The notes below the pieces were generated by a model. That model was not told the origin of the DNA and ran no database searches. It was given only the letters and a program-made list of their open reading frames with translations. This document shows positions 1-64,000 of a stretch of DNA of 64,000 bases, in pieces. The stretch is taken from the NCBI GenBank assembly GCA_977862235.1, contig OZ374558.1:1-64000 (forward strand). The letters run 5' to 3'. This stretch comes from Dudresnaya verticillata (Eukaryota). The first letter of the stretch is position 1. Every line of letters starts with the position of its first letter. A program made the translations under genes and the position numbers.

Positions 1-1516
1 AAACCCCTAAACCTAAACCCCTAAACCCCTAAACCCCTAAACCCCTAAACCCCTAAAAAACCCCTAAACCCCTAAACCCCTAAAACCCCTAAACCCCTAA
101 ACCCCTAAACCCCTAAACCCCTAAACCCCTAAACCCCTAAACCCCTAAAACCCCTAAACCCCTAAAACCCCTAAACCCCTAAACCCCTAAACCCCTAAAC
201 CCCTAAACCCCTAAACCCCTAAACCCCTAAAACCCCTAAACCCCTAAACCCCTAAACCCCTAAACCCCTAAACCCCTAAACCCCTAAACCCCTAAACCCC
301 TAAACCCCTAAAACCCCTAAACCCCTAAACCCCTAAACCCCTAAACCCCTAAACCCCTAAACCCCTAAACCCCTAAACCCCTAAACCCCTAAACCCCTAA
401 ACCCCTAAACCCCTAAACCCCTAAACCCCTAAACCCCTAAACCCCTAAACCCCTAAACCCCTAAACCCCTAAACCCCTAAACCCCTAAACCCCTAAACCC
501 CTAAACCCCTAAACCCCTAAACCCCTAAACCCCTAAACCCCTAAACCCCTAAACCCCTAAACCCCTAAACCCCTAAACCCCTAAACCCCTAAACCCCTAA
601 ACCCCTAAACCCCTAAACCCCTAAACCCCTAAACCCCTAAACCCCTAAACCCCTAAACCCCTAAACCCCTAAACCCCTAAACCCCTAAACCCCTAAACCC
701 CTAAACCCCTAAACCCCTAAACCCCTAAACCCCTAAACCCCTAAACCCCTAAACCCCTAAACCCCTAAAACCCCTAAACCCCTAAACCCCTAAACCCCTA
801 AAACCCCTAAACCCCTAAACCCCTAAACCCCTAAACCCCTAAACCCCTAAAACCCCTAAACCCCTAAACCCCTAAACCCCTAAAACCCCTAAAACCCCTA
901 AACCCCTAAACCCCTAAACCCCTAAACCCCTAAACCCCTAAACCCCTAAACCCCTAAACCCCTAAACCCCTAAACCCCTAAACCCCTAAACCCCTAAACC
1001 CCTAAAACCCCTAAAGCCCTAAACCCCTAAAACCCCTAAAACCCCTAAAACCCCTAAAACCCCTAAACCCCTAAACCCCTAAACCCCTAAACCCCTAAAC
1101 CCCTAAAACCCCTAAACCCCTAAACCCCTAAACCCCTAAACCCCTAAACCCCTAAACCCCTAAACCCCTAAACCCCTAAACCCCTAAACCCCTAAACCCC
1201 TAAACCCCTAAACCCCTAAACCCCTAAAACCCCTAAACCCCTAAACCCCTAAACCCCTAAACCCCTAAAACCCCTAAACCCCTAAACCCCTAAACCCCTA
1301 AACCCCTAAACCCCTAAAACCCCTAAACCCCTAAACCCCTAAACCCCTAAACCCCTAAAGCCCTAAAACCCCTAAAACCCCTAAACCCCTAAACCCCTAA
1401 AACCCCTAAAACCCCTAAACCCCTAAACCCCTAAACCCCTAAACCCCTAAACCCCTAAAACCCCTAAACCCCTAAAACCCCTAAACCCCTAAACCCCTAA
1501 AACCCCTAAAACCCTA
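1..1516. repeat. Telomeric repeat array (CCCCTAAA)n, G-strand TTTAGGGG, with 9-mer CCCCTAAAA and rare GCCCTAAA variants
   Basis: Near-perfect tandem 8-mer from base 1, with the C-rich strand on + as expected for a left chromosome end. Variant units are denser toward the proximal end. Confidence 0.98.
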
Positions 1517-1790
1517 GTACGGTGCTCTCCAGTCGAATGCCGTCCCAGCTCCACATACTCTACACCCTCAAACCAGAGAGCACTGTAATTATACGGTCCT
1601 ATCCGCTCCAACGCGTTCCCAACTCTACATACTCTACACTCTTCAACCGGATAGCACCGTAATTATACGGTGCTATCCGATCCAACACCGCCCTAGCTCT
1701 ACATACTCTACACTCCTCCACCGGATAGCACCGTAATTATACGGTGCTATCCGCTCCAACGCCGCCCCCGCTCTACGCACTGCACCCTCC
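1517..1790. repeat. Subtelomeric 74-bp tandem repeat (~3.7 units), each containing the 32-bp palindrome CGGATAGCACCGTA-ATTA-TACGGTGCTATCCG
   Basis: TACGGT right arms start at 1518, 1592, 1666 and 1740 (period 74). Copies at 1648-1679 and 1722-1753 have perfect 14-bp inverted arms. Confidence 0.95.
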
Positions 1791-2440
1791 TAGGCTCTTC
1801 TTCACTTCAAGACGCTTCTACAACAGTTCAAGATACAACGGAAGTCATCTTAAGTTTACAAGGGCTTCCGGTTCACCCGTACGCTAATCTCGAGGACGTG
1901 GAGACATGGCAACCAGCAACCCTCGTAAATTTACGGTGGCTTCCGGACTAGCCCGATCTTCATCTACAAAAATACATTCAGGTAAGCTTCCGACTCTCTC
2001 CCCGCTAACACACGCATTCAACGATAATTCTCGAGCGATTGCGTTGCGCATATTACTGACATATTCTCGCACACAGTCCGCTTCTCTACACGATATTCAC
2101 GTCCCTTTCACTAGCAGTAAATTTCTCCCACGCCTTGACCTGCATTACTGCGATGTTGTTTCCTGATTTATTCTGAGCTCAACTATACTTCCATTGCTTA
2201 CCAATCTCCACACCGCATGCACTACAAATCAAACACTTCCACAGCATACCGAGAGAACTCAAGAATTCCTGGGCACCAACCAGGCTTGTCCAACACAAGC
2301 TCCTCACAGAAAGCCTTCAAACTTGAGCATCTCCTGAAACGTCGCATCCCACGATGCGCAAGCAGTTCCGTGCGCCTCTCCTCGTGGCTCCAAAAAGCCA
2401 TCGCTAGCTGTACGGGTCTGAAGAACGGGCAAGGTTCCGA

Positions 2441-5400
2441 CTACCCATACTCGTTCTGTCCTCGCCTCGGACTGCCGCTCCCTACATGGAGCTTCTTCGA
2501 ACCAATCGTTCGAATCGAGCACTCCGAACAACCAGCGCTGAACACACCGCCGCGTGCCTTCCAAGGCCGTACAGTGTACTGGGCTGCATCATGCCCCCCG
2601 GACATGCACCGTATACACTGCCGAAAATAGCAGCTACTCGAATGCTGGCTGTTCCGGAAGGCACGGATTGACACCTTGTCACCGGGCCTCGTACGACCAA
2701 AGCAACGCGGGCACACACCAGCCAGCTTGACGGCAAGATCCCGCAGTTCTTCAACTGCTTCGCCTGCTCCACTCGCCGTACGAACTGCAGCCACCGCGCT
2801 ATCCTCCGGGGTGCACTGCACAGTTTCTTCCGTCTGTCTCTGTCTCCCTGTATTTGCCGTTTGCTCGGTTATTCCACCACCAACCTCATGCAAACTCCTT
2901 GCTGGACGTAAGGACGGGCTCTGCTGTGAAGAACCGGTGTCATCAGATGACGACTCGTCCAATTCGTCATTTTTCGGCGATTCCGCTGCTTCCACTACCG
3001 GAGAAAACCTAGCGCAGTAATCACAACACCGAATGTAAGATTCCGTCCTCTCCCACACACGTTGTCTGCAATCCGAAGGCTCCTCAGGGCATCCCAAATA
3101 CTGCTCAAGTTCCTTGACACGACACTTTCTCGTGTCCTCGGCCCACCGTTGAAACCGTTTCAAGGCGATCAGTGACTCCGTGTCCTTCACGTTGGCGCGG
3201 TCAGCATACTCATGATGGTACAGTACACTAACGCTCCCTGGTTTCCCATCCCGACCAACACGCCCACCCACTTGATACAGCTCCATTAGCGATCGGCTGC
3301 TCCCAACAATTATGGTCTGAGCCACGTCGGGGGCATCGATACCTGTACCAAATCCTTCCGTGGCCACCATTACACACACGGAGCGCTGTGCTGCCCCGTT
3401 TCGGCCCCATTCGGCCACACTGTTCCGCCGTGCTTCAACACTCATTCCACTGTGATACTTACATATTATAATATGCGCTGTTCCCGAGAACATTCTGCTC
3501 CGCTCGAGAAGTTCATGAGCTTGATCAGCCTCGCCCTTCGTAAGCACACACACGAGAACTTTGCCGCCACCACGCACAATAAACGCTTCACTCACTGCAT
3601 GGGTGACAGCGTGTCTGATACAGTGCCCCACTTCCTCGTCAGTCGTTTTCGAAAGCCGCTCCACGGTATACATTATGTTGTCCCGACGGAGGCTGCCACG
3701 AATCACCTTCGTATTCCCGACCACGGCTCCGTTACCAGCTATTATACGGTTCTCCAAATGTGGCGGTGCAGTGGCCGTCATCATAATGATCGGTACCTGG
3801 ACACCATCCGGCCTTGCGTGCCGCATGCGTAACATACAGTTGCGATAGTGGGCACTCAGAACAACGATGTGAGCCTCATCAACAACAACACGCATCAACT
3901 TCCCTTCTCCGTACAGTTTCCTCAGCACCGAATTATACTTTCGACAGGACACGATCTCAGGAGACGCAAGGATTATACCTCTCGGCATCAAGCGCTTCTC
4001 AACCTCGTTGTTGTCCAAGTCTTCAATATCGACAACGGGCAGCCTGATATCATCACATCGCAACTTGGTCTCCTCCCGTAGTGATCGAAGGGGGCATATA
4101 AAAATAGTCACTCCTTGTTCACTTGAAGCGGGCCCAGAAACAACCGCGGTTTTCCCACCTCCTGTCCTCAGCACGATTAATGCGTCACTCTCTTTGCGCA
4201 ATACAAGTTCCATTGCCAGCTTCTGTTCTTCGCTTTTGGACTCGGCATCACGGTCCCCTACAGCGTGCGCAAGGCATTCCTGTACACGCCGTGCAATTGA
4301 AGCCTCACGCTCTGCTTTGCGAGCTTCGACTGTACGGTTATCCTTATCAGAGCGGCGACGTGCTGCATCTGACATGAGTTCATCACCCAATCCTATAATA
4401 TTATCGCTTTCCCTCTTCTCGGTGTGCCGCTTTTCGTCCTCGTAAACCTTCTTTCTCTGCTCCGATTCCGAGATTGTCGCCAAACACTTCCTTAATAGAT
4501 CAGCCATCTCTTCTCGACTCATCTCAGAAACATCGCACCCATCCAGTCGGAGACCATGCCCATTGCCGTCCAACACCCCGGCGCTCCCACTTTCCGCACC
4601 TTTGCTCTCTTCCCCTTCATTCAACGCCTCCTGTCCTTGAAGCTTCTGCTTGCGTGCACGTGGGAGTACGGCTCCAGCCAGGTATCCCGACATCGCTCTT
4701 TTCACACCCTTTCCGCCACCTCCAGTTCCCAATCTGGGACCACTGGGTCCATCAGCGCTCTCTACATCCCTTCCTTGCTCCTGCGACTCTCTTTCCTCTC
4801 CGATTCCCTTTTCTGGAGGCGGCCATACTTCTACGGCGTCTTCAACTTCGCTTGCTTGTCCCGCCGAATCACAATGTTTAGAAATCGGAAGGCACCGTAA
4901 TCCTACGGTGCCATCCGGTTCGGAGGTTTGTCTGGGAACATCCACGGCCGGACCGCACCGTAATCCTACGGCGCTCTCCGGTTTGGAGGCTTGCCTTGAA
5001 AAATCCACAGGCGAACAGCACCGTAACCCTCCGGTACTCTCCGGCTCTGATGCATCTCTCGGAACAGCTGAATTTTCCGGAAGCGGCCGTAAAATTACGG
5101 CGCTCTCCGGTTTCGACACGCTTCCTGTCCCGCTTCCGCTAGAGAAGAGTCTGCGTTTGACACCCGAAACGGCTCGCGCCTGCACAACCCGACTCAATCG
5201 GGAACGCCCTTCTCCTTCTTCATCGCCACCCTGGAGTTTGTTCCAATCAAAGTTCTTGTCCAAGCCGCAATCTGCGAGCCAGCAGTCAGATACTTGCTTG
5301 AGCTGCTTCATGTTCCGATCATCTACCTCACCGCCACCGGCAATGTTCGGTGCGCAAGCTCCATACAGAGTTCTCGCGATATGCACAGAGTGTGCTCCCT

Positions 5401-7906
5401 GCACCTGCATCACACTTCCAAGGTCTCTACTATTCAGCGCAGCAGCATCCGAATCTCCCTTGTTGAAACCATTCAATATCTTCACGACGTAACGGAACTT
5501 CTCGTCCGTATTGGCCTTGTCGGTCGCATATCCACCAAACCACTGTCGATGTTTCTCCGCCCCATATTCTTCAGGCAGACCAAAACTCTTCCACATGTTC
5601 CCCGCGAGCTGCAGGCACCCCGATCGTGCACTAGCCGTTGGCATGAGATAGTCCATTGCCCCATCTTCGTCGACCGCGGCCGCACGCCCTGACTCCCTGT
5701 TACTGACAAGTCGGGACAACGCTAGCCTGAACTCCATCCCAACGAGAATCGCCAATTTGACCAGGTTGCTCGTAACGACATCAGGATGCTTGCTAATGAC
5801 ACGCATTCTCCCCCTCTTCATGTTCCTTGTCTTGTCGTAACTTGGAATTACAGCAACTCGGGGGCCACCCGGGAGTTGAATCCCACGTGGTCCGCTGACC
5901 GTATTTCTCACGGCCAAGAACCCAAGCTCCGGACCGCGACAGACATTACCACCCGCCAGATGCAAACAGGCTACCATGAGTACATGGAACTTCCTTAGTT
6001 TCGATAGCATCGCCCTTGCGCGTTTCTCGAATGCTCGTTCGTCTAATGAATCCATCTTTCTCACCGCAGAATCGACGAGATCGCGGCATTCTCTGACAAT
6101 CTCAGCATTCCGCTCATCTTCCATGAATCCATACGGAATGTCTTCTTTCCTGGTGTCGTCTACCATATTCGAGAGGCGTTTCTGAAAGTCCTTTGGCAGT
6201 TCTACCCCGCAGAGAATACCAGTTGGGTCGAACATTAGGGTCACCGCCTCCTTTTGCATCTTCTTCACACAAATACCAATTTCATCAGGGCTCATGTGAA
6301 GCCCCTCCACGTACCCGCAGCACTTGCCCACGTGCTCAGGATCGTCACATGGAAGCCATGTGTTCCTGGAGTACTCTTCATTCCGAAACCGTCGAGCCTG
6401 CAAGCAAAGGGACTGGAGAAAATGTATCCCTAAACTCCCACCGGCTTGATGCCTCAACTCCACCCTGGCCAACTCCTCATCACAAGTACCCTCCTTCTCA
6501 ACGCTACATATGTCGATGAAAGCGCAGCAAGAACTCGCATAGGCGAGTGCAGCAAGAAATGGAGACAGATCCCGGCCCTCAGAAAATGTAACCCCCCCTC
6601 CCGCACGCTTCACACAAAGACAGGTTGTTAGGACGTGAGCAGCACAGAAGTGGCTGCCTTCATCCACGCTCACCCTTTCATACAACAAAGCTCTCAGCAA
6701 AGCGTGCATCGCCACTATACTTTCGGACGGTCCCGTCGGACAGCGCCGTATTTTTACGGCGCCTTCCGGTTCTTCCTGAGTCTCTTCACGATACACCTCC
6801 ATCACCTTCTCACAGGCAGAGCGTAATTCTTCACTGGCGATGAGCTCCTCACCTTCCCGAGACGCATTAATCATGCGTAGAAGTGCTAACGCTCCACGAG
6901 ACACGAAGGAGGCATACCTCTTCTCGGACTGCCTCTCTACCCAGGCAAACTCGACCTTTTGGCTCCCCGTCGCACCAGGAGGTGCTCGAACAGCGAACAT
7001 TACCCTGGACATCGTCATATTGGGCCTCTGTGAGCAGCAACGGCCATGCTGGAATACGGAAAGAACGGCTTCTGTCAGCCACTTCTTCAGCTCGACTTCA
7101 TCTTGGTCAAAAACCTTCTCTCCGCGGCAGGCATCTCCGCTCAACCTGGAAGCCTCCTCCATGCTGAGATGCAGCTGCTCGAGCTTCAAATCTGGCCTCG
7201 TGCAACTTGCAAAACGACCCATTCTCCTCACGTCCTTCTCTTCCGGCTCTTCTACCTTCATCCTTCCTTTCCTGGCCTCGCTCAATTCCTGCAATAGAAG
7301 CTGGACATGAGATGAACCTTCCCCGCTTGCCCGGGCTTCTCCATTCCCGGTACACTCCGCTGCTCCGCCATCCTTTAGTAGAAACGGATTTCCTGTGCCA
7401 GTTCCCTTAAACAGCTTCTGGCACTTTACACCTCCGAGGCCCTTGATCTCCGCAAGACTTATGGACTTTCCAGAAGAGTTATGTTCGGCGTCATAATGTT
7501 TCTTCAACGATGGAGAAGACAAAGACAAGAACGAACATTGAGGGCAAGGAATGCACTCCATAACTCTTAAAAATGGAATCCTGCGCACGGCTCTTCGAGA
7601 AGAGCTTCGAACTGAGCTCCCAATGTACACATGGTAATCCTCTTCAGAAGCCGTGCGCACACAGGCCCTCTTGACGGTATCCCACGACTTGTACACTTCC
7701 TTCGATTCGATGCGGGTGACCCGTTTCCACGGCTGACACTTCTGCAAATGCCTGAAGAGATTGTCCTGTCCTTGCACACCGAAGAATACGGCATGCTGGC
7801 ATACGACGCACAGAAGCTCCGCGACCTCCGGAATAAGACGTAAGCCATATTCCTCGAGCTTCAACTCCGACTCCTGGACCCCATCACCTCCGTTAAGACC
7901 GTTCAT
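2441..7906 (-). CDS. Telomere-linked RecQ-family helicase (TLH-like), 1821 aa, with N-terminal Zn fingers, central tyrosine-recombinase-like domain and C-terminal Cys-rich Zn motifs
   Basis: SF2/RecQ motifs: LRTGGGKT (I), VVVDEAH (II), MTAT (III), YHSGM, VATEGFGTGID (V), QVGGRVGRDG (VI) and an RQC-like CR...C...CCDYC. N-terminus has CxxC..H motifs (LCVVCQH, CPQC..KKHYDAEH). The central GGNVCRGPEL..RNT / SYDKT / KHRQW / QGAHS..RTLY pattern resembles the N-terminal region of fungal TLHs. Transcribed toward the telomere. Confidence 0.9.
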   Translation of the reverse strand: MNGLNGGDGVQESELKLEEYGLRLIPEVAELLCVVCQHAVFFGVQGQDNLFRHLQKCQPWKRVTRIESKEVYKSWDTVKRACVRTASEEDYHVYIGSSVRSSSRRAVRRIPFLRVMECIPCPQCSFLSLSSPSLKKHYDAEHNSSGKSISLAEIKGLGGVKCQKLFKGTGTGNPFLLKDGGAAECTGNGEARASGEGSSHVQLLLQELSEARKGRMKVEEPEEKDVRRMGRFASCTRPDLKLEQLHLSMEEASRLSGDACRGEKVFDQDEVELKKWLTEAVLSVFQHGRCCSQRPNMTMSRVMFAVRAPPGATGSQKVEFAWVERQSEKRYASFVSRGALALLRMINASREGEELIASEELRSACEKVMEVYREETQEEPEGAVKIRRCPTGPSESIVAMHALLRALLYERVSVDEGSHFCAAHVLTTCLCVKRAGGGVTFSEGRDLSPFLAALAYASSCCAFIDICSVEKEGTCDEELARVELRHQAGGSLGIHFLQSLCLQARRFRNEEYSRNTWLPCDDPEHVGKCCGYVEGLHMSPDEIGICVKKMQKEAVTLMFDPTGILCGVELPKDFQKRLSNMVDDTRKEDIPYGFMEDERNAEIVRECRDLVDSAVRKMDSLDERAFEKRARAMLSKLRKFHVLMVACLHLAGGNVCRGPELGFLAVRNTVSGPRGIQLPGGPRVAVIPSYDKTRNMKRGRMRVISKHPDVVTSNLVKLAILVGMEFRLALSRLVSNRESGRAAAVDEDGAMDYLMPTASARSGCLQLAGNMWKSFGLPEEYGAEKHRQWFGGYATDKANTDEKFRYVVKILNGFNKGDSDAAALNSRDLGSVMQVQGAHSVHIARTLYGACAPNIAGGGEVDDRNMKQLKQVSDCWLADCGLDKNFDWNKLQGGDEEGEGRSRLSRVVQARAVSGVKRRLFSSGSGTGSVSKPESAVILRPLPENSAVPRDASEPESTGGLRCCSPVDFSRQASKPESAVGLRCGPAVDVPRQTSEPDGTVGLRCLPISKHCDSAGQASEVEDAVEVWPPPEKGIGEERESQEQGRDVESADGPSGPRLGTGGGGKGVKRAMSGYLAGAVLPRARKQKLQGQEALNEGEESKGAESGSAGVLDGNGHGLRLDGCDVSEMSREEMADLLRKCLATISESEQRKKVYEDEKRHTEKRESDNIIGLGDELMSDAARRRSDKDNRTVEARKAEREASIARRVQECLAHAVGDRDAESKSEEQKLAMELVLRKESDALIVLRTGGGKTAVVSGPASSEQGVTIFICPLRSLREETKLRCDDIRLPVVDIEDLDNNEVEKRLMPRGIILASPEIVSCRKYNSVLRKLYGEGKLMRVVVDEAHIVVLSAHYRNCMLRMRHARPDGVQVPIIMMTATAPPHLENRIIAGNGAVVGNTKVIRGSLRRDNIMYTVERLSKTTDEEVGHCIRHAVTHAVSEAFIVRGGGKVLVCVLTKGEADQAHELLERSRMFSGTAHIIICKYHSGMSVEARRNSVAEWGRNGAAQRSVCVMVATEGFGTGIDAPDVAQTIIVGSSRSLMELYQVGGRVGRDGKPGSVSVLYHHEYADRANVKDTESLIALKRFQRWAEDTRKCRVKELEQYLGCPEEPSDCRQRVWERTESYIRCCDYCARFSPVVEAAESPKNDELDESSSDDTGSSQQSPSLRPARSLHEVGGGITEQTANTGRQRQTEETVQCTPEDSAVAAVRTASGAGEAVEELRDLAVKLAGVCPRCFGRTRPGDKVSIRAFRNSQHSSSCYFRQCIRCMSGGHDAAQYTVRPWKARGGVFSAGCSECSIRTIGSKKLHVGSGSPRRGQNEYG
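4886..5109. repeat. Four in-frame 63-66 bp repeats inside the helicase CDS, each built on the 32-bp palindrome
   Basis: Palindromes at 4886-4917, 4949-4980, 5012-5043 and 5078-5109 encode the peptides PDGTVGLRC, PESAVGLRC, PESTGGLRC and PESAVILRP. Confidence 0.85.
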
Positions 7907-8001
7907 TCCGCGCAGAGCTCCGCAATTGCACTACTTTCGATCTGAAACAAGTGGAACATGGGAATTTCAAGTCAGTATACAATAATTTCTAAACGGCAAA
8001 C

Positions 8002-8176
8002 CGGACAGCACCGTAATATTACGGTGTTATCCGATTCACAGTCGCTTTCGTTTTTGCTGTCCGATAAGCTTCCGATTCGGATGCCACCGTAACTTCACAC
8101 TGCGACTGTCAATCGGATAGCACCGTAATATTACGGTGCTGTCCGACTTGGAAACGACCGTATACGGCCGTTCCCG
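8002..8176. promoter_or_regulatory. Palindrome cluster just upstream of the helicase start: 44-bp inverted repeat (8002-8045 / 8102-8145), half-site at ~8078, further palindrome at 8151-8176
   Basis: CGGACAGCACCGTAATATTACGGTGTTATCCGATTCACAGTCGC is the near-exact reverse complement of 8102-8145. It lies ~100 bp from the ATG at 7906. The regulatory role is inferred. Confidence 0.55.
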
Positions 8177-8298
8177 TTGACACCGCCACTCGAATCACTC
8201 CGAACAATTGTGTAAGCGGTACCAAAAGAAATTTGCAATTACATACCGTTAATTGAAACCGAAGAGAAGTAATTAACTCAATTGCTTCGCCGCGGTGG

Positions 8299-8316
8299 GT
8301 CGTCGTCGTCGTCGTT

Positions 8317-8366
<50 letters not shown>

Positions 8367-8378
8367 CGTCGTCGTCGC
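8299..8378. repeat. (CGT/CGC)n trinucleotide microsatellite
   Basis: Direct inspection. Confidence 0.95.
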
Positions 8379-9017
8379 CCTCGTGGATCCTTCAGAGGCA
8401 ACGCTGAATCGCCTGTCGCCTGCAGAAGTCTACGTGTTAGCGCGCTTCTTGTAGAGAGAGAATTGTCGGAGACCGTCGCAAGACGTTGCCGTAGTCCGGT
8501 TCGCAATCGCGCACGCCACACTCAACTTTCCTCGGAGTGCGCAATGGGTGAGGGGAGGGGGCGGGTGATCGGTGGAACTGCGTCACTTCGAGTAGATATT
8601 GGAACGGTCATCTGGCCTTATTGGCGGGAATACTGTTTCGGTTCTGTCGGCGTTGATGATGTGTATTCCGTAACGGCTCCTCTCGTCAGATCTGAGATCC
8701 AAAGCTGTTTATTCTCACGAGACATTGCACCGTTCCCCTTGTAACGCCGACCGCGTCGAAGCTCCGGACATTGCACCGTTCTCCTTGCAACGCCGACGGC
8801 GTCGATGCTCCGGATTGACGAACAGAATGCTCACGGATCCGATCCGTGATCCAAAGCCGGATCTGATCTTGACTGTCTTCAGAGCCGTTTGGCATTGTGA
8901 AAGCCGTTGTAGTTCTACAACGGAAGCCGCCGGGAAGGACCGTATTTATACGGCGCCATCCGGACTTTACCTGCTAACGACTCATCCTTCCATCCAGAGC
9001 CGGGTTATTTTAGTATT

Positions 9018-9235
9018 GGTCCCCTTTCCCATTCATCGGTCCCCTTTCCTTTTCCATCGGTCCCCTTTCCTTTTCCATCGGTCCCCTTTCCTTTTCCATC
9101 GGTCCCCTTTCCTTTTCCATCGGTCCCCTTTCCTTTTCCATCAGTCCCCTTTCCCATTCTATCGGTCCCCTTTCCCATTCTATCGGTCCCCTTTCCCATT
9201 CTATCCGTTCTCTTTCCCATTCTATCCGTCCCCCT
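9018..9235. repeat. 21-bp pyrimidine-rich minisatellite (GGTCCCCTTTCCTTTTCCATC-like, ~10 units)
   Basis: Direct tandem units; a related shorter array (ATTCCATTGGGCCCTTTCCY) lies at ~9530-9605. Confidence 0.9.
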
Positions 9236-9918
9236 CCCTACTCCTTCGCACCGGCCACTTTCCCATACATTCGGTTCCCTTTCGCACCGTATCCCGTTCG
9301 GTTCGATCCCGCTGCTCGCGCACCTTTCCATATACTGCAGCATCTCATCTAGCGAGGTATTTGGTCTCTTCACTCGTTTGTTTACACACTATGGCTTTTT
9401 GAATAGCGTGCTGGTACTCCAACCGTTCCCGGAATCCGGCGGATGGCACTGTACTTCTACGGTGCCATCCGGACTCCACCTGCTGACGACTCACCTTCTA
9501 TCCCTTTAACCTGATTCTTTTAGCCTTGTTCCCCTTTCACATTCCATTGGGCCCTTTCCTATTCCATTGGGCCCTTTCCCATTCCATTGGGCCCTTTCCT
9601 ATTCCTTATCTCCCGTCCCTTTCCTGTTCCGCTAACCCCTTTCCTACTCAATTTAATCTCTTTACTTGCATGCTCTATACTTAGATCCTGACACCAACCT
9701 CTGACAGGAAGGTCGAACAGGCTTTTCCATCGTCGCCATTCTCCTCGTCTCTGGCATTCCAATAAACCGGAATTTCAGTTATATCAGGGGCTTTACTTTC
9801 CTATTCCATCCGGGAATCTATTTAGGACTATTCATATATTCCTTGCCCGCTATGTCGCGGCACTATCCATGTTGGTGAGGTTTTGTCTATTCAACATGGT
9901 TTTGTTAATCCTGGAAGG

Positions 9919-10413
9919 ATGGCAGATGCCCTAAACCAGCAGCAATCATCATTCTGGAACGAGCAGTGCCAGCCCGATGAACTCCATGGCTTTATGAGCA
10001 TATACGGAAGAGCTGTACGAGGAGGCCTTGAATTTAGCGACCAGCTTGTGCGCTTTTGCAGCTCTCGGTCTTCGACTGAGGGCGAAGCCACGAGTACATC
10101 TACCACATCAGAGGAAAGAAGTTCCTTCGAACACGAACCAAGCCCGGAAACATCGACAAGCCAAAGCAGCTACAGTTCTTCTAGGTCTGGAACCGCAACG
10201 CAAAATGTTCACAACGGAGCGATACCTCCTCCACCACTTGACGATATTCCTGACCCTCGCGATCCACTCGATTTGGACATTCCCGATGAATTGTGCCTGG
10301 AGTTTGAAAGGATCTATGAGAGAGTAAGCTTCACCTTCAACTATGTAGAAAGAGCGCTGGAAAGGATGACTTGGGATGAGTCCGGCCCAACGCTCGTGCT
10401 ACATCACCAGTAG
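9919..10413 (+). CDS. Hypothetical Ser/Thr-rich protein (~164 aa)
   Basis: Open frame from ATG 9919 (MADALNQQQ...) with a plausible composition but no recognisable domain. Confidence 0.3.
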   Translation: MADALNQQQSSFWNEQCQPDELHGFMSIYGRAVRGGLEFSDQLVRFCSSRSSTEGEATSTSTTSEERSSFEHEPSPETSTSQSSYSSSRSGTATQNVHNGAIPPPPLDDIPDPRDPLDLDIPDELCLEFERIYERVSFTFNYVERALERMTWDESGPTLVLHHQ

Positions 10414-11479
10414 AATAGTAAACTACTTGTTAGTACTTCTGTTGAACAACTTCCCGTCAGCTCCGACAGCTCTCTGTCTTAGTCTCCTGATCCTGTTACC
10501 GCGACGGGGCGTCGCTAGTACTGTATATAGCCAGATTTCCGCTCATGTCCCATTCCCCTCTCCACTCCGACCCGTAGATACGCGCCAGCGGGCGTCGAGT
10601 TTTTCCCATCCCGACGCATCTCGATCGTGACCCCTACCGTCTCGATTTGTTCATTGATGATCCGACTTTTGCTTCATGTCCACAGGCGTTCGACTTTTCC
10701 ATCATAAGTCCGTCCTCATTCTCATTCAAGCTCGTCTGGTGTTGTTTCTGGGCAGGCCCTTGCCGCTCGCGAGTGTGCTAAGGGCCGTCACTATCATGAT
10801 ATTTGCCCTGTTCATGGCATCACCCTTCATCCGTTAGTAGTGAATATCTACCGGTAGATCTACGGTCGAGTTGGAATCAGATTTCATTCTGGACTGCAAA
10901 CACTTGCGGGCTTCTTCACGGGCAAGAAGGGCTCGAATCCGCTTGTTGAGAAGAATTCTCTCCTAACTCGTCTAGTTTTGGTTGTGCTCCAACATGTAGC
11001 CCTTACTGTGAACCGTCAGTTCCGTCTCAGCACCCCAGTCCTTCGTCGTAGTCTCGTCTCCTGATGGGACCCCCTGGTATGCCTTGGTTAAAGTGATGCT
11101 TCCCCCCCAGTGTCAAAGCCCCCGCCGTGTCATTACTGGTGGCTTTTCGGAACTATTCTATTGCTTTGAAAGCCTACCAGTAGCATTTCAGAACGGTACC
11201 TAAGACCCCAATTGTGACCAATGAAAACACGTCTCGATGCAACACGCACTCTCCTACACACATGTACGAACATGCAAAACAGTAAAGAGGGACTCAATAT
11301 CTGTTGATCCACAACGAATCTTTCCCTAGGAAGCGCATGTTTCCTGAGGAAAGGTTGGTAGTACAATTCTAGTCACCCCGTTCTATTACATATATGTCAT
11401 TCGATGGGGATGGTAGCTGTGGCGTCACATAGCCCTATTTCCTCTAGCAAAAGTGGTTTGGCTAATTTCTTGATGATCA

Positions 11480-12346
11480 CGTCACATGATCATAACATAA
11501 CATCACACAAGCCTTTGATGATATAGAACCTGAATTAACGTATATCGAAACCAATGGCATTAGTGATACGGTCGTTTTCAACATACCTCTGTCGTATATG
11601 GTTTCCGTTGGAATTCCAGATGCGTTGTTCAGGCTTGGTGTATTTGTGCTGGGAAAATCTGTTCTTGCCGAACAGGTTGCTAATATCGCCAAGGCGTTTG
11701 GTATGCTTTCTCTAAAGCGTTCAAGGAATTGGACGGAAATGTGTCCAAAGATGTATGGGAGTCGACAAGTACATGCGTACGGGCTGGATTTAAGTTGATG
11801 TCGACATGCACGAAACGTATGATAGCGGGGGACAGCGTTGAGACTGCAGCATCAGTTTCTAGAAAAGCCGTCGGCAAGGGCGTTAAAGAAGCTGTTAAGA
11901 AACTGACAATGTCTCTACTGAAGCATCCGGTGGCTGGTATTGTCATATTGGGAGCAATAGCTACCATAAACATGCTCATAGTGCATGAATCGAACCTCGA
12001 CATTGAGCTGGACTTTCCGTACATTTGGAACGGGGATACAGCCCATCTTCCGAGCGATACGATTAAAGGCAGAACCGTTGGGGACCGTACAGATGAGTGG
12101 AGCACGGAGTCTTCTTACCACGCAATGGCATTTCAGGTCACGGGCAATTCTCGTATCTATGGTATTGAATACACAATGAGACATAAACTCAAGAACAGCA
12201 ACGTGGTAGTAGATACGGTTTCAGGCCTATTCTGTATTCCGGTAAATGGAAGAACTCTCTCCACGCAACTTTTGATAATATTGGAAGCGCTGCAGACGGT
12301 TACGAAACCTACCTTGTTTGTGATTCGCGATAATCCGGCATCGTAG
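11480..12346 (+). pseudogene. Frameshifted gene remnant of unknown family (amphipathic/hydrophobic helices followed by a beta-rich C-terminus)
   Basis: Two overlapping protein-like frames (11598-11798 and 11729-12346), with in-frame stops upstream. Confidence 0.3.
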
Positions 12347-13287
12347 TTATCGGGGAGACTGTAACTAGACTAGTCGTGAAGTAGTCTAACCCTGCCGTTT
12401 TGACTGTTGTAGTAATCAGACCGGAGCAGCTGAACCGAGTTAGTAGTGAAGTTGGCGGTGCCTCGTTTAAGATTCACAAGCATCTTTCCTTCAGTCACTC
12501 AATTAGACTAGATGGATAGCGAAACATATCATCGGAAATGCGATAGAAGGCACCTAAACGTTAGAAATACCCCAATTCGAACAATCTTTATCTTTGAACA
12601 AGTCGCACCGCCTTCGGCGGGGGCGGCGCTGCGCGCCGCTAGACCGCGCCTTCGGCGCGGGACGGCACTGAGTGCTGGTATGATACGGTGTAACTTGGGT
12701 CGCGCGCGCACAAAAGTAAAGGACCAAATTAAGAAATCAGGCGCACAGCAAAGGTGTCGGCTGTAAGGAGCACCATCCCGCCAATCAATGGTGAGCTTTG
12801 CTGCTGCTGCTGCTGCTGCTGATTTTTTTCATTGGCGCTGCGGCCGTGTATTTTAGATATAATTTCGGATTCGTAGAAACTATTGTGGCGCCAAGTGGAT
12901 TTGTTGGCGCATCGATATAGAATTTTGTTTATTTTTCGAGACGTGGCCGGGCTAATACTACCCCTTGGGCGGTCATACCCCTACAAATTCTTACAATAAG
13001 GTAAACAAGGGAAGAGATCGGCGGCGCTGCGCGCCGCGATGTGCTGTCTCTGACGTTCTGGTGTTGGATTATACTGCTGAGTTAAAGGTAGGATTGTGTG
13101 TCGGAAGCAGAAGTGAAAAGTCTTGAGAGATATTTTCAAGACGATTTAATGCAGAAAAGAGACTTGAGGGCCTTGAAGAGGCTGCTAGAAAAATCAAGGC
13201 CTTTAAGAGGCCGCTAGAAAAATTCAAGACCTTTAAGAGGCCGTTGAAAAAAATGACAAAGAGTAAAAGCAGCAAAACCACTTAATG

Positions 13288-13860
13288 TCAGTGACGTTGT
13301 TCCACAAACGTGACTGCTTCAGGTAGAAAAGGATTTCCGACCACTACTGGCATGTTGTGGAAGGGGTGGTCGGTGCTGGATGGGTGGTCTTCTTCGTTGT
13401 GCAGGAGAAGGACGTCATTCGATTTCTTAACGCGAGACAGGGCGACATAGAGCTGACCCGAAGAGAAGAAGTTGGATCGCAAGTCCACGATCATCTTGCG
13501 CAATGTTTGGCCTTGTGCCTTGTGCACTGTAGCACTAAATTCTAGACGAAGCGGAAACTGCCTGCGGGTAACTCGAACGCCGTGGAAGTCAAACTGGAAG
13601 TCGATACGGTGTAGCGCATAAGTTTCCACTTCCTCCCTATCCCCGCTTTCGTTTAGCTTGGCCACGTAAACCATTCTTCTACTATAGCGCTTGACGACGA
13701 ACATTGCACCGTTAACAATGTGCGGGTGTAGAACATTCCGTATTACCATTACCGGGACACCCAACTTCAGTTTCAATTCGTGCGGAGGAACCCCAGTCGG
13801 CATGTAGCGGTACGTCATCTCGGGGCAGCGACGACGGGAATCAAGCAGGATCTGTACCCG
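13288..13860 (-). mobile_element. Helitron Rep/Hel fragment (C-terminal PIF1-like helicase)
   Basis: Motifs [42 protein letters not shown] and [13 protein letters not shown] are typical of Helitron helicase C-termini. GC-rich hairpins (GCGGCGCTGCGCGCCGC, CGCGCCTTCGGCGCG) lie downstream at ~12605-12665. Confidence 0.85.
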
Positions 13861-14049
13861 TTTCGAAGGGGTCTGCTCTCGCCACAACTCAGCTTACCTG
13901 CCCCGGGCTTCCACACGTGCTTGCGCGCTCGCGTAGAGGGAGCGGGGGAGGAGTCGTGCGAGAGCGTTCCCCGCCGCCGCTCATATGGCCCCGTAGTTTG
14001 CGCTTTACACGGCCTCAGGGAGATCACGGCGAGCTCACTTCGGATGAGC

Positions 14050-14525
14050 ACTACAGTACCAATTTAATTATGTAAAGTAGCTTTCTAGGCCTCTAGGACA
14101 GGTGCGGTTTTAATCACATAAATTAAGAATGGAGGCGCACGGCGCGACTGTAAGATCGGGTCACTGTAGCGCGGCGGCGCGTCTGTCAATTTACTGTCAG
14201 AAAATCGGAGCGCGCCAATGGGCGCGCGTTGCGGCAAAATGCGGCCAATCGGGTGGCGCAGCTTGGCGGTCAGCCAATGGGGTTGCAGCTTTGCTGCTGC
14301 TGCTGCTGCTGCTGATGCTGCTGCTGCTGCTGCTGCTGAATTTTTCTATTGGGCGTAAAAGGGTGATCTAGAAATAGGTTTGGCGGCAAGGGATGGTAAT
14401 GGCGGGCGGATGTTATTTTTTACAAATTTTTTACGTGTACGAAGCCCTTGAGGGGCCTCCTACACTGACAAATCATTACTATGGGGAGAACAAGGGCAAC
14501 GACGCGGCGCTGCGCGCCGCTATGC
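14050..14525. repeat. Non-coding repeat (Helitron-associated) with (CTG)n tract, duplicated at ~28845-29470
   Basis: GGTTTTAATCACATAAATTAAGAATGGAGGCGCACGGCG occurs at ~14106, ~28856 and ~29032. The CTG tract and GGGATGGTAATGGCGGGCGGATG are shared between the two regions. Confidence 0.75.
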
Positions 14526-14994
14526 GTGTGGTGAAGTAAGCCGTGGCGCGCACGCGGCACGCCGACGGCAAGCCAACCGTAACGGATGATGTGGCAATAC
14601 GCCACGCTGATGATCTGGCAACGTGTAACCGTGTCGGATGTCGTGCGCATTGCTGTACGCCGGTACGCATTGCTGTATAGCAGTGAAGCGCACCAACCAT
14701 ATCGGAGTATTTGTAGTATTTATTCTTTATTTTTAGTGAGTATCTGTACAGTATGTAGAGTAGTGCGCCAGCCAATGAGAATGCTGCGCATGTCCGTGTC
14801 GGAGATTGGGACCAGCAGGGCCGATTCCACCATGGGTCCAGACCATTAGGGTCTGGCCCCCACGGACCGGACCGCTCGGTGCCACCCTGACTTGTATATC
14901 AGGGCGGCACCGCAGCGGCTCCTAAGGTAAACGGGTAAGCAACCTTAGCCCAATCCTTTACGGTTTTCCCCGCGCCGAGCCCGTTGCGGTCTAC

Positions 14995-15681
14995 TGTAGT
15001 AGAATGGCTTTCAAGCCAGAGTAGACGGCCACACAGCACGACAGCTGCCCTGAAAGCGTGATCCCACTCGCGTGGTTGGTAGCTCCAAAAGGGGTGGTAG
15101 AGACTTGAGAGGGCGGTAAGCCCTGCAAAAGGGGGAAAAAGGGAAGGCGAACCGTACTGCTTAGAGCAGTCGTCGTAGGTAGCACGGCTTGTAAACGCCT
15201 AACGGGGATTGTAGCGGTGATACCGTGAGAGTCCAACAAAGGGAAAAAAACCCAAGGCACACACCGCTGCCCATTTAGTGCGGGGCCCCTGCCACTCAGG
15301 GGCCTAATAAAAACGGCGGGAGCCGAAAAGGTACTACCCGCTCAGTTAGAGCTATAATGCTAACAGTGAGCTAATACTGTACTACCCGCTCAGTTAGAGC
15401 TATAATGCTCACAGTGAGCTAATACTGTACACTAACAGTTACACTAGCGATTAAAAATAGGAATGAGCGGTCATACCGCTTCCGTACGTACGGCGCCATT
15501 GTAAGGCGCCACACCCAAAATAGACGTGCCATCATGGCGCGTGTCCACCACTCAGCGCGCATAGCGCTCACGTAGTTAATTGTCCAATGGCGAGCAGCCA
15601 TCTCACTCCTGTATGCCACGCCTTACAGGCGTCGCGTGTACACGTGGGTCCTTACAGCGCCCCAGCGCTCGTTATACCACA
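14995..15681 (-). repeat. Gypsy 3' LTR (contains an internal ~48-bp tandem duplication)
   Basis: TG...CA ends, adjacent PPT at 15682-15694, matches 27736-28431. Confidence 0.93.
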
Positions 15682-16365
15682 CGGCCCCCTTCTTAAAACT
15701 GAGCGACCGCGCTCAGTAAGGAGCTGTACAGCGATGCTGTTTCCAAAGGCTATAGCCGTTTGAGATTGAGATTGAGATCCTGTGGTCCGTTCATTGGCCC
15801 AGCGAGAACGTTTTGCAAACGCCGCCCAGGGGCCCCGTCTCGACGAGGCGCCAGGTCACTGTGTGCACGGCTTGAGCCGTCGGCGTCGTCTCGACCGGTA
15901 TCGATTGCGCGAAACACCAGACGGGCGCACGAATATTTCAACGCTGGCTTGCAGCCATCTTTTCCCTTTCGGTGCCCACACCCACCAACAGCCGTAACCC
16001 TGCAACTGACCGCCCGGTTTGGCTCCTTGCATCCGCCCCGCTTGAGCGAGCTCCTCATCTGCGTTCGCACTGTTGCGCGCCGTCGCCCGGTGTCAAGCCA
16101 TTCGACCTCCGCCGTGCGCGCCCCGCGCTTCCCGGCTGACAGCCGTTTTCTCAGGTCGTGCTCGCCAGTCGTTGGACTTGGCTCTGGAGCCGACGTTCAG
16201 GCAGAAGAACGGCTTCCGCGCCGTAGAAGTAATCAGGTCGCGCTCACTACCCCTCGGGGTCGGTTCTGGAGCCGACGCGAATCAGGAGAAAGGGCTCCGA
16301 ACCTGTAGAAGACTTGATCCGGAAACGACTTCCAAGTCGTTGGCATTCTCGCCGACTATATCGAG

Positions 16366-18659
16366 ATGGCGCCGCCACACTTGGCGTATGGAGCCGCCGG
16401 CTCTAGTGCGAATGTCTTGGGACATGAGGTGGACGCGGCTGGCGTGCCGATAGCGATCTCCCACAGCCGCGACTGGCTTCTGCGTACCGACCTCACACAT
16501 CTGAAGATGCGGGTGGGAGCTAGTCGCGAGGAGGTTCGCCGCATCGGGGGAAGGATGGCTCAAAGCCGTATTTGGAATCGTCTTATGCGCACGCGCGTTG
16601 GCATCTGGACCGGTACCAACCGGTTCCTCCCACGCCTTGATGGCGACGCAGACCCTCTTCAATGGGACCTTGCCTATGTGCGCTTCCGGTATGAGGTTGC
16701 GTGGAGCAATGCGCTGACGCAGAAGTTAACTTCTCAGGCCACCCTTTTGTACGAGATTCACCAGGGTGGCGAGTGGGACCTTCGACTCGTTATGCATGAG
16801 CGTCCACTCATTCGGAAGGGGAGGGATAACTTCCCAACTTCCCATATACAATGGCCCGCGTGGTGCGGTGGGATGAGTCATCCAACTTAAAATACGCCCT
16901 GGATAACCCCCAGACGGCTATGCCGTTAGAGCATTCCCGCTTCGAGCGAAAGCAACGCCACAAGACAGGGTGCCTCATCCCTTGCCATTGCCAAGAGGTG
17001 ACGGCTATCAAGCCGGAGTGGTATAACGGGAATTGTCCGCAGGTACCTGATGACCATAAGGACTTCGAGGTTTCCTACTCAATGCCGGTCGGTACTCCGA
17101 CGATTATCGCGTACCTTGGTCTTGAGATGATGGCGAAAGCCATAGATGACAGCGTGCTCTGGAGCATTTATCGCCATGAGTGGGTCGTTCTCGTCACTCA
17201 GACGCTGGTGTATGAGGCGCGTCGCGGCCTGCTATATTTCATCGGTCAACCATTGCGGGCCGCAATTCGGGCGTTAGGCCTTAAGGACTTAACTGCTGAC
17301 GCAGCCGACGAGAAGGACTTAGAAGCTCTGCTCATCTTCGTCGAGCGTATTCGCTGGAGCGAAGTTACCAAGCGCAACCGACATCTACCAGATAACACTG
17401 GTCAGCTGACGCCGGTTTACAATCGTGGGGATTGGGTCGGTTTTGATCCGCAGAGGTGGCACCCGATGCTGCCGGAATATCTCATTCAGCCGGAGCCATC
17501 CGAGGCGAATCCACTCATCATTGACGAGGGAGCTCGTATGACCGGAATGACGGCCGGTTGGGTTAGTTCCCGTTGGCGTGAACCAGGTCCCGAGACCCCC
17601 GAGCAAGTTCCCGTCTTCGACGAGACTGTTGGTGGACAGCCACAGGGACCTCATGCCCCGCCTGCCATGGGCTATTCGAAAGCCGACCACGTTATTAGAG
17701 ACGTCTTCAATAGGCGTGGTTTAGCCATCCGGCTCGCTTGCCAGTGGGACATGCGTCATCTCAACGTACATAGTCTGGCAGACTGGGTGGAGGAGGTCAT
17801 GGTGGACTATGAGTCCAATTGGTTGCAGATGCCGGGTCCGGCCGACGAGATGGAGCGTTTGAGGGCTCACTTTGCCGCCCTTCCTCCCCTGTCGGGCCGT
17901 TCGCGGGTTGGGGACGTGAAGCCGCGTCGCGGTATTGGCCACGCTGGTACTCCCGGCATCAAGCAAGAGTCGACTGGAGTCGAAGATGGTGATCCTCGTG
18001 CCAATATGAGCGAAAACCCCGCAGCGATTCCGCGTGAGGAGTCGTCCGCCACCGCCGTGCAGACCACAGCTACAGCTGTTAAGTCTGTTACCACGCCTGC
18101 GATGGCAGTCGTCTCAGCTTCCACTGCGATAGCAACAGGCGGGGCTCCGACCCTTGGAGCACCAACTACGGGTTTACCCGGCTTCGCCCCCGTGGGCGAG
18201 TTCCTCGGGGCAGACTTTCCTCGCCGTGGTTCTCAAGCCACAAAGGAAGTGTTGACAGGGGTTGTTGCAGTCGTACCTGGGTCACAGGATAAGGAAACTG
18301 CGGGCTCAAAGCTCGATGTCGATGGCCAGGATGGCGCTTCTCAAGCGAAGAAGGCAGTTCCGTCTTCAGACGACGTAGTCGTTAAGACCGAATTAATCGT
18401 TAAGGAAGAGGATGAGGTGGACCCCGGTATGGGTGAAACCCCGAGAGCCAGCTTCGATGCTATGGAGATCGACGCCATAACGACTCACAGTCGTGTGGGC
18501 GGGCTTGGCGCAGTCACCCAGCGTGGTCGTGCCTCGCGTCCGGTGGGTCGTGGCCGTCGCACGGTGCGTGAAGTTCGCCGCGTCGTTATTTCCCATTCGG
18601 CTCCTCAGCCGGATCCGCCCCTTGGAGAGGATGAGGTCATTGACCTTTTGTCAGAGTGA
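16366..18659 (+). CDS. Antisense extra ORF(s) of the Gypsy element (174 aa + 602 aa overlapping, probably one frameshifted gene), function unknown
   Basis: Long protein-like ORFs 16366-16890 and 16851-18659 lie between pol and the 3' LTR, on the strand opposite to gag-pol. Confidence 0.6.
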
Positions 18660-20025
18660 GTCTCCGATGGCTCTAGCCAATTAGTAATCACCGTTTCCCT
18701 TGTATCCTGTCTGGATGCCTTTGTACTTCGCCTTGCTTGGGCAAGAGCGGCTTAACCGCTAAAGTAAAGCATTGATGTTACTGTATCCCCTTCGGCTGGA
18801 AGCCGATTCGCTCTATATAAGGGCGTCTGTGACTGCGTTCCCTTCATTGGGGGCGTGGTTCGATGGCGAATATTCCAACTTCCATCGGCATCTTGGCGCA
18901 AAAGTGTATATCACTCCTTGGAGGAGTTGGGCATCGCAACTCCTTGCTACTGCCGAGGCATCATGGTGCCATGGCGCACGCGCCGTGGCGTAGAACACCA
19001 AGACGAATTTGATTCGTGGGTCAATCCGCCTCCAACCGCAAGTTGACCAGTCGAGGGGGCTACAGCAATGGTCAACTCCCCTCTACAGTAGAACTCTGTG
19101 ATACTGTAGAGGCGAGCGTTTTTGGCGCCAGTGTGGTTCGCCGTGGGATTGTCTGCCAGACAAATCTTGGTTCGTGGATGGATCGCCCAAAAGAAATCTA
19201 GTTCGCTGATGGTTACTCCTCCCTACCCCTTTAGGGGGTTCGGGGAGCCGTTCGGTGCATGATAACCGAATTCGCTGTAGTACGCCAGCCATTTGACTTC
19301 AGTCAACGGGTAAGGTTTCTCGTAGACCTTCCACTGAGTGGTCGTCCCGCGACCGCGGTATAGGAGATATGTCGATAAAGCCATTGGTGATAGCCATCAC
19401 GAGAAAGCATCCCGCTATACCTAGCGCATATTGTAGTTGTAACTGCTCAGCGTCTAGGTGCTTGCCCAGTCAATTCTGCTGTAGCAACTGTAGTTACTAC
19501 TATAATAGTTTACGCCATCGTCCTCTTGAGGTCCTGAGCCTTACAATCCTCTTCCAGTCTTGCGTTTCCAACTCATCTATCCATTTCTTTCCACTTCCAA
19601 TTCATTTATCCAAATGTTTCCAAACATCTATCCACATCTGGAGCTTCTTCTCATCTATCCAGCTTGAACTTCCAGTCCATCTATTCACATCTGTCCAAGG
19701 TTTCCAATCTTCTTTGCATCTATCCATTTTCTTGAACTTCCAGTTCAGCCGCTCCACATCTATCCGAACATCTATCCAAGGTTTCCAACCTTCTTTGTAT
19801 CTATACCTTTCCAATTTTCAAACGGGGTCAATCCCATTCAGTTAGACTAATATACATAGGCATAGCCATTTCTATCCCGTGGATCGGTTCGGCGATCCGC
19901 AATAGGACGTTATTTTCGTTTTCCTTATAAGGCTTCTGCCTAGCGTAGAGTTACACACGTAAGCGTGCCGCGAGGTAGCACCGACTCATGACGCTTGAGT
20001 TATCATCAGACTGGTCGACCAGTAG

Positions 20026-20828
20026 TTATTCCGAGAGGGGAATCCTCTTCGCACGGTGATACCGTTTGACTAGATTCGCTGGGAGGTGCTCTCGCGGTTC
20101 CCAGGTGTCCTGTGAGGCAGGGCACTGGTACCAGCGCACCTTGTACAGTTTCGACTCGGAGTCGTAGTCGACCAATTTCTCATAAACATGCTCCCGTGGC
20201 GGGGCTTTCTTGAAGCGTGAAAACTTACGACGCGGGGTCGTCCCATCTGCATTAGGGGAGATCAGCTCTCCATGGGCTTGAGGAGAGCTTAGGCCCTGTG
20301 CGACCGTTGGCCCGGCCTCATTCAGGCCAGGCGGTATGATAACCTCATCGCGAGGGGGTACGGTGGTAGAAACCGGGCCAGCGCCATTATCGATATCTTC
20401 GATCACTTCCCGCGGAGGGGAGACAGTCTGCGCATTTGCATGTTCTACGCCCGCTTCCAGCGGCTCCTCTCTTTAATGTTCGGCGATGGTGCGGCGCTTG
20501 GAGCATTGGTGGCTATTGACTCAAGAGTTGGTCCTGCTAGTTCCACATTTCCAGGAGTCGTCTCCACGATGGGTGGGGCTAGCCCTAGAGCTCCAAGCTC
20601 TTCTTCCAGTGATGGGGCCAGAGTGACACGGTCCAGAGAGACTGATTCCCTTTCGCCGTTCCTTTGCAACACGACAGTGTGTGTTCCTCTCTCGAGGATC
20701 TTGTATGGGCCGAGAGCCTTTGGAAACAACTTTCCTTCCCGTGCCACGCCCTTGGCGTCTTTCATTTTCGTCTCTCTCTCGAGGAAGACCCAGTTACCCG
20801 GGCGCAACGTCTGATTAGTCAGACGCAT
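20026..20828 (-). CDS. Integrase C-terminal region and chromodomain (frameshifted from pol)
   Basis: GPY-like KLFPKALGPYKIL, and chromodomain YEKLVDY..LYKVRWYQCPASQDTWEPREHL. Confidence 0.85.
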
Positions 20829-23437
20829 ACGATTGTTGAAGTTGACTTCATATCGTTGTTTGCCATGCGTAGACGTGGTAACGCTGTATCCATCAGCTTT
20901 TCGAGTCGCGCGGTCAGCCGCTTCTTGACATTAACCGCTGGCACGTTCGCAACGTCTACCGTCTCTGCTTTCTCCATTAGAAGTGAAGTCGGCGGGTTGG
21001 ATAGAACCAAGTCAACGCGCGCGAGACCCGTCGCACGATGAACGGTCGTGTTGTATGCGTACGCCAGAGCAGACGTGAATTCATCCCAATCTTTTTGGTC
21101 TTCAGCAATGAAATGCCTCAGCCCGGCTAACAGGGTACGATTGAACCTTTCGGTTTGTCCGTTCATCTGTGGATGATACGTCGATGTAAACAGATTCCGA
21201 ATCTTGAGAATGCCGCAGACGGCTATGAAGAACTTAGACGCAAATTGCGAACCATTGTCCGACAGGACATAACGGGGAGGCCCGTAGGTGTATATCCAAT
21301 GTTCACAGAACGCTTTCCCCACAGTATAATCCGTTACCGTTTTCAATGGTATCGCTCGAGTGAGCTTTGAGAAGCGGTCCGTCATCACGAGCAGATACTC
21401 GTTGCCCTTGCTCGATCGAGGTAGCGGCCCTAGGATACCAATCCCCACGAACTCCAACGGCATAGTAGCCGGAAACAACTTCATATGAGAAGCGTGTTGT
21501 CGTAGCTGAACACGCTCCTGTGCACATTTCACACAGTTTCGAACTGTCGCATATACGGCGAGAGCCATGCCAGGCCAGAATACTTGTCGGCGCAAGTTAT
21601 GATACATCCTTGTCCCACCGGGGTGACCGGCCATCTCCGGGTAGTGCGCGAGATGTAGGACCCGTTCTTGAAGGACTCTAGGTATCACTACCTGTAGTGT
21701 CTTGTCTATATAAGACCGTCGGACTATCAATCCTCGTTCATCTTCCAGATAGCAGCCTGGCCTTCCGGATTCAATGGCGAGTTTGATACCCATACAGAAT
21801 TGATCGGTTCGCTGAGAGCGAAGAATTTCCTCCACGGTGAGCAGAGAAAGACTCTTTTCGTCCACTTCTTTCTCAGCCACGTTGGCTATTAGTTGTTCAT
21901 CCTCGAGTAACAACTCGACTGAGTCGTCCTCGGGTTCCACCTCCCAGACCTCCAAAGGTCGGGACGGGGTATCCGTTCGCGAATCTCTTCCATCCGAAGG
22001 GTCACGAAGGTCAGACCGATCACTGTCAGCGATTACAAAGCAAGGAATCTCCAGATCTGGTTCCCAGCTGGTAAAACCATAAGTAGGTAATCGAGAGACG
22101 GCATCAGCTATCTGATTCTTCTTCCCCTTACGGTATTGAACCGTGAAGTCGTATTCGAGGAGTCGCAAGCGCCAACGCGCTAATCGTCCGGATGCATCCG
22201 TCATACTCATCATCCACTTGAGCGCCTGGTGGTCGGTGTACAAGTCAAAATGCGACCTTTCTAAATATGGTCGGAGCATTTGGGTGGCCCAGACCACCGC
22301 GAGGCATTCCTTCTCGCCGACGGAGTAATTCCGTTCCGCCTGAGTCAAGCCTCGGCTCCAAAACCCGATAGGGTGACGGGTTCCGTCTGGTTCCATTTGC
22401 ATAAGGGCACACCCTATCTGATAGTCACAAGCGTCGGTGTCCACCGATAGAGGTCTATCTTCCTTCGGAAGTCGGAGAATCGGTGGCGCTATGAGCGCCT
22501 TTTTCAGTAACTCGAACGCTTCGCGTTGCTTTTCATCAAACGGAGGCAGTTCGAATCCCACATCCTTCTGAAGAAGTCTATTAAGCGGTGATGCAACTCG
22601 TGCGAAGTTCGGCACAAAGCGTCTGTAGACGTTACAGAACCCGATGAACGATCGTAGTTGAGTCTGAGTCTTAGGTTCTTTGAAGCCTTCAATGGCTTGG
22701 GTATTCTTCGTAGCTACTTCCAGTAGTCCAGGCCTGATCACGTGGCCAAGGTAATCCACACTCTTCGTGAAGAAGTTGCACTTCTTGAGTTTGAGCGATA
22801 CTCCCGCTTCTTTCAATACTGAGAGTATTTCTTGAACATGACCTAAGTGTTCGTCGATACTCTTTGAGAAGATTATGATATCATCCAAGTAGACGAGACA
22901 GGATTTCCATCGGTAACCCGATAACAGGATATCAACGGTTCTCTGAAAGGTCGCCGGTGCGTTGCACAATCCGAATGGCATTCGGCAGAAATGGAAGCAA
23001 CCTGCATGACAGGTAAACGCTGTTTTGGCCTTATCTTCCGCTGCTACGGGTATTTGCCAGTAGCCCGAATTACAATCGAGAGTTGTAAAGTACTGGGCGT
23101 CGCCCAATGAGTCTAAACACTCATCCATTCGAGGTAGAGGATATGAATCCTTAATTGTGATCGCATTCAGTTTCCTGTAGTCGACACAGAAACGGAGAGA
23201 TCCGTCAGGCTCCTTAACCAGCACTACTGGGCTTGCGAACTCCGAGCGCGCAGGCTCTATGACTCCTTCCTTGAGCATCTTATCGACTTCGTCTTGTTCC
23301 GCTTGTCGCGCTATCGGTCCTGACCGATATGGTTGGGCGAATACGGGTTTGGAACCGTCAGTAAGCTCGATGCGATGCTCTGTGACTTTGATGGTCCCGA
23401 GCTTTCCGCTCCACATGTCAGCGAACGGTCGTAGCAT
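20819..23437 (-). CDS. pol: Gypsy pol: reverse transcriptase, RNase H, integrase (first catalytic Asp appears mutated, FVGIGILGP)
   Basis: RFCVDYRKLN, YLDDII, DTDAC..IG, HHCC zinc finger, SDNGSQF, GQTERFN. Confidence 0.95.
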   Translation of the reverse strand: MLRPFADMWSGKLGTIKVTEHRIELTDGSKPVFAQPYRSGPIARQAEQDEVDKMLKEGVIEPARSEFASPVVLVKEPDGSLRFCVDYRKLNAITIKDSYPLPRMDECLDSLGDAQYFTTLDCNSGYWQIPVAAEDKAKTAFTCHAGCFHFCRMPFGLCNAPATFQRTVDILLSGYRWKSCLVYLDDIIIFSKSIDEHLGHVQEILSVLKEAGVSLKLKKCNFFTKSVDYLGHVIRPGLLEVATKNTQAIEGFKEPKTQTQLRSFIGFCNVYRRFVPNFARVASPLNRLLQKDVGFELPPFDEKQREAFELLKKALIAPPILRLPKEDRPLSVDTDACDYQIGCALMQMEPDGTRHPIGFWSRGLTQAERNYSVGEKECLAVVWATQMLRPYLERSHFDLYTDHQALKWMMSMTDASGRLARWRLRLLEYDFTVQYRKGKKNQIADAVSRLPTYGFTSWEPDLEIPCFVIADSDRSDLRDPSDGRDSRTDTPSRPLEVWEVEPEDDSVELLLEDEQLIANVAEKEVDEKSLSLLTVEEILRSQRTDQFCMGIKLAIESGRPGCYLEDERGLIVRRSYIDKTLQVVIPRVLQERVLHLAHYPEMAGHPGGTRMYHNLRRQVFWPGMALAVYATVRNCVKCAQERVQLRQHASHMKLFPATMPLEFVGIGILGPLPRSSKGNEYLLVMTDRFSKLTRAIPLKTVTDYTVGKAFCEHWIYTYGPPRYVLSDNGSQFASKFFIAVCGILKIRNLFTSTYHPQMNGQTERFNRTLLAGLRHFIAEDQKDWDEFTSALAYAYNTTVHRATGLARVDLVLSNPPTSLLMEKAETVDVANVPAVNVKKRLTARLEKLMDTALPRLRMANNDMKSTSTIVCV

Positions 23438-23556
23438 TTTGCGGACGCGACGTCTGTCAGACGCAGAGAGGTGTTCCAGAGTCAGGTCGTTGACTGTTAG
23501 GTTTTCGGTAGCGGTTTTAACGCCTGGCTTCGAGTCGGCAACGCCGAGAGCAGCAG

Positions 23557-24618
23557 CTAGCCCTGCCCCCCTACATCGAAGGATGTTTCTGACTTAGGAC
23601 TCGAGTCTTTCGACGGCGGGACTGGGGTGTCAGGGACATTGTCGATGGAAACCGAATAGACCGGCGTGGCCGTAGGAGCTGGGATGGCTCGGCCAATTAC
23701 TTGGTTTTTGTTGAGTCGCTGTACGCGAGATGAAAAGTTGGCAATCTGTACGCGGAAAAGAACGTTCTCTTGAAGCGAGACGATTCCGTTCGTGACGAAC
23801 ACTTGTTGACGGTCGTACAGGCGTTGAAAAGAATCCAGGAAGTGAATTCCTTTAGCCGCACACGTGACGGCGACCCAGGTTTCCGAACCGGGTTTCAAAT
23901 TAGTAGTTAGGGCAACTCTGATAAGTCGCGAGTTAGGTAGAGGAGGTACCTCCATAGGTTCGCCAGAGCTTTCAGCTCGCGGGATTCCGCAGCGGTGGCG
24001 TAGAATCGGGTGCACCGAGCCGTCTCGAAGGACGACGTGTTGCTTGCGCACTCGTAACCCGTCGACGTGGGTATCGATATAGGTACAACCCAAAATCATA
24101 TCCACGGCTAAAGCCTTGACTACGACGAACGGTTGACGAACCGTATAGGTCCCAATCCTGACGTCGAGGGAGATCATCGCCAAGGTAGTTAATCGGTGGC
24201 TTGATGCTGAGGTGAAGTTAACGATCGAGCGGTTCGATGAAATCTTCTTTCGGTCTTCCAAAGATAGCACATCTGCTCTGATGAGGTTAGGGCCCGCGCC
24301 CGTGTCCAGTACTGAGAGGACTTGAGTTAAATGTTCAACAGAGGTCCCAACGGACGCCACAACTTTATAGTTGTATCGCGAGAGAGAGCAGATTGGGTCC
24401 TTAACATACTCATGATACTTAGACCCGGGGGGTAAGCCCACGGGGCGTGCTAATATCTTCTTTGGAAGAAGAGGCGGAAGTTTCGGTGACACCGATCGGT
24501 CGGTTGAGGAAGCGCTTAGGAAGTCGCATTCCTCCGAACGATCGGGCGGTTCCGATATGACTGATACGACCGGAGTCGCCCAGTGAACCGAAACCGGTTC
24601 CCCCCTAGCTAGTTTTTC
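23557..24618 (-). CDS. Gypsy aspartic protease region, in the -1 frame relative to gag
   Basis: LDTGAGPNLI catalytic motif and ILGCTYI flap-end motif. The frame is open from 24618. Confidence 0.85.
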   Translation of the reverse strand, partial: EKLARGEPVSVHWATPVVSVISEPPDRSEECDFLSASSTDRSVSPKLPPLLPKKILARPVGLPPGSKYHEYVKDPICSLSRYNYKVVASVGTSVEHLTQVLSVLDTGAGPNLIRADVLSLEDRKKISSNRSIVNFTSASSHRLTTLAMISLDVRIGTYTVRQPFVVVKALAVDMILGCTYIDTHVDGLRVRKQHVVLRDGSVHPILRHRCGIPRAESSGEPMEVPPLPNSRLIRVALTTNLKPGSETWVAVTCAAKGIHFLDSFQRLYDRQQVFVTNGIVSLQENVLFRVQIANFSSRVQRLNKNQVIGRAIPAPTATPVYSVSIDNVPDTPVPPSKDSSPKSETSFDVGGQG

Positions 24619-27115
24619 GGCCTACTAGCAGGAGACCGTGGTAGCGGTGGAGGTGGCGGAAGGGTTCGGGACCCTGGTCTTGGCGAGCGTGGCGCCGTCG
24701 GTTGCTGTCGCGGCGCGTCCACTGGGTGGTTCAACCCTCCTTGAAATTGGACATGGGTATTTCTACCGGGGGCCGGCCCCAAATTTTGGGGAGGCCCTCT
24801 CGATGGCCCTGCTCCACGTCCTGACGATGCATAATCGTGATGCTCCGTGCGGGTGTTCCCGTTTGCAAATTCGGGCAAGCGCCCGATGGTTGCTAAACAT
24901 GCCTTCTGTTCGCGGGACAGTTGGTAAAACTGCTGGCGTTTTAAAGCTTCAAATGACGGTTCATCCGTACGAGCCAAATAGGGGCAATTAGGCTTTTTAT
25001 GACCTACGCCAAGACACTCAAAGCAGATGTCGTTTGGCATGTCCTCGACAGTCACCCATCCCGGACGTTGAGTCCTCGTAGGTTGTGCCCATGCAGGTAG
25101 CCTGTTATTGTAGTTCTGAAGAACGGCGTTGACTTCTCCGTAGTACGGCCGGTCGCTTGGCACACCCGACCCCGTATCTGATTGGGTTACTGTAGAGGGT
25201 GGCGCTTCGCTATCAATGGCTGCTACGACAGCGTCTTCACTGTCCGCGTCAGAGCTAGTGCTCTTTGAGGTGTCCGAATCCGAGGACCGTTGAGTCCTAT
25301 TTTGACGAATGAGGAGGGCGCGTCCTGACTTGTGAGTCTTTACCCGAGCCATGGTTTTGTGAGGTAGCGCTGAGCTCGCTTTCCGAAGACGTCCGCCACC
25401 CGCTAGGGCGCGGTGTGAATCTCCTTGCGCTGTCGCCAGCTCCACATAATCCGCCAATCGCGCAGAGCGAGGATCCAAAGCCGACGTGCTCAAGAGCGGT
25501 TTGACCGCTGGTAGTAATCCACGTATAAAACGAGTTATCAAGTCCTGTTCGGAGTAGACTCGAGCGACCTTTCGCGCTTTGTTTTGCAGACGTCTAGAAA
25601 ACGAAACTTCATCCTCGGCCGACTCTTGAGTCATCATATCCATTTCTGAAGAAATCTTCTCGATGTATACATCCTTGGCGTAGGTACGCAGAAGATAATT
25701 GATGGCTTCCGGCCATTCGTTGAATCCGCCGTTATCGTCTCCGGCTGCATCAATGTTCGCCTCGAACATGTCCTTTGCATCCTTTTCAAGGAACTCGGGT
25801 ATGACCAGGATGGCCGCACCTTCACTCACTTGAGCTTGATCAAGCTGTCGCTTTAAGGTGGCTAGAAAGCCAATAATAGCAACAGGGTCACTCCCATCGA
25901 ATCTTCGACTCCTCATCACGGATTTAATCCGTTTAATCTTCTTCGACGTGGCTTCGGTCACCTCGGGTCCTCGATATGAATCGACGTTCAGCAACCGATA
26001 TCTCCTGTATGAAAGGACCTGGGTAAAGCAGGGTTTCGCGGAGTTAACTCCTTGATTCCCGCTCGTCGGGGTCCTCGCCAGGAACTCCAGGAAGGTCTGG
26101 AGAGGCATCTAGACGTCGGTTCGTCCTCATCCGATTGCATCGGGGTATGATGCAAGTGACTTTGACGCTGTTCGTCCAACCTACGGCTAGAGAGCCGGTC
26201 TTGTCGGAAGTCCTTGGGGTTGCGGCATGCGTTTGATCCGTGAGCTGTCCGGCAATCACACCGGCGGTGTTCAGACCTCCCACGACCAAAGTCGTCGTTC
26301 CCGGACTCAACATCCGAGTTTCGTCTCGGAGATGTCCTGCGACGGTCCCTCATACCACGGGGCACAGGGGAGCGTCGCCGCCCGACCTCGGGGATTAAAT
26401 CCCTCTCGCGGCTAAGTCGCCGCATCCTTGCTTCCAGCAATGAAACCTTCCGCTTTTCCGCATCAAGCCCTTGTCTTAAGAGCTCGATCGCTCTTTCTTG
26501 TTCGACACACCTTGTGTCGTCTACGTTTCTACGAACGTCTTCTATAGCCATGAAGGCTTCCTCTCGAGTGAGGTCGGTAACCTTGGTAAGCGTATGGGGA
26601 TTTCCATGGACGGCGTCCAACTGGTCGCCCAGTGAATCAACCTGTGCTTGCAGGGTTTCGACCCTTTCTTCTTCCAATCCTCTTGAAAGAGGACCTTGTT
26701 GGAATCGAGATACGATCTCTTGTTGACACTTAGCCAACAGGCGGTCGTCTCGGCGCGCCGACGCCTCGTCGAAATATCTCTTCACCTTTGAAAAGGTATC
26801 ATCGGCTTGGCTTTCCAGGAGCGCTACAACGCTCGTCGTTAATGACCGTTCGATTCCCAATTCGACCAGGCGCCCTATTTCACGTTCCGTGAAGCAGCGC
26901 GCACCCGACGAATTGTAATTCGTTCTTGGCGGCGGCCCCACGTCCGGGGTCGCCGAGTTTTCTTCTTCTAGGGCACGTCCACCTTCGGCTTGTAGACTGG
27001 CTAAAGCCATGGATGGCGGCATCGTTCCAGGGTTCGAACCCAAATTCTCCCCGATGTCAGCGGGGAGGTCTCCGACGGTTCGAACCGTAGTTTCTCCTTC
27101 CGGGACCAGATACAC
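24609..27115 (-). CDS. gag: Gypsy gag (split into ORFs 25988-27115 and 24609-26108)
   Basis: Capsid-like FDGSDP...QESAEDEVSFSRRL and zinc knuckle CFECLGVGHKKPNC, preceded by a coiled-coil N-terminal ORF. Confidence 0.8.
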
Positions 27116-27735
27116 ACCTGGCCCCGGTACTTCTTCTCCAGCCGGGGCGCCCGTCGTTCTTGGCGGACGTCCCGGCTCATCCGTTTCCGGATTTCTTATA
27201 AGGGCGGTTCAAACCGCACGAGTGCGAGCCCCAATCGTCCTTACGGATGCAAGACTGCCAGTTCGGCTAGCTCCACGGCTCGTTATCCCGGGCCGGGTAG
27301 TGTCGCCATTAGATGTCGGCATCTTCTTGGAATTTTCGGGAATTTTCGGCTCTGCCGACGAGGCAACGGGGACTTCTTCCCAGGCTTCTCGACGGTTCGG
27401 AACCGTAGCGTTACACGTGTTTTCTCAGGATGCACGGAAAAACTGTTGAAGTAGCTCAGCCCGGGCGTCAGTCCGACGTTGAAAGGTACTTCTATGGACG
27501 GTTAAAAACCGTCAATGTAGTTTGCTTGCTCACACGAATTGACGTAACTCCGGAGCTTGAAATAAAGCGTAGAAACCGTCGACAATTAGACGACTAGGGT
27601 TTTACCCTTCGAGAGGAAGAATTCTTGAAACTTCAACGGACTAACCGTCCTGTCTTGAGCGTCTTGATTCGACCCTTCGGGGGTAAAGTAGTAAAAGGGT
27701 CAACCCAGAGAACTTGTTCTAGGTCGGGAGACCAC

Positions 27736-28431
27736 TGTAGTAGAATAGCTTTCAAGCCAGAGTAGAAGGCAACACAGCACGACAGCTGTCCTGAAACCGT
27801 GATCCCACTCTCCCACTCGCGTGGTTGGTAGCTCCAAAAGGGGTGGTAGGGACTTGAGAGGGCGGTAAGCCCTGCAAAAGGGGGAAAAAAGGGAAGGCGA
27901 ACCGTACTGCTTAGAGCAGTCGTCGTAGGTAGCACGGCTTGTAAACGCCTAACGGGGATTGTAGCGGTGATACCGTGAGAGTCCAACAAAGGGAAAAAAA
28001 CCCAAGGCACACACCGCTGCCCATTTAGTGCGGGGCCCCTGCCACTCAGGGGCCTAATAAAAACGGCGGGAGCCGAAAAGGTACTACCCGCTCAGTTAGA
28101 GCTATAATGCTAACAGTGAGCTAATACTGTACTACCCGCTCAGTTAGAGCTATAATGCTCACAGTGAGCTAATACTGTACACTAACAGTTACACTAGCGA
28201 TTAAAAATAGGAATGAGCGGTCATACCGCTTCCGTACGTACGGCGCCATTGTAAGGCGCCACACCCAAAATAGACGTGCCATCATGGCGCGTGTCCACCA
28301 CTCAGCGCGCATAGCGCTCACGTAGTTAATTGTCCAATGGCGAGCAGCCATCTCAATCCTGTATGCGACGCCATACAGGCTTCGCGTGTACACGTGGCTC
28401 TTTACCGAGCCCCAGCGCTGGTTATACCACT
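27736..28431 (-). repeat. Gypsy 5' LTR
   Basis: Matches 14995-15681 with several substitutions and indels. Terminal base is mutated (A to T at 28431). PBS at 27722-27734. Confidence 0.93.
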
Positions 28432-30441
28432 TCTACCACCACCAACGCTACCTGAGTCCGTCCCGGCACTTGTATCACCCCCTTGTCTGTTGCTTCCCAA
28501 TATCCGTCTCGGTTAGCCGCTCGCTGTTCTCCCGTCTCGGTGCGAACTGCTCTACCACCCCGTAGAGGTAATGTTGCTCTCGTCTGTTAAGGAAAGTCAG
28601 GCCAGCTGTCCGTCTCGGAGTTCGTGGGTTTTCACTACACCACAATGCGCCGTGCAGCCGCAGCAAGGGCAACGACGCGGCGCTGCGCGCCGCTATGCAC
28701 CGTGCAGCCGCGCCGAAGGCGCGACCGAGTTTTGTAACCTCTGTGGCAGGATGGGATACTGTGGGATACCGGGGTAGGTTGGGGTCGCTTGATAACGACA
28801 GGTGCCTTACAATTTCTTTGTGATGATATTCGTTTCCAAGCCGTGAGACCGGTGCGGTTTTAATCACATAAATTAAGAATGGAGGCGCACGGCGGGACTG
28901 TAAGATCGTACCACTATTGCGCGGCGGCGCGTCAGTAAATTTACTGTCAGAACACCGGAGTGCACCAATGCGCGCGCGGTTGTACCAATTTAACTATGTA
29001 AAGTAGCTCTCTAGGCCCCTAGGACAGGTTTGGTTTTAATCACATAAATTAAGAATGGAGGCGCACGGCGGGACTGTAAGATCGCATCACTGTAGTGCGG
29101 CGGCGCTGTCAATTTACTGTCAGAAAATGGGAGCGCACCAATGGGCGCACGTTGCGACAAAATGGAGCCAATCGTGTGGCGCGGCTTGGCGGTGAGCCAA
29201 TGGGGTTGCAGCTTTGCTGCTGCTGCTGCTCCTGCTGCTGATGCTGCGGCTGCTGATGCTGCTGATGCTGCTGATGCTGATGCTGCTGCTGCTGAATTTT
29301 TCTATTGGGCGTAAAGCCCAGTAATAGTAATATCTTTAGGCGTGCGTAGAAATAGAATTGGCGGCAAGGGATGGTAATGGCGGGCGGATGCTAAATTCTA
29401 CATATTTTTTACGTGTACGAAGCCCTCGAGGGGCCTCGTACACTAATCATTACTATGGGGAGAACTATGGGGAGAACTGGCCAAATGACTTGTTGGTCTT
29501 CGCTCTTTTATCGCCAACGTACTCTCATTTTGGCCATAGGAGCATCTTCATATGCGGTTTTAAGGCCGTCAAAACTGCAGTGGTTTCCTTAAAAGGGGAG
29601 AGCTCGTGCTCAATCCTGTTTGACACATCGTATCCTGGAGGAATCGCCACGGTAGCATGAAAGAACTGTTCTCCGCCAGTGCGGATTTCGACCGAGCCCC
29701 GCAATAGGTCTATTCTGTACCTCTTCATACCTCGTCTACGACCGAAGAAATAGTCGTCCTGGTCGCGATTAAAGGAGCGGGGAGATAAAAAGCATAGCAG
29801 GCAATGCCAAGTAGACCAAGAGGAGGGAAACTTGGCCTTCGCCGCTAACCGTCGTCATCGCTGCAGCCCTTATGTTGTAAGCAACAGAGTCGCGAGCCTT
29901 CCTTCATCGCAGCGCGGTGCACATGTATTTGGCGCCTGCGCGGATTGGCTCACTGTGGGATCTTTTGACCACTCCCAAACATCGTCATCGTACCGCTGCA
30001 GTCTCGCGCTCCGCCGCTCAGCTCAGTCTCGCAATCCCATCCGTCATCCACCGCCAGCATTTCGTGCCCACCAAACCGTTGTGCAGTCTCGCCGTCACGG
30101 CCGCTGCCGCGCCGTGTATGACATGGGCTGTAGCGATGACGTCGTTTGTGCGTGGCCGAAACATCTCGCAGAGCGCCAATCGGCGCAAGCGCCAAATACA
30201 CGTGCACTGTGCTCTGACGTGACAACGCGCCTTTCGACTTTTACAACATCCGCTCCAAACAGCTCCGCCGCGCGGCACACCGCCGCCCACGCCGCGCTGC
30301 AGCACCTCCCGCCGTCCCACTCGCAACTTTCATCGCGGCATAAATAGCGCCGTGCGCTTGGCGCACTCGCTCCCGACACACACACCCCAACCATCCCTTC
30401 TCCAACCGCCTCCACCCGCTCGACCGCCCGCTCCTGCCGAC

Positions 30442-33400
30442 ATGGATGCCACACCGCAGCGCCTTGCCCTTCGCCAAGCTATCGACGACAATGCCGACGT
30501 CGACGACATGGTTGCACTCGCATTTGCGTACTGGGACGCTTCAGATGGAGGACCCGTTCTGCCTTCGCGAGCCGTCGCCTTGCTCGAGCGAGCGATTGAT
30601 GAGGGCGACCATGACGAAGCGCGGCATGGCCTTGCACTGTTGCTGAGGGAAGGTGCCGCGGGAGTGCCCAAGGATGAGCGCCGCGCCGCGGAGCTGGTCG
30701 AGCGCGCCAACGCGCGAGATCCGCGCGGGGATGCGCTGTTCGATCTCGGGCAGCGTCTCCGTATCGGATTGGGCTATTTTGTCAAAGACACAAAGCGCGC
30801 GGCAGCGCTGTGCGAACGAGCCGTTGCAGAGTTTGCGAATGTGGACGCAATGCTCAATTTGGGCGCTCTCCTCGCAACCGGTGACGGCGTCGCCAAAGAC
30901 GCTCCGCGCGCCGCTGCGCTGTTCGACCGCGCCATCGCGGAGGGCGAAGATGTCTTCGCAATGGTCAATTTGGGCCTTCTCCTCGCAGCCGGCGACGGCG
31001 TCGCCAAAGACGCTCCGCGCGCCGCTGCGCTGTACGAACGAGCCGTTGCAGAGTTTGCGAATGTGACCGCAATGGTCTATTTGGGCCTTCTCCTCGCAAA
31101 TGGCGACGGCGTCGCCAAAGACGCTCCGCGCGCCGCTGCGCTGTACGACCGCGCCATCGCGGAGGGCGAAGATGTCGACGCAATGATCAATTTGGGCCTT
31201 CTCCTCTCAGCCGGCGACGGCGTCGCCAAAGACGCTCCGCGCGCCGCTGCGCTGTTCGAACGAGCCGTTGCAGAGTTTGCGAATGTGATCGCAATGGTCT
31301 ATTTGGGCGTTCTCCTCGCAGACGGCGACGGCGTCGCCAAAGACGCTCCGCGCGCCGCTGCGCTGTACGACCGCGCCATCGCGGAGGGCGAAAATGTCTT
31401 CGCAATGGTCAATTTGGGCCTTCTCCTCGCACACGGCGACGGCGTCCCCAAAGACGCTCCGCGCGCGGCAGCGCTGTACGAACGAGCCGTTGCAGAGTTT
31501 GCGAATGTGGAGGCAATGGTCAATTTGGGCAATCTCCTCCGACGCGGCGACGGCGTCGCCAAAGACGCTCCGCGCGCCGCTGCGCTGTACGACCGCGCCA
31601 TCGCGGAGGGCGAAGATGTCGACGCAATGGCCAATTTGGGCCAATTGCTGCTGAGAGGCGAAATCGATGTTCCGCGAGACGTTCCGCGCGGCGTCGAACT
31701 GCTCCAACGCGCCTGCGACAGCCGTCACGAGAGGGCCCCACTTTGGATGGTTCGGTTGGGCCGAGCGCTTTTGTCCAATCATATCGGAGACGCGCGCGAT
31801 CCGCCGCGCGCGAAGAACCTCTTCCAACGCTCAATCGAACTCCATCGCACCCGCGTCGCACTCCATGAGCTCGCCACATTGCTTGGCCGCGGAGATGTCG
31901 GTGTTGCTCGCGATGAGCGCGCAGCAGCCCAACTGCATCAACAAGCAGCGCATCAACAGCTAACGCCTCTTGAGCTTGAAGGCTTCAGCGGCCGGTCGCA
32001 ATACCTTGTCAACCGCATCGGTGACACCAGCACACTTGTTGAAAACACCCTCAAGACCGCCACAGCAAAGCCACGGCAGTGCTTTCTTCTTGTTCTTGGC
32101 GGTTCGGCACGCGGCAAGACAAGCACGGTAAGGAGCCTGCGCTCCATGCCCTTCGTTGCCACCCACCAGCCGACACACTTTGTGTCGCTGAGTCGCACTC
32201 TTGTCGTCCCGGACGGCCCCAAGTTGGACGATGACATCGTCGACCAACTCGCCTTCAACAGTGAGGCCTTCCATGCCCTCATGTCACGGTCAGGTATTCC
32301 AGTGTTACCCACGCCAACGGAACGACCAACGTCATCTACAGCAAGTGCATCCGATGCCGGCTCCTTTCGAGCTGGATCGGCGCTTCTCCCAACTGCAACT
32401 GATGCATCATCGCGGCCGAGTGAAAAATCCACCGCAAGATTGCAGCTTAAACCCCCCACTTCGCTCAACCGAGCTCCTCCGACCAAGAGGACCGTTCCCC
32501 AGAGTGGACCTCCGACCAAGAGGACCGTTCCCCAGAGTGGAGACACATTGGCAAGCAGCCATACCACTGCTCAACAACCACCAGCTCCGCCCAGTATTGC
32601 TGCTTCGCAGTCTATAAACTCCCAAGCGTCTCCCATTTGGGAAGCAGCACGGCAAGGGCTCATGAGTGAAGGATTACCTGCGGATAATCGAGCTGCGTTG
32701 GTGCAATGCTGGGACCTTGGGGGTCAGGCAGAGTACCTCAGTGTTCCCGCAATCTTCATCCGCCGCGCTTCCATTTTTGTTTTCGTGGTAGACCTGAAAA
32801 GGTTTGCGTCAGAAGTCACCCAAGAGGACGAAGTGTTGGAACTATGCAACTGGATGCAAATGGCACATACGTCTTCGCAAACCCCGAAAAACGTTTGGGT
32901 GATCCTGGTGGGAACCAGGAAGGCAGAAGTTGAAAGCCCTGAAGACTTGTTTCAGCAGCTGCGACAAAAACTGCGAAAGCATCTTGGAAGGGCTGTCTAC
33001 AATGATTGGGTACGTGAGAAGGGCGATGTCGACAAATACAAGTGTCGGTGGGTTGCCATCGAGAACAAGAACAGCAGTGCTGAACAAGACCGTGCCGGGT
33101 CAGGCGTTGTGGAACTAGAGAAGTTTATCAAGGAAGCAAGTGAAGACATTCTGGACGGAAGGGAACGAGTTCCAGTTCGATGGGCTGCCCTCAGGGAAGC
33201 CATTTGGTCACACGCCACTGAAAGCCAAAAGGTCTTTCTGGAAATGACAGAAGTTCAGAGCCATGCTGCCAGACTTCCCGGATTCTCTAGTGACAAGGAG
33301 GAGAGAGAAGCCGACGTTGAGAAATGCGTCCAATTCCAGAGTCAGCAGGGCCATATCGTAGAAGTGCAGACGGGCGAGGGATGGTTCGTGTTCCCAGATC

Positions 33401-34821
33401 CAACAGTTATTCTGGACTTTATTCGGCAGGTCACGGGCCCGGCTGAGTTTATGCGAGAAAGACTGGGTGAAGAAGAAGCGAAAGAGTTTGAAAGGACTTT
33501 ACAGACTCTGGGAAAGCATGAAGCAGACGGTTATCGGAATGGGTTGATACCCCGTGAAGGACTGGAGGTACTGTGGTGTAAATACCCATCGGCTGTTCGA
33601 AAAGTCATGCTTGACATTCTTTGTCAATTTGACATCATCATGCGCCTTCAGGCTGTGGAAGGAGCGGACGGTGAACAGAACGAGCTAATCGGGATACCTT
33701 CATTGCTGCCAAAGGGTTGGGAAGGGTTCTCGTGTGACACAAAGGACGGAGAGAGTGAACTAATTTTGCGAACAGAGTTTGTTGATACCATTCCGCCAAG
33801 TCTGACAGGGTCACTGATCGCGTACCTTCACCGAACCATTGGAAGAGAGCGGACAAAACCGCCCGAGCTTCGTCAAGATGCCGTCATCCTGGCCCTTGCG
33901 GGAGCATGCAGAGTCGTGGTTCGCTTTATTCCAGAAAAGAGATGGATCGACTGGACTATAAGGGCGGATGCCGATGAAGCAGTGCAGGTTGCGCACCAGT
34001 GTTTGCGGGGCATGGAAAGTTTTTTGAAGGGACCACTGCATGGGACCAATGCAAGCTGGAAAGACTATCTGATCACCGACTGCCCTAAGGAATTGCGCGG
34101 GGGGTGTGGAAGTTCCAGTAGCGTGCAGTTGGGTATCCGTCGGAGTTGGGTAACAAGTACGCAGTGCCAGCCACTGGACCCAGCGGAAGGCACTTGCGTT
34201 TGCGAGCAGCTTTGGACTTTCAAGCGATTGAAGCCGCACATCCTCAAAGGAGCAAGTGCGGGCTCAGGTCCGCGTCCTGTTGACGTGCGACTAGCTGCAA
34301 GACCTTTCGATGTATTTATCAGCCACGCAGGGCCAGATAAGGAGTCGCTTGCATACCCGCTGCGCAGTGCGTTGATGGAGAAGGGCTTGCGTTGTTTTCT
34401 GGATGAAGAGAGTCTGAGGGTTTCCACGCAAACAACTGATGAACGGATCTGGGCAGCAGTCCGGGGCAGCAAAGCTGCCGTCTTCATCCTGTCATCGTCG
34501 TTTGTCTCTCGCAAGTGGCCGCTGTTGGAGCTTTCAAAATTTCTCAAGCGCAAACAAGGATCACCGCGCCTTGTGCTGTTCCCGCTGTTCTACAAACTCG
34601 AGTACGGAGATTGTAAGGACAAACAGCTTCCGTTCGACGACCGATTTTGGCGAGAGTTTAAAGAGAATCGCTTCTTTGAACGCGAGTTCGGGAAAGAGTC
34701 GAAGGTAATGGACACAGTTGCAGCGGTGACGAAATATACTGGTGCTCGGAACGATAGAGGAGAATCGGAAAATGAGTTCGCCAAGAGAGCTGCACATATG
34801 TTGTTCGAGGCTCTTAAGTAA
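30442..34821 (+). CDS. Sel1-repeat / Roc GTPase-COR / TIR protein, copy 1 (1459 aa from the first ATG)
   Basis: Sel1-like 37-aa repeats (AMVNLGLLL..GDGVAKDAPRAAALYERA); P-loop GGSARGKTS, G3 WDLGGQ, G4-like VGTRK; COR-like region; TIR FDVFISHAG..CFLDE..KWPLLEL..PLFY. TATA-like CATAAATA at ~30339. The ATG is shared by all four paralogs. Confidence 0.9.
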   Translation: MDATPQRLALRQAIDDNADVDDMVALAFAYWDASDGGPVLPSRAVALLERAIDEGDHDEARHGLALLLREGAAGVPKDERRAAELVERANARDPRGDALFDLGQRLRIGLGYFVKDTKRAAALCERAVAEFANVDAMLNLGALLATGDGVAKDAPRAAALFDRAIAEGEDVFAMVNLGLLLAAGDGVAKDAPRAAALYERAVAEFANVTAMVYLGLLLANGDGVAKDAPRAAALYDRAIAEGEDVDAMINLGLLLSAGDGVAKDAPRAAALFERAVAEFANVIAMVYLGVLLADGDGVAKDAPRAAALYDRAIAEGENVFAMVNLGLLLAHGDGVPKDAPRAAALYERAVAEFANVEAMVNLGNLLRRGDGVAKDAPRAAALYDRAIAEGEDVDAMANLGQLLLRGEIDVPRDVPRGVELLQRACDSRHERAPLWMVRLGRALLSNHIGDARDPPRAKNLFQRSIELHRTRVALHELATLLGRGDVGVARDERAAAQLHQQAAHQQLTPLELEGFSGRSQYLVNRIGDTSTLVENTLKTATAKPRQCFLLVLGGSARGKTSTVRSLRSMPFVATHQPTHFVSLSRTLVVPDGPKLDDDIVDQLAFNSEAFHALMSRSGIPVLPTPTERPTSSTASASDAGSFRAGSALLPTATDASSRPSEKSTARLQLKPPTSLNRAPPTKRTVPQSGPPTKRTVPQSGDTLASSHTTAQQPPAPPSIAASQSINSQASPIWEAARQGLMSEGLPADNRAALVQCWDLGGQAEYLSVPAIFIRRASIFVFVVDLKRFASEVTQEDEVLELCNWMQMAHTSSQTPKNVWVILVGTRKAEVESPEDLFQQLRQKLRKHLGRAVYNDWVREKGDVDKYKCRWVAIENKNSSAEQDRAGSGVVELEKFIKEASEDILDGRERVPVRWAALREAIWSHATESQKVFLEMTEVQSHAARLPGFSSDKEEREADVEKCVQFQSQQGHIVEVQTGEGWFVFPDPTVILDFIRQVTGPAEFMRERLGEEEAKEFERTLQTLGKHEADGYRNGLIPREGLEVLWCKYPSAVRKVMLDILCQFDIIMRLQAVEGADGEQNELIGIPSLLPKGWEGFSCDTKDGESELILRTEFVDTIPPSLTGSLIAYLHRTIGRERTKPPELRQDAVILALAGACRVVVRFIPEKRWIDWTIRADADEAVQVAHQCLRGMESFLKGPLHGTNASWKDYLITDCPKELRGGCGSSSSVQLGIRRSWVTSTQCQPLDPAEGTCVCEQLWTFKRLKPHILKGASAGSGPRPVDVRLAARPFDVFISHAGPDKESLAYPLRSALMEKGLRCFLDEESLRVSTQTTDERIWAAVRGSKAAVFILSSSFVSRKWPLLELSKFLKRKQGSPRLVLFPLFYKLEYGDCKDKQLPFDDRFWREFKENRFFEREFGKESKVMDTVAAVTKYTGARNDRGESENEFAKRAAHMLFEALK

Positions 34822-35949
34822 ATTATGTCCGGCCACCCCTCGTTGTCTGTTACATCGCTACCTGGACTGCCACGAGATACCTTTTTTGCTTCCTCTTTCT
34901 CTCTGGCCAAAGCTTTTCGAGCTCCAAAGTGCCAGAATATTGGCGCTTGCTTCTGATAGCAGGTCATTGCGAACAATACCCTCGGGGTTTATGGAGGGGG
35001 TAAACGTCACTTTACGAAAGCATGAAGCTTGAGTTTATGGATGATCAATATATAAACTAGTTTGGACACGTCCCACTACACTACACACTACCTGTATGTC
35101 ACTATTATTTTTAATACAACTTGTTGTACTTAACTAATAATAGTTATTAGACTTCAAAAAAGTAGGCTGTCTGGACGTAGTTGAGCTAAGGAAACGAATT
35201 TGGTTACTCGGGAAAATGCCGATATGGCGACCATTAATTTACGGGACCCGGGGACGAAGGAGAGGAGACGAAAAGTGTAGTAAGTGCGTGTGCTCTGCAG
35301 ATTGAAAGCAACCATGTGGCAATATTGTGACCTGGATATAACGCAGCTCTGAAGCCCCGGTTTCTATTTCGTCCTCGTCAATTCACATCAAACTAAAGCC
35401 CAGCGACTTTTGTCGAGATCATCTAAAAAGGCGAAGAATGTGAAGAAGGGCTGCTGGGCAAGGAAGGAGACCGGGGTTTTTCGTTTTACAATCTGCAGAA
35501 CACAAAGCTGTTTGTTCAACGATTGCAGGTGCGCTTGCTGTCTAGATGCCAGGCGCAGGGACTTGCATCACTTTTGAGAACGGTAACTGTCATCATATCA
35601 CACATCCACACACATTTTCTCTCTCTCACTTGCTCTTTTCCCTTGTCAGTGCAAGTCGTATGCCAAGAAATGTTCCATGGCCACATTATGGTCACTCCAA
35701 GATGGTTTGCGGAATAGTTGCTCTTGGCGGTGGGCCGAGTGCACAAGCAGAAAAGAGAGTACGGATAGAGACCAGTTTTGAAAGCAAAGGAATGACAGTT
35801 GCGATGCCGCCGAGGCCGAGATTTCTGCCATAACAGATTTCATATTCATAACGAGCATTACCATAACACTGCTACACGGCTGCATCTCAATCTCCGGCCC
35901 TTGTGCCCTCGCCGACTCTTCGTCCGACGCCGGCTGCCGCGCAAAGGCC

Positions 35950-37507
35950 CGCTTTGTATCCCCGGGTTACCCACCTTAACGTTCCTCATCCCCGGGGTCA
36001 ACCCCTTCTGCAACGGGATCTCAATCGCCGTGTCCGCGTCGCTCGTCTCGTGGTATTGCGCGAGAGCCCACTTGACGTACAAAAGAAACTCCTCCCAGTC
36101 CACCACCCCGTCCTTGTCCATTTCTATCCCGCCCAGCACCTGTTTGGTGTCCTTGCAAGGCAGCACCCAAAGTACGGAGCGAGGAACCCGAGGTAGAACG
36201 AGTCAAAGTCCTGCGCCCCGTCCTGCTTCCGCGCCTGCTTCGACTCCCAAACGTCCCACGCCACCTTGCAGACATCCGCAATCGCCTTATGGTTGTGAGC
36301 GTTCTGAATCTGCACGCGAGCAACTGCCTCGCTCATCTTCCCCGTCACCTTCCCCCCGCACCCGCCGAACAACACCGTCAGTCCCATCGCGCTCTGGTAC
36401 TCCAACTTCCGTCCGGCAATCAGGTCCACTAGCATCTGCACCATCATCTTCTGCGCCAATCCCTCTTTAAAATTCGCGTCGTCACCAAGCAAGTACTTGA
36501 GCCTGTTCACGACCATGTTCGGCGACGCTAGCGTTGTCATCCGGTTCGTCTCGCGCTCCCCGAAAAGCTCTGCCATATTGAAGCCGCCCCCGCCATACCG
36601 CCCGAGTCAAACACAAAGTCCAGCGCTGGCTCTCTGTACACGCACTGCTTGGGGTTGCGGGTCCATCAGCGTCGTCAGCCGTGTAACCTCGATCGCTTCC
36701 TTCGGAAACTCCTGGTACCGGTACTGGGACAGCACCTTCTTATTCCCCAGCCGTACAAGTTCATCAACGCCACCGTCAAGCACGCGTGCCCATCGCCACA
36801 CCCTCCACGTACAGTCTGCTCCACATCCCGTCGCAACCTGCTGCCAAACACTCCAGCGCTTTTGTCGTCTGCAACTCCCACTTCTCGTGGATATGCGCCA
36901 GCAGTTTCCCGTCCTTCCATCCGCACGCATCCATCATCCCGCGCACCGCCCGCGTGTACAAGACCATCTATTCTGGCACCATGTCCCCGCCGGGGTCTTC
37001 GAATACTGAACAAAGACTAGCGCAAACAGACGCTTTTCATTCGGGAGCTTCGAAAGCAACTCTATAATCTTCAACAACCGCTCCGGGGTTGCCTCTAGAG
37101 CCGTCAGCATGTCACGAAGGTCAGCACCAATCGTCCTTTCTGGTCGATGTTCTCGTAAACCCAAGACATCCTGTCCAGAAGTAGCTGGCACATATGCTCG
37201 TATAACGCAGCTCTGAAGCCCCGGTTTCTATTGCACCCTCGTCAATTCGCATCGAATTTGAGCTCGGTGACTTTTCTCGAGGTCGTTTACAGAGGTGAAG
37301 AAGGGCTGCTGCGCGTTCCTCAGGAAGGAAACCGGAGCTGTCCTTTTCTAATCTGCAGAACACAAGGCTGTTTGTTGAACGCTTGAGATCGTAGGCGACG
37401 GGGCTATCCGAAGAAAAAGATGGGGGTATAAATCGGCCGCCTCTCACGGCCTTGGCAAAAGTGCGCGGGTGACCGTTCCTGAGCAAAGCGCTAGAAACGT
37501 CTACCAT
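35950..37507 (-). pseudogene. HMGL-like/DRE-TIM-barrel + EF-hand protein pseudogene, copy A
   Basis: Frameshifted pieces LLAHIHEKWEL..ALECLAAGCDGMW..EG.AMG (HxH metal site, G..G motif), followed by EF-hand-like DFDSFY and DKDGVVDWEEF. Confidence 0.65.
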
Positions 37508-38543
37508 CCGGCAATGCAGTTATGGTTGCTATAGACTCGTAAAGAGCCTGTGGTACAACAAGCGGTGTATACATTATGGCATCTGCTGAAACGGCATGGA
37601 TGGCGGATTTATTGTTTTCGTGATTTTCTCGGTTTCAAGTCTGCGACAGGAGGCGAACGGTGAAGAAGGTGGAAGACCAGGTCGATGGATTACGCGATGA
37701 GGCGGAGTCTGGCCTCGGAGAAATGCGGGTGCTTCAGAGGACGGAACGGCCGGGCTCGGATGCCCAGCAGATCCAGGGCGAGGCCGGAGATTGGCTTTGG
37801 GGAGGCGTACTGCGCTCTCTGCCTTGCGCCACTTTAAAAAGCATTCAATGGGGCAGAGTTTGTTCTAAGAGCGGTTGACTGCTTTCGCCATTGCGGTGAC
37901 TGCCTTCGCAATGGCGAAAGTGGTGGTGCTGTTGTTGCTGTTGTTGCTGTGGCAGTTGCGAGTTCCGGGACCATCGGGGCGTGTACAGGATTCACTCGGG
38001 CCATCGCTTGGCCCTACTTTCCTTGCGCCGCCTTTTCTTCTCGACTACGCCTCGCGCATCCCTACGAACGGCGGGGTGCACAAATATCGCGCGCTTACGC
38101 TATTGCTGAAGCAATACAAAGGGCTTGCTCGCAAGTCTAAGCATACTCCGTTGGTGGCCTATTGCTACTTGGGCCATATCGCGATATTCTTTTGCATCGC
38201 GCTGAATAAAGTGCATCTCTCTCTCTCTCTCGCCTTCTCCGCTTTCAAGCGCTGTTGATCAATCGCCGTCGGCTTGCGCTTCAGGTACGTCCTTGGTCCT
38301 TGAGTGGACGGGGCGACCTAGTTAGTGCCCTTCGAATCCGACCATAAAGGTCCCCATCTCTCTTACTGTTGGATGCACTCCGATAGATAATAGGCACAAT
38401 TGCACGATTCTCGGCGCATGTACAACGTGCAGGGGCCCTCAAATTCATGCGCTCCAGCGGCCACAGGCCCGAAGTGTAGCTTGCGCTTAGGGCTCGCATA
38501 AAGCGACGGCGCCGGCCGTACGTTTTTTATCAGAACGTTGTGG

Positions 38544-41500
38544 CAATAAAGGGATGGTATTTGGATCAGTAGCAAGTTGGCAGTAGCAGCGGTATCAGAG
38601 GAACAGTAGATTTACAGAACAGAGTAGATCAGATTGTGTTGTGTAGATAAAATGTTGTCCTGTTGAGAGGGTAGAACAAGAGAGAAGTAGGCGGTACTTA
38701 TAGGCAGGCGAAGACTGCCTCTAAAATGTAAAACGACCGTTGACTAAAGTTAGAAGAAAGTGCTCACTGAGAACCATTGTGAATACAACTACATCAAACA
38801 TAAACATGGTTCGTCAGCATGAATACGACCGTAGAATAGTATCTGCAGTATTAATACGACTGTAGATCCATTTCATCAGTATGCATACGACTGTAGAATG
38901 ATTGCATCAGTATGCATACGACCGTAGGACAATTAATGTTTTCATTCTCCTCCCGCTTTCTTAGCTGAGTCTAACCAGTGAACTGGTTTGAGTTGCGAAA
39001 GAGATTATCTGTGAAGTTCATGCTGAGCTCTCCAGAAAACATTGTCAGCTGTAAGGGTTGAACAAGCGGGCTGTTAGCCTTAGTGAGTGGATCTGCAAGG
39101 TTGGTCTTGCCAGGAATCCAGATGATGCGATTCACTTTGTGCGTCTCAAACTCATATCGAATGACGCTGACATCTGCCCGAATAGAGCGATCAATGGAGT
39201 TGCGGCAGGTTGATAAAGTCTCATATAAATCCTTGGAGTCAAGAGCGACCATCAGGTCAACTTCAACGTCGAGAAGCGTCTTGTAGGCACTAACCAGAAC
39301 TTTGCCTTCATCGATTGCTTCACCAGACGCTAGTATTTCCGCAGCTCCAATAGATTTGACTGGTCTCTTTGACTTGTGTGAACACCATGAAAGTGTATGG
39401 AATATAGAACCCATTTCGAAGTCACCGATAAGTAGACCTGATATGAAACCAAGCTGGCCATAGTCAGAACTGCGACTAGCGTCTGCAAACATCAGAACGG
39501 ATAGAGGGTACTCTTTCTTATCTGCTGGTCGCTTGTACATGATGGTACTTCCAAGTTTTTGCAGCAGTCTCAAAGAGTTGATTTGAGAGATCATATCGTG
39601 TACAGTGGTTTGAGGTACCTTCTGCTGTAAATGACTGGCATAGAAGGCACAGAATGGCGACGCGGCAATTCCAAGCCATCCAATCGAGCTGTTAACTGAT
39701 CGGAAGGAACTAGTTTCGACAGCATTTAGAACTTCATCTCCTTGCTTTCTTCTTTGTCGATCAATGGGGTAGCAGTTTAAGTTTTCCAACTTTTCATCAG
39801 CTTGTATCCTTATAGAGCATTCATCATCTTGAGCAATGTGGAGGCCAAAGAAAAGGAACGAGCCCGGACCGTAAACAATTGTCCCGAGCTCATACCGCTC
39901 CTGTATCTTTCCAATAGTTGACCGAACAGTTGACTGGTCACCAGCAAAGAGTACATCGTCCACAATTTTGACAGCAACGAGTTGCAATGAACCAATTGCG
40001 TCCTTCTTGTAAAACAACTGTGGAACATAAACGAGTTGGCGGAGACCGATCGATGTTAAGAAATTGTCACTTTGTTCCTGCCACTTAGCATTGGCGTTCA
40101 CAAGACCATATGCTGCAGTCAGCAACAACCAATAGTGCTGCTTGTCGTCGCTTTCTCGTGGCGGAACGACATAGACGTCTCGCTTTGCTTCTCCTGTTTG
40201 CAGAAACGCGCTCTTAAAATCGATCTTGGCCAAGAACCACTTGAACTGAGCAGCGAGGGACAGCAAAATGCGAATACCAGTTGGCGGACAGGTTGAAGAG
40301 TCTGTTTTCAACTGAAAGCGTTCTTTGTCCTTGTTACCATGTGGCGCTATGCGTGCTTTCATTTTCATCGAGCCATCATCATTGTTCTTAACTTTGTATA
40401 TCACATGGCTTGTGATGACATTTGCATGCTTTGGGATATCAGAAGCATGGACCATCTTGACTGTTTTCTTAAAGGCCTCTTCTTCTTTTTTGTAAGCATT
40501 TAACAATGGAAACGTTGGTAGCCCTTGAGCCTGGTAGCGCATAAAATCTTTGTGACCGAAGGCAAGAGTATACGACCCAAGAACCTCTTGCAGAGAACTT
40601 GTGAGCGTTTGATCTGATATTTGTAGGTTGTTGGTTGCTATTGCTTCATCCGAGCTATAGCGCCAGGTCTCATCCGATAACTTGAGACATTCTTTGTCAC
40701 CATCATTGTAATCAATGTTGTACTGGTTGTCATCTTCGTTAATTGATGCCACTTTTCCAGTGTAGAACATATCGTCGAGGGGCCAATATACATCAATGAC
40801 GTCACCAACGTCGGGGTGTGAGCTGAGAATATCTCCGTCATCGTTTTCGTATCCAACCTCCTCTATAGTGGTAGTCTCAAGCTCTTCATTTGATGCCACA
40901 TCTTCTTTAGAACAGAGCTCATCAATGCTGTCATCCAGACTTTTGGAGAGAGCATCAATTGCTTCTTGGATGGAACTGCCTAGTGTATCCACAGGTAGGG
41001 CAGGACGGACATCTTCAACAGCTGCTTGGACTTGGCGTCCACGTTTTCCAGGAACTGAAATGGTTCCAGACGTTTTATCGAACGATAAAATCACCTTCGG
41101 AGATGACCACTTGCCGCGCTTGGCATTTTGTTCTTTGATATAAACTTGTACGGTATCTCCAACATTGAATGGTATATCAGCAGTTGACTTGGAGTGAAGG
41201 ATGCGGGTTAATTTTCGCTTAGCCATGAGGTCATCGTGGGCCTTGGAAATTTCTTCAGGAACTTGTGCAGGAAATTCTCCGGATGTTATAGGTCTCGTAT
41301 AGCCTTTCGCCAACTCATGAGCAGAAAATACGTCATTTCCGTACAGATCATTTGATATTCGTAGTGCCTGCTGCACTAGGAGTCTTTGGTGCTCAGCAGA
41401 GTCATTTGTACATCCTTCTTTCAGGCGTAGGTAGACATCTCGAATAACTCTGTGCTTAGATTCAATGACATTTTTGTTGTGGCGACGCGGAGGTATAGGG

Positions 41501-43816
41501 CGAGTTTCAATGTCTTGACTTTTCAGATAATGTATGAACTCGGTATTGTTGAACGCTTGGTCAAATAGAACACATTTGGGGGTCCAGAATGGTGTTATCC
41601 ATAGAGATTCAAAACAATTAATAGCTTCCGTCATAGTCATAGTGCTTACAACATCGCCGGTCGAATATCTTGAAGCAGAGTCCATGAGATGAAACACGCG
41701 GTTCATATCAAGGTGGAAATGATCAATGCATACAACTTCGTTAAAGTTCCTGCTCATGGAGCTTAGTGAGACCTTCCGGGTGTCTTTCGGTTGAGAAGTA
41801 GTTAAACAACTTGAGCATCTATCCAGGACACGGGACAAATATTTCTGTACTTCAGCATTCCAAATTTTGTTTCGCTGGAGCAATATCTTGATATCAGAAT
41901 AAGAAGAGTGTCCACAGACGTGTTGATGGACCTTATCAACAATCTTCTTGATGTCTCCGAAGGGACGAGTGTCATGGTTTTGGTTGATCTGAGCAGTGGC
42001 ACAATAGAACTTGTTCGTGACACGGGATGACAGGTTGGAACTGTTCGGTAGAAATACGTTATAGGGTATGTAACTGTGGAATCCATTGTCTTGGAGACCG
42101 ATTGAATCTTCAGATGTTGGCATAACGAGCCTGTTATCGCCAACATGAACAATGTCGCAATGCTTCGTGACATTACGGCCGATAATCCATTGCGAGGAGC
42201 CTTCAATGATTAGGTGTCGGATAGACACCAGGTTGTTCTTATCAGTGCGAGCCATTAAAGTGACCGATCCGAGAATTCTCCTTGCCTCACTGGAGTGTTG
42301 CCCTGCACCGTATTGCCAAAAGGCACAAGACTGAAGCTGTTGGGGTATAGGGTCCAGATTGTCTTCCCAGTCCGGTAGGATAATGGGCTGCAGTATCATA
42401 AACTCGGACATCCCTAGACCACTGTACGGACCACCGTCATCAAGTAAGGGGCCTGTAAAGTCTTCGCTTATCTCATTGTGGGAATCGAGTAGATGACTCA
42501 TGTTGAAGGTCATGGTTTTCTTCGGTGGTTGTGTGTTCGGTTTTGCATCAGAAGGAGCAGGATTATCAGTAGACTTGACTCCAGGCTTGAGTTTACCGTC
42601 ATCTGTGTGATCAGAGTGCCAGTGTCCGAATTTGTGACACTTACGACATTTGCTGCGGCTTTTAAGATCTGCAAGCTGATCAGGTGTAAGCCTTCTGCGA
42701 TTCCTTGGGAAGTTTGGTCTTTTGAACTGAGTGTTCACAGCATTTGCAGACAGGGGACGAATATTCTCAGTCATGACTTGGTCACACTGCCTTAGAACAG
42801 AAGCTACTTTCTCGTATGAAACTGAATCGAGAAAATCATCAGTTGTAGCTGTAGGAGCTATATTGGTGTTGTTCGAAGCTGCTGCAAGAACAGAAACTCT
42901 TTGACCGTTATCCACGGCAGAATTTGCAAGTAGCATAAAAGCAGTAAGGGCTTCTGGGAGCTTTGTTGTACTGGAGCCAGCATTGAATCTGGAAACTTGA
43001 GCGTCGAATCTTGATTCGAAGTTTTTGTATGTCTCCGTGGTTCCGCGCTTGGTACTTAATAGGGCAATAAAGTTTTGGTAAACTTCACTGACAACCGAGA
43101 GTGCATCTCGTTTGTATACAGCATTCACCACAGCTTCTGAGCCAGTAGCAGATTGGATCTCAGTATCGGGAATGGATTTGCATAGATCTTTTGCTCTTCC
43201 ATAAAGCTGGGACTGAAGCATTATACCACGAAGTTCCGTGGGTATCTTGTTTGAGTTAGAGTCTGGGAGCCTGTTATGGAAAGCATTCCATAAAGAAACA
43301 GAGAGTGAGTACTCTTCTTGGTTGCCTTTGCCATCTGTCCAAGGAACATTTTTGAAATCCCAAGAAAACCTTGGGCGAGTCGGCAGATACGCCGATGATG
43401 AGCCTGGGCCCATAACAATAAAGGGATGGTATTTGGATCAGTAGCAAGTTGGCAGTAGCAGCGGTATCAGAGGAACAGTAGATTTACAGAACAGAGTAGA
43501 TCAGATTGTGTTGTGTAGATAAAATGTTGTCCTGTTGAGAGGGTAGAACAAGAGAGAAGTAGGCGGTACTTATAGGCAGGCGAAGACTGCCTCTAAAACG
43601 TAAAACGACCGTTGACTAAAGTTAGAAGAAAGTGCTCACTGAGAACCATTGTGAATACAACTACATCAAACATAAACATGGTTCGTCAGCATGAATACGA
43701 CCGTAGAATAGTATCTGCAGTATTAATACGACTGTAGATCCATTTCATCAGTATGCATACGACTGTAGAATGATTGCATCAGTATGCATACGACCGTAGG
43801 ACAATTAATGTTTTCA
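38544..43816 (-). mobile_element. Intact, recent Ty1/Copia LTR retrotransposon
   Basis: 401-bp LTRs at 38544-38944 and 43416-43816 (one mismatch seen). Flanking duplication TTGTGG at 38538-38543 and 43817-43822. PPT GCGGGAGGAGAA. Single uninterrupted ORF. Confidence 0.96.
38971..43413 (-). CDS. Copia gag-pol polyprotein (Zn knuckle, protease, integrase, Tudor-like domain, RT, RNase H), 1480 aa
   Basis: CRKCHKFGHWHSDH; LLDDGG; H..H..CSSC, IDHF, FDQAF, ESKH; KARIAPHG, DFKSAFLQ, IVDDVL; FADAS, AAEILA, LDSKDL, NLADPLTK. The INT-before-RT order is diagnostic of Copia. Confidence 0.95.
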   Translation of the reverse strand: MGPGSSSAYLPTRPRFSWDFKNVPWTDGKGNQEEYSLSVSLWNAFHNRLPDSNSNKIPTELRGIMLQSQLYGRAKDLCKSIPDTEIQSATGSEAVVNAVYKRDALSVVSEVYQNFIALLSTKRGTTETYKNFESRFDAQVSRFNAGSSTTKLPEALTAFMLLANSAVDNGQRVSVLAAASNNTNIAPTATTDDFLDSVSYEKVASVLRQCDQVMTENIRPLSANAVNTQFKRPNFPRNRRRLTPDQLADLKSRSKCRKCHKFGHWHSDHTDDGKLKPGVKSTDNPAPSDAKPNTQPPKKTMTFNMSHLLDSHNEISEDFTGPLLDDGGPYSGLGMSEFMILQPIILPDWEDNLDPIPQQLQSCAFWQYGAGQHSSEARRILGSVTLMARTDKNNLVSIRHLIIEGSSQWIIGRNVTKHCDIVHVGDNRLVMPTSEDSIGLQDNGFHSYIPYNVFLPNSSNLSSRVTNKFYCATAQINQNHDTRPFGDIKKIVDKVHQHVCGHSSYSDIKILLQRNKIWNAEVQKYLSRVLDRCSSCLTTSQPKDTRKVSLSSMSRNFNEVVCIDHFHLDMNRVFHLMDSASRYSTGDVVSTMTMTEAINCFESLWITPFWTPKCVLFDQAFNNTEFIHYLKSQDIETRPIPPRRHNKNVIESKHRVIRDVYLRLKEGCTNDSAEHQRLLVQQALRISNDLYGNDVFSAHELAKGYTRPITSGEFPAQVPEEISKAHDDLMAKRKLTRILHSKSTADIPFNVGDTVQVYIKEQNAKRGKWSSPKVILSFDKTSGTISVPGKRGRQVQAAVEDVRPALPVDTLGSSIQEAIDALSKSLDDSIDELCSKEDVASNEELETTTIEEVGYENDDGDILSSHPDVGDVIDVYWPLDDMFYTGKVASINEDDNQYNIDYNDGDKECLKLSDETWRYSSDEAIATNNLQISDQTLTSSLQEVLGSYTLAFGHKDFMRYQAQGLPTFPLLNAYKKEEEAFKKTVKMVHASDIPKHANVITSHVIYKVKNNDDGSMKMKARIAPHGNKDKERFQLKTDSSTCPPTGIRILLSLAAQFKWFLAKIDFKSAFLQTGEAKRDVYVVPPRESDDKQHYWLLLTAAYGLVNANAKWQEQSDNFLTSIGLRQLVYVPQLFYKKDAIGSLQLVAVKIVDDVLFAGDQSTVRSTIGKIQERYELGTIVYGPGSFLFFGLHIAQDDECSIRIQADEKLENLNCYPIDRQRRKQGDEVLNAVETSSFRSVNSSIGWLGIAASPFCAFYASHLQQKVPQTTVHDMISQINSLRLLQKLGSTIMYKRPADKKEYPLSVLMFADASRSSDYGQLGFISGLLIGDFEMGSIFHTLSWCSHKSKRPVKSIGAAEILASGEAIDEGKVLVSAYKTLLDVEVDLMVALDSKDLYETLSTCRNSIDRSIRADVSVIRYEFETHKVNRIIWIPGKTNLADPLTKANSPLVQPLQLTMFSGELSMNFTDNLFRNSNQFTG

Positions 43817-44082
43817 TTGTGGCGGGCCAAGCGAGCCGTCCTCCGGTGATTCTCCTGTTGGGACAAAAGCCGAACAATAGCGCTGCGGCGGGGACAACAA
43901 GACGGTCGTTGTGCTACAACGTGGAGCTTCGACAGGCCACAAGATGTGTTTGGATGGCTACCTTTTCACCGCGCCGCGCTGCATAAATAGAGCCGTGCGG
44001 TTGGTGTACCCGCTCCCGACACATACCCCAACCATCCCATCTCCAACCGTCTCCACCCGCTCGACCGCCCGCTCCTGCCGAC

Positions 44083-47000
44083 ATGGATGCCACACCGCAG
44101 CGCCGTGCCCTTCGCCAAGCTATCGACGACAATGCCGACGTCGACGACATGGTTGCACTCGCATTTGCGTACTGGGACGCTTCAGATGGAGGGCCTGTTC
44201 TACCTTTGCAAGCCGTCGCCTTGTTCGAGCGAGCGATTGATGAGGGCGACGATGACTGTGACGAAGCGTCATGCCGTGTCGAAGCGTCATGCCATGCGTG
44301 GCATGGCCTTGCACTGTTGCTAAAGGAAGGGGCCGCGGGAGTGCCCAAGGACGAGCGCCGCGCCGCGGAGCTGGTCGAGCGCGCCAACGCGCGAGATCCG
44401 CGCGGGGTGTCGCTGCGCAAACTCGGAGCGCGTCTCCATATCGGATGGCGCCATTTTGTCAAAGACACAAAGCGCGCGGCAGCGCTGTACGAACGAGCCG
44501 TTGCAGAGTTTGCGGATGTGAAGGCAATGGTCAATTTGGGCGTTCTCCTCGGACGCGGCGACGGCGTCGCCAAAGACGCTCCACGCGCCGCTGCGCTGTA
44601 CGAGCGCGCCATCGCGGAGGGCGAAAATGTTGTCGCAATGGCCAATTTGGGCGAGCTGCTGCTGAGAGGCGGAATCGATGTTCCGCGAGACGTTTCGCGC
44701 GGCGTCAAACTGCTCCAACGCGCCTGCGACAGCGGTCACGAGAGGGCCCCAATTTATATGGTTTTGTTGGGCGAAGTGCTTTTGTCCTATCATATCGGAG
44801 ACGCGCGCGATCCGCCGCGCGCGAAGAGCCTCTTCCAACGCTCAATCGAACTCCATCGCTCCCGCGTCGCACTCTATGAGCTCGCCACATTGCTTGGCCG
44901 CGGAGATGTCGGTGTTGCTCGCGATGAGCACGCAGCAGCCCAACTGCATCAACAAGCAGCGCATCAACAGCTAACGCCTCTTGAGCTTGAAGTCTTCGGC
45001 AGCCACTTGCAATACCTTCTTAACCACATCGGTGACACCAGCACACTTGTTGAAAACACCCTCAAGTCCGCCACAGCAAAGCCACGGCAGTGCTTTCTTC
45101 TTGTTCTTGGCGGTGCGGCACGCGGTAAGACAAGCACGGTAAGGAGCCTGCGCTCCATGCCCTTCGTTGCCACCCACCAACCGACACATTTTGTGTCGCT
45201 TAGTCGCACTCTTGTCGTCCCGGACGGCCCCAAGTTAGACGATGACCATGTCGACCAGCTCGCCTTCAACAGCGAGGCCTTCCATGCCCTCATGTCACGG
45301 TCCGATATTCAAGTGGTACCCACGCCAACGGAACGACCAATGTCATCTACAGCAAGTGCATCCGATGCCGGCTCCTTTCGAGCTGGATCGGCGTTTCTCC
45401 CAACTGCAACTGATGCATCATCGCGGCCGAGTGAAAAATCCAACACAAGATTCCGCCTTAAACTCTCCACTTGGCTCAACCGAGCTCCTCTGACGAAGAG
45501 GACCGTTCCCCATAGTGGAGACAGATTGGCAAACAGCCATACCACTGTTCGACAACCACCACCTCCGCCCACTATGGCTGCTTCGCAGTCTATCAACTCC
45601 CAAGCGTCTCCCATTTGGGAAGCAGCACGGCAAGGGCTCATGAGTTCCTCATTTCCTGTGGATAATCGAGCTGCGTTGGTGCAATGCTGGGAGCTTGGGG
45701 GTCAGGCAGAGTACCTCAGTGTTCCCGCAATCTTCATCCGCCGCGTTTCCATTTTTGTTTTCGTGGTAGACCTGAAAAGGTTTGCGTCTGAAGTCACCAA
45801 AGAGGACGAAGTCTTAGAACTGTGCATCTGGATGCAAATGGCACATGCGTCTTCGCAGAACCCGAAAAATATTTGGGTGATAATAGTGGGAACCAGGAAG
45901 GCAGATGTTGGAGACCCCGAGGACTTGTTACAGCAGCTGCGACAAAAGCTGAAAAAGAATCTCGGGAGGGCGGTTTACGATAATTGGGTTCGTGAAACGG
46001 CCCCAGGTGATGCCGACAAGTTCAAGTGTCGGTGGGTAGCCATCGAGAATAACATTGCTTCCCAAGATCATGGTGGCTTACTTCATTATCTCTTAAGTAT
46101 GGTATCTCTCCGAAAACAGCGGCCAGATCGTGCTGCATCAGGAATTGTGGAACTCGAGAAAGTAATCAAGGAAGCCAGTGATGAAATTCTTGACGGAAGA
46201 GAAGAAGTTCCCGTTCGGTGGGCTGCCCTCAGGGAAGACATTTTGTCACTCGCCACTGAAGGCATTCTGACAATGGGGGAAGTTCAGAGCCATGCTGCCA
46301 GACTTCCCGGATTCTCTAGTGACAAGGACGAGAGAGATGCAGACGTTGAGAAATGCGTTCAATTCCAGGGTCAACAAGGGCATATCGTCGAAGTTCAGAC
46401 GGGCGAGGGATGGTATGTGTTCCCAGATCCAACAGTTATTTTGGACTTTGTTCGACAAGTCACGGGCCCGGCGGAGTTTATGCGAGAACGACTGGGTGAA
46501 GAAGAAGCGAAAGAGTTTGAAAAGAAGATACAGACGCTGCGACAGCATGAAGCAGAAAGTTACGAGAACGGGTTGATCCCACGAAAGGGACTGGATGAAT
46601 TGTGGTGTAAATATCTACCTCCTGTTCGACATGTGATGCTTGACATTCTGTGCCGGTTTGGCATTCTAATGCGTTTGCACTCTACAGAGACGGAGGGTGA
46701 TGAGCGGAAGGAGCTAGTCGGGATTCCGTCGTTGCTTCCCAAAGGTTGGGAGGGATTCCAGTGCCCTACGAAAGAAGGAGAGTGCGAAATTGTTTTGAGA
46801 ACCATCTTTGACGATGCCATTCCCCCTGGCTTGGAGGGCTACTTTGTTGCATTCCTTCATCGCACTATCGGAGGAGAGCGAACAAAGCCACCGGAACTTC
46901 GCCAAGATGCTGTAATTCTTTCTCTGAAGGGGACTTGCCGCGTTGTTGTTTGCTTCGTTCCTAAGAAAAGATGGATTGTGTGGACGATCAGGTGCGATGC

Positions 47001-47865
47001 CGTCTCAGCAATGAAGGTGGCTCAAGAATGTTTGAAAGCTATGGAAGATTTTTTGACAAGACCTCCGCACGGAAGCAACGCAGCTCGGAATCATTTTCTA
47101 GTTACTGATTGCCCTTCGAGCATCCAGGGGGGTTGCGGTGGCTCTAAAAGTGTGTTGTTGTCAATACCTCAGACATGGGTTTCGACTGAAGAATGTCAGG
47201 CACTCGATGAGGCAGAAGGAAAATGCTATTGCAATCAACTGTGGAACTATGGACAACTGAAGTTACATATTCTTGAGGGTGTGTCTGAGGGATCAAGCCA
47301 CGATCATTTTGAAATACGAGACTCAGTAACTCCGTATGATGTCTTTATTAGCCACGCAGGGCCAGATAAGGAGTCGCTTGCATACCCGCTACGGAATGCA
47401 TTGGAAGCAATGGGCTTGCGCTGTTTTTTGGATGAAGAGAGTTTGAAGGTTTCGGAACGTACAAACGAAGAGCAAATTCGAGCGGCAATTCGCGGCAGTA
47501 AGGCTGCCGCTTTCATTCTTTCGCCGTCGTTTGTGGCTCGCAAGTGGCCGATGTTGGAACTGTCAGAATTTCTCGAGCGAAAGCAGGGACCACAGTCACC
47601 TGTACTATTCCCGCTTTTCTACCAACTCCAGGTGGAAGACTGCAAGAACAAGCAGCTTCCGTATGACGAACGATTTCGGAGTGTATTTAAAGATAATCAC
47701 TTTTTCGACCACGACCGGCAGAAGAAGGTTCCAGTGACGGAGGTAATGGAGACACTTGCGAAAGTGACAGGATATATCGGTGTTCGGAACGATGTCCGTG
47801 GAGAGACCGATACTCAGTTTGCAACAAGAGCAGCAGAAAAGTTCTCTCGCGAGTTTGCAAGTTAA
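44083..47865 (+). CDS. Sel1-repeat / Roc-COR / TIR protein, copy 2 (1260 aa)
   Basis: Same architecture as copy 1 with fewer Sel1 repeats. G3 reads WELGGQ and the COR region is diverged. Confidence 0.9.
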   Translation: MDATPQRRALRQAIDDNADVDDMVALAFAYWDASDGGPVLPLQAVALFERAIDEGDDDCDEASCRVEASCHAWHGLALLLKEGAAGVPKDERRAAELVERANARDPRGVSLRKLGARLHIGWRHFVKDTKRAAALYERAVAEFADVKAMVNLGVLLGRGDGVAKDAPRAAALYERAIAEGENVVAMANLGELLLRGGIDVPRDVSRGVKLLQRACDSGHERAPIYMVLLGEVLLSYHIGDARDPPRAKSLFQRSIELHRSRVALYELATLLGRGDVGVARDEHAAAQLHQQAAHQQLTPLELEVFGSHLQYLLNHIGDTSTLVENTLKSATAKPRQCFLLVLGGAARGKTSTVRSLRSMPFVATHQPTHFVSLSRTLVVPDGPKLDDDHVDQLAFNSEAFHALMSRSDIQVVPTPTERPMSSTASASDAGSFRAGSAFLPTATDASSRPSEKSNTRFRLKLSTWLNRAPLTKRTVPHSGDRLANSHTTVRQPPPPPTMAASQSINSQASPIWEAARQGLMSSSFPVDNRAALVQCWELGGQAEYLSVPAIFIRRVSIFVFVVDLKRFASEVTKEDEVLELCIWMQMAHASSQNPKNIWVIIVGTRKADVGDPEDLLQQLRQKLKKNLGRAVYDNWVRETAPGDADKFKCRWVAIENNIASQDHGGLLHYLLSMVSLRKQRPDRAASGIVELEKVIKEASDEILDGREEVPVRWAALREDILSLATEGILTMGEVQSHAARLPGFSSDKDERDADVEKCVQFQGQQGHIVEVQTGEGWYVFPDPTVILDFVRQVTGPAEFMRERLGEEEAKEFEKKIQTLRQHEAESYENGLIPRKGLDELWCKYLPPVRHVMLDILCRFGILMRLHSTETEGDERKELVGIPSLLPKGWEGFQCPTKEGECEIVLRTIFDDAIPPGLEGYFVAFLHRTIGGERTKPPELRQDAVILSLKGTCRVVVCFVPKKRWIVWTIRCDAVSAMKVAQECLKAMEDFLTRPPHGSNAARNHFLVTDCPSSIQGGCGGSKSVLLSIPQTWVSTEECQALDEAEGKCYCNQLWNYGQLKLHILEGVSEGSSHDHFEIRDSVTPYDVFISHAGPDKESLAYPLRNALEAMGLRCFLDEESLKVSERTNEEQIRAAIRGSKAAAFILSPSFVARKWPMLELSEFLERKQGPQSPVLFPLFYQLQVEDCKNKQLPYDERFRSVFKDNHFFDHDRQKKVPVTEVMETLAKVTGYIGVRNDVRGETDTQFATRAAEKFSREFAS

Positions 47866-48352
47866 TAGTAATAAACATCTTGTACCTCGCGAGTTTGCGA
47901 GTTAAGACTATTAAAATCCTGTGCGATCAAGATCTGGCCGGTAGAACGAGTCGAGTGTGATTAGGTATGCGCTTTCTGTACAGAGAAACAGAATATGGCG
48001 ACCGTGGAAGAACAAGGCCGTGGAAATGTCGCGGGTGTGTGCCATTACTGCCAGGTTGTTGCTTGCTTTACTACCGGTAGTGTGTCTGATTTCTATTTCG
48101 TCCATGTCTATTGACATCGAAGCTCAGCTCGGTGTCCTGTCTATGTTTAAAAAGCTGGTTGTTGAACATTTGAGATTGTACCAAAGTGCAGGCTATACAT
48201 AGAACCCAGGCGGAGTCAGAAGATGGCTTGAACATGCTTACAAAACGCTCTTGTTATTGTTTCCGCGTTAAACCATTATTGTTAATGGCCGTACTGCCTT
48301 CCGAAAAGATCTCCCCGTCGACAAACAGCAAAACGGAACACGAATCTCGTCC

Positions 48353-49060
48353 TTGCTGCAGCCCGTATGTACCACTTTCAACCGACCACGCTTCGCACTC
48401 ACCTTTTTACATCAACCAGCACCCACGACCACCGCCACACGGAAGATGGACGGCACCCCCTATCGTTTGTTTCTTTTCCCTCCTTGTCCCAGTATATTTG
48501 CTGTGGGGGGACCGCCCGCACCCGACACACTAGTAGCTGCTCGTGCACTTCACAGCGTGCCTTCACCCGGCTGGCAACTTTCACCGAACGCCGCGCCGCG
48601 GAAAACGCGTGCCGCGACCAGCCGAAAGCGCGATGCCTCACGGACCCCTGCGCTGGCTGTCACCCGTGTGGCTTCTCCTGCTGAATCAGTACGCAGATTG
48701 TCCCCTTGCAAATTGACGCCGTGCTCCACTACGAATGCGACTTTAAGAGCATCGGCATCCGGGCCTTCTTCATGGCTTTCGCCTCGAAGAATCCAGACAT
48801 GTTTGGCTTTGACGGCTCTCACTTCAGCTTCCAGGGCGAGCAAGTGTGAACAGCAAGGCAGAGCCTATAAACTGTTTGGACAGGCCGGTGGTGAGACCAT
48901 GGTCGCTCGCATGCGCGAGACGGGCAATGGCCATCGCATTCGCCAGACTTTCTTTAATGCTTTTGGTCTCCAGACTGCCGATGCGTACGGTCTGGAACAC
49001 ATAATTCGCTTCGAGGGCGACGACCTCGTCCCAGTGAGTTTGAAAGATACTTCCACGTGA
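48353..49060 (+). CDS. Possible hypothetical protein or remnant
   Basis: 235-codon ORF with a non-ATG start. Only the C-terminal part looks protein-like, and no motif was recognised. Confidence 0.15.
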   Translation: MLQPVCTTFNRPRFALTFLHQPAPTTTATRKMDGTPYRLFLFPPCPSIFAVGGPPAPDTLVAARALHSVPSPGWQLSPNAAPRKTRAATSRKRDASRTPALAVTRVASPAESVRRLSPCKLTPCSTTNATLRASASGPSSWLSPRRIQTCLALTALTSASRASKCEQQGRAYKLFGQAGGETMVARMRETGNGHRIRQTFFNAFGLQTADAYGLEHIIRFEGDDLVPVSLKDTST

Positions 49061-49919
49061 GATGTTTAGACAGTTTCTCGTCTCCTGAGACGCAAAATCC
49101 CGTCATATATGCTGTTAGCAGCTCGAAGGGACGAGTGGCGGCACGCATGGATCGGTGAGTGGGTGTATCAGTGTGGGTGGCGGCTGTGTGCGGCTATGTA
49201 CCAAACCGCAACGGAGCTCATGAATTTGCTGGAACGTTCCGACGGGTGGCAGACGTAACCGTTCACCCTGGGACCTCTCGCTGCTTCCGTCTCCTCCTAC
49301 ATGGTCCTCTTCGTTCCTCGAAATGACATTCTGTTCTATTGATACGGGTTGTGGTTAACAAAAATAGTAGTTGCGATTCATTTGATACGAGTTGTGATTA
49401 TCAAAAATAGTAGTTGCGATTCACAACACTTAGTATACAGCATAAAAGTTGGGCTCTTGTCTTATACATCTTTTCTACGCCCACAAGGTACGTTGTGCGT
49501 TCCCCTCCTTTCGAGAAACTAAACCACAGTTTATCTATCGCAGGTCCTCTCGGAGACAACGTGTGTGTAATCTACTTGTGAGTTCGGACAAACAGAAAAC
49601 GTTCCTTCTGGTCGATTATTAGAAGAGGTAGTTATTGTGCTCACGGAAGTGGCACTTGTCTCTCCAGAGGTGAGGAGCTCTCATCAGTACTCCCCATCCT
49701 GAAACAAGCACAGAAACGACATGGCAAATATTCACATGTATTCTAACGCCGTAAAGAAATAGCGTTTCCTGTATTGTGTTCTGGCAGAAGTCCAACGCGC
49801 TTGTTTAGCGTTTTTTAATCCCCCTCCCTTCACAGAGGGTGATTTTGCCACCTCGACAAAAGCCTTCACTCCCACTCCTTCGCTCTTCTCGGAAGCTAGC
49901 ATGAAAATAAAACTGCGAT

Positions 49920-50920
49920 GCAATTCGGCGGGGATTAGAGCTTAGTCGTGCTTGGCAAGAAACCTACCGGCGCAAGCACGAGACCTACTACCAAACGGAA
50001 CATAAGTTCCAGGCCAGACTTTGTCACCCTCTCTACGAGAAGTTCTGTAGACCCACCGTTCCGGACCAAATCCCAACGGATCGCGCCATATTTTGGGGTC
50101 CAGGTTTGCCCAGCTTTGAAGACTCATCACCAATGCCCCCTCTGGGATCTTGGTTCCGCCATTGCGTAATATTACCGGTCTTGCGGACTGCTTGATTGTT
50201 GCAGTTACATACCCTGTTCAGGTACGGAGGCTCTCAAACGTTCCGTCTAGATAAAGGGCGGTTAAACAACTGGTCCCTAAAGCGGGTAGAAACTTCAGTC
50301 CCTGTCAAGTATTCAACATTAGAGTTTCTGCAAGTCTCGTAAACAGCCTAGGATAAGGCCTGGTTGGTTGAAACGTATCTGGAGAGAGCAAATTCGACGA
50401 CCAGGGAGGTGTCCAACGTCATGTCTCCCTTGCTGATGAATATGATCGAGTACAAGAGATCTGAAGAGTGAGGCTCTGTTTCTTGTTTCGTCTCCGCCAG
50501 TCTTGTCCGGATAAAGTCTGTCAACAAGTCTTGACAAATATTTTGAACACTTTGTTCGTTCTCAAGCACGTGTTTCCTCTCTCCAAACGTTCAGGAGTAT
50601 CAGCGCAATGGGTACATAATATATTCGCCCATGGTTTCCTTCACGAAGGAGTCTAGACACGATGATAAAGCTATTCTCTGGTCGCGGTCCATTTCAGCAC
50701 CGAAGCCAATTCCAATTTGTGTTCGAGATGTTGTTAGACCGGGCAGATATACCGACGATGTTCGACGGACCTCCCTTCGGAGACTTGTCTAAAATCGCAT
50801 GCATGAGAGTCGCACAGCTCTGCCACGACATTGTTCACAGTTGCTTCGAATACGAACAGGGTTGAGTGATTAAAGTGCCGGTGTAATAGTTTTCTGGCGC
50901 CGTCATAATGAGCACATGGC
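49920..50920 (-). pseudogene. Cytochrome P450 pseudogene
   Basis: DPKIWRDPLGFGPERW (PERF motif) and YVPFGSRSRACAG (heme Cys motif). Upstream parts are broken into short frames. Confidence 0.8.
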
Positions 50921-51110
50921 AAGGTGACAAAAAGGTAGGTATCTGTTTGATCCCTGCCATGGCTGTCTTACAGGACAGGATAAAAGGCTAATAACGTCGG
51001 ATGGGTTGCAGAAAACGGACAGAAAGGACAGAAAAGAAGGGCAAAAAGAGGGGAAGAAGAGGAAAAGAAGCGCAGAAAGTTGCAGAAGCGTCGCGTCAGG
51101 GCTGGTGACC

Positions 51111-51885
51111 AGGGCTGTCGTGCAATTAATAGCAGTAGCAATATATTGCAATATACAATAGCAATGGCATATTGAGTTGCTGATATTATAGCAAATTGCA
51201 ATTCTTATTGCAGTGACAATGTATATTGTAATACCTATTGGGTTAAGTGGTAATATTAGAAGCCCTGTTGCTAAAAGCAGTATATATAACCATTTGTTGG
51301 GGTTTGCGGGGGAGCGGTATCTGTAGAGTTTGATCCCGATAATATAGCGTTTTCTAGCCCCATGCTGTAAATTGCATCGTACCAAATCATTGCTGCTTTA
51401 TCACTAACAAGTTGCCAGGTCTGCTTTCTCGCCAACAGTATCATCGTCGTCGATGATGCACCATGACTTATAATTTACAAGTCATCGATCATTCAGCGTT
51501 TAGCCAAGAAGCGAAAGGTACCCTGGAAACTAGATGCTTTTATCAACTGCAACTTTATTCTTAGATCCGTTGCCGAGGTTGACCGGCTCAGGAGCATTGC
51601 GGAGCACGTGCTAACTGACAATCGCAAGGCGATGACCACCAAGTTTTTGAAGCTATTATATTCCTCAAAATGAATGAACAGTTTTGACATCGCATTACAC
51701 AAACGTTAACATGGATCCCCATGCTTCCTTCGCACTATCTAAGTCTATTGCAAACTTATTGCAGGACGTAAGCATATTCTGCAGATGTTACTGGGGCATG
51801 ATGGCGGCTATATAGCAATATAGATTGCCGAAGGGGAGCGTATTGGTGCAACAAAAATTTGCAATGTTATTGCTTGCAGCCATTG
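51111..51885 (-). mobile_element. Degenerate hAT-like DNA transposon remnant
   Basis: CAGGGCTG...CAGCC termini are shared with the element at 61335. The internal peptide VIALRLSVSTCSA resembles the hAT C-terminal dimerisation motif. No TSD found. Confidence 0.4.
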
Positions 51886-52137
51886 CCCTAGAGCCCGGTT
51901 TTTGTGTTGTTTTGTAACTTGATGAATTGATAGCTACGTACGCCATTGGAGTAATACAGCACGAATGCCAGCATTAGCTACAAATGCTACAGTATGTAAT
52001 ATACCGGTTTTGTCCTTCTGTCCTGTGCGGTAGCAGCACTTAGTTGCTCCCGTAGAATAATTCTTGACCGACCTGCTGGAAGAAACACACAGAAGACTTC
52101 CGTTCCGATGCGTCGATGCCCCTTTACTATTCTAAGC

Positions 52138-52640
52138 GCCATTCTGCCAGACTTGCCTGATTCTCTAGTGACAAGGACGTGTTCCCAGATCCAACCATAA
52201 TTATGGCCTTTGATGGATTGTGTGGACGAGCAGGTGCGATTGTTGCCGTCTCAGCGACGAAGGTGGGTCAACAATATCTGAAAGCTCTGCAAGATGTTTT
52301 GAAAAGACCTCCGCACGGAAGCAGTGCAGCTCGGAATCATTTTCTAGTTACCGATTGTCCTTCGAACATCCAACGTGGTCCCGGCCGCTCCAAAAGCGTG
52401 TTACAGTCAATACCTCGGGCATGGGTGTCGACTGAAGAATGTCAGGCACGCGATGAGGCCGAAGGGAAATGCGGAAGTATGGACAACTGGTGCCGCATAT
52501 TCTTGAGTGGGTATCTCAGGGATCAGGCCACTACGCTTTTGAACTACAGGACTCAGTAACGCCGTACGATATATTTATCAGCCACGCAGGGGCGGAAAAG
52601 AGATCCGTTGCCTACCCGCTACGGGATGCGTTGGAAGTCA
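52138..52640 (+). pseudogene. Internally deleted relic of a Sel1-Roc-COR-TIR gene (COR/TIR pieces, closest to copy 2)
   Basis: Collinear fragments VFPDPT, RPPHGSSAARNHFLVTDCP and DSVTPYDIFISHAG, with frameshifts. Confidence 0.85.
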
Positions 52641-52699
52641 CAAGTTGCGGCATTAAGGGATAATAGAGCTGGACACTTTCGTAAAATGCAGCGGGTATC

Positions 52700-54240
52700 T
52701 CCGGGTTATCGACCTTAACGTCCCTCATTCCCGAGACCAACCCCTTCTACAACCCGATCTCAATCTCCGTGTCCGCGTCGCTCGTCTCGAGGCATTGTGC
52801 AAGAGCCCACTTGACGTACACAAGAAACTCCTCCCAGTCCACAACCCCATCCTTGTCCATGCCTATCTCGGCCAGCGCCTTCTTGGTGTCCGTGCACGGG
52901 TAGCACCCAAAGTACGGCGCGAGAAACCCGTGGTAGAATGAGTCAAAGTCAAGCGCCCCGTCCTGATTCAGGGTCTCCTTCGAGTCCCAAAAGTCCCACA
53001 TCTGCCGGACATCCACACTTACCCGCTGGTGGTGAGCGTCCTGCACCTGCACGCGAGCAATCGCTTCGCTCATCATCCCCGTCATCTGCCCCTGCGCAGG
53101 TCGAACAACACCGCCAGTCCCATCGCGCTCTGGTACTCCTCCTCATTTTTCGCTCCTTCCGTCCCACGTTCAGGTCAAGATACGCCAGCATCTTCTGCGC
53201 CATTGCCTTCGTAAACTGCACGTCGTCACCAAACAAGTACTTGAGCCTGTTCATGACCATGTTTGGCGACTCCAGCGTCGTCGTCCGGTTCGTCTCGCGC
53301 TCGCGCTCCCCGAAAAACTCTGCCATGTTGAACCCGGCCCCGCCATCGCCCTCGAGTCAAACACAAGGCCCAGCGCTCGTTCTCCGTACAAGCACTGCTT
53401 GGGTTCCGCGTCCTTCATCGTCGTCAGCCACGTAACCTTGATTACCGCCTTCCGAAACCTCTTGCACCTGTACTTGGACAGCACCTTCTTATTCCCCAGC
53501 CGTACATAGTTCATCAACACCATCGTCGAGCACGCGTGCCCCATCGCCGCACCCTCCACGCACAGGCAGCTCCACATCCCGTCGCACCCTGCTGCCAAAC
53601 ATTCTAGCGTGCTTGTGGCCTGCAACTCGCACTTCTCGTGGATGTGCGCCAGCAGATTGCCGTCATTCGAGCTGCATGCATCCGGAATCCCGCACACCGC
53701 CCGCATGTACGAGACCATCTCGTCCTGTATAACATCCCCGCTGGGGTCTTCAAATACTAGCGCAAACAGACGCTTTTCATTCTGGAGTTTCGAAAGAAAC
53801 TCTACAATCTTCAACAACCGCTCTGGGGTTACCTCTAGAGCCGTCAGCATGTCATGGAGGTTCAACACCAACCGTCCTTCCGGGTTGATGTTCTAGTAAA
53901 CCCAAAATCCTGTACAGCAGTAGCTGGCACATATCCTTTTATTACGTAGCTCTGAAGCCCCAGTGTCTATTTCACCCTCGTCAATTCTCATCAAACTTGA
54001 GCTCAATGACTTTTCTAGAGGTCGCCTAAAGAGGTGAAGAAGGGCTGCTGGGAGAGGAAGGAAACAGGAGCTATCCTTTTCTAATCTGCAGAACACAAGG
54101 CTGTTTGTTGAACGCTTGAGATCGTAGGCGACGGGGCTATCCGAAGAAAAAGATGGGGGTATAAATCGGCCGCCTCTCACGGCCTTGGTAAAAGTGCGTG
54201 GGTCACCGTTCTTAAGAAAAGCAGTAGAAACGTCTACCAT
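52700..54240 (-). pseudogene. HMGL-like/DRE-TIM-barrel + EF-hand protein pseudogene, copy B
   Basis: Paralog of 35950-37507: FEDPSG, LLAHIHEK, EGAAMGHACS, DKDGVVDWEEF; frameshifted. Confidence 0.65.
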
Positions 54241-55839
54241 CCAGCAATGCAGTTATGGTTGCTATAGACTCGTAAAGAGCCTGTGGTACAACAAGCGGGT
54301 ATACGTACATTAGGGCATCTGCTGAAACGGCATGGATGGCGGATCTATTGTTTTCGTGATTTTCTTGGTTTCAAGTCTGCGACAGGAGGCGAACGGTGAA
54401 GAAGTGGCAGGACGAGTGTGATGGAGTACGCGATGAGGCGGAGTTTAGCCTCGGAGCAATGCGGGTGCTTCAGAGGACGGAACGGCCCCATCTAGCTAGA
54501 AGGTCTCCCTCACCCGCCTGTAGACTACTCTCCAGCTTCGCACGTGCACACACCCGCGGGACTCGATCCCACGACCTCCATGGCGGACCAAGCAAAAAGA
54601 AATCACTAAGCTATTGCCGCTTCAGTGTGGCTTTGCTTGGTGTAGTGCTGTCATGCTCCCTACTTAAGATCCTACTTCAGTAGGGATCTACACGCCTTAC
54701 CTCTTTAGTATTTCAGTGCATCGCGGTTTCTGTTATCAGGCGCAAGCTTGTTGACCGCCGCGCTAGCAACAGTGCGTATTACACCCCCTTAAGGGACTTA
54801 CTATGAATCTTGCGATTAAAGGGATGCTTGCTTGATTACCTCTATCATTCATGAACGTTCAACCGGTACGGTGCCATTTCTATGCCTGAGATTTTATCAT
54901 TCCATATGTGTAGAGGAGAGAAGTGCAACTGCGCTGGCACGAGGGAGCACGCAACTTTGTAGAGCAATGGCGGGTGTGCACTGAATGTAATCAACAAGAG
55001 TTTGGATACTGGGTGACAAACTGCTGTAGGTATATCAATAGTAGCCGAACAAAAAGTCTTTGAAGTGACGCAGACCTCAGCGATGGGGCCGCCTAGTGGA
55101 TCCTGGTCGAAATGCAGTATTTGCAGCTGAAAGGGGAGCGAGGATGACGGTTGGAAGCAAGGATGAGGCGCGAGGTGGACATTAAGACATAGATGGAGAC
55201 CTTTATGCATAGGAAAGACTACAGCCCCGCAAGGGGGCTTACCTAAAACTCATTTGAAAGGCGACGGTCGAAGAGTAAACGGCGGTTTAAAACATAGGCA
55301 TATTGAGCGTGGCCAGCTCGCGTGGCGCGGTGGTGCAGGCCGTACCAGGCGGTTGTGATGGTGGGGGGAGCTGCTTTTCTCACGATTGACGGCGTCGGGG
55401 TGCCGGTAATCCTCTGCCGGTCGGGGACATTGATTGCTCACATGGAGAGATCAATTCGGCGTGATCCGCGACGGGCACCAATAAGCGGTGTGTATTTGTA
55501 TGAAGGCGGCCCCGACGAAATCGCAGCACCGACTATCATTACACTGCAACTGTCACAGTCCTTCACGGCACCCCTACCGACCACCCTCGGCAGCAACCAT
55601 GGCGCGCCGGACACGCCTTCTCGCACGCTCTTCTGGCTCATCCTGCGATTGCGCTAGGACATTTCCAAGGCGCTGTCGATCTGTAGCGCAGTGCACAAGT
55701 TGCCAGGGATGCACAAGCTGACGCAGGGAGGTTGGCTAGCGGCTAGGGCTGGGGTGTGGACCACTACGGACAACATGATGTTCATCGCGGGGATCAAGTC
55801 GCTCGCGCGCGGTGCAGAAGCTGTTATAGAGCATCGACA

Positions 55840-56915
55840 ATGTCAAACAGCGTATGCAACACCTGGAGCGAATAACATAGTGGCGCGGGCTGGGGCGCGA
55901 TGGTGTGCGAGTGCACCACAGCGAGCAAGTCTTGCTGCCAAGGACAACGGACAACAAGGGGTGTGAGTGTACAATGGGAGCGAGGGGGCGATTCGCCGGG
56001 TGGTTGCAGTGAGCGGAGCGGCGGTAGGCGTGGTTGGGATGTCTGGCGCGGCAGCGGGTGTGACGGCGAGACTGCGCAACACGGGCAGAGTTGAGCGCAG
56101 CTCGAGGTGGCTTGGTGGGCACGAAATGCTGACGGTTGCGGTGGATGATGGATGGGATTGCGCGACTGAGTTCAGCTGTACAATGACGACGTTTGGGTGT
56201 GGCCAAAAGATCCCACAGTGAGCCAATCCGCACAAGCGCCAAATACATGTGCATCGCGCTGCGATGAACGAAGGCTCGCGACTCTGTTGTAAGGGCCGTA
56301 GCGATGACGTCGGTTTGAGCGTTCTGACTCTCCTGCTGTGTTGCGTACGGGGCGGGGCGCAATACTGCTTTTTGGGGTGAGAGGGCGGGGTGCCTTCACT
56401 GAGCGAAACATAGTAAGTGCTTCAGCCAAAGAGTATTGTTACCGAACTACGTACCTCCACCAACACAGCTACAACCATCAATTAAAGAGCACCACTACCG
56501 CCAAAACGGTATCGACATGGAGTAAGGGGCTGACGCGTTGGCGATGCGATTGGAGATTGGAATGCTTTTTTAGACACTTTTGTGGGTCTGCTTTGCTGCC
56601 GCGGCGGAGGGGAGGGACGAGGTATCATTGTCCTGCTGCGCACCGCCAGTTCTGTGGATGTGATGTGCTGTGCGTCCGCGGGGGGCGAGCGTGGTGCAGC
56701 GCGTGATGTAGCGATGTGTCGGCAGAATGCTGCAGCGGCGGCGGCGCGAGGTGACGATGGGACTGTGATCGATGGGCGCCGCGGATAATTGTCGGATGGC
56801 GGCGCGTGCGGAGCGCGCGCAAGCGCCAAATACACTACACGTGCACTGCTCTGACGTGACAACGCGCCTTTCGACTTTTACAACATCCCCGCAAAACAGC
56901 TCCGCCGCGCGGCAC
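55840..56915. repeat. Segmental duplication of the upstream region of copy 3, near-identical to 62260-63335 (upstream of copy 4)
   Basis: Long runs of identical sequence; the six-frame ORF translations of the two regions are almost identical. Confidence 0.92.
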
Positions 56916-57160
56916 AGCCGCCCACGCGGCACCTCGCGGCACCGCGAGAACCTCTCTTCCTACAACCGCCAGAAAGTCGCCTGCTGGACGCTCCGGGACC
57001 GCCACACACGCCGCGCTGCAACGCCTCCCGCCGTCCCACTCGCAACGTTCATCGCGGCATAAATAGCGCCGTGCGCTTGGCGCACTCGCTCCCGACACAC
57101 ACACCCCAACCATCCCATCTCCAACCGTCTCCACCCGCTCGACCGCCCGCTCCTGTCGAC

Positions 57161-60100
57161 ATGGATGACACACCGCAGCGCCGTGCCCTTCGCCAAGCTA
57201 TCGACGACAATGCCGACGGCGACGACATGGTTGCACTCGCATTTGCCTACTGGGACGCTTCAGATGGAGGGCCTGTTCTACCTTTGCAAGCCGTCGCCTT
57301 GCTCGAGCGAGCGATTGATGAGGGCGACCATGACGAAGCGCGGCATGGCCTTGCACTGTTGCTGAAGGAAGGGGCCGCGGGAGTGCCCAAGGACGAGCGC
57401 CGCGCCGCGGAGCTGGTCGAGCGCGCCAACGCGCGAGATCCGCGCGGGGTGTCGCTGCGCAATCTCGGAGTGCGTCTTCATTTCGGACGGCGCCATTTTG
57501 TCAAAGACACAAAGCGCGCGGCAGCGCTGTACGAACGAGCCGTTGCAGAGTTTGCGAAAGTGAACGCAATGGTCAATTTCGGCCTTCTCCTCGAAACCGG
57601 CGACGGCGTCGCCAAAGACGCTCCGCGCGCCGCTGCGCTGTACGACCGCGCCATCGCGGAGGGCGAAAATGCCAGCGCAATGGCCAATTTGGGCCAATTG
57701 CTGCTGAGCGGCGAAATCGATGTTCCGCGAGACGTTCCGCGCGGCGTCGAACTGCTCCAACGCGCCTGCGACAGCGGTCACGAGAGGGCCCCAATGTATA
57801 TGGTTCAGTTGGGCCAAGCGCTTTTGCCCAATCATATCGGAGACGCGCGCGATCCGCCGCGCGCGAAGAACCTCTTCCAACGCTCAATCGAACTCCATCG
57901 CTCCCGCGTCGCACTCTATGAGCTCGCCACATTGCTTGCCCGCGGAGATGTCGGTGTTGCTCGCGATGAGCGCGCAGCAGCCCAACTGCATCAACAAGCA
58001 GCGCATCAACAGCTAACGCCTCTTGAGCTTGAAGGCTTCAGCGGCCGGTCGCAATACCTTGTCAACCGCATCGGTGACACCAGCACACTTGTTGAAAACA
58101 CCCTCAAGACCGCCACAGCAAAGCCACGGCAGTGCTTTCTTCTTGTTCTCGGCGGTGCGGCACGTGGTAAGACAAGCACGGTAAGGAGCCTGCGCTCCAT
58201 GCCCTTCGTTGCCACCCACCAGCCGACACACTTTGTGTCGCTGAGTCGCACTCTTGTCGTCCCGGACGGCCCCAAGTTGGACGATGACATTGTCGACCAG
58301 CTCGCCTTCAACAGCGAGGCCTTCCATGCCCTCATGTCACGGTCAGTTATTCCAGAGGTACCCACGCCAACGGAACGACCAACGTCATCTACAGCAAGTG
58401 CATCCGATGCCGGCTCCTTTCGAGCTGGATCGGCGTTTCCCCCAACTGCAACTGATGCATCATCGCGGCAGAGTGAAAAATCCACCGCAAGATTCCGCCT
58501 TAAACTCCCCACTTGGCTCAACCGAGCTCCTCCGACCAAGAGGACCGTTCCCCAGAGTGGAGACACATTGGCAAGCAGCCATACCACTGCTCAACAACCA
58601 CCAGCTCCGCCCAGCATTGCTGCTTCGCAGTCTATAAACTCCCAAGCGTCTCCCATTTGGGAAGTAGCACGGCTAGGGCTCATGGGTGCCGCATTACCTG
58701 CGGATAATCGAGCTGCGTTGGTGCAATGCTGGGACCTTGGAGGTCAGGCAGAGTACCTCAGTGTTCCCGCAATCTTCATCCGCCGCGCTTCCATTTTTGT
58801 TTTCGTGGTAGATCTGAAAAGGTTTGAGTCAGAAGTCACCCAAGAGGACGAAGTGTTAGAACTATGCAACTGGATGCAAATGGCACATGCGTCTTCGCAA
58901 ACCCCGAAAAATGTTTGGGTGATCCTGGTGGGAACCAGGAAGGCAGAAGTTGAAAGCCCTGAAGACTTGTTTCAGCAGCTGCGACAAAAACTGCGAAAGC
59001 ATCTCGGAAGGGCTGTCTACGATGACTGGGTTCGGGAGAAGGGTGATGTCGACAAATGCAAGTGTCGGTGGGTTGCCATCGAGAACAAGAACAGCAGTGC
59101 TGAACAAGACCGTGCCGGGTCAGGCGTTGTGGAACTAGAGAAGTTTATCAAGGAAGCAAGTGAAGACATTCTTGACGGAAGGGAAGAGGTTCCAGTTCGG
59201 TGGGCTGCCCTCAGGGAAACCATTTTGTCGCACGCCACTGAAAGCCAAAAAGTCTTTCTGGTAATGACAGAAGTTCAGAGCCATGCTGCCAGACTTCCCG
59301 GATTCTCTAGTAACAAGGAGGAGAGAGAAGCAGACGTTGAGAAATGCGTCCAATTCCAGAGTCAGCAGGGCCATATCGTAGAAGTGCAGACGGGCGAGGG
59401 GTGGTTCGTGTTCCCAGATCCAACAGTTATTCTGGACTTTATTCGGCAGGTCACGGGCCCGGCTGAGTTTATGCGAGAAAGACTGGGTGAAGAAGAAGCG
59501 AAAGAGTTTGAAAGGACTTTACAGACTCTGGGACAGCATGAAGCAGACGGTTATCGGAATGGGTTGATACCCCGTGAAGGACTGGAGGTACTGTGGTGTA
59601 AATACCCATCGGCTGTCCGAAAAGTCATGCTTGACATTCTTTGTCAATTTGACATCATCATGCGCCTTCAGGCTGTGGAAGGAGCGGACGGTGAACAGAA
59701 CGAGCTAATCGGGATACCTTCATTGTTGCCAAAGGGTTGGGAAGGGTTCTCATGTGACACAAAGAACGGAGAGAGTGAACTAATTTTGCGAACAGAGTTT
59801 GTTGATACCATTCCGCCAAGTCTGACAGGGTCACTGATCGCGTACCTTCACCGAACCATTGCAAGAGAGCGGACAAAAGCGCCCGAGCTTCGTCAAGATG
59901 CCGTCATCCTGGCCCTTGCGGGAGCATGCAGAGTCGTGGTTCGCTTTATATCAGAAAAGAGATGGATCGACTGGACTATAAGGGCGGATGCCGATGAAGC
60001 AGTGCAGGTTGCGCACCAGTGTTTGCGGGGCATGGAAAGTTTTTTGAAGGGACCACTGCATGGGACCAATGCAAGCTGGAAAGACTATCTGATCACCGAC

Positions 60101-60868
60101 TGCCCTAAGGAATTGCGCGGGGGGTGTGGAAGTTCCAGTAGCGTGCAGTTGGGTATCCGTCGGAGTTGGGTAACAAGTACGCAGTGCCAGCCACTGGATC
60201 CAGCAGAAGGCACTTGCGTGTGCGAGCAGCTTTGGACTTTCAAGCGATTGAAGCCGCACATCCTCAAAGGAGCAAGTGCGGGCTCAGGTCCGCGTCCTGT
60301 TGACGTGCGACTAGCTGCAACACCTTTCGATGTATTTATCAGCCACGCAGGGAGCGAGAAGGGGTGCCTCGCCGTGCCGGTAATGAATGCAATGGGCACA
60401 AAGGTCAGTTGTTTCTTAGATGAGAAAAGCCTCGAGGTATCCACAAAGACGAATAAGGACCAAATTATGGCTGCAATTCGAGGGAGCAGAGCTGCAATAT
60501 TCATACTGTCACCAGAGTTCCTGGCTCGCAAGTGGCCTATGCTAGAGTTGGAAGAATTCTTCAAGCGGACGGATGAGGCGGTTGGAAGAGGCGAGAAACC
60601 TCCGTTAATTTTCCCGTTGTTCTACAAACTCTCGGTCGAAGAATGTCAGAAGGCGATGGATGTTTTCCATGGAGAGAATAGCGATCTTTTCAAGAGGAGA
60701 GGGTTTTTCGCGTACGAACGACAGAGTCAATCGCCATCAACGAAAATTGCTGACTTGGCCGGGCGTTTAAGCTCGTTTGTTGGTATTCGGAATGACCGTG
60801 AAGAGTCGAACGAGGATTTTGCTCAACGAGCCGCAATCACACTACTCCAGAAACTAGAAAGTCACTAG
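57161..60868 (+). CDS. Sel1-repeat / Roc-COR / TIR protein, copy 3 (1235 aa from the first ATG)
   Basis: Roc-COR is almost identical to copy 1. It has a single KDAPRAAAL repeat and a different TIR domain. Confidence 0.9.
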   Translation: MDDTPQRRALRQAIDDNADGDDMVALAFAYWDASDGGPVLPLQAVALLERAIDEGDHDEARHGLALLLKEGAAGVPKDERRAAELVERANARDPRGVSLRNLGVRLHFGRRHFVKDTKRAAALYERAVAEFAKVNAMVNFGLLLETGDGVAKDAPRAAALYDRAIAEGENASAMANLGQLLLSGEIDVPRDVPRGVELLQRACDSGHERAPMYMVQLGQALLPNHIGDARDPPRAKNLFQRSIELHRSRVALYELATLLARGDVGVARDERAAAQLHQQAAHQQLTPLELEGFSGRSQYLVNRIGDTSTLVENTLKTATAKPRQCFLLVLGGAARGKTSTVRSLRSMPFVATHQPTHFVSLSRTLVVPDGPKLDDDIVDQLAFNSEAFHALMSRSVIPEVPTPTERPTSSTASASDAGSFRAGSAFPPTATDASSRQSEKSTARFRLKLPTWLNRAPPTKRTVPQSGDTLASSHTTAQQPPAPPSIAASQSINSQASPIWEVARLGLMGAALPADNRAALVQCWDLGGQAEYLSVPAIFIRRASIFVFVVDLKRFESEVTQEDEVLELCNWMQMAHASSQTPKNVWVILVGTRKAEVESPEDLFQQLRQKLRKHLGRAVYDDWVREKGDVDKCKCRWVAIENKNSSAEQDRAGSGVVELEKFIKEASEDILDGREEVPVRWAALRETILSHATESQKVFLVMTEVQSHAARLPGFSSNKEEREADVEKCVQFQSQQGHIVEVQTGEGWFVFPDPTVILDFIRQVTGPAEFMRERLGEEEAKEFERTLQTLGQHEADGYRNGLIPREGLEVLWCKYPSAVRKVMLDILCQFDIIMRLQAVEGADGEQNELIGIPSLLPKGWEGFSCDTKNGESELILRTEFVDTIPPSLTGSLIAYLHRTIARERTKAPELRQDAVILALAGACRVVVRFISEKRWIDWTIRADADEAVQVAHQCLRGMESFLKGPLHGTNASWKDYLITDCPKELRGGCGSSSSVQLGIRRSWVTSTQCQPLDPAEGTCVCEQLWTFKRLKPHILKGASAGSGPRPVDVRLAATPFDVFISHAGSEKGCLAVPVMNAMGTKVSCFLDEKSLEVSTKTNKDQIMAAIRGSRAAIFILSPEFLARKWPMLELEEFFKRTDEAVGRGEKPPLIFPLFYKLSVEECQKAMDVFHGENSDLFKRRGFFAYERQSQSPSTKIADLAGRLSSFVGIRNDREESNEDFAQRAAITLLQKLESH

Positions 60869-61334
60869 TTGAGTTTGTCCATAGTATACGTTTGTCGTTG
60901 CCGTTTAATATATCTCATCGTTTACTGCCTGCAGCAATCATTATTGCGACGCAGCTCATGACGGCACAATAGGTATTACATATTCCTTGCGCCGCCTTCT
61001 TTTCTCGACGGCCCTCGCCCATCCCTTCGACCTGCTGCTTCTTCCATGACGCACAACGGCGCACGGCCTGTGCACCGCACCTACTTCATTGATTTTGCTA
61101 GACTGGGGAGCTGTGAAGGGCGGCTGGTACGGGAGCATAACACAAAGTGCGTAAGTCACGCCTGGGGCGAACGGATGTCCGGCATCGCGACTTGCTGGTG
61201 CAGGAAAAGGCCCGGACGCATTGTCTGCGAAGCCGGCAGCAATCCACCGTACGCGGCGGGGTTCGTGTATGGCAAGCAGAAGACGTGGAAGGGCGATGGG
61301 AAGGAGTGGGAGTGAACCGCTTTGCCGTTAGTGC

Positions 61335-61478
61335 CAGGGCTGTCGGGCTCGTAATTACAATTGCAATTGTTGTTGCAGTGACATTGTATATTGCAATACC
61401 TATTGCCGAAGGGGAGAGAATTGGTGCAACATGTTGCTTATTGCATTTGTGTTTGCGATGTTATTGCCTGCAGCCCTT
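61335..61478. mobile_element. Short non-autonomous (MITE-like) deletion derivative of the 51111-51885 element
   Basis: CAGGGCTG...CAGCCCT ends, and internal blocks (GCAGTGACATTGTATATTG, ATTGCCGAAGGGGAG) that match both ends of the longer copy. Confidence 0.5.
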
Positions 61479-63504
61479 GTGGATAGCATCCCGCCGTCAC
61501 TGAACGTATCGTCATCGTAGTCGATCGACAAGTGATTCGAAGAACGCTTTTTCCGTTACCGGTGCGGCCGGAGTCCCAAACAGTGCCTGTCGCACGCGGT
61601 GTGCTACCCCGTGCGCGAACCCCGGCAGGGGCGGACAGCTCGAACACGCACGGCACGCTGCCTCCCCCGGTGTCTTCCGGTATTTGCGCGTCGCCGTACT
61701 CGACGCAGTAGACGCATCGGAGCGCCACGCGGTCGTCCAAGCTGCAGTTGAACAGCCCCACCCCGCCGCCACGGTGAATCCCCGGCGCGTTCTGCGAGCC
61801 CGGCGTACCCTCTCCCAGCACCTTGCGTGAGAGGTGCACCGTGCCCCACATTCATCGCCGCGGTGAGGCCATCCATGCGGGTGCAGAGCAGCGCAGCGAG
61901 ACGGATGCCGTGGGCGAGGGAGGCGTGAGCACGGTGCAGGGATACTGCGCGATCGAGGCGGTGAGCGGCCATGCAAACATTGTGATCCTCGCCTCGTGCC
62001 GCCTTGCTTCCTCCCCGCGCTAGCTGGAACTTTGACATTTCCGATGCCTGTCGGTGGAGACATCGGTGTTAGTGGGCAATATAGCCAAAGGGGGCTCGCT
62101 TCTCCCGATACGCAACGATACGAGGCAGTAGATGGGGGACCGCTTGTATGTTTCGTCTGCTGTGGCCAACTGCGACACCAGGTATGCACAACTGTTCACA
62201 ATCCGCGCAATACCGACGGCGATGGTTCAGCGGACGTCCGTAGATGTCCAGTACGCACATTGTCAAACAGCGTATGCAACACCTGGAGCGAATAACATAG
62301 TGGCGCGGGCTGGGGCGCGATGGTGTGCGAGTGCACCACAGCGAGCAAGTCTTGCTACCAAGGACAACGGACAACAAGGGGTGTGAGTGTACAATGGGAG
62401 CGAGGGGGGCGATTCGCCGGGTGGTTGCAGCGAGCAGAGCGGCGGTAGGCGTGGTCGGGATGTCTGGCGCGGCAGCGGGTGTGACAGCGAGACTGCGCAA
62501 CACGGGCAGAGTTGAGCGCAGCTCGAGGTGGCTTGGTGGGCACGAAATGCTGGCGGTTGCGGTGGATGATGGATGGGATTGCGCGACTGAGTTCAGCTGT
62601 ACGATGACGACGTTTGGGTGTGGCCAAAAGATCCCACAGTGAGCCAATCCGCACAAGCGCCAAATACATGTGCATCGCGCTGCGATGAACGAAGGCTCGC
62701 GACTCTGTTGTAAGGGCCGTAGCGATGACGTCGGTTTGAGCGTTCTGACTCTCCTGCTGTGTTGCGTACGGGGCGGGGCGCAATACTGCTTTTTGGGGTG
62801 AGAGGGCGGGGTGCCTTCACTGAGCGAAACATAGTAAGTGCTTCAGCCAAAGAGTATTGTTACCGAACTACGTACCTCCACCAACACAGCTACAACCATC
62901 AATTAAAGAGCACCACTACCGCCAAAACGGTATCGACATGGAGTAAGGGGCTGACGCGTTGGCGATGCGATTGGAGATTGGAATGCTTTTTTAGACACTT
63001 TTGTGGGTCTGCTTTGCTGCCGCGGCGGAGGGGAGGGACGAGGTATCATTGTCCTGCTGCGCACCGCCAGTTCTGTGGATGTGATGTGCTGTGCGTCCGC
63101 GGGGGGCGAGCGTGGTGCAGCGCGTGATGTAGCGATGTGTCGGCAGAATGCTGCAGCGGCGGCGGCGCGAGGTGACGATGGGACTGTGATCGATGGGCGC
63201 CGCGGATGATTGTCGGATGGCGGCGCGTGCGGAGCGCGCGCAAGCGCCAAATACACTACACGTGCACTGCTCTGACGTGACAACGCGCCTTTCGACTTTT
63301 ACAACATCCGCTCCAAACAGCTCCGCCGCGCGGCACACCGCCGCCCACGCCGCGCTGCAACACCTCCCGCCGTCCCACTCGCAACTTTCATCGCGGCATA
63401 AATAGCGCCGTGCGCTTGTCGCACTCGCTCCCGACACACAAGACACACCCCAACCATCTCATCTCCAACCGTCTCCACCCGCTCGACCACCCGCTCCTGC
63501 CGAC

Positions 63505-64000
63505 ATGGATGCCACACCGCAGCGCCGCGCCCTTCGCCAAGCTATCGACGACAATGCCGATGTCGACGACATGGTTGCACTCGCCTTTGTGTGCTGGGGC
63601 GCTTCAGATGGAGGGCCTGTTCTACCTTTGCAAGCCGTCGCCTTGCTCGAGCGAGCGATTGAAGATGGCGACCACAACGAAGCACGGCATGGCCTTGCAC
63701 TGTTGCTGAAGGAAGGTGCCGCGGGAGTGCCCAAGGACGAGCGCCGCGCCGCGGAGCTGGTCGAGCGCGCCAACGCGCGAGATCCGCGCGGGGCCTCGCT
63801 GTTCAATCTCGGATGGCGTCTCGATATCGGACGGCGCCATTTTGTCAAAGACACAAAGCGCGCGGCAGCGCTGTACGAACGAGCCGTTGCAGAGTTTGCG
63901 AATGTGAACGCAATGATCACTTTGGGCCTTCTCCTCGCAGCCGGCGACGGCGTCGCCAAAGACGCTCCGCGCGCGGCAGCGCTGTACGAACGAGCCGTTG
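63505..64000 (+). CDS. Sel1-repeat (Roc-COR-TIR family) protein, copy 4, 5' part only (runs off the window)
   Basis: ATGGATGCCACACCGCAG start and Sel1 repeats homologous to copies 1-3, with CATAAATA upstream. Confidence 0.85.
   Translation, partial: MDATPQRRALRQAIDDNADVDDMVALAFVCWGASDGGPVLPLQAVALLERAIEDGDHNEARHGLALLLKEGAAGVPKDERRAAELVERANARDPRGASLFNLGWRLDIGRRHFVKDTKRAAALYERAVAEFANVNAMITLGLLLAAGDGVAKDAPRAAALYERAV

Follow-up and report, generated by a model that had tools for sequence, protein, structure and literature searches.

The start of contig OZ374558.1 of Dudresnaya verticillata (assembly GCA_977862235.1) carries a telomere, a gene for a large protein and many copies of a short palindrome, and it raises the question of whether this protein acts on the palindromes by which its gene is surrounded. 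The window that was analysed is the whole stretch from position 1 to 64,000 of this contig. We propose, with a probability of about 0.5, that the terminal 9.7 kb is a unit of telomere-linked helicase (TLH) type, the protein of which probably binds its own 32-bp palindromes as a dimer and would cut across their 6-bp core, so that distal segments are exchanged or copied from one chromosome end to another.

The chromosome end consists of 1.5 kb of simple (TTTAGGGG)n repeats, an ordinary telomerase-type array. The gene, with its 3' end facing the telomere, has its stop codon 925 bp from this array. In its 1821-aa product, zinc fingers are followed by a middle domain and then by a RecQ-like helicase, which is the layout of TLH proteins. 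The features of the end and the gene are as follows.

1-1516, unstranded: telomere array, G-strand mostly TTTAGGGG (155 units) with 26 TTTTAGGGG variants
1514-1531, unstranded: telomere junction, with a palindrome right arm at 1518-1531 and a 4-nt core at 1514-1517
2441-7906, minus strand: TLH-type gene, intact, 1821 aa, without internal stop
7478-7816, minus strand: zinc region near the N terminus, aa 31-143, with the motifs C-x2-C-x16-H-x3-C and C-x2-C-x12-H-x4-H
6347-6724, minus strand: predicted helical region, approximately aa 395-520, for which XerH, Cre, Tn1549 Int and IntI offer their core-binding domain as the superposed counterpart
6296-6349, minus strand: C520-H525-C530-(H/E537) cluster, near-invariant (61, 62 and 62 of the 63 closest homologs)
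5255-6034, minus strand: predicted catalytic domain of tyrosine-recombinase type, aa 625-884, containing R657, K692, R787, H839 and Y848
3245-4228, minus strand: RecQ-like SF2 helicase core with intact motifs I, II, III and VI, aa 1227-1554
2519-3028, minus strand: C-terminal cysteine clusters, aa 1627-1796, with RecQ_Zn_bind and zf-CCHC matches in homologs

The second N-terminal motif (C121-x2-C-x12-H-x4-H) fits the published C2H2 pattern of TLH proteins, and the first is a variant of it. OrsD gives a weak match over aa 31-143 (E 0.005) that misses the cut-off; several homologs do pass the OrsD cut-off. The cluster around C520 is likely to be a metal site, and the C-terminal cysteines are likely to form an RQC zinc site and zinc knuckles. 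The fusion of the central segment to a RecQ helicase, as originally predicted for this open reading frame, was confirmed by Pfam matches to DEAD (aa 1227-1384, E 4e-11) and Helicase_C (aa 1444-1554, E 9e-11) and by the intact helicase motifs. Homologs of Suillus, Pisolithus, Boletus, Hypoxylon and Cladochytrium share OrsD+DEAD+Helicase_C layouts; the matches include no protein named Tlh1/TLH1, and the position and size of the middle domain fit the approximately 250-aa TLH domain ahead of the helicase.

The middle domain is predicted to adopt the two-domain fold of tyrosine recombinases. When the model of aa 625-884 (pLDDT 79) was used in a structure search of 48,161 chains, ranks 1-25 were all taken by recombinases or topoisomerase IB, in agreement with the fold that had been anticipated. 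The best match was XerA, with a Z of 9.1 (rmsd 3.6, 150 aligned residues) that is modestly higher than the usual noise ceiling of 7-8; the first row beyond the superfamily had a Z of 3.9. Topoisomerase IB was matched at a Z of 7.1-8.0, within about 1-2 units of the recombinases. A 505-aa model could be aligned across both domains with XerH (241 residues, Z 8.7), Tn1549 Int (232), Cre (229) and IntI (225), these rigid alignments having an rmsd of 4.3-4.9 and the core-binding-like part having been compared only within this model. Among the five matches to full-length topoisomerase IB, four (ranks 6, 11, 17 and 20) extended over the C-terminal part of this model only. Foldseek E-values were non-significant (best 0.39), and the 505-aa model gave a weak result with XerD at rank 2 (E 0.27).

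Profile-profile comparison with 77 phage integrases, a set chosen by one motif, yielded a probability of 84.7% (E 6.7e-6, score 42) with R, R, H and Y in register; the control scores did not exceed 20.2 in 60 block shuffles, and the reversed profile scored 14.6. With single sequences of Cre or lambda Int, the probability was under 1%. No integrase or recombinase family was detected by Pfam or PHROG in 24 family members. When the middle domain was compared with the sequences of solved structures, one search gave 0 matches and a second one 1 irrelevant match; neither a word-indexed protein search with aa 380-900 nor a search among proteins of 2980-5000 aa only produced a match.

The codons of the five putative catalytic residues lie where they had been placed by the original prediction (R657, 5936-5938; K692, 5831-5833; R787, 5546-5548; H839, 5390-5392; Y848, 5363-5365). 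Their suspected conservation was upheld among 139 domain-spanning homologs, in which R657 is kept in 137, K692 in 139, H839 in 138 and Y848 in 137, and R787 in 131 of 138. The distance from H839 to Y848 is 9. The histidine of the EKHRQW sequence (H786), which had also been taken as catalytic, had to be abandoned: this position is Y, W or F in 127 of 138 homologs and lies at R-1, whereas the integrase histidine lies at R-3. The residue aligned to the latter is E784, and the His of HxxR is thus absent, which would lower a reading as a canonical integrase and leave one in which the protein works like an integrase. Without this His, the pentad matches that of Cre no better than those of topoisomerase IB and TelN.

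The palindrome is 32 bp long, with 14-bp arms and a free 4-bp core, and 14 full copies were mapped within 1.5-9.5 kb, at least 12 having been claimed before. Between 1574 and 9471, 12 copies have at most 7 mismatches in the 28 arm positions and 13 have at most 9; a more degenerate 14th copy lies at 1839-1870. In 50 dinucleotide shuffles, a mean of 0.08 copies was found at the limit of 9 mismatches. Over 28 half sites, the outer CGGA is conserved at 93-100% and the inner CCGTA at 89-100%, as against 46-61% for the core. The 32-mer can alternatively be read as 13+6+13, although the strictly free core is 4 bp and the A/T beside it is invariant. Copies with unrelated flanks keep their arms and symmetry while the core drifts. 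The sites and other repeats of the unit are the following.

1518-1776, unstranded: 74-bp tandem array, 3.5 units, with full palindromes at 1574, 1648 and 1722 that have one shared core
1839-1945, unstranded: two degenerate palindromes (1839-1870 and 1914-1945), 75 bp apart
4886-5109, unstranded: four palindromes in the coding stretch that links recombinase and helicase (4886, 4949, 5012 and 5078; spacing 63, 63 and 66)
6737-6768, unstranded: coding palindrome just ahead of the recombinase module, aa 380-390
7997-8176, unstranded: region upstream of the ATG, with palindromes 8002 and 8114 in a 49-bp inverted repeat (z -11)
8299-8814, unstranded: (GTC)n tract and 46-bp tandem pair (8299-8377 and 8721-8814)
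8921-9645, unstranded: duplicated block (8921-9134 and 9430-9645, 75% identical)

Five of the 14 sites are located within coding sequence. The four in the linker share one reading phase, and none of the coding copies is in the phase that would give a stop in 9 of the 14 copies. Palindromes 8002 and 8114, which have a common self-complementary core, lie 96 and 208 bp before the ATG, together with a half site (8078-8091) and a coreless variant (8149-8176). Each copy of the duplicated block contains a palindrome (8931, 9440) followed by 20- to 21-bp tandem repeats; the block is the probable inner limit of the unit. From 9601 to 64000, no copy with 10 or fewer mismatches was found, so that the restriction to the first 9.5 kb that had been claimed holds within the 64-kb window. 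The number of sites, five of them coding, resembles a binding array more than a single att site. An origin of the palindromes from a MITE or a host repeat is disfavoured, the flanks being unshared and the other 54 kb being free of them. The spacings of 63, 63, 66, 74, 74 and 75 hint at helical phasing, which is left out of the argument because the copies with those spacings are tandem duplicates. The palindrome pattern had no exact match in viral contigs or prokaryotic genomes, no Rfam match was obtained in 1517-14500, and no interstitial telomere repeat was found at the inner boundary of the unit.

The telomere itself starts within a palindrome, as had been noticed: the array of 1-1516 enters the core of a fifteenth site, the half site at 1518-1531, 1-4 nt inside its 4-nt core. 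Base 1517 is the only core base at the junction that is certainly non-telomeric. A junction within a core would be expected by chance in 3-11%, depending on the region counted. It is a single observation made post hoc, and palindromes are fragile in themselves.

Private palindrome families, differing from one another, were present at six of 13 homolog loci (15, 14, 11, 9, 7 and 2 copies) and were not found at the other seven, nor in seven control tiles of the window or in shuffles. Alignment of four palindrome-bearing loci revealed often the same two gene positions, in spite of an identity of 16-19%. At L005, L009 and L008, palindromes occupy the boundary before the recombinase module, in a short gap between coding matches that is likely to be an intron; ahead of the first coding match lie 10 of 15 copies in L005 and 7 of 7 in L006. 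Self-complementary 6-bp cores account for 9 of 15, 7 of 9 and 8 of 11 sites in fungal relatives and for 0 of 7 in L006. The array-free L003 and L004 have an intact pentad and are 67% identical to L008 in the recombinase-fold domain; L001 and L002, the loci closest to the non-fungal clade, are also among those without a palindrome family. No telomere repeats were seen on the homolog contigs, tblastx of the non-genic flanks of the unit detected no similarity with the 13 loci, and no related locus was found in viral contigs or prokaryotic genomes.

In the mechanism that we propose, one protomer would occupy each 13-bp arm and Tyr848 would nick each strand; the cut across the 6-bp core could then allow distal segments to be exchanged or copied from one chromosome end to another. 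Tyrosine recombinases such as Cre, Flp and lambda Int need matching cores for strand exchange. For this reason, sites with differing cores in one unit would not lead to mutual deletion and would be matched to their counterparts on another end. By branch migration or break-induced copying, the helicase may lengthen the exchanged stretch, and an aborted cut might leave a break within a core to be healed by telomerase, as at 1517.

Alternatively, the palindromes could be docking sites only, where the zinc fingers or the recombinase-fold clamp coat the unit's own DNA for autoregulation or subtelomere tethering, with Tyr848 acting elsewhere or, regardless of sequence, as a topoisomerase-IB-like swivel together with the RecQ helicase. 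Such a role, which we regard as rather unlikely, would suit the many dispersed copies, their upstream clustering in L005 and L006, the two sites shortly before the ATG and the pentad of L003 and L004 without an array. The fold match to topoisomerase IB, an enzyme that has R-K-R-H-Y itself, points the same way, as do MrpR, Ndc10 and QRICH1 among the structure matches, which we take to be non-cutting DNA binders. Against it, the core-binding-like domain aligns with dimeric recombinases, cleavage by a dimer suits two-fold sites with a free centre, and the telomere is joined within a core. Less probable still are palindromes unrelated to the enzyme, as host-factor sites or by-products of subtelomeric duplication, with a junction due to palindrome fragility or erosion. 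The tandem duplicates of the 74-bp and 63-bp arrays, the seven relatives without arrays and the single junction agree with this, but not the arms and symmetry held between unrelated flanks, the lack of copies in the rest of the window, the palindrome of each lineage's own at the same gene positions or the avoidance of the stop-yielding phase.

It is very improbable that the domain is a hairpin telomere resolvase of the TelN or ResT kind, converting a palindrome into two hairpin-capped ends that are later opened and extended by telomerase. Such an enzyme would likewise have a pentad with no first His, self-complementary cores are common in the fungal relatives, and ResT itself has a RecQ-like 3'-5' unwinding activity, according to the accessible part of the report (PMC5388405). 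A self-complementary core would be consistent with the bases at the junction, yet three of these four are also telomeric. Self-complementary cores number only 3 of 14 in the window and are missing from L006; TelK was 40th in Foldseek and absent among the 50 matches listed in each structure search, and the profile probability for TelN was 0.2%, the integrase control itself reaching only 4.6%. The original idea of a self-propagating chromosome-end element with a recombinase is retained in part: the fold, the in-register profile, the pentad and the arrays accompanying the gene family at 6 of 13 loci speak for it, whereas its hairpin-resolvase version suits the cores of this copy and its telomerase-type end poorly.

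The intact copy, with its predicted recombinase active site and mapped candidate sites, makes a direct test possible. If cutting at the palindromes is true, TLH-bearing organisms would possess a dedicated enzyme for subtelomere homogenisation, end truncation and telomerase-independent survival, and the family would offer itself as a source of site-specific recombinases from eukaryotes that differ in their site sequences.

That fungal chromosome ends carry TLH genes has been known for more than 25 years; to the signature domain of these genes, the accessible literature assigns no function. In common with those of fungi and Monosiga, the present gene is telomere-adjacent with its 3' end outward and has C2H2-like motifs, a conserved domain ahead of the RecQ helicase and private repeat blocks on both sides, as far as the available parts of the reports describe them (bioRxiv 10.1101/2024.02.27.582403; PMC1635262). 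In these same parts, a 23-bp imperfect palindrome is given for Magnaporthe HAR-D, and neither a function nor a recombinase reading for the TLH domain (bioRxiv 10.1101/2024.02.27.582403; PMC1635262); none was found for TLH genes in the literature searched. TLH units of Fusarium and Botrytis occupy most ends, in arrays, and are strain-specific. The present gene differs in belonging to a clade without named fungi, in its extra Cys-His-Cys cluster, its lack of introns and the 14 palindromes dispersed in and around it. With the layout of known TLH genes, the candidate new system does not add a gene family, so that what is new about it are the proposed mechanism and the sites.

With XerA, XerH, XerD, Cre and the integrases of phages and transposons, the protein shares the predicted two-domain fold, R-K-R-H-Y and the H-to-Y spacing of 9; the sites, too, are two-fold, approximately 30 bp with a free centre and near loxP and dif in total length, a likeness of geometry only. 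Differences are the HxxR without His, a longer R-to-H insert, the fusion to zinc fingers and a helicase, and the many sites with differing cores. TelN, TelK and ResT have in common with it the predicted fold family, a pentad without the first His, palindromic sites and a presumed action at chromosome ends, but here the end is of the eukaryotic telomerase type, most cores are not self-complementary and no profile match was detectable. Topoisomerase IB, RecQ-topoisomerase partnerships and reverse gyrase, in which a helicase is reportedly coupled to a topoisomerase, offer the catalytic fold and pentad or the helicase coupling; the RecQ partners and reverse gyrase are of type IA, whereas two-fold DNA sites and a predicted core-binding-like domain are present here. 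Crypton, DIRS and Starship elements, AcademH helicase transposons and the Y' elements of yeast either move by means of a recombinase or include a RecQ-like helicase within a mobile or subtelomeric unit. No Pfam match to these families was obtained, and none among them is known to combine recombinase and RecQ helicase in one polypeptide together with a palindrome array of its own. At somewhat less than even odds, TLH units might represent a class of autonomous eukaryotic DNA elements not described before, which occurs in fungi and in one or more lineages outside them and in which one recombinase-RecQ polypeptide and lineage-specific palindromes with coded cores co-diverge as enzyme and site, recombining chromosome ends or making new ends for telomerase.

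The end of the contig is occupied by the following features:

1-1516, telomere array with a G-strand unit that is mostly TTTAGGGG
2441-7906, minus strand, uninterrupted ORF of 1821 aa, oriented towards the telomere

The TTTAGGGG string is absent from the accessible part of a 2013 eukaryote-wide telomere survey (PMC3622300). A RecQ helicase fusion had been proposed for the ORF, in agreement with the Pfam domains DEAD (aa 1227-1384) and Helicase_C (aa 1444-1554) and with RECQ5 and BLM as the best solved-structure matches of a 40-member family profile (E about 1e-71). A weak Pfam match to the OrsD zinc region covers aa 31-143, while no Pfam match was obtained between this region and DEAD. It is in this middle domain that the original prediction had seen the residue order of a tyrosine recombinase, and the codons of the residues it named were found where it had placed them.

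Using aa 381-900 as the query, HMMER retrieved 124 relatives with 21-39% identity from 1.84 billion representatives. DEAD and Helicase_C were present in all 26 long relatives scanned and OrsD (E below 0.01) in 15 of these. A search with the domain alignment yielded 53 proteins, mostly fungal by name and often several per species, from genera including Suillus, Pisolithus, Boletus, Termitomyces, Hypoxylon, and Cladochytrium. A coverage rule removed the shorter fragments and left 139 sequences reaching across the catalytic half, in which the residues of the putative catalytic pentad are kept 131-139 times (R657 137/139, K692 139/139, R787 131/138, H839 138/139, Y848 137/139). Of the HR pair proposed in EKHRQW, R787 is conserved; H786 did not stand as a catalytic His, most homologs carrying Y, W, or F instead. 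In a midpoint-rooted FastTree tree of the 139 domains, the window protein belongs to a clade of 33 members (support 0.99), in which its relatives are metagenome proteins and which holds none of the 44 rows from the fungal search, all clustering together elsewhere. This placement makes a host outside the fungi likely; a red alga is no more than a guess based on gene content. One full-length homolog, P0044 (MEM1282557.1), is assigned to a Chlamydiota metagenome-assembled genome, and its source is likely a eukaryotic contig misplaced in a bacterial bin.

The middle domain is almost certainly a member of the tyrosine recombinase/topoisomerase IB superfamily. Its profile aligned by hhalign to that of 77 phage integrases, chosen via one motif, with a score of 42 (84.7%, E 6.7e-6), as against at most 20.2 for 60 block-shuffled profiles, and its R, R, H, and Y columns coincide with the integrase catalytic columns. 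AlphaFold2 gave confident models (pLDDT 83.5 for aa 386-890 and 79.4 for aa 625-884), and the fold predicted is the one anticipated: every Foldseek row listed to rank 17 is Cre, Tre, XerD, or XerA, albeit at E 0.39 or worse, and ranks 1-25 of a wide structural search hold only recombinases and topoisomerase IB (XerA, Z 9.1), followed by QRICH1 and Ndc10 at ranks 26 and 29-30 and by unrelated helical bundles from Z 3.9 downward. For the longer model, the alignments with XerH, Cre, Tn1549 Int, and IntI extend over the two domains of each.

The 32-bp palindrome described in the original prediction is real and confined to 1574-9471 of the window, where 13 copies occur at up to 9 mismatches in 28 arm positions; the remaining 54 kb contains none at up to 10 mismatches (0.08 expected). 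A degenerate fourteenth copy, two half sites, and one coreless variant complete the set. Two 14-bp arms, with conserved outer CGGA and inner CCGTA, flank a freely variable 4-bp core. Identical cores are found only among adjacent copies (three by the telomere, two in the linker, and two upstream of the ATG). Five palindromes lie in coding DNA, all in one phase and in linkers around the recombinase module. The telomere does begin within a site, its junction lying 1-4 nt into a half-site core; for this single post-hoc case, the chance of an arbitrary end falling in a 6-8-bp core is 8-11% over the 74-bp array and 3-4% from telomere to gene.

A single conserved motif, used to scan metagenomes, recovered 13 homolog loci (L001-L013), nine of which are fungal-like by similarity. 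Six possess a private family of dispersed palindromes (15 copies in L005, 14 in its near twin L009, 11 in L012, 9 in L008, 7 in L006, and 2 in L011), while the maximum family size was 1 in each of the 20 shuffles made per locus and in seven control tiles of the window. These families are distinct from that of the window and mostly from one another, only those of L008, L011, and L012 cross-matching. One palindrome lies in a short gap that separates coding matches directly before the recombinase module in L005, L009, and L008, and a cluster occupies the linker between recombinase and helicase in L005, L009, L011, and L012, positions that match the two in the window gene (6737 and 4886-5109). Against an association of the sites with the gene, no family was detected, even with looser rules, in L001, L002, L003, L004, L007, L010, and L013. 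L003 and L004 nonetheless share 67% identity with L008. Of the others, L002 consists of a 2.4-kb coding fragment, and the gene in L013 is interrupted. None of the 13 contigs contains telomere repeats. The gene in L013 is broken by a 5.4-kb insertion (2657-8076) whose terminal inverted repeats span 206 bp and are 91% complementary, and L001 carries a second, partial and diverged copy of the recombinase region after the gene (6775-7327; pieces 77-84% identical).

Further inside the window, the following were observed:

9883-10413 and 11729-12346, ORFs of 176 aa and 205 aa that adjoin the terminal unit on its inner side, without meaningful Pfam match or match in the 13 homolog loci
13288-13887, PIF1-helicase fragment (Pfam Pif1_2B, E 2e-8), likely a Helitron relic
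14993-28430, Gypsy-type LTR retrotransposon with minus-strand gag and pol and LTRs of about 690 bp, 96.6% identical
16851-18659, plus strand, extra 602-aa ORF in this element, without Pfam match
30352-34821, 44083-47865, 57071-60868, and from about 63200, Sel1-repeat/Roc GTPase/TIR genes with varying Sel1 repeat number (first copy by Pfam, the rest by paralogy), which look like a subtelomeric immune-receptor family
38544-43818, Copia-type element, its 1480-aa ORF intact and its 403-bp LTRs 99.8% identical, hence a very recent insertion

Helitron-like elements flank TLH (telomere-linked helicase) genes in Botrytis, according to the accessible part of bioRxiv 10.1101/2022.03.07.483234, in which "recombinase" and "palindrom" do not occur; the parallel with the likely relic at 13288-13887 may be coincidence. 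The part available of another study defines the TLH domain along with C2H2 motifs and RecQ motifs, describing the function as undetermined (bioRxiv 10.1101/2024.02.27.582403), and helicase-associated repeats, one bearing a 23-bp imperfect palindrome, are described in the accessible text of PMC1635262. In literature covering few subscription journals, nothing was found that links a TLH to a tyrosine recombinase, describes a recombinase-RecQ fusion of TLH type, or reports an algal TLH. The gene family is already known, and the catalytic module and candidate target sites are apparently unpublished.

At the level of sequence and predicted fold, the existence of the element is well supported; the enzymatic activity of its recombinase module is putative. 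The palindromes are probably bound by the element's own protein. In the best reading, to which a probability of roughly one half is given, this protein would also cleave them, ends with matching cores would exchange with the assistance of the helicase, and telomerase would occasionally heal aborted cuts. The main rival, tentative by comparison, retains the binding and regards the palindromes as a docking array, with a topoisomerase-like activity or nicking off-site. Hairpin resolution at the palindromes is improbable: it is a better fit to the symmetric cores of the fungal relatives than to the window copy, where self-complementarity is limited to 3 of the 14 six-base cores. The hairpin resolvase ResT has an unwinding activity of RecQ type, 3'-5' in direction (PMC5388405).

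The sites of known recombinases, such as loxP, dif, and those of TelN, provide the geometry with which the exchange reading can be compared. Read as 13+6+13, the palindrome has this geometry, a likeness of geometry only. Phage integrases and the TLH-type domain share the aligned R, R, H, and Y, whereas the first integrase His has no counterpart in the TLH-type domain.
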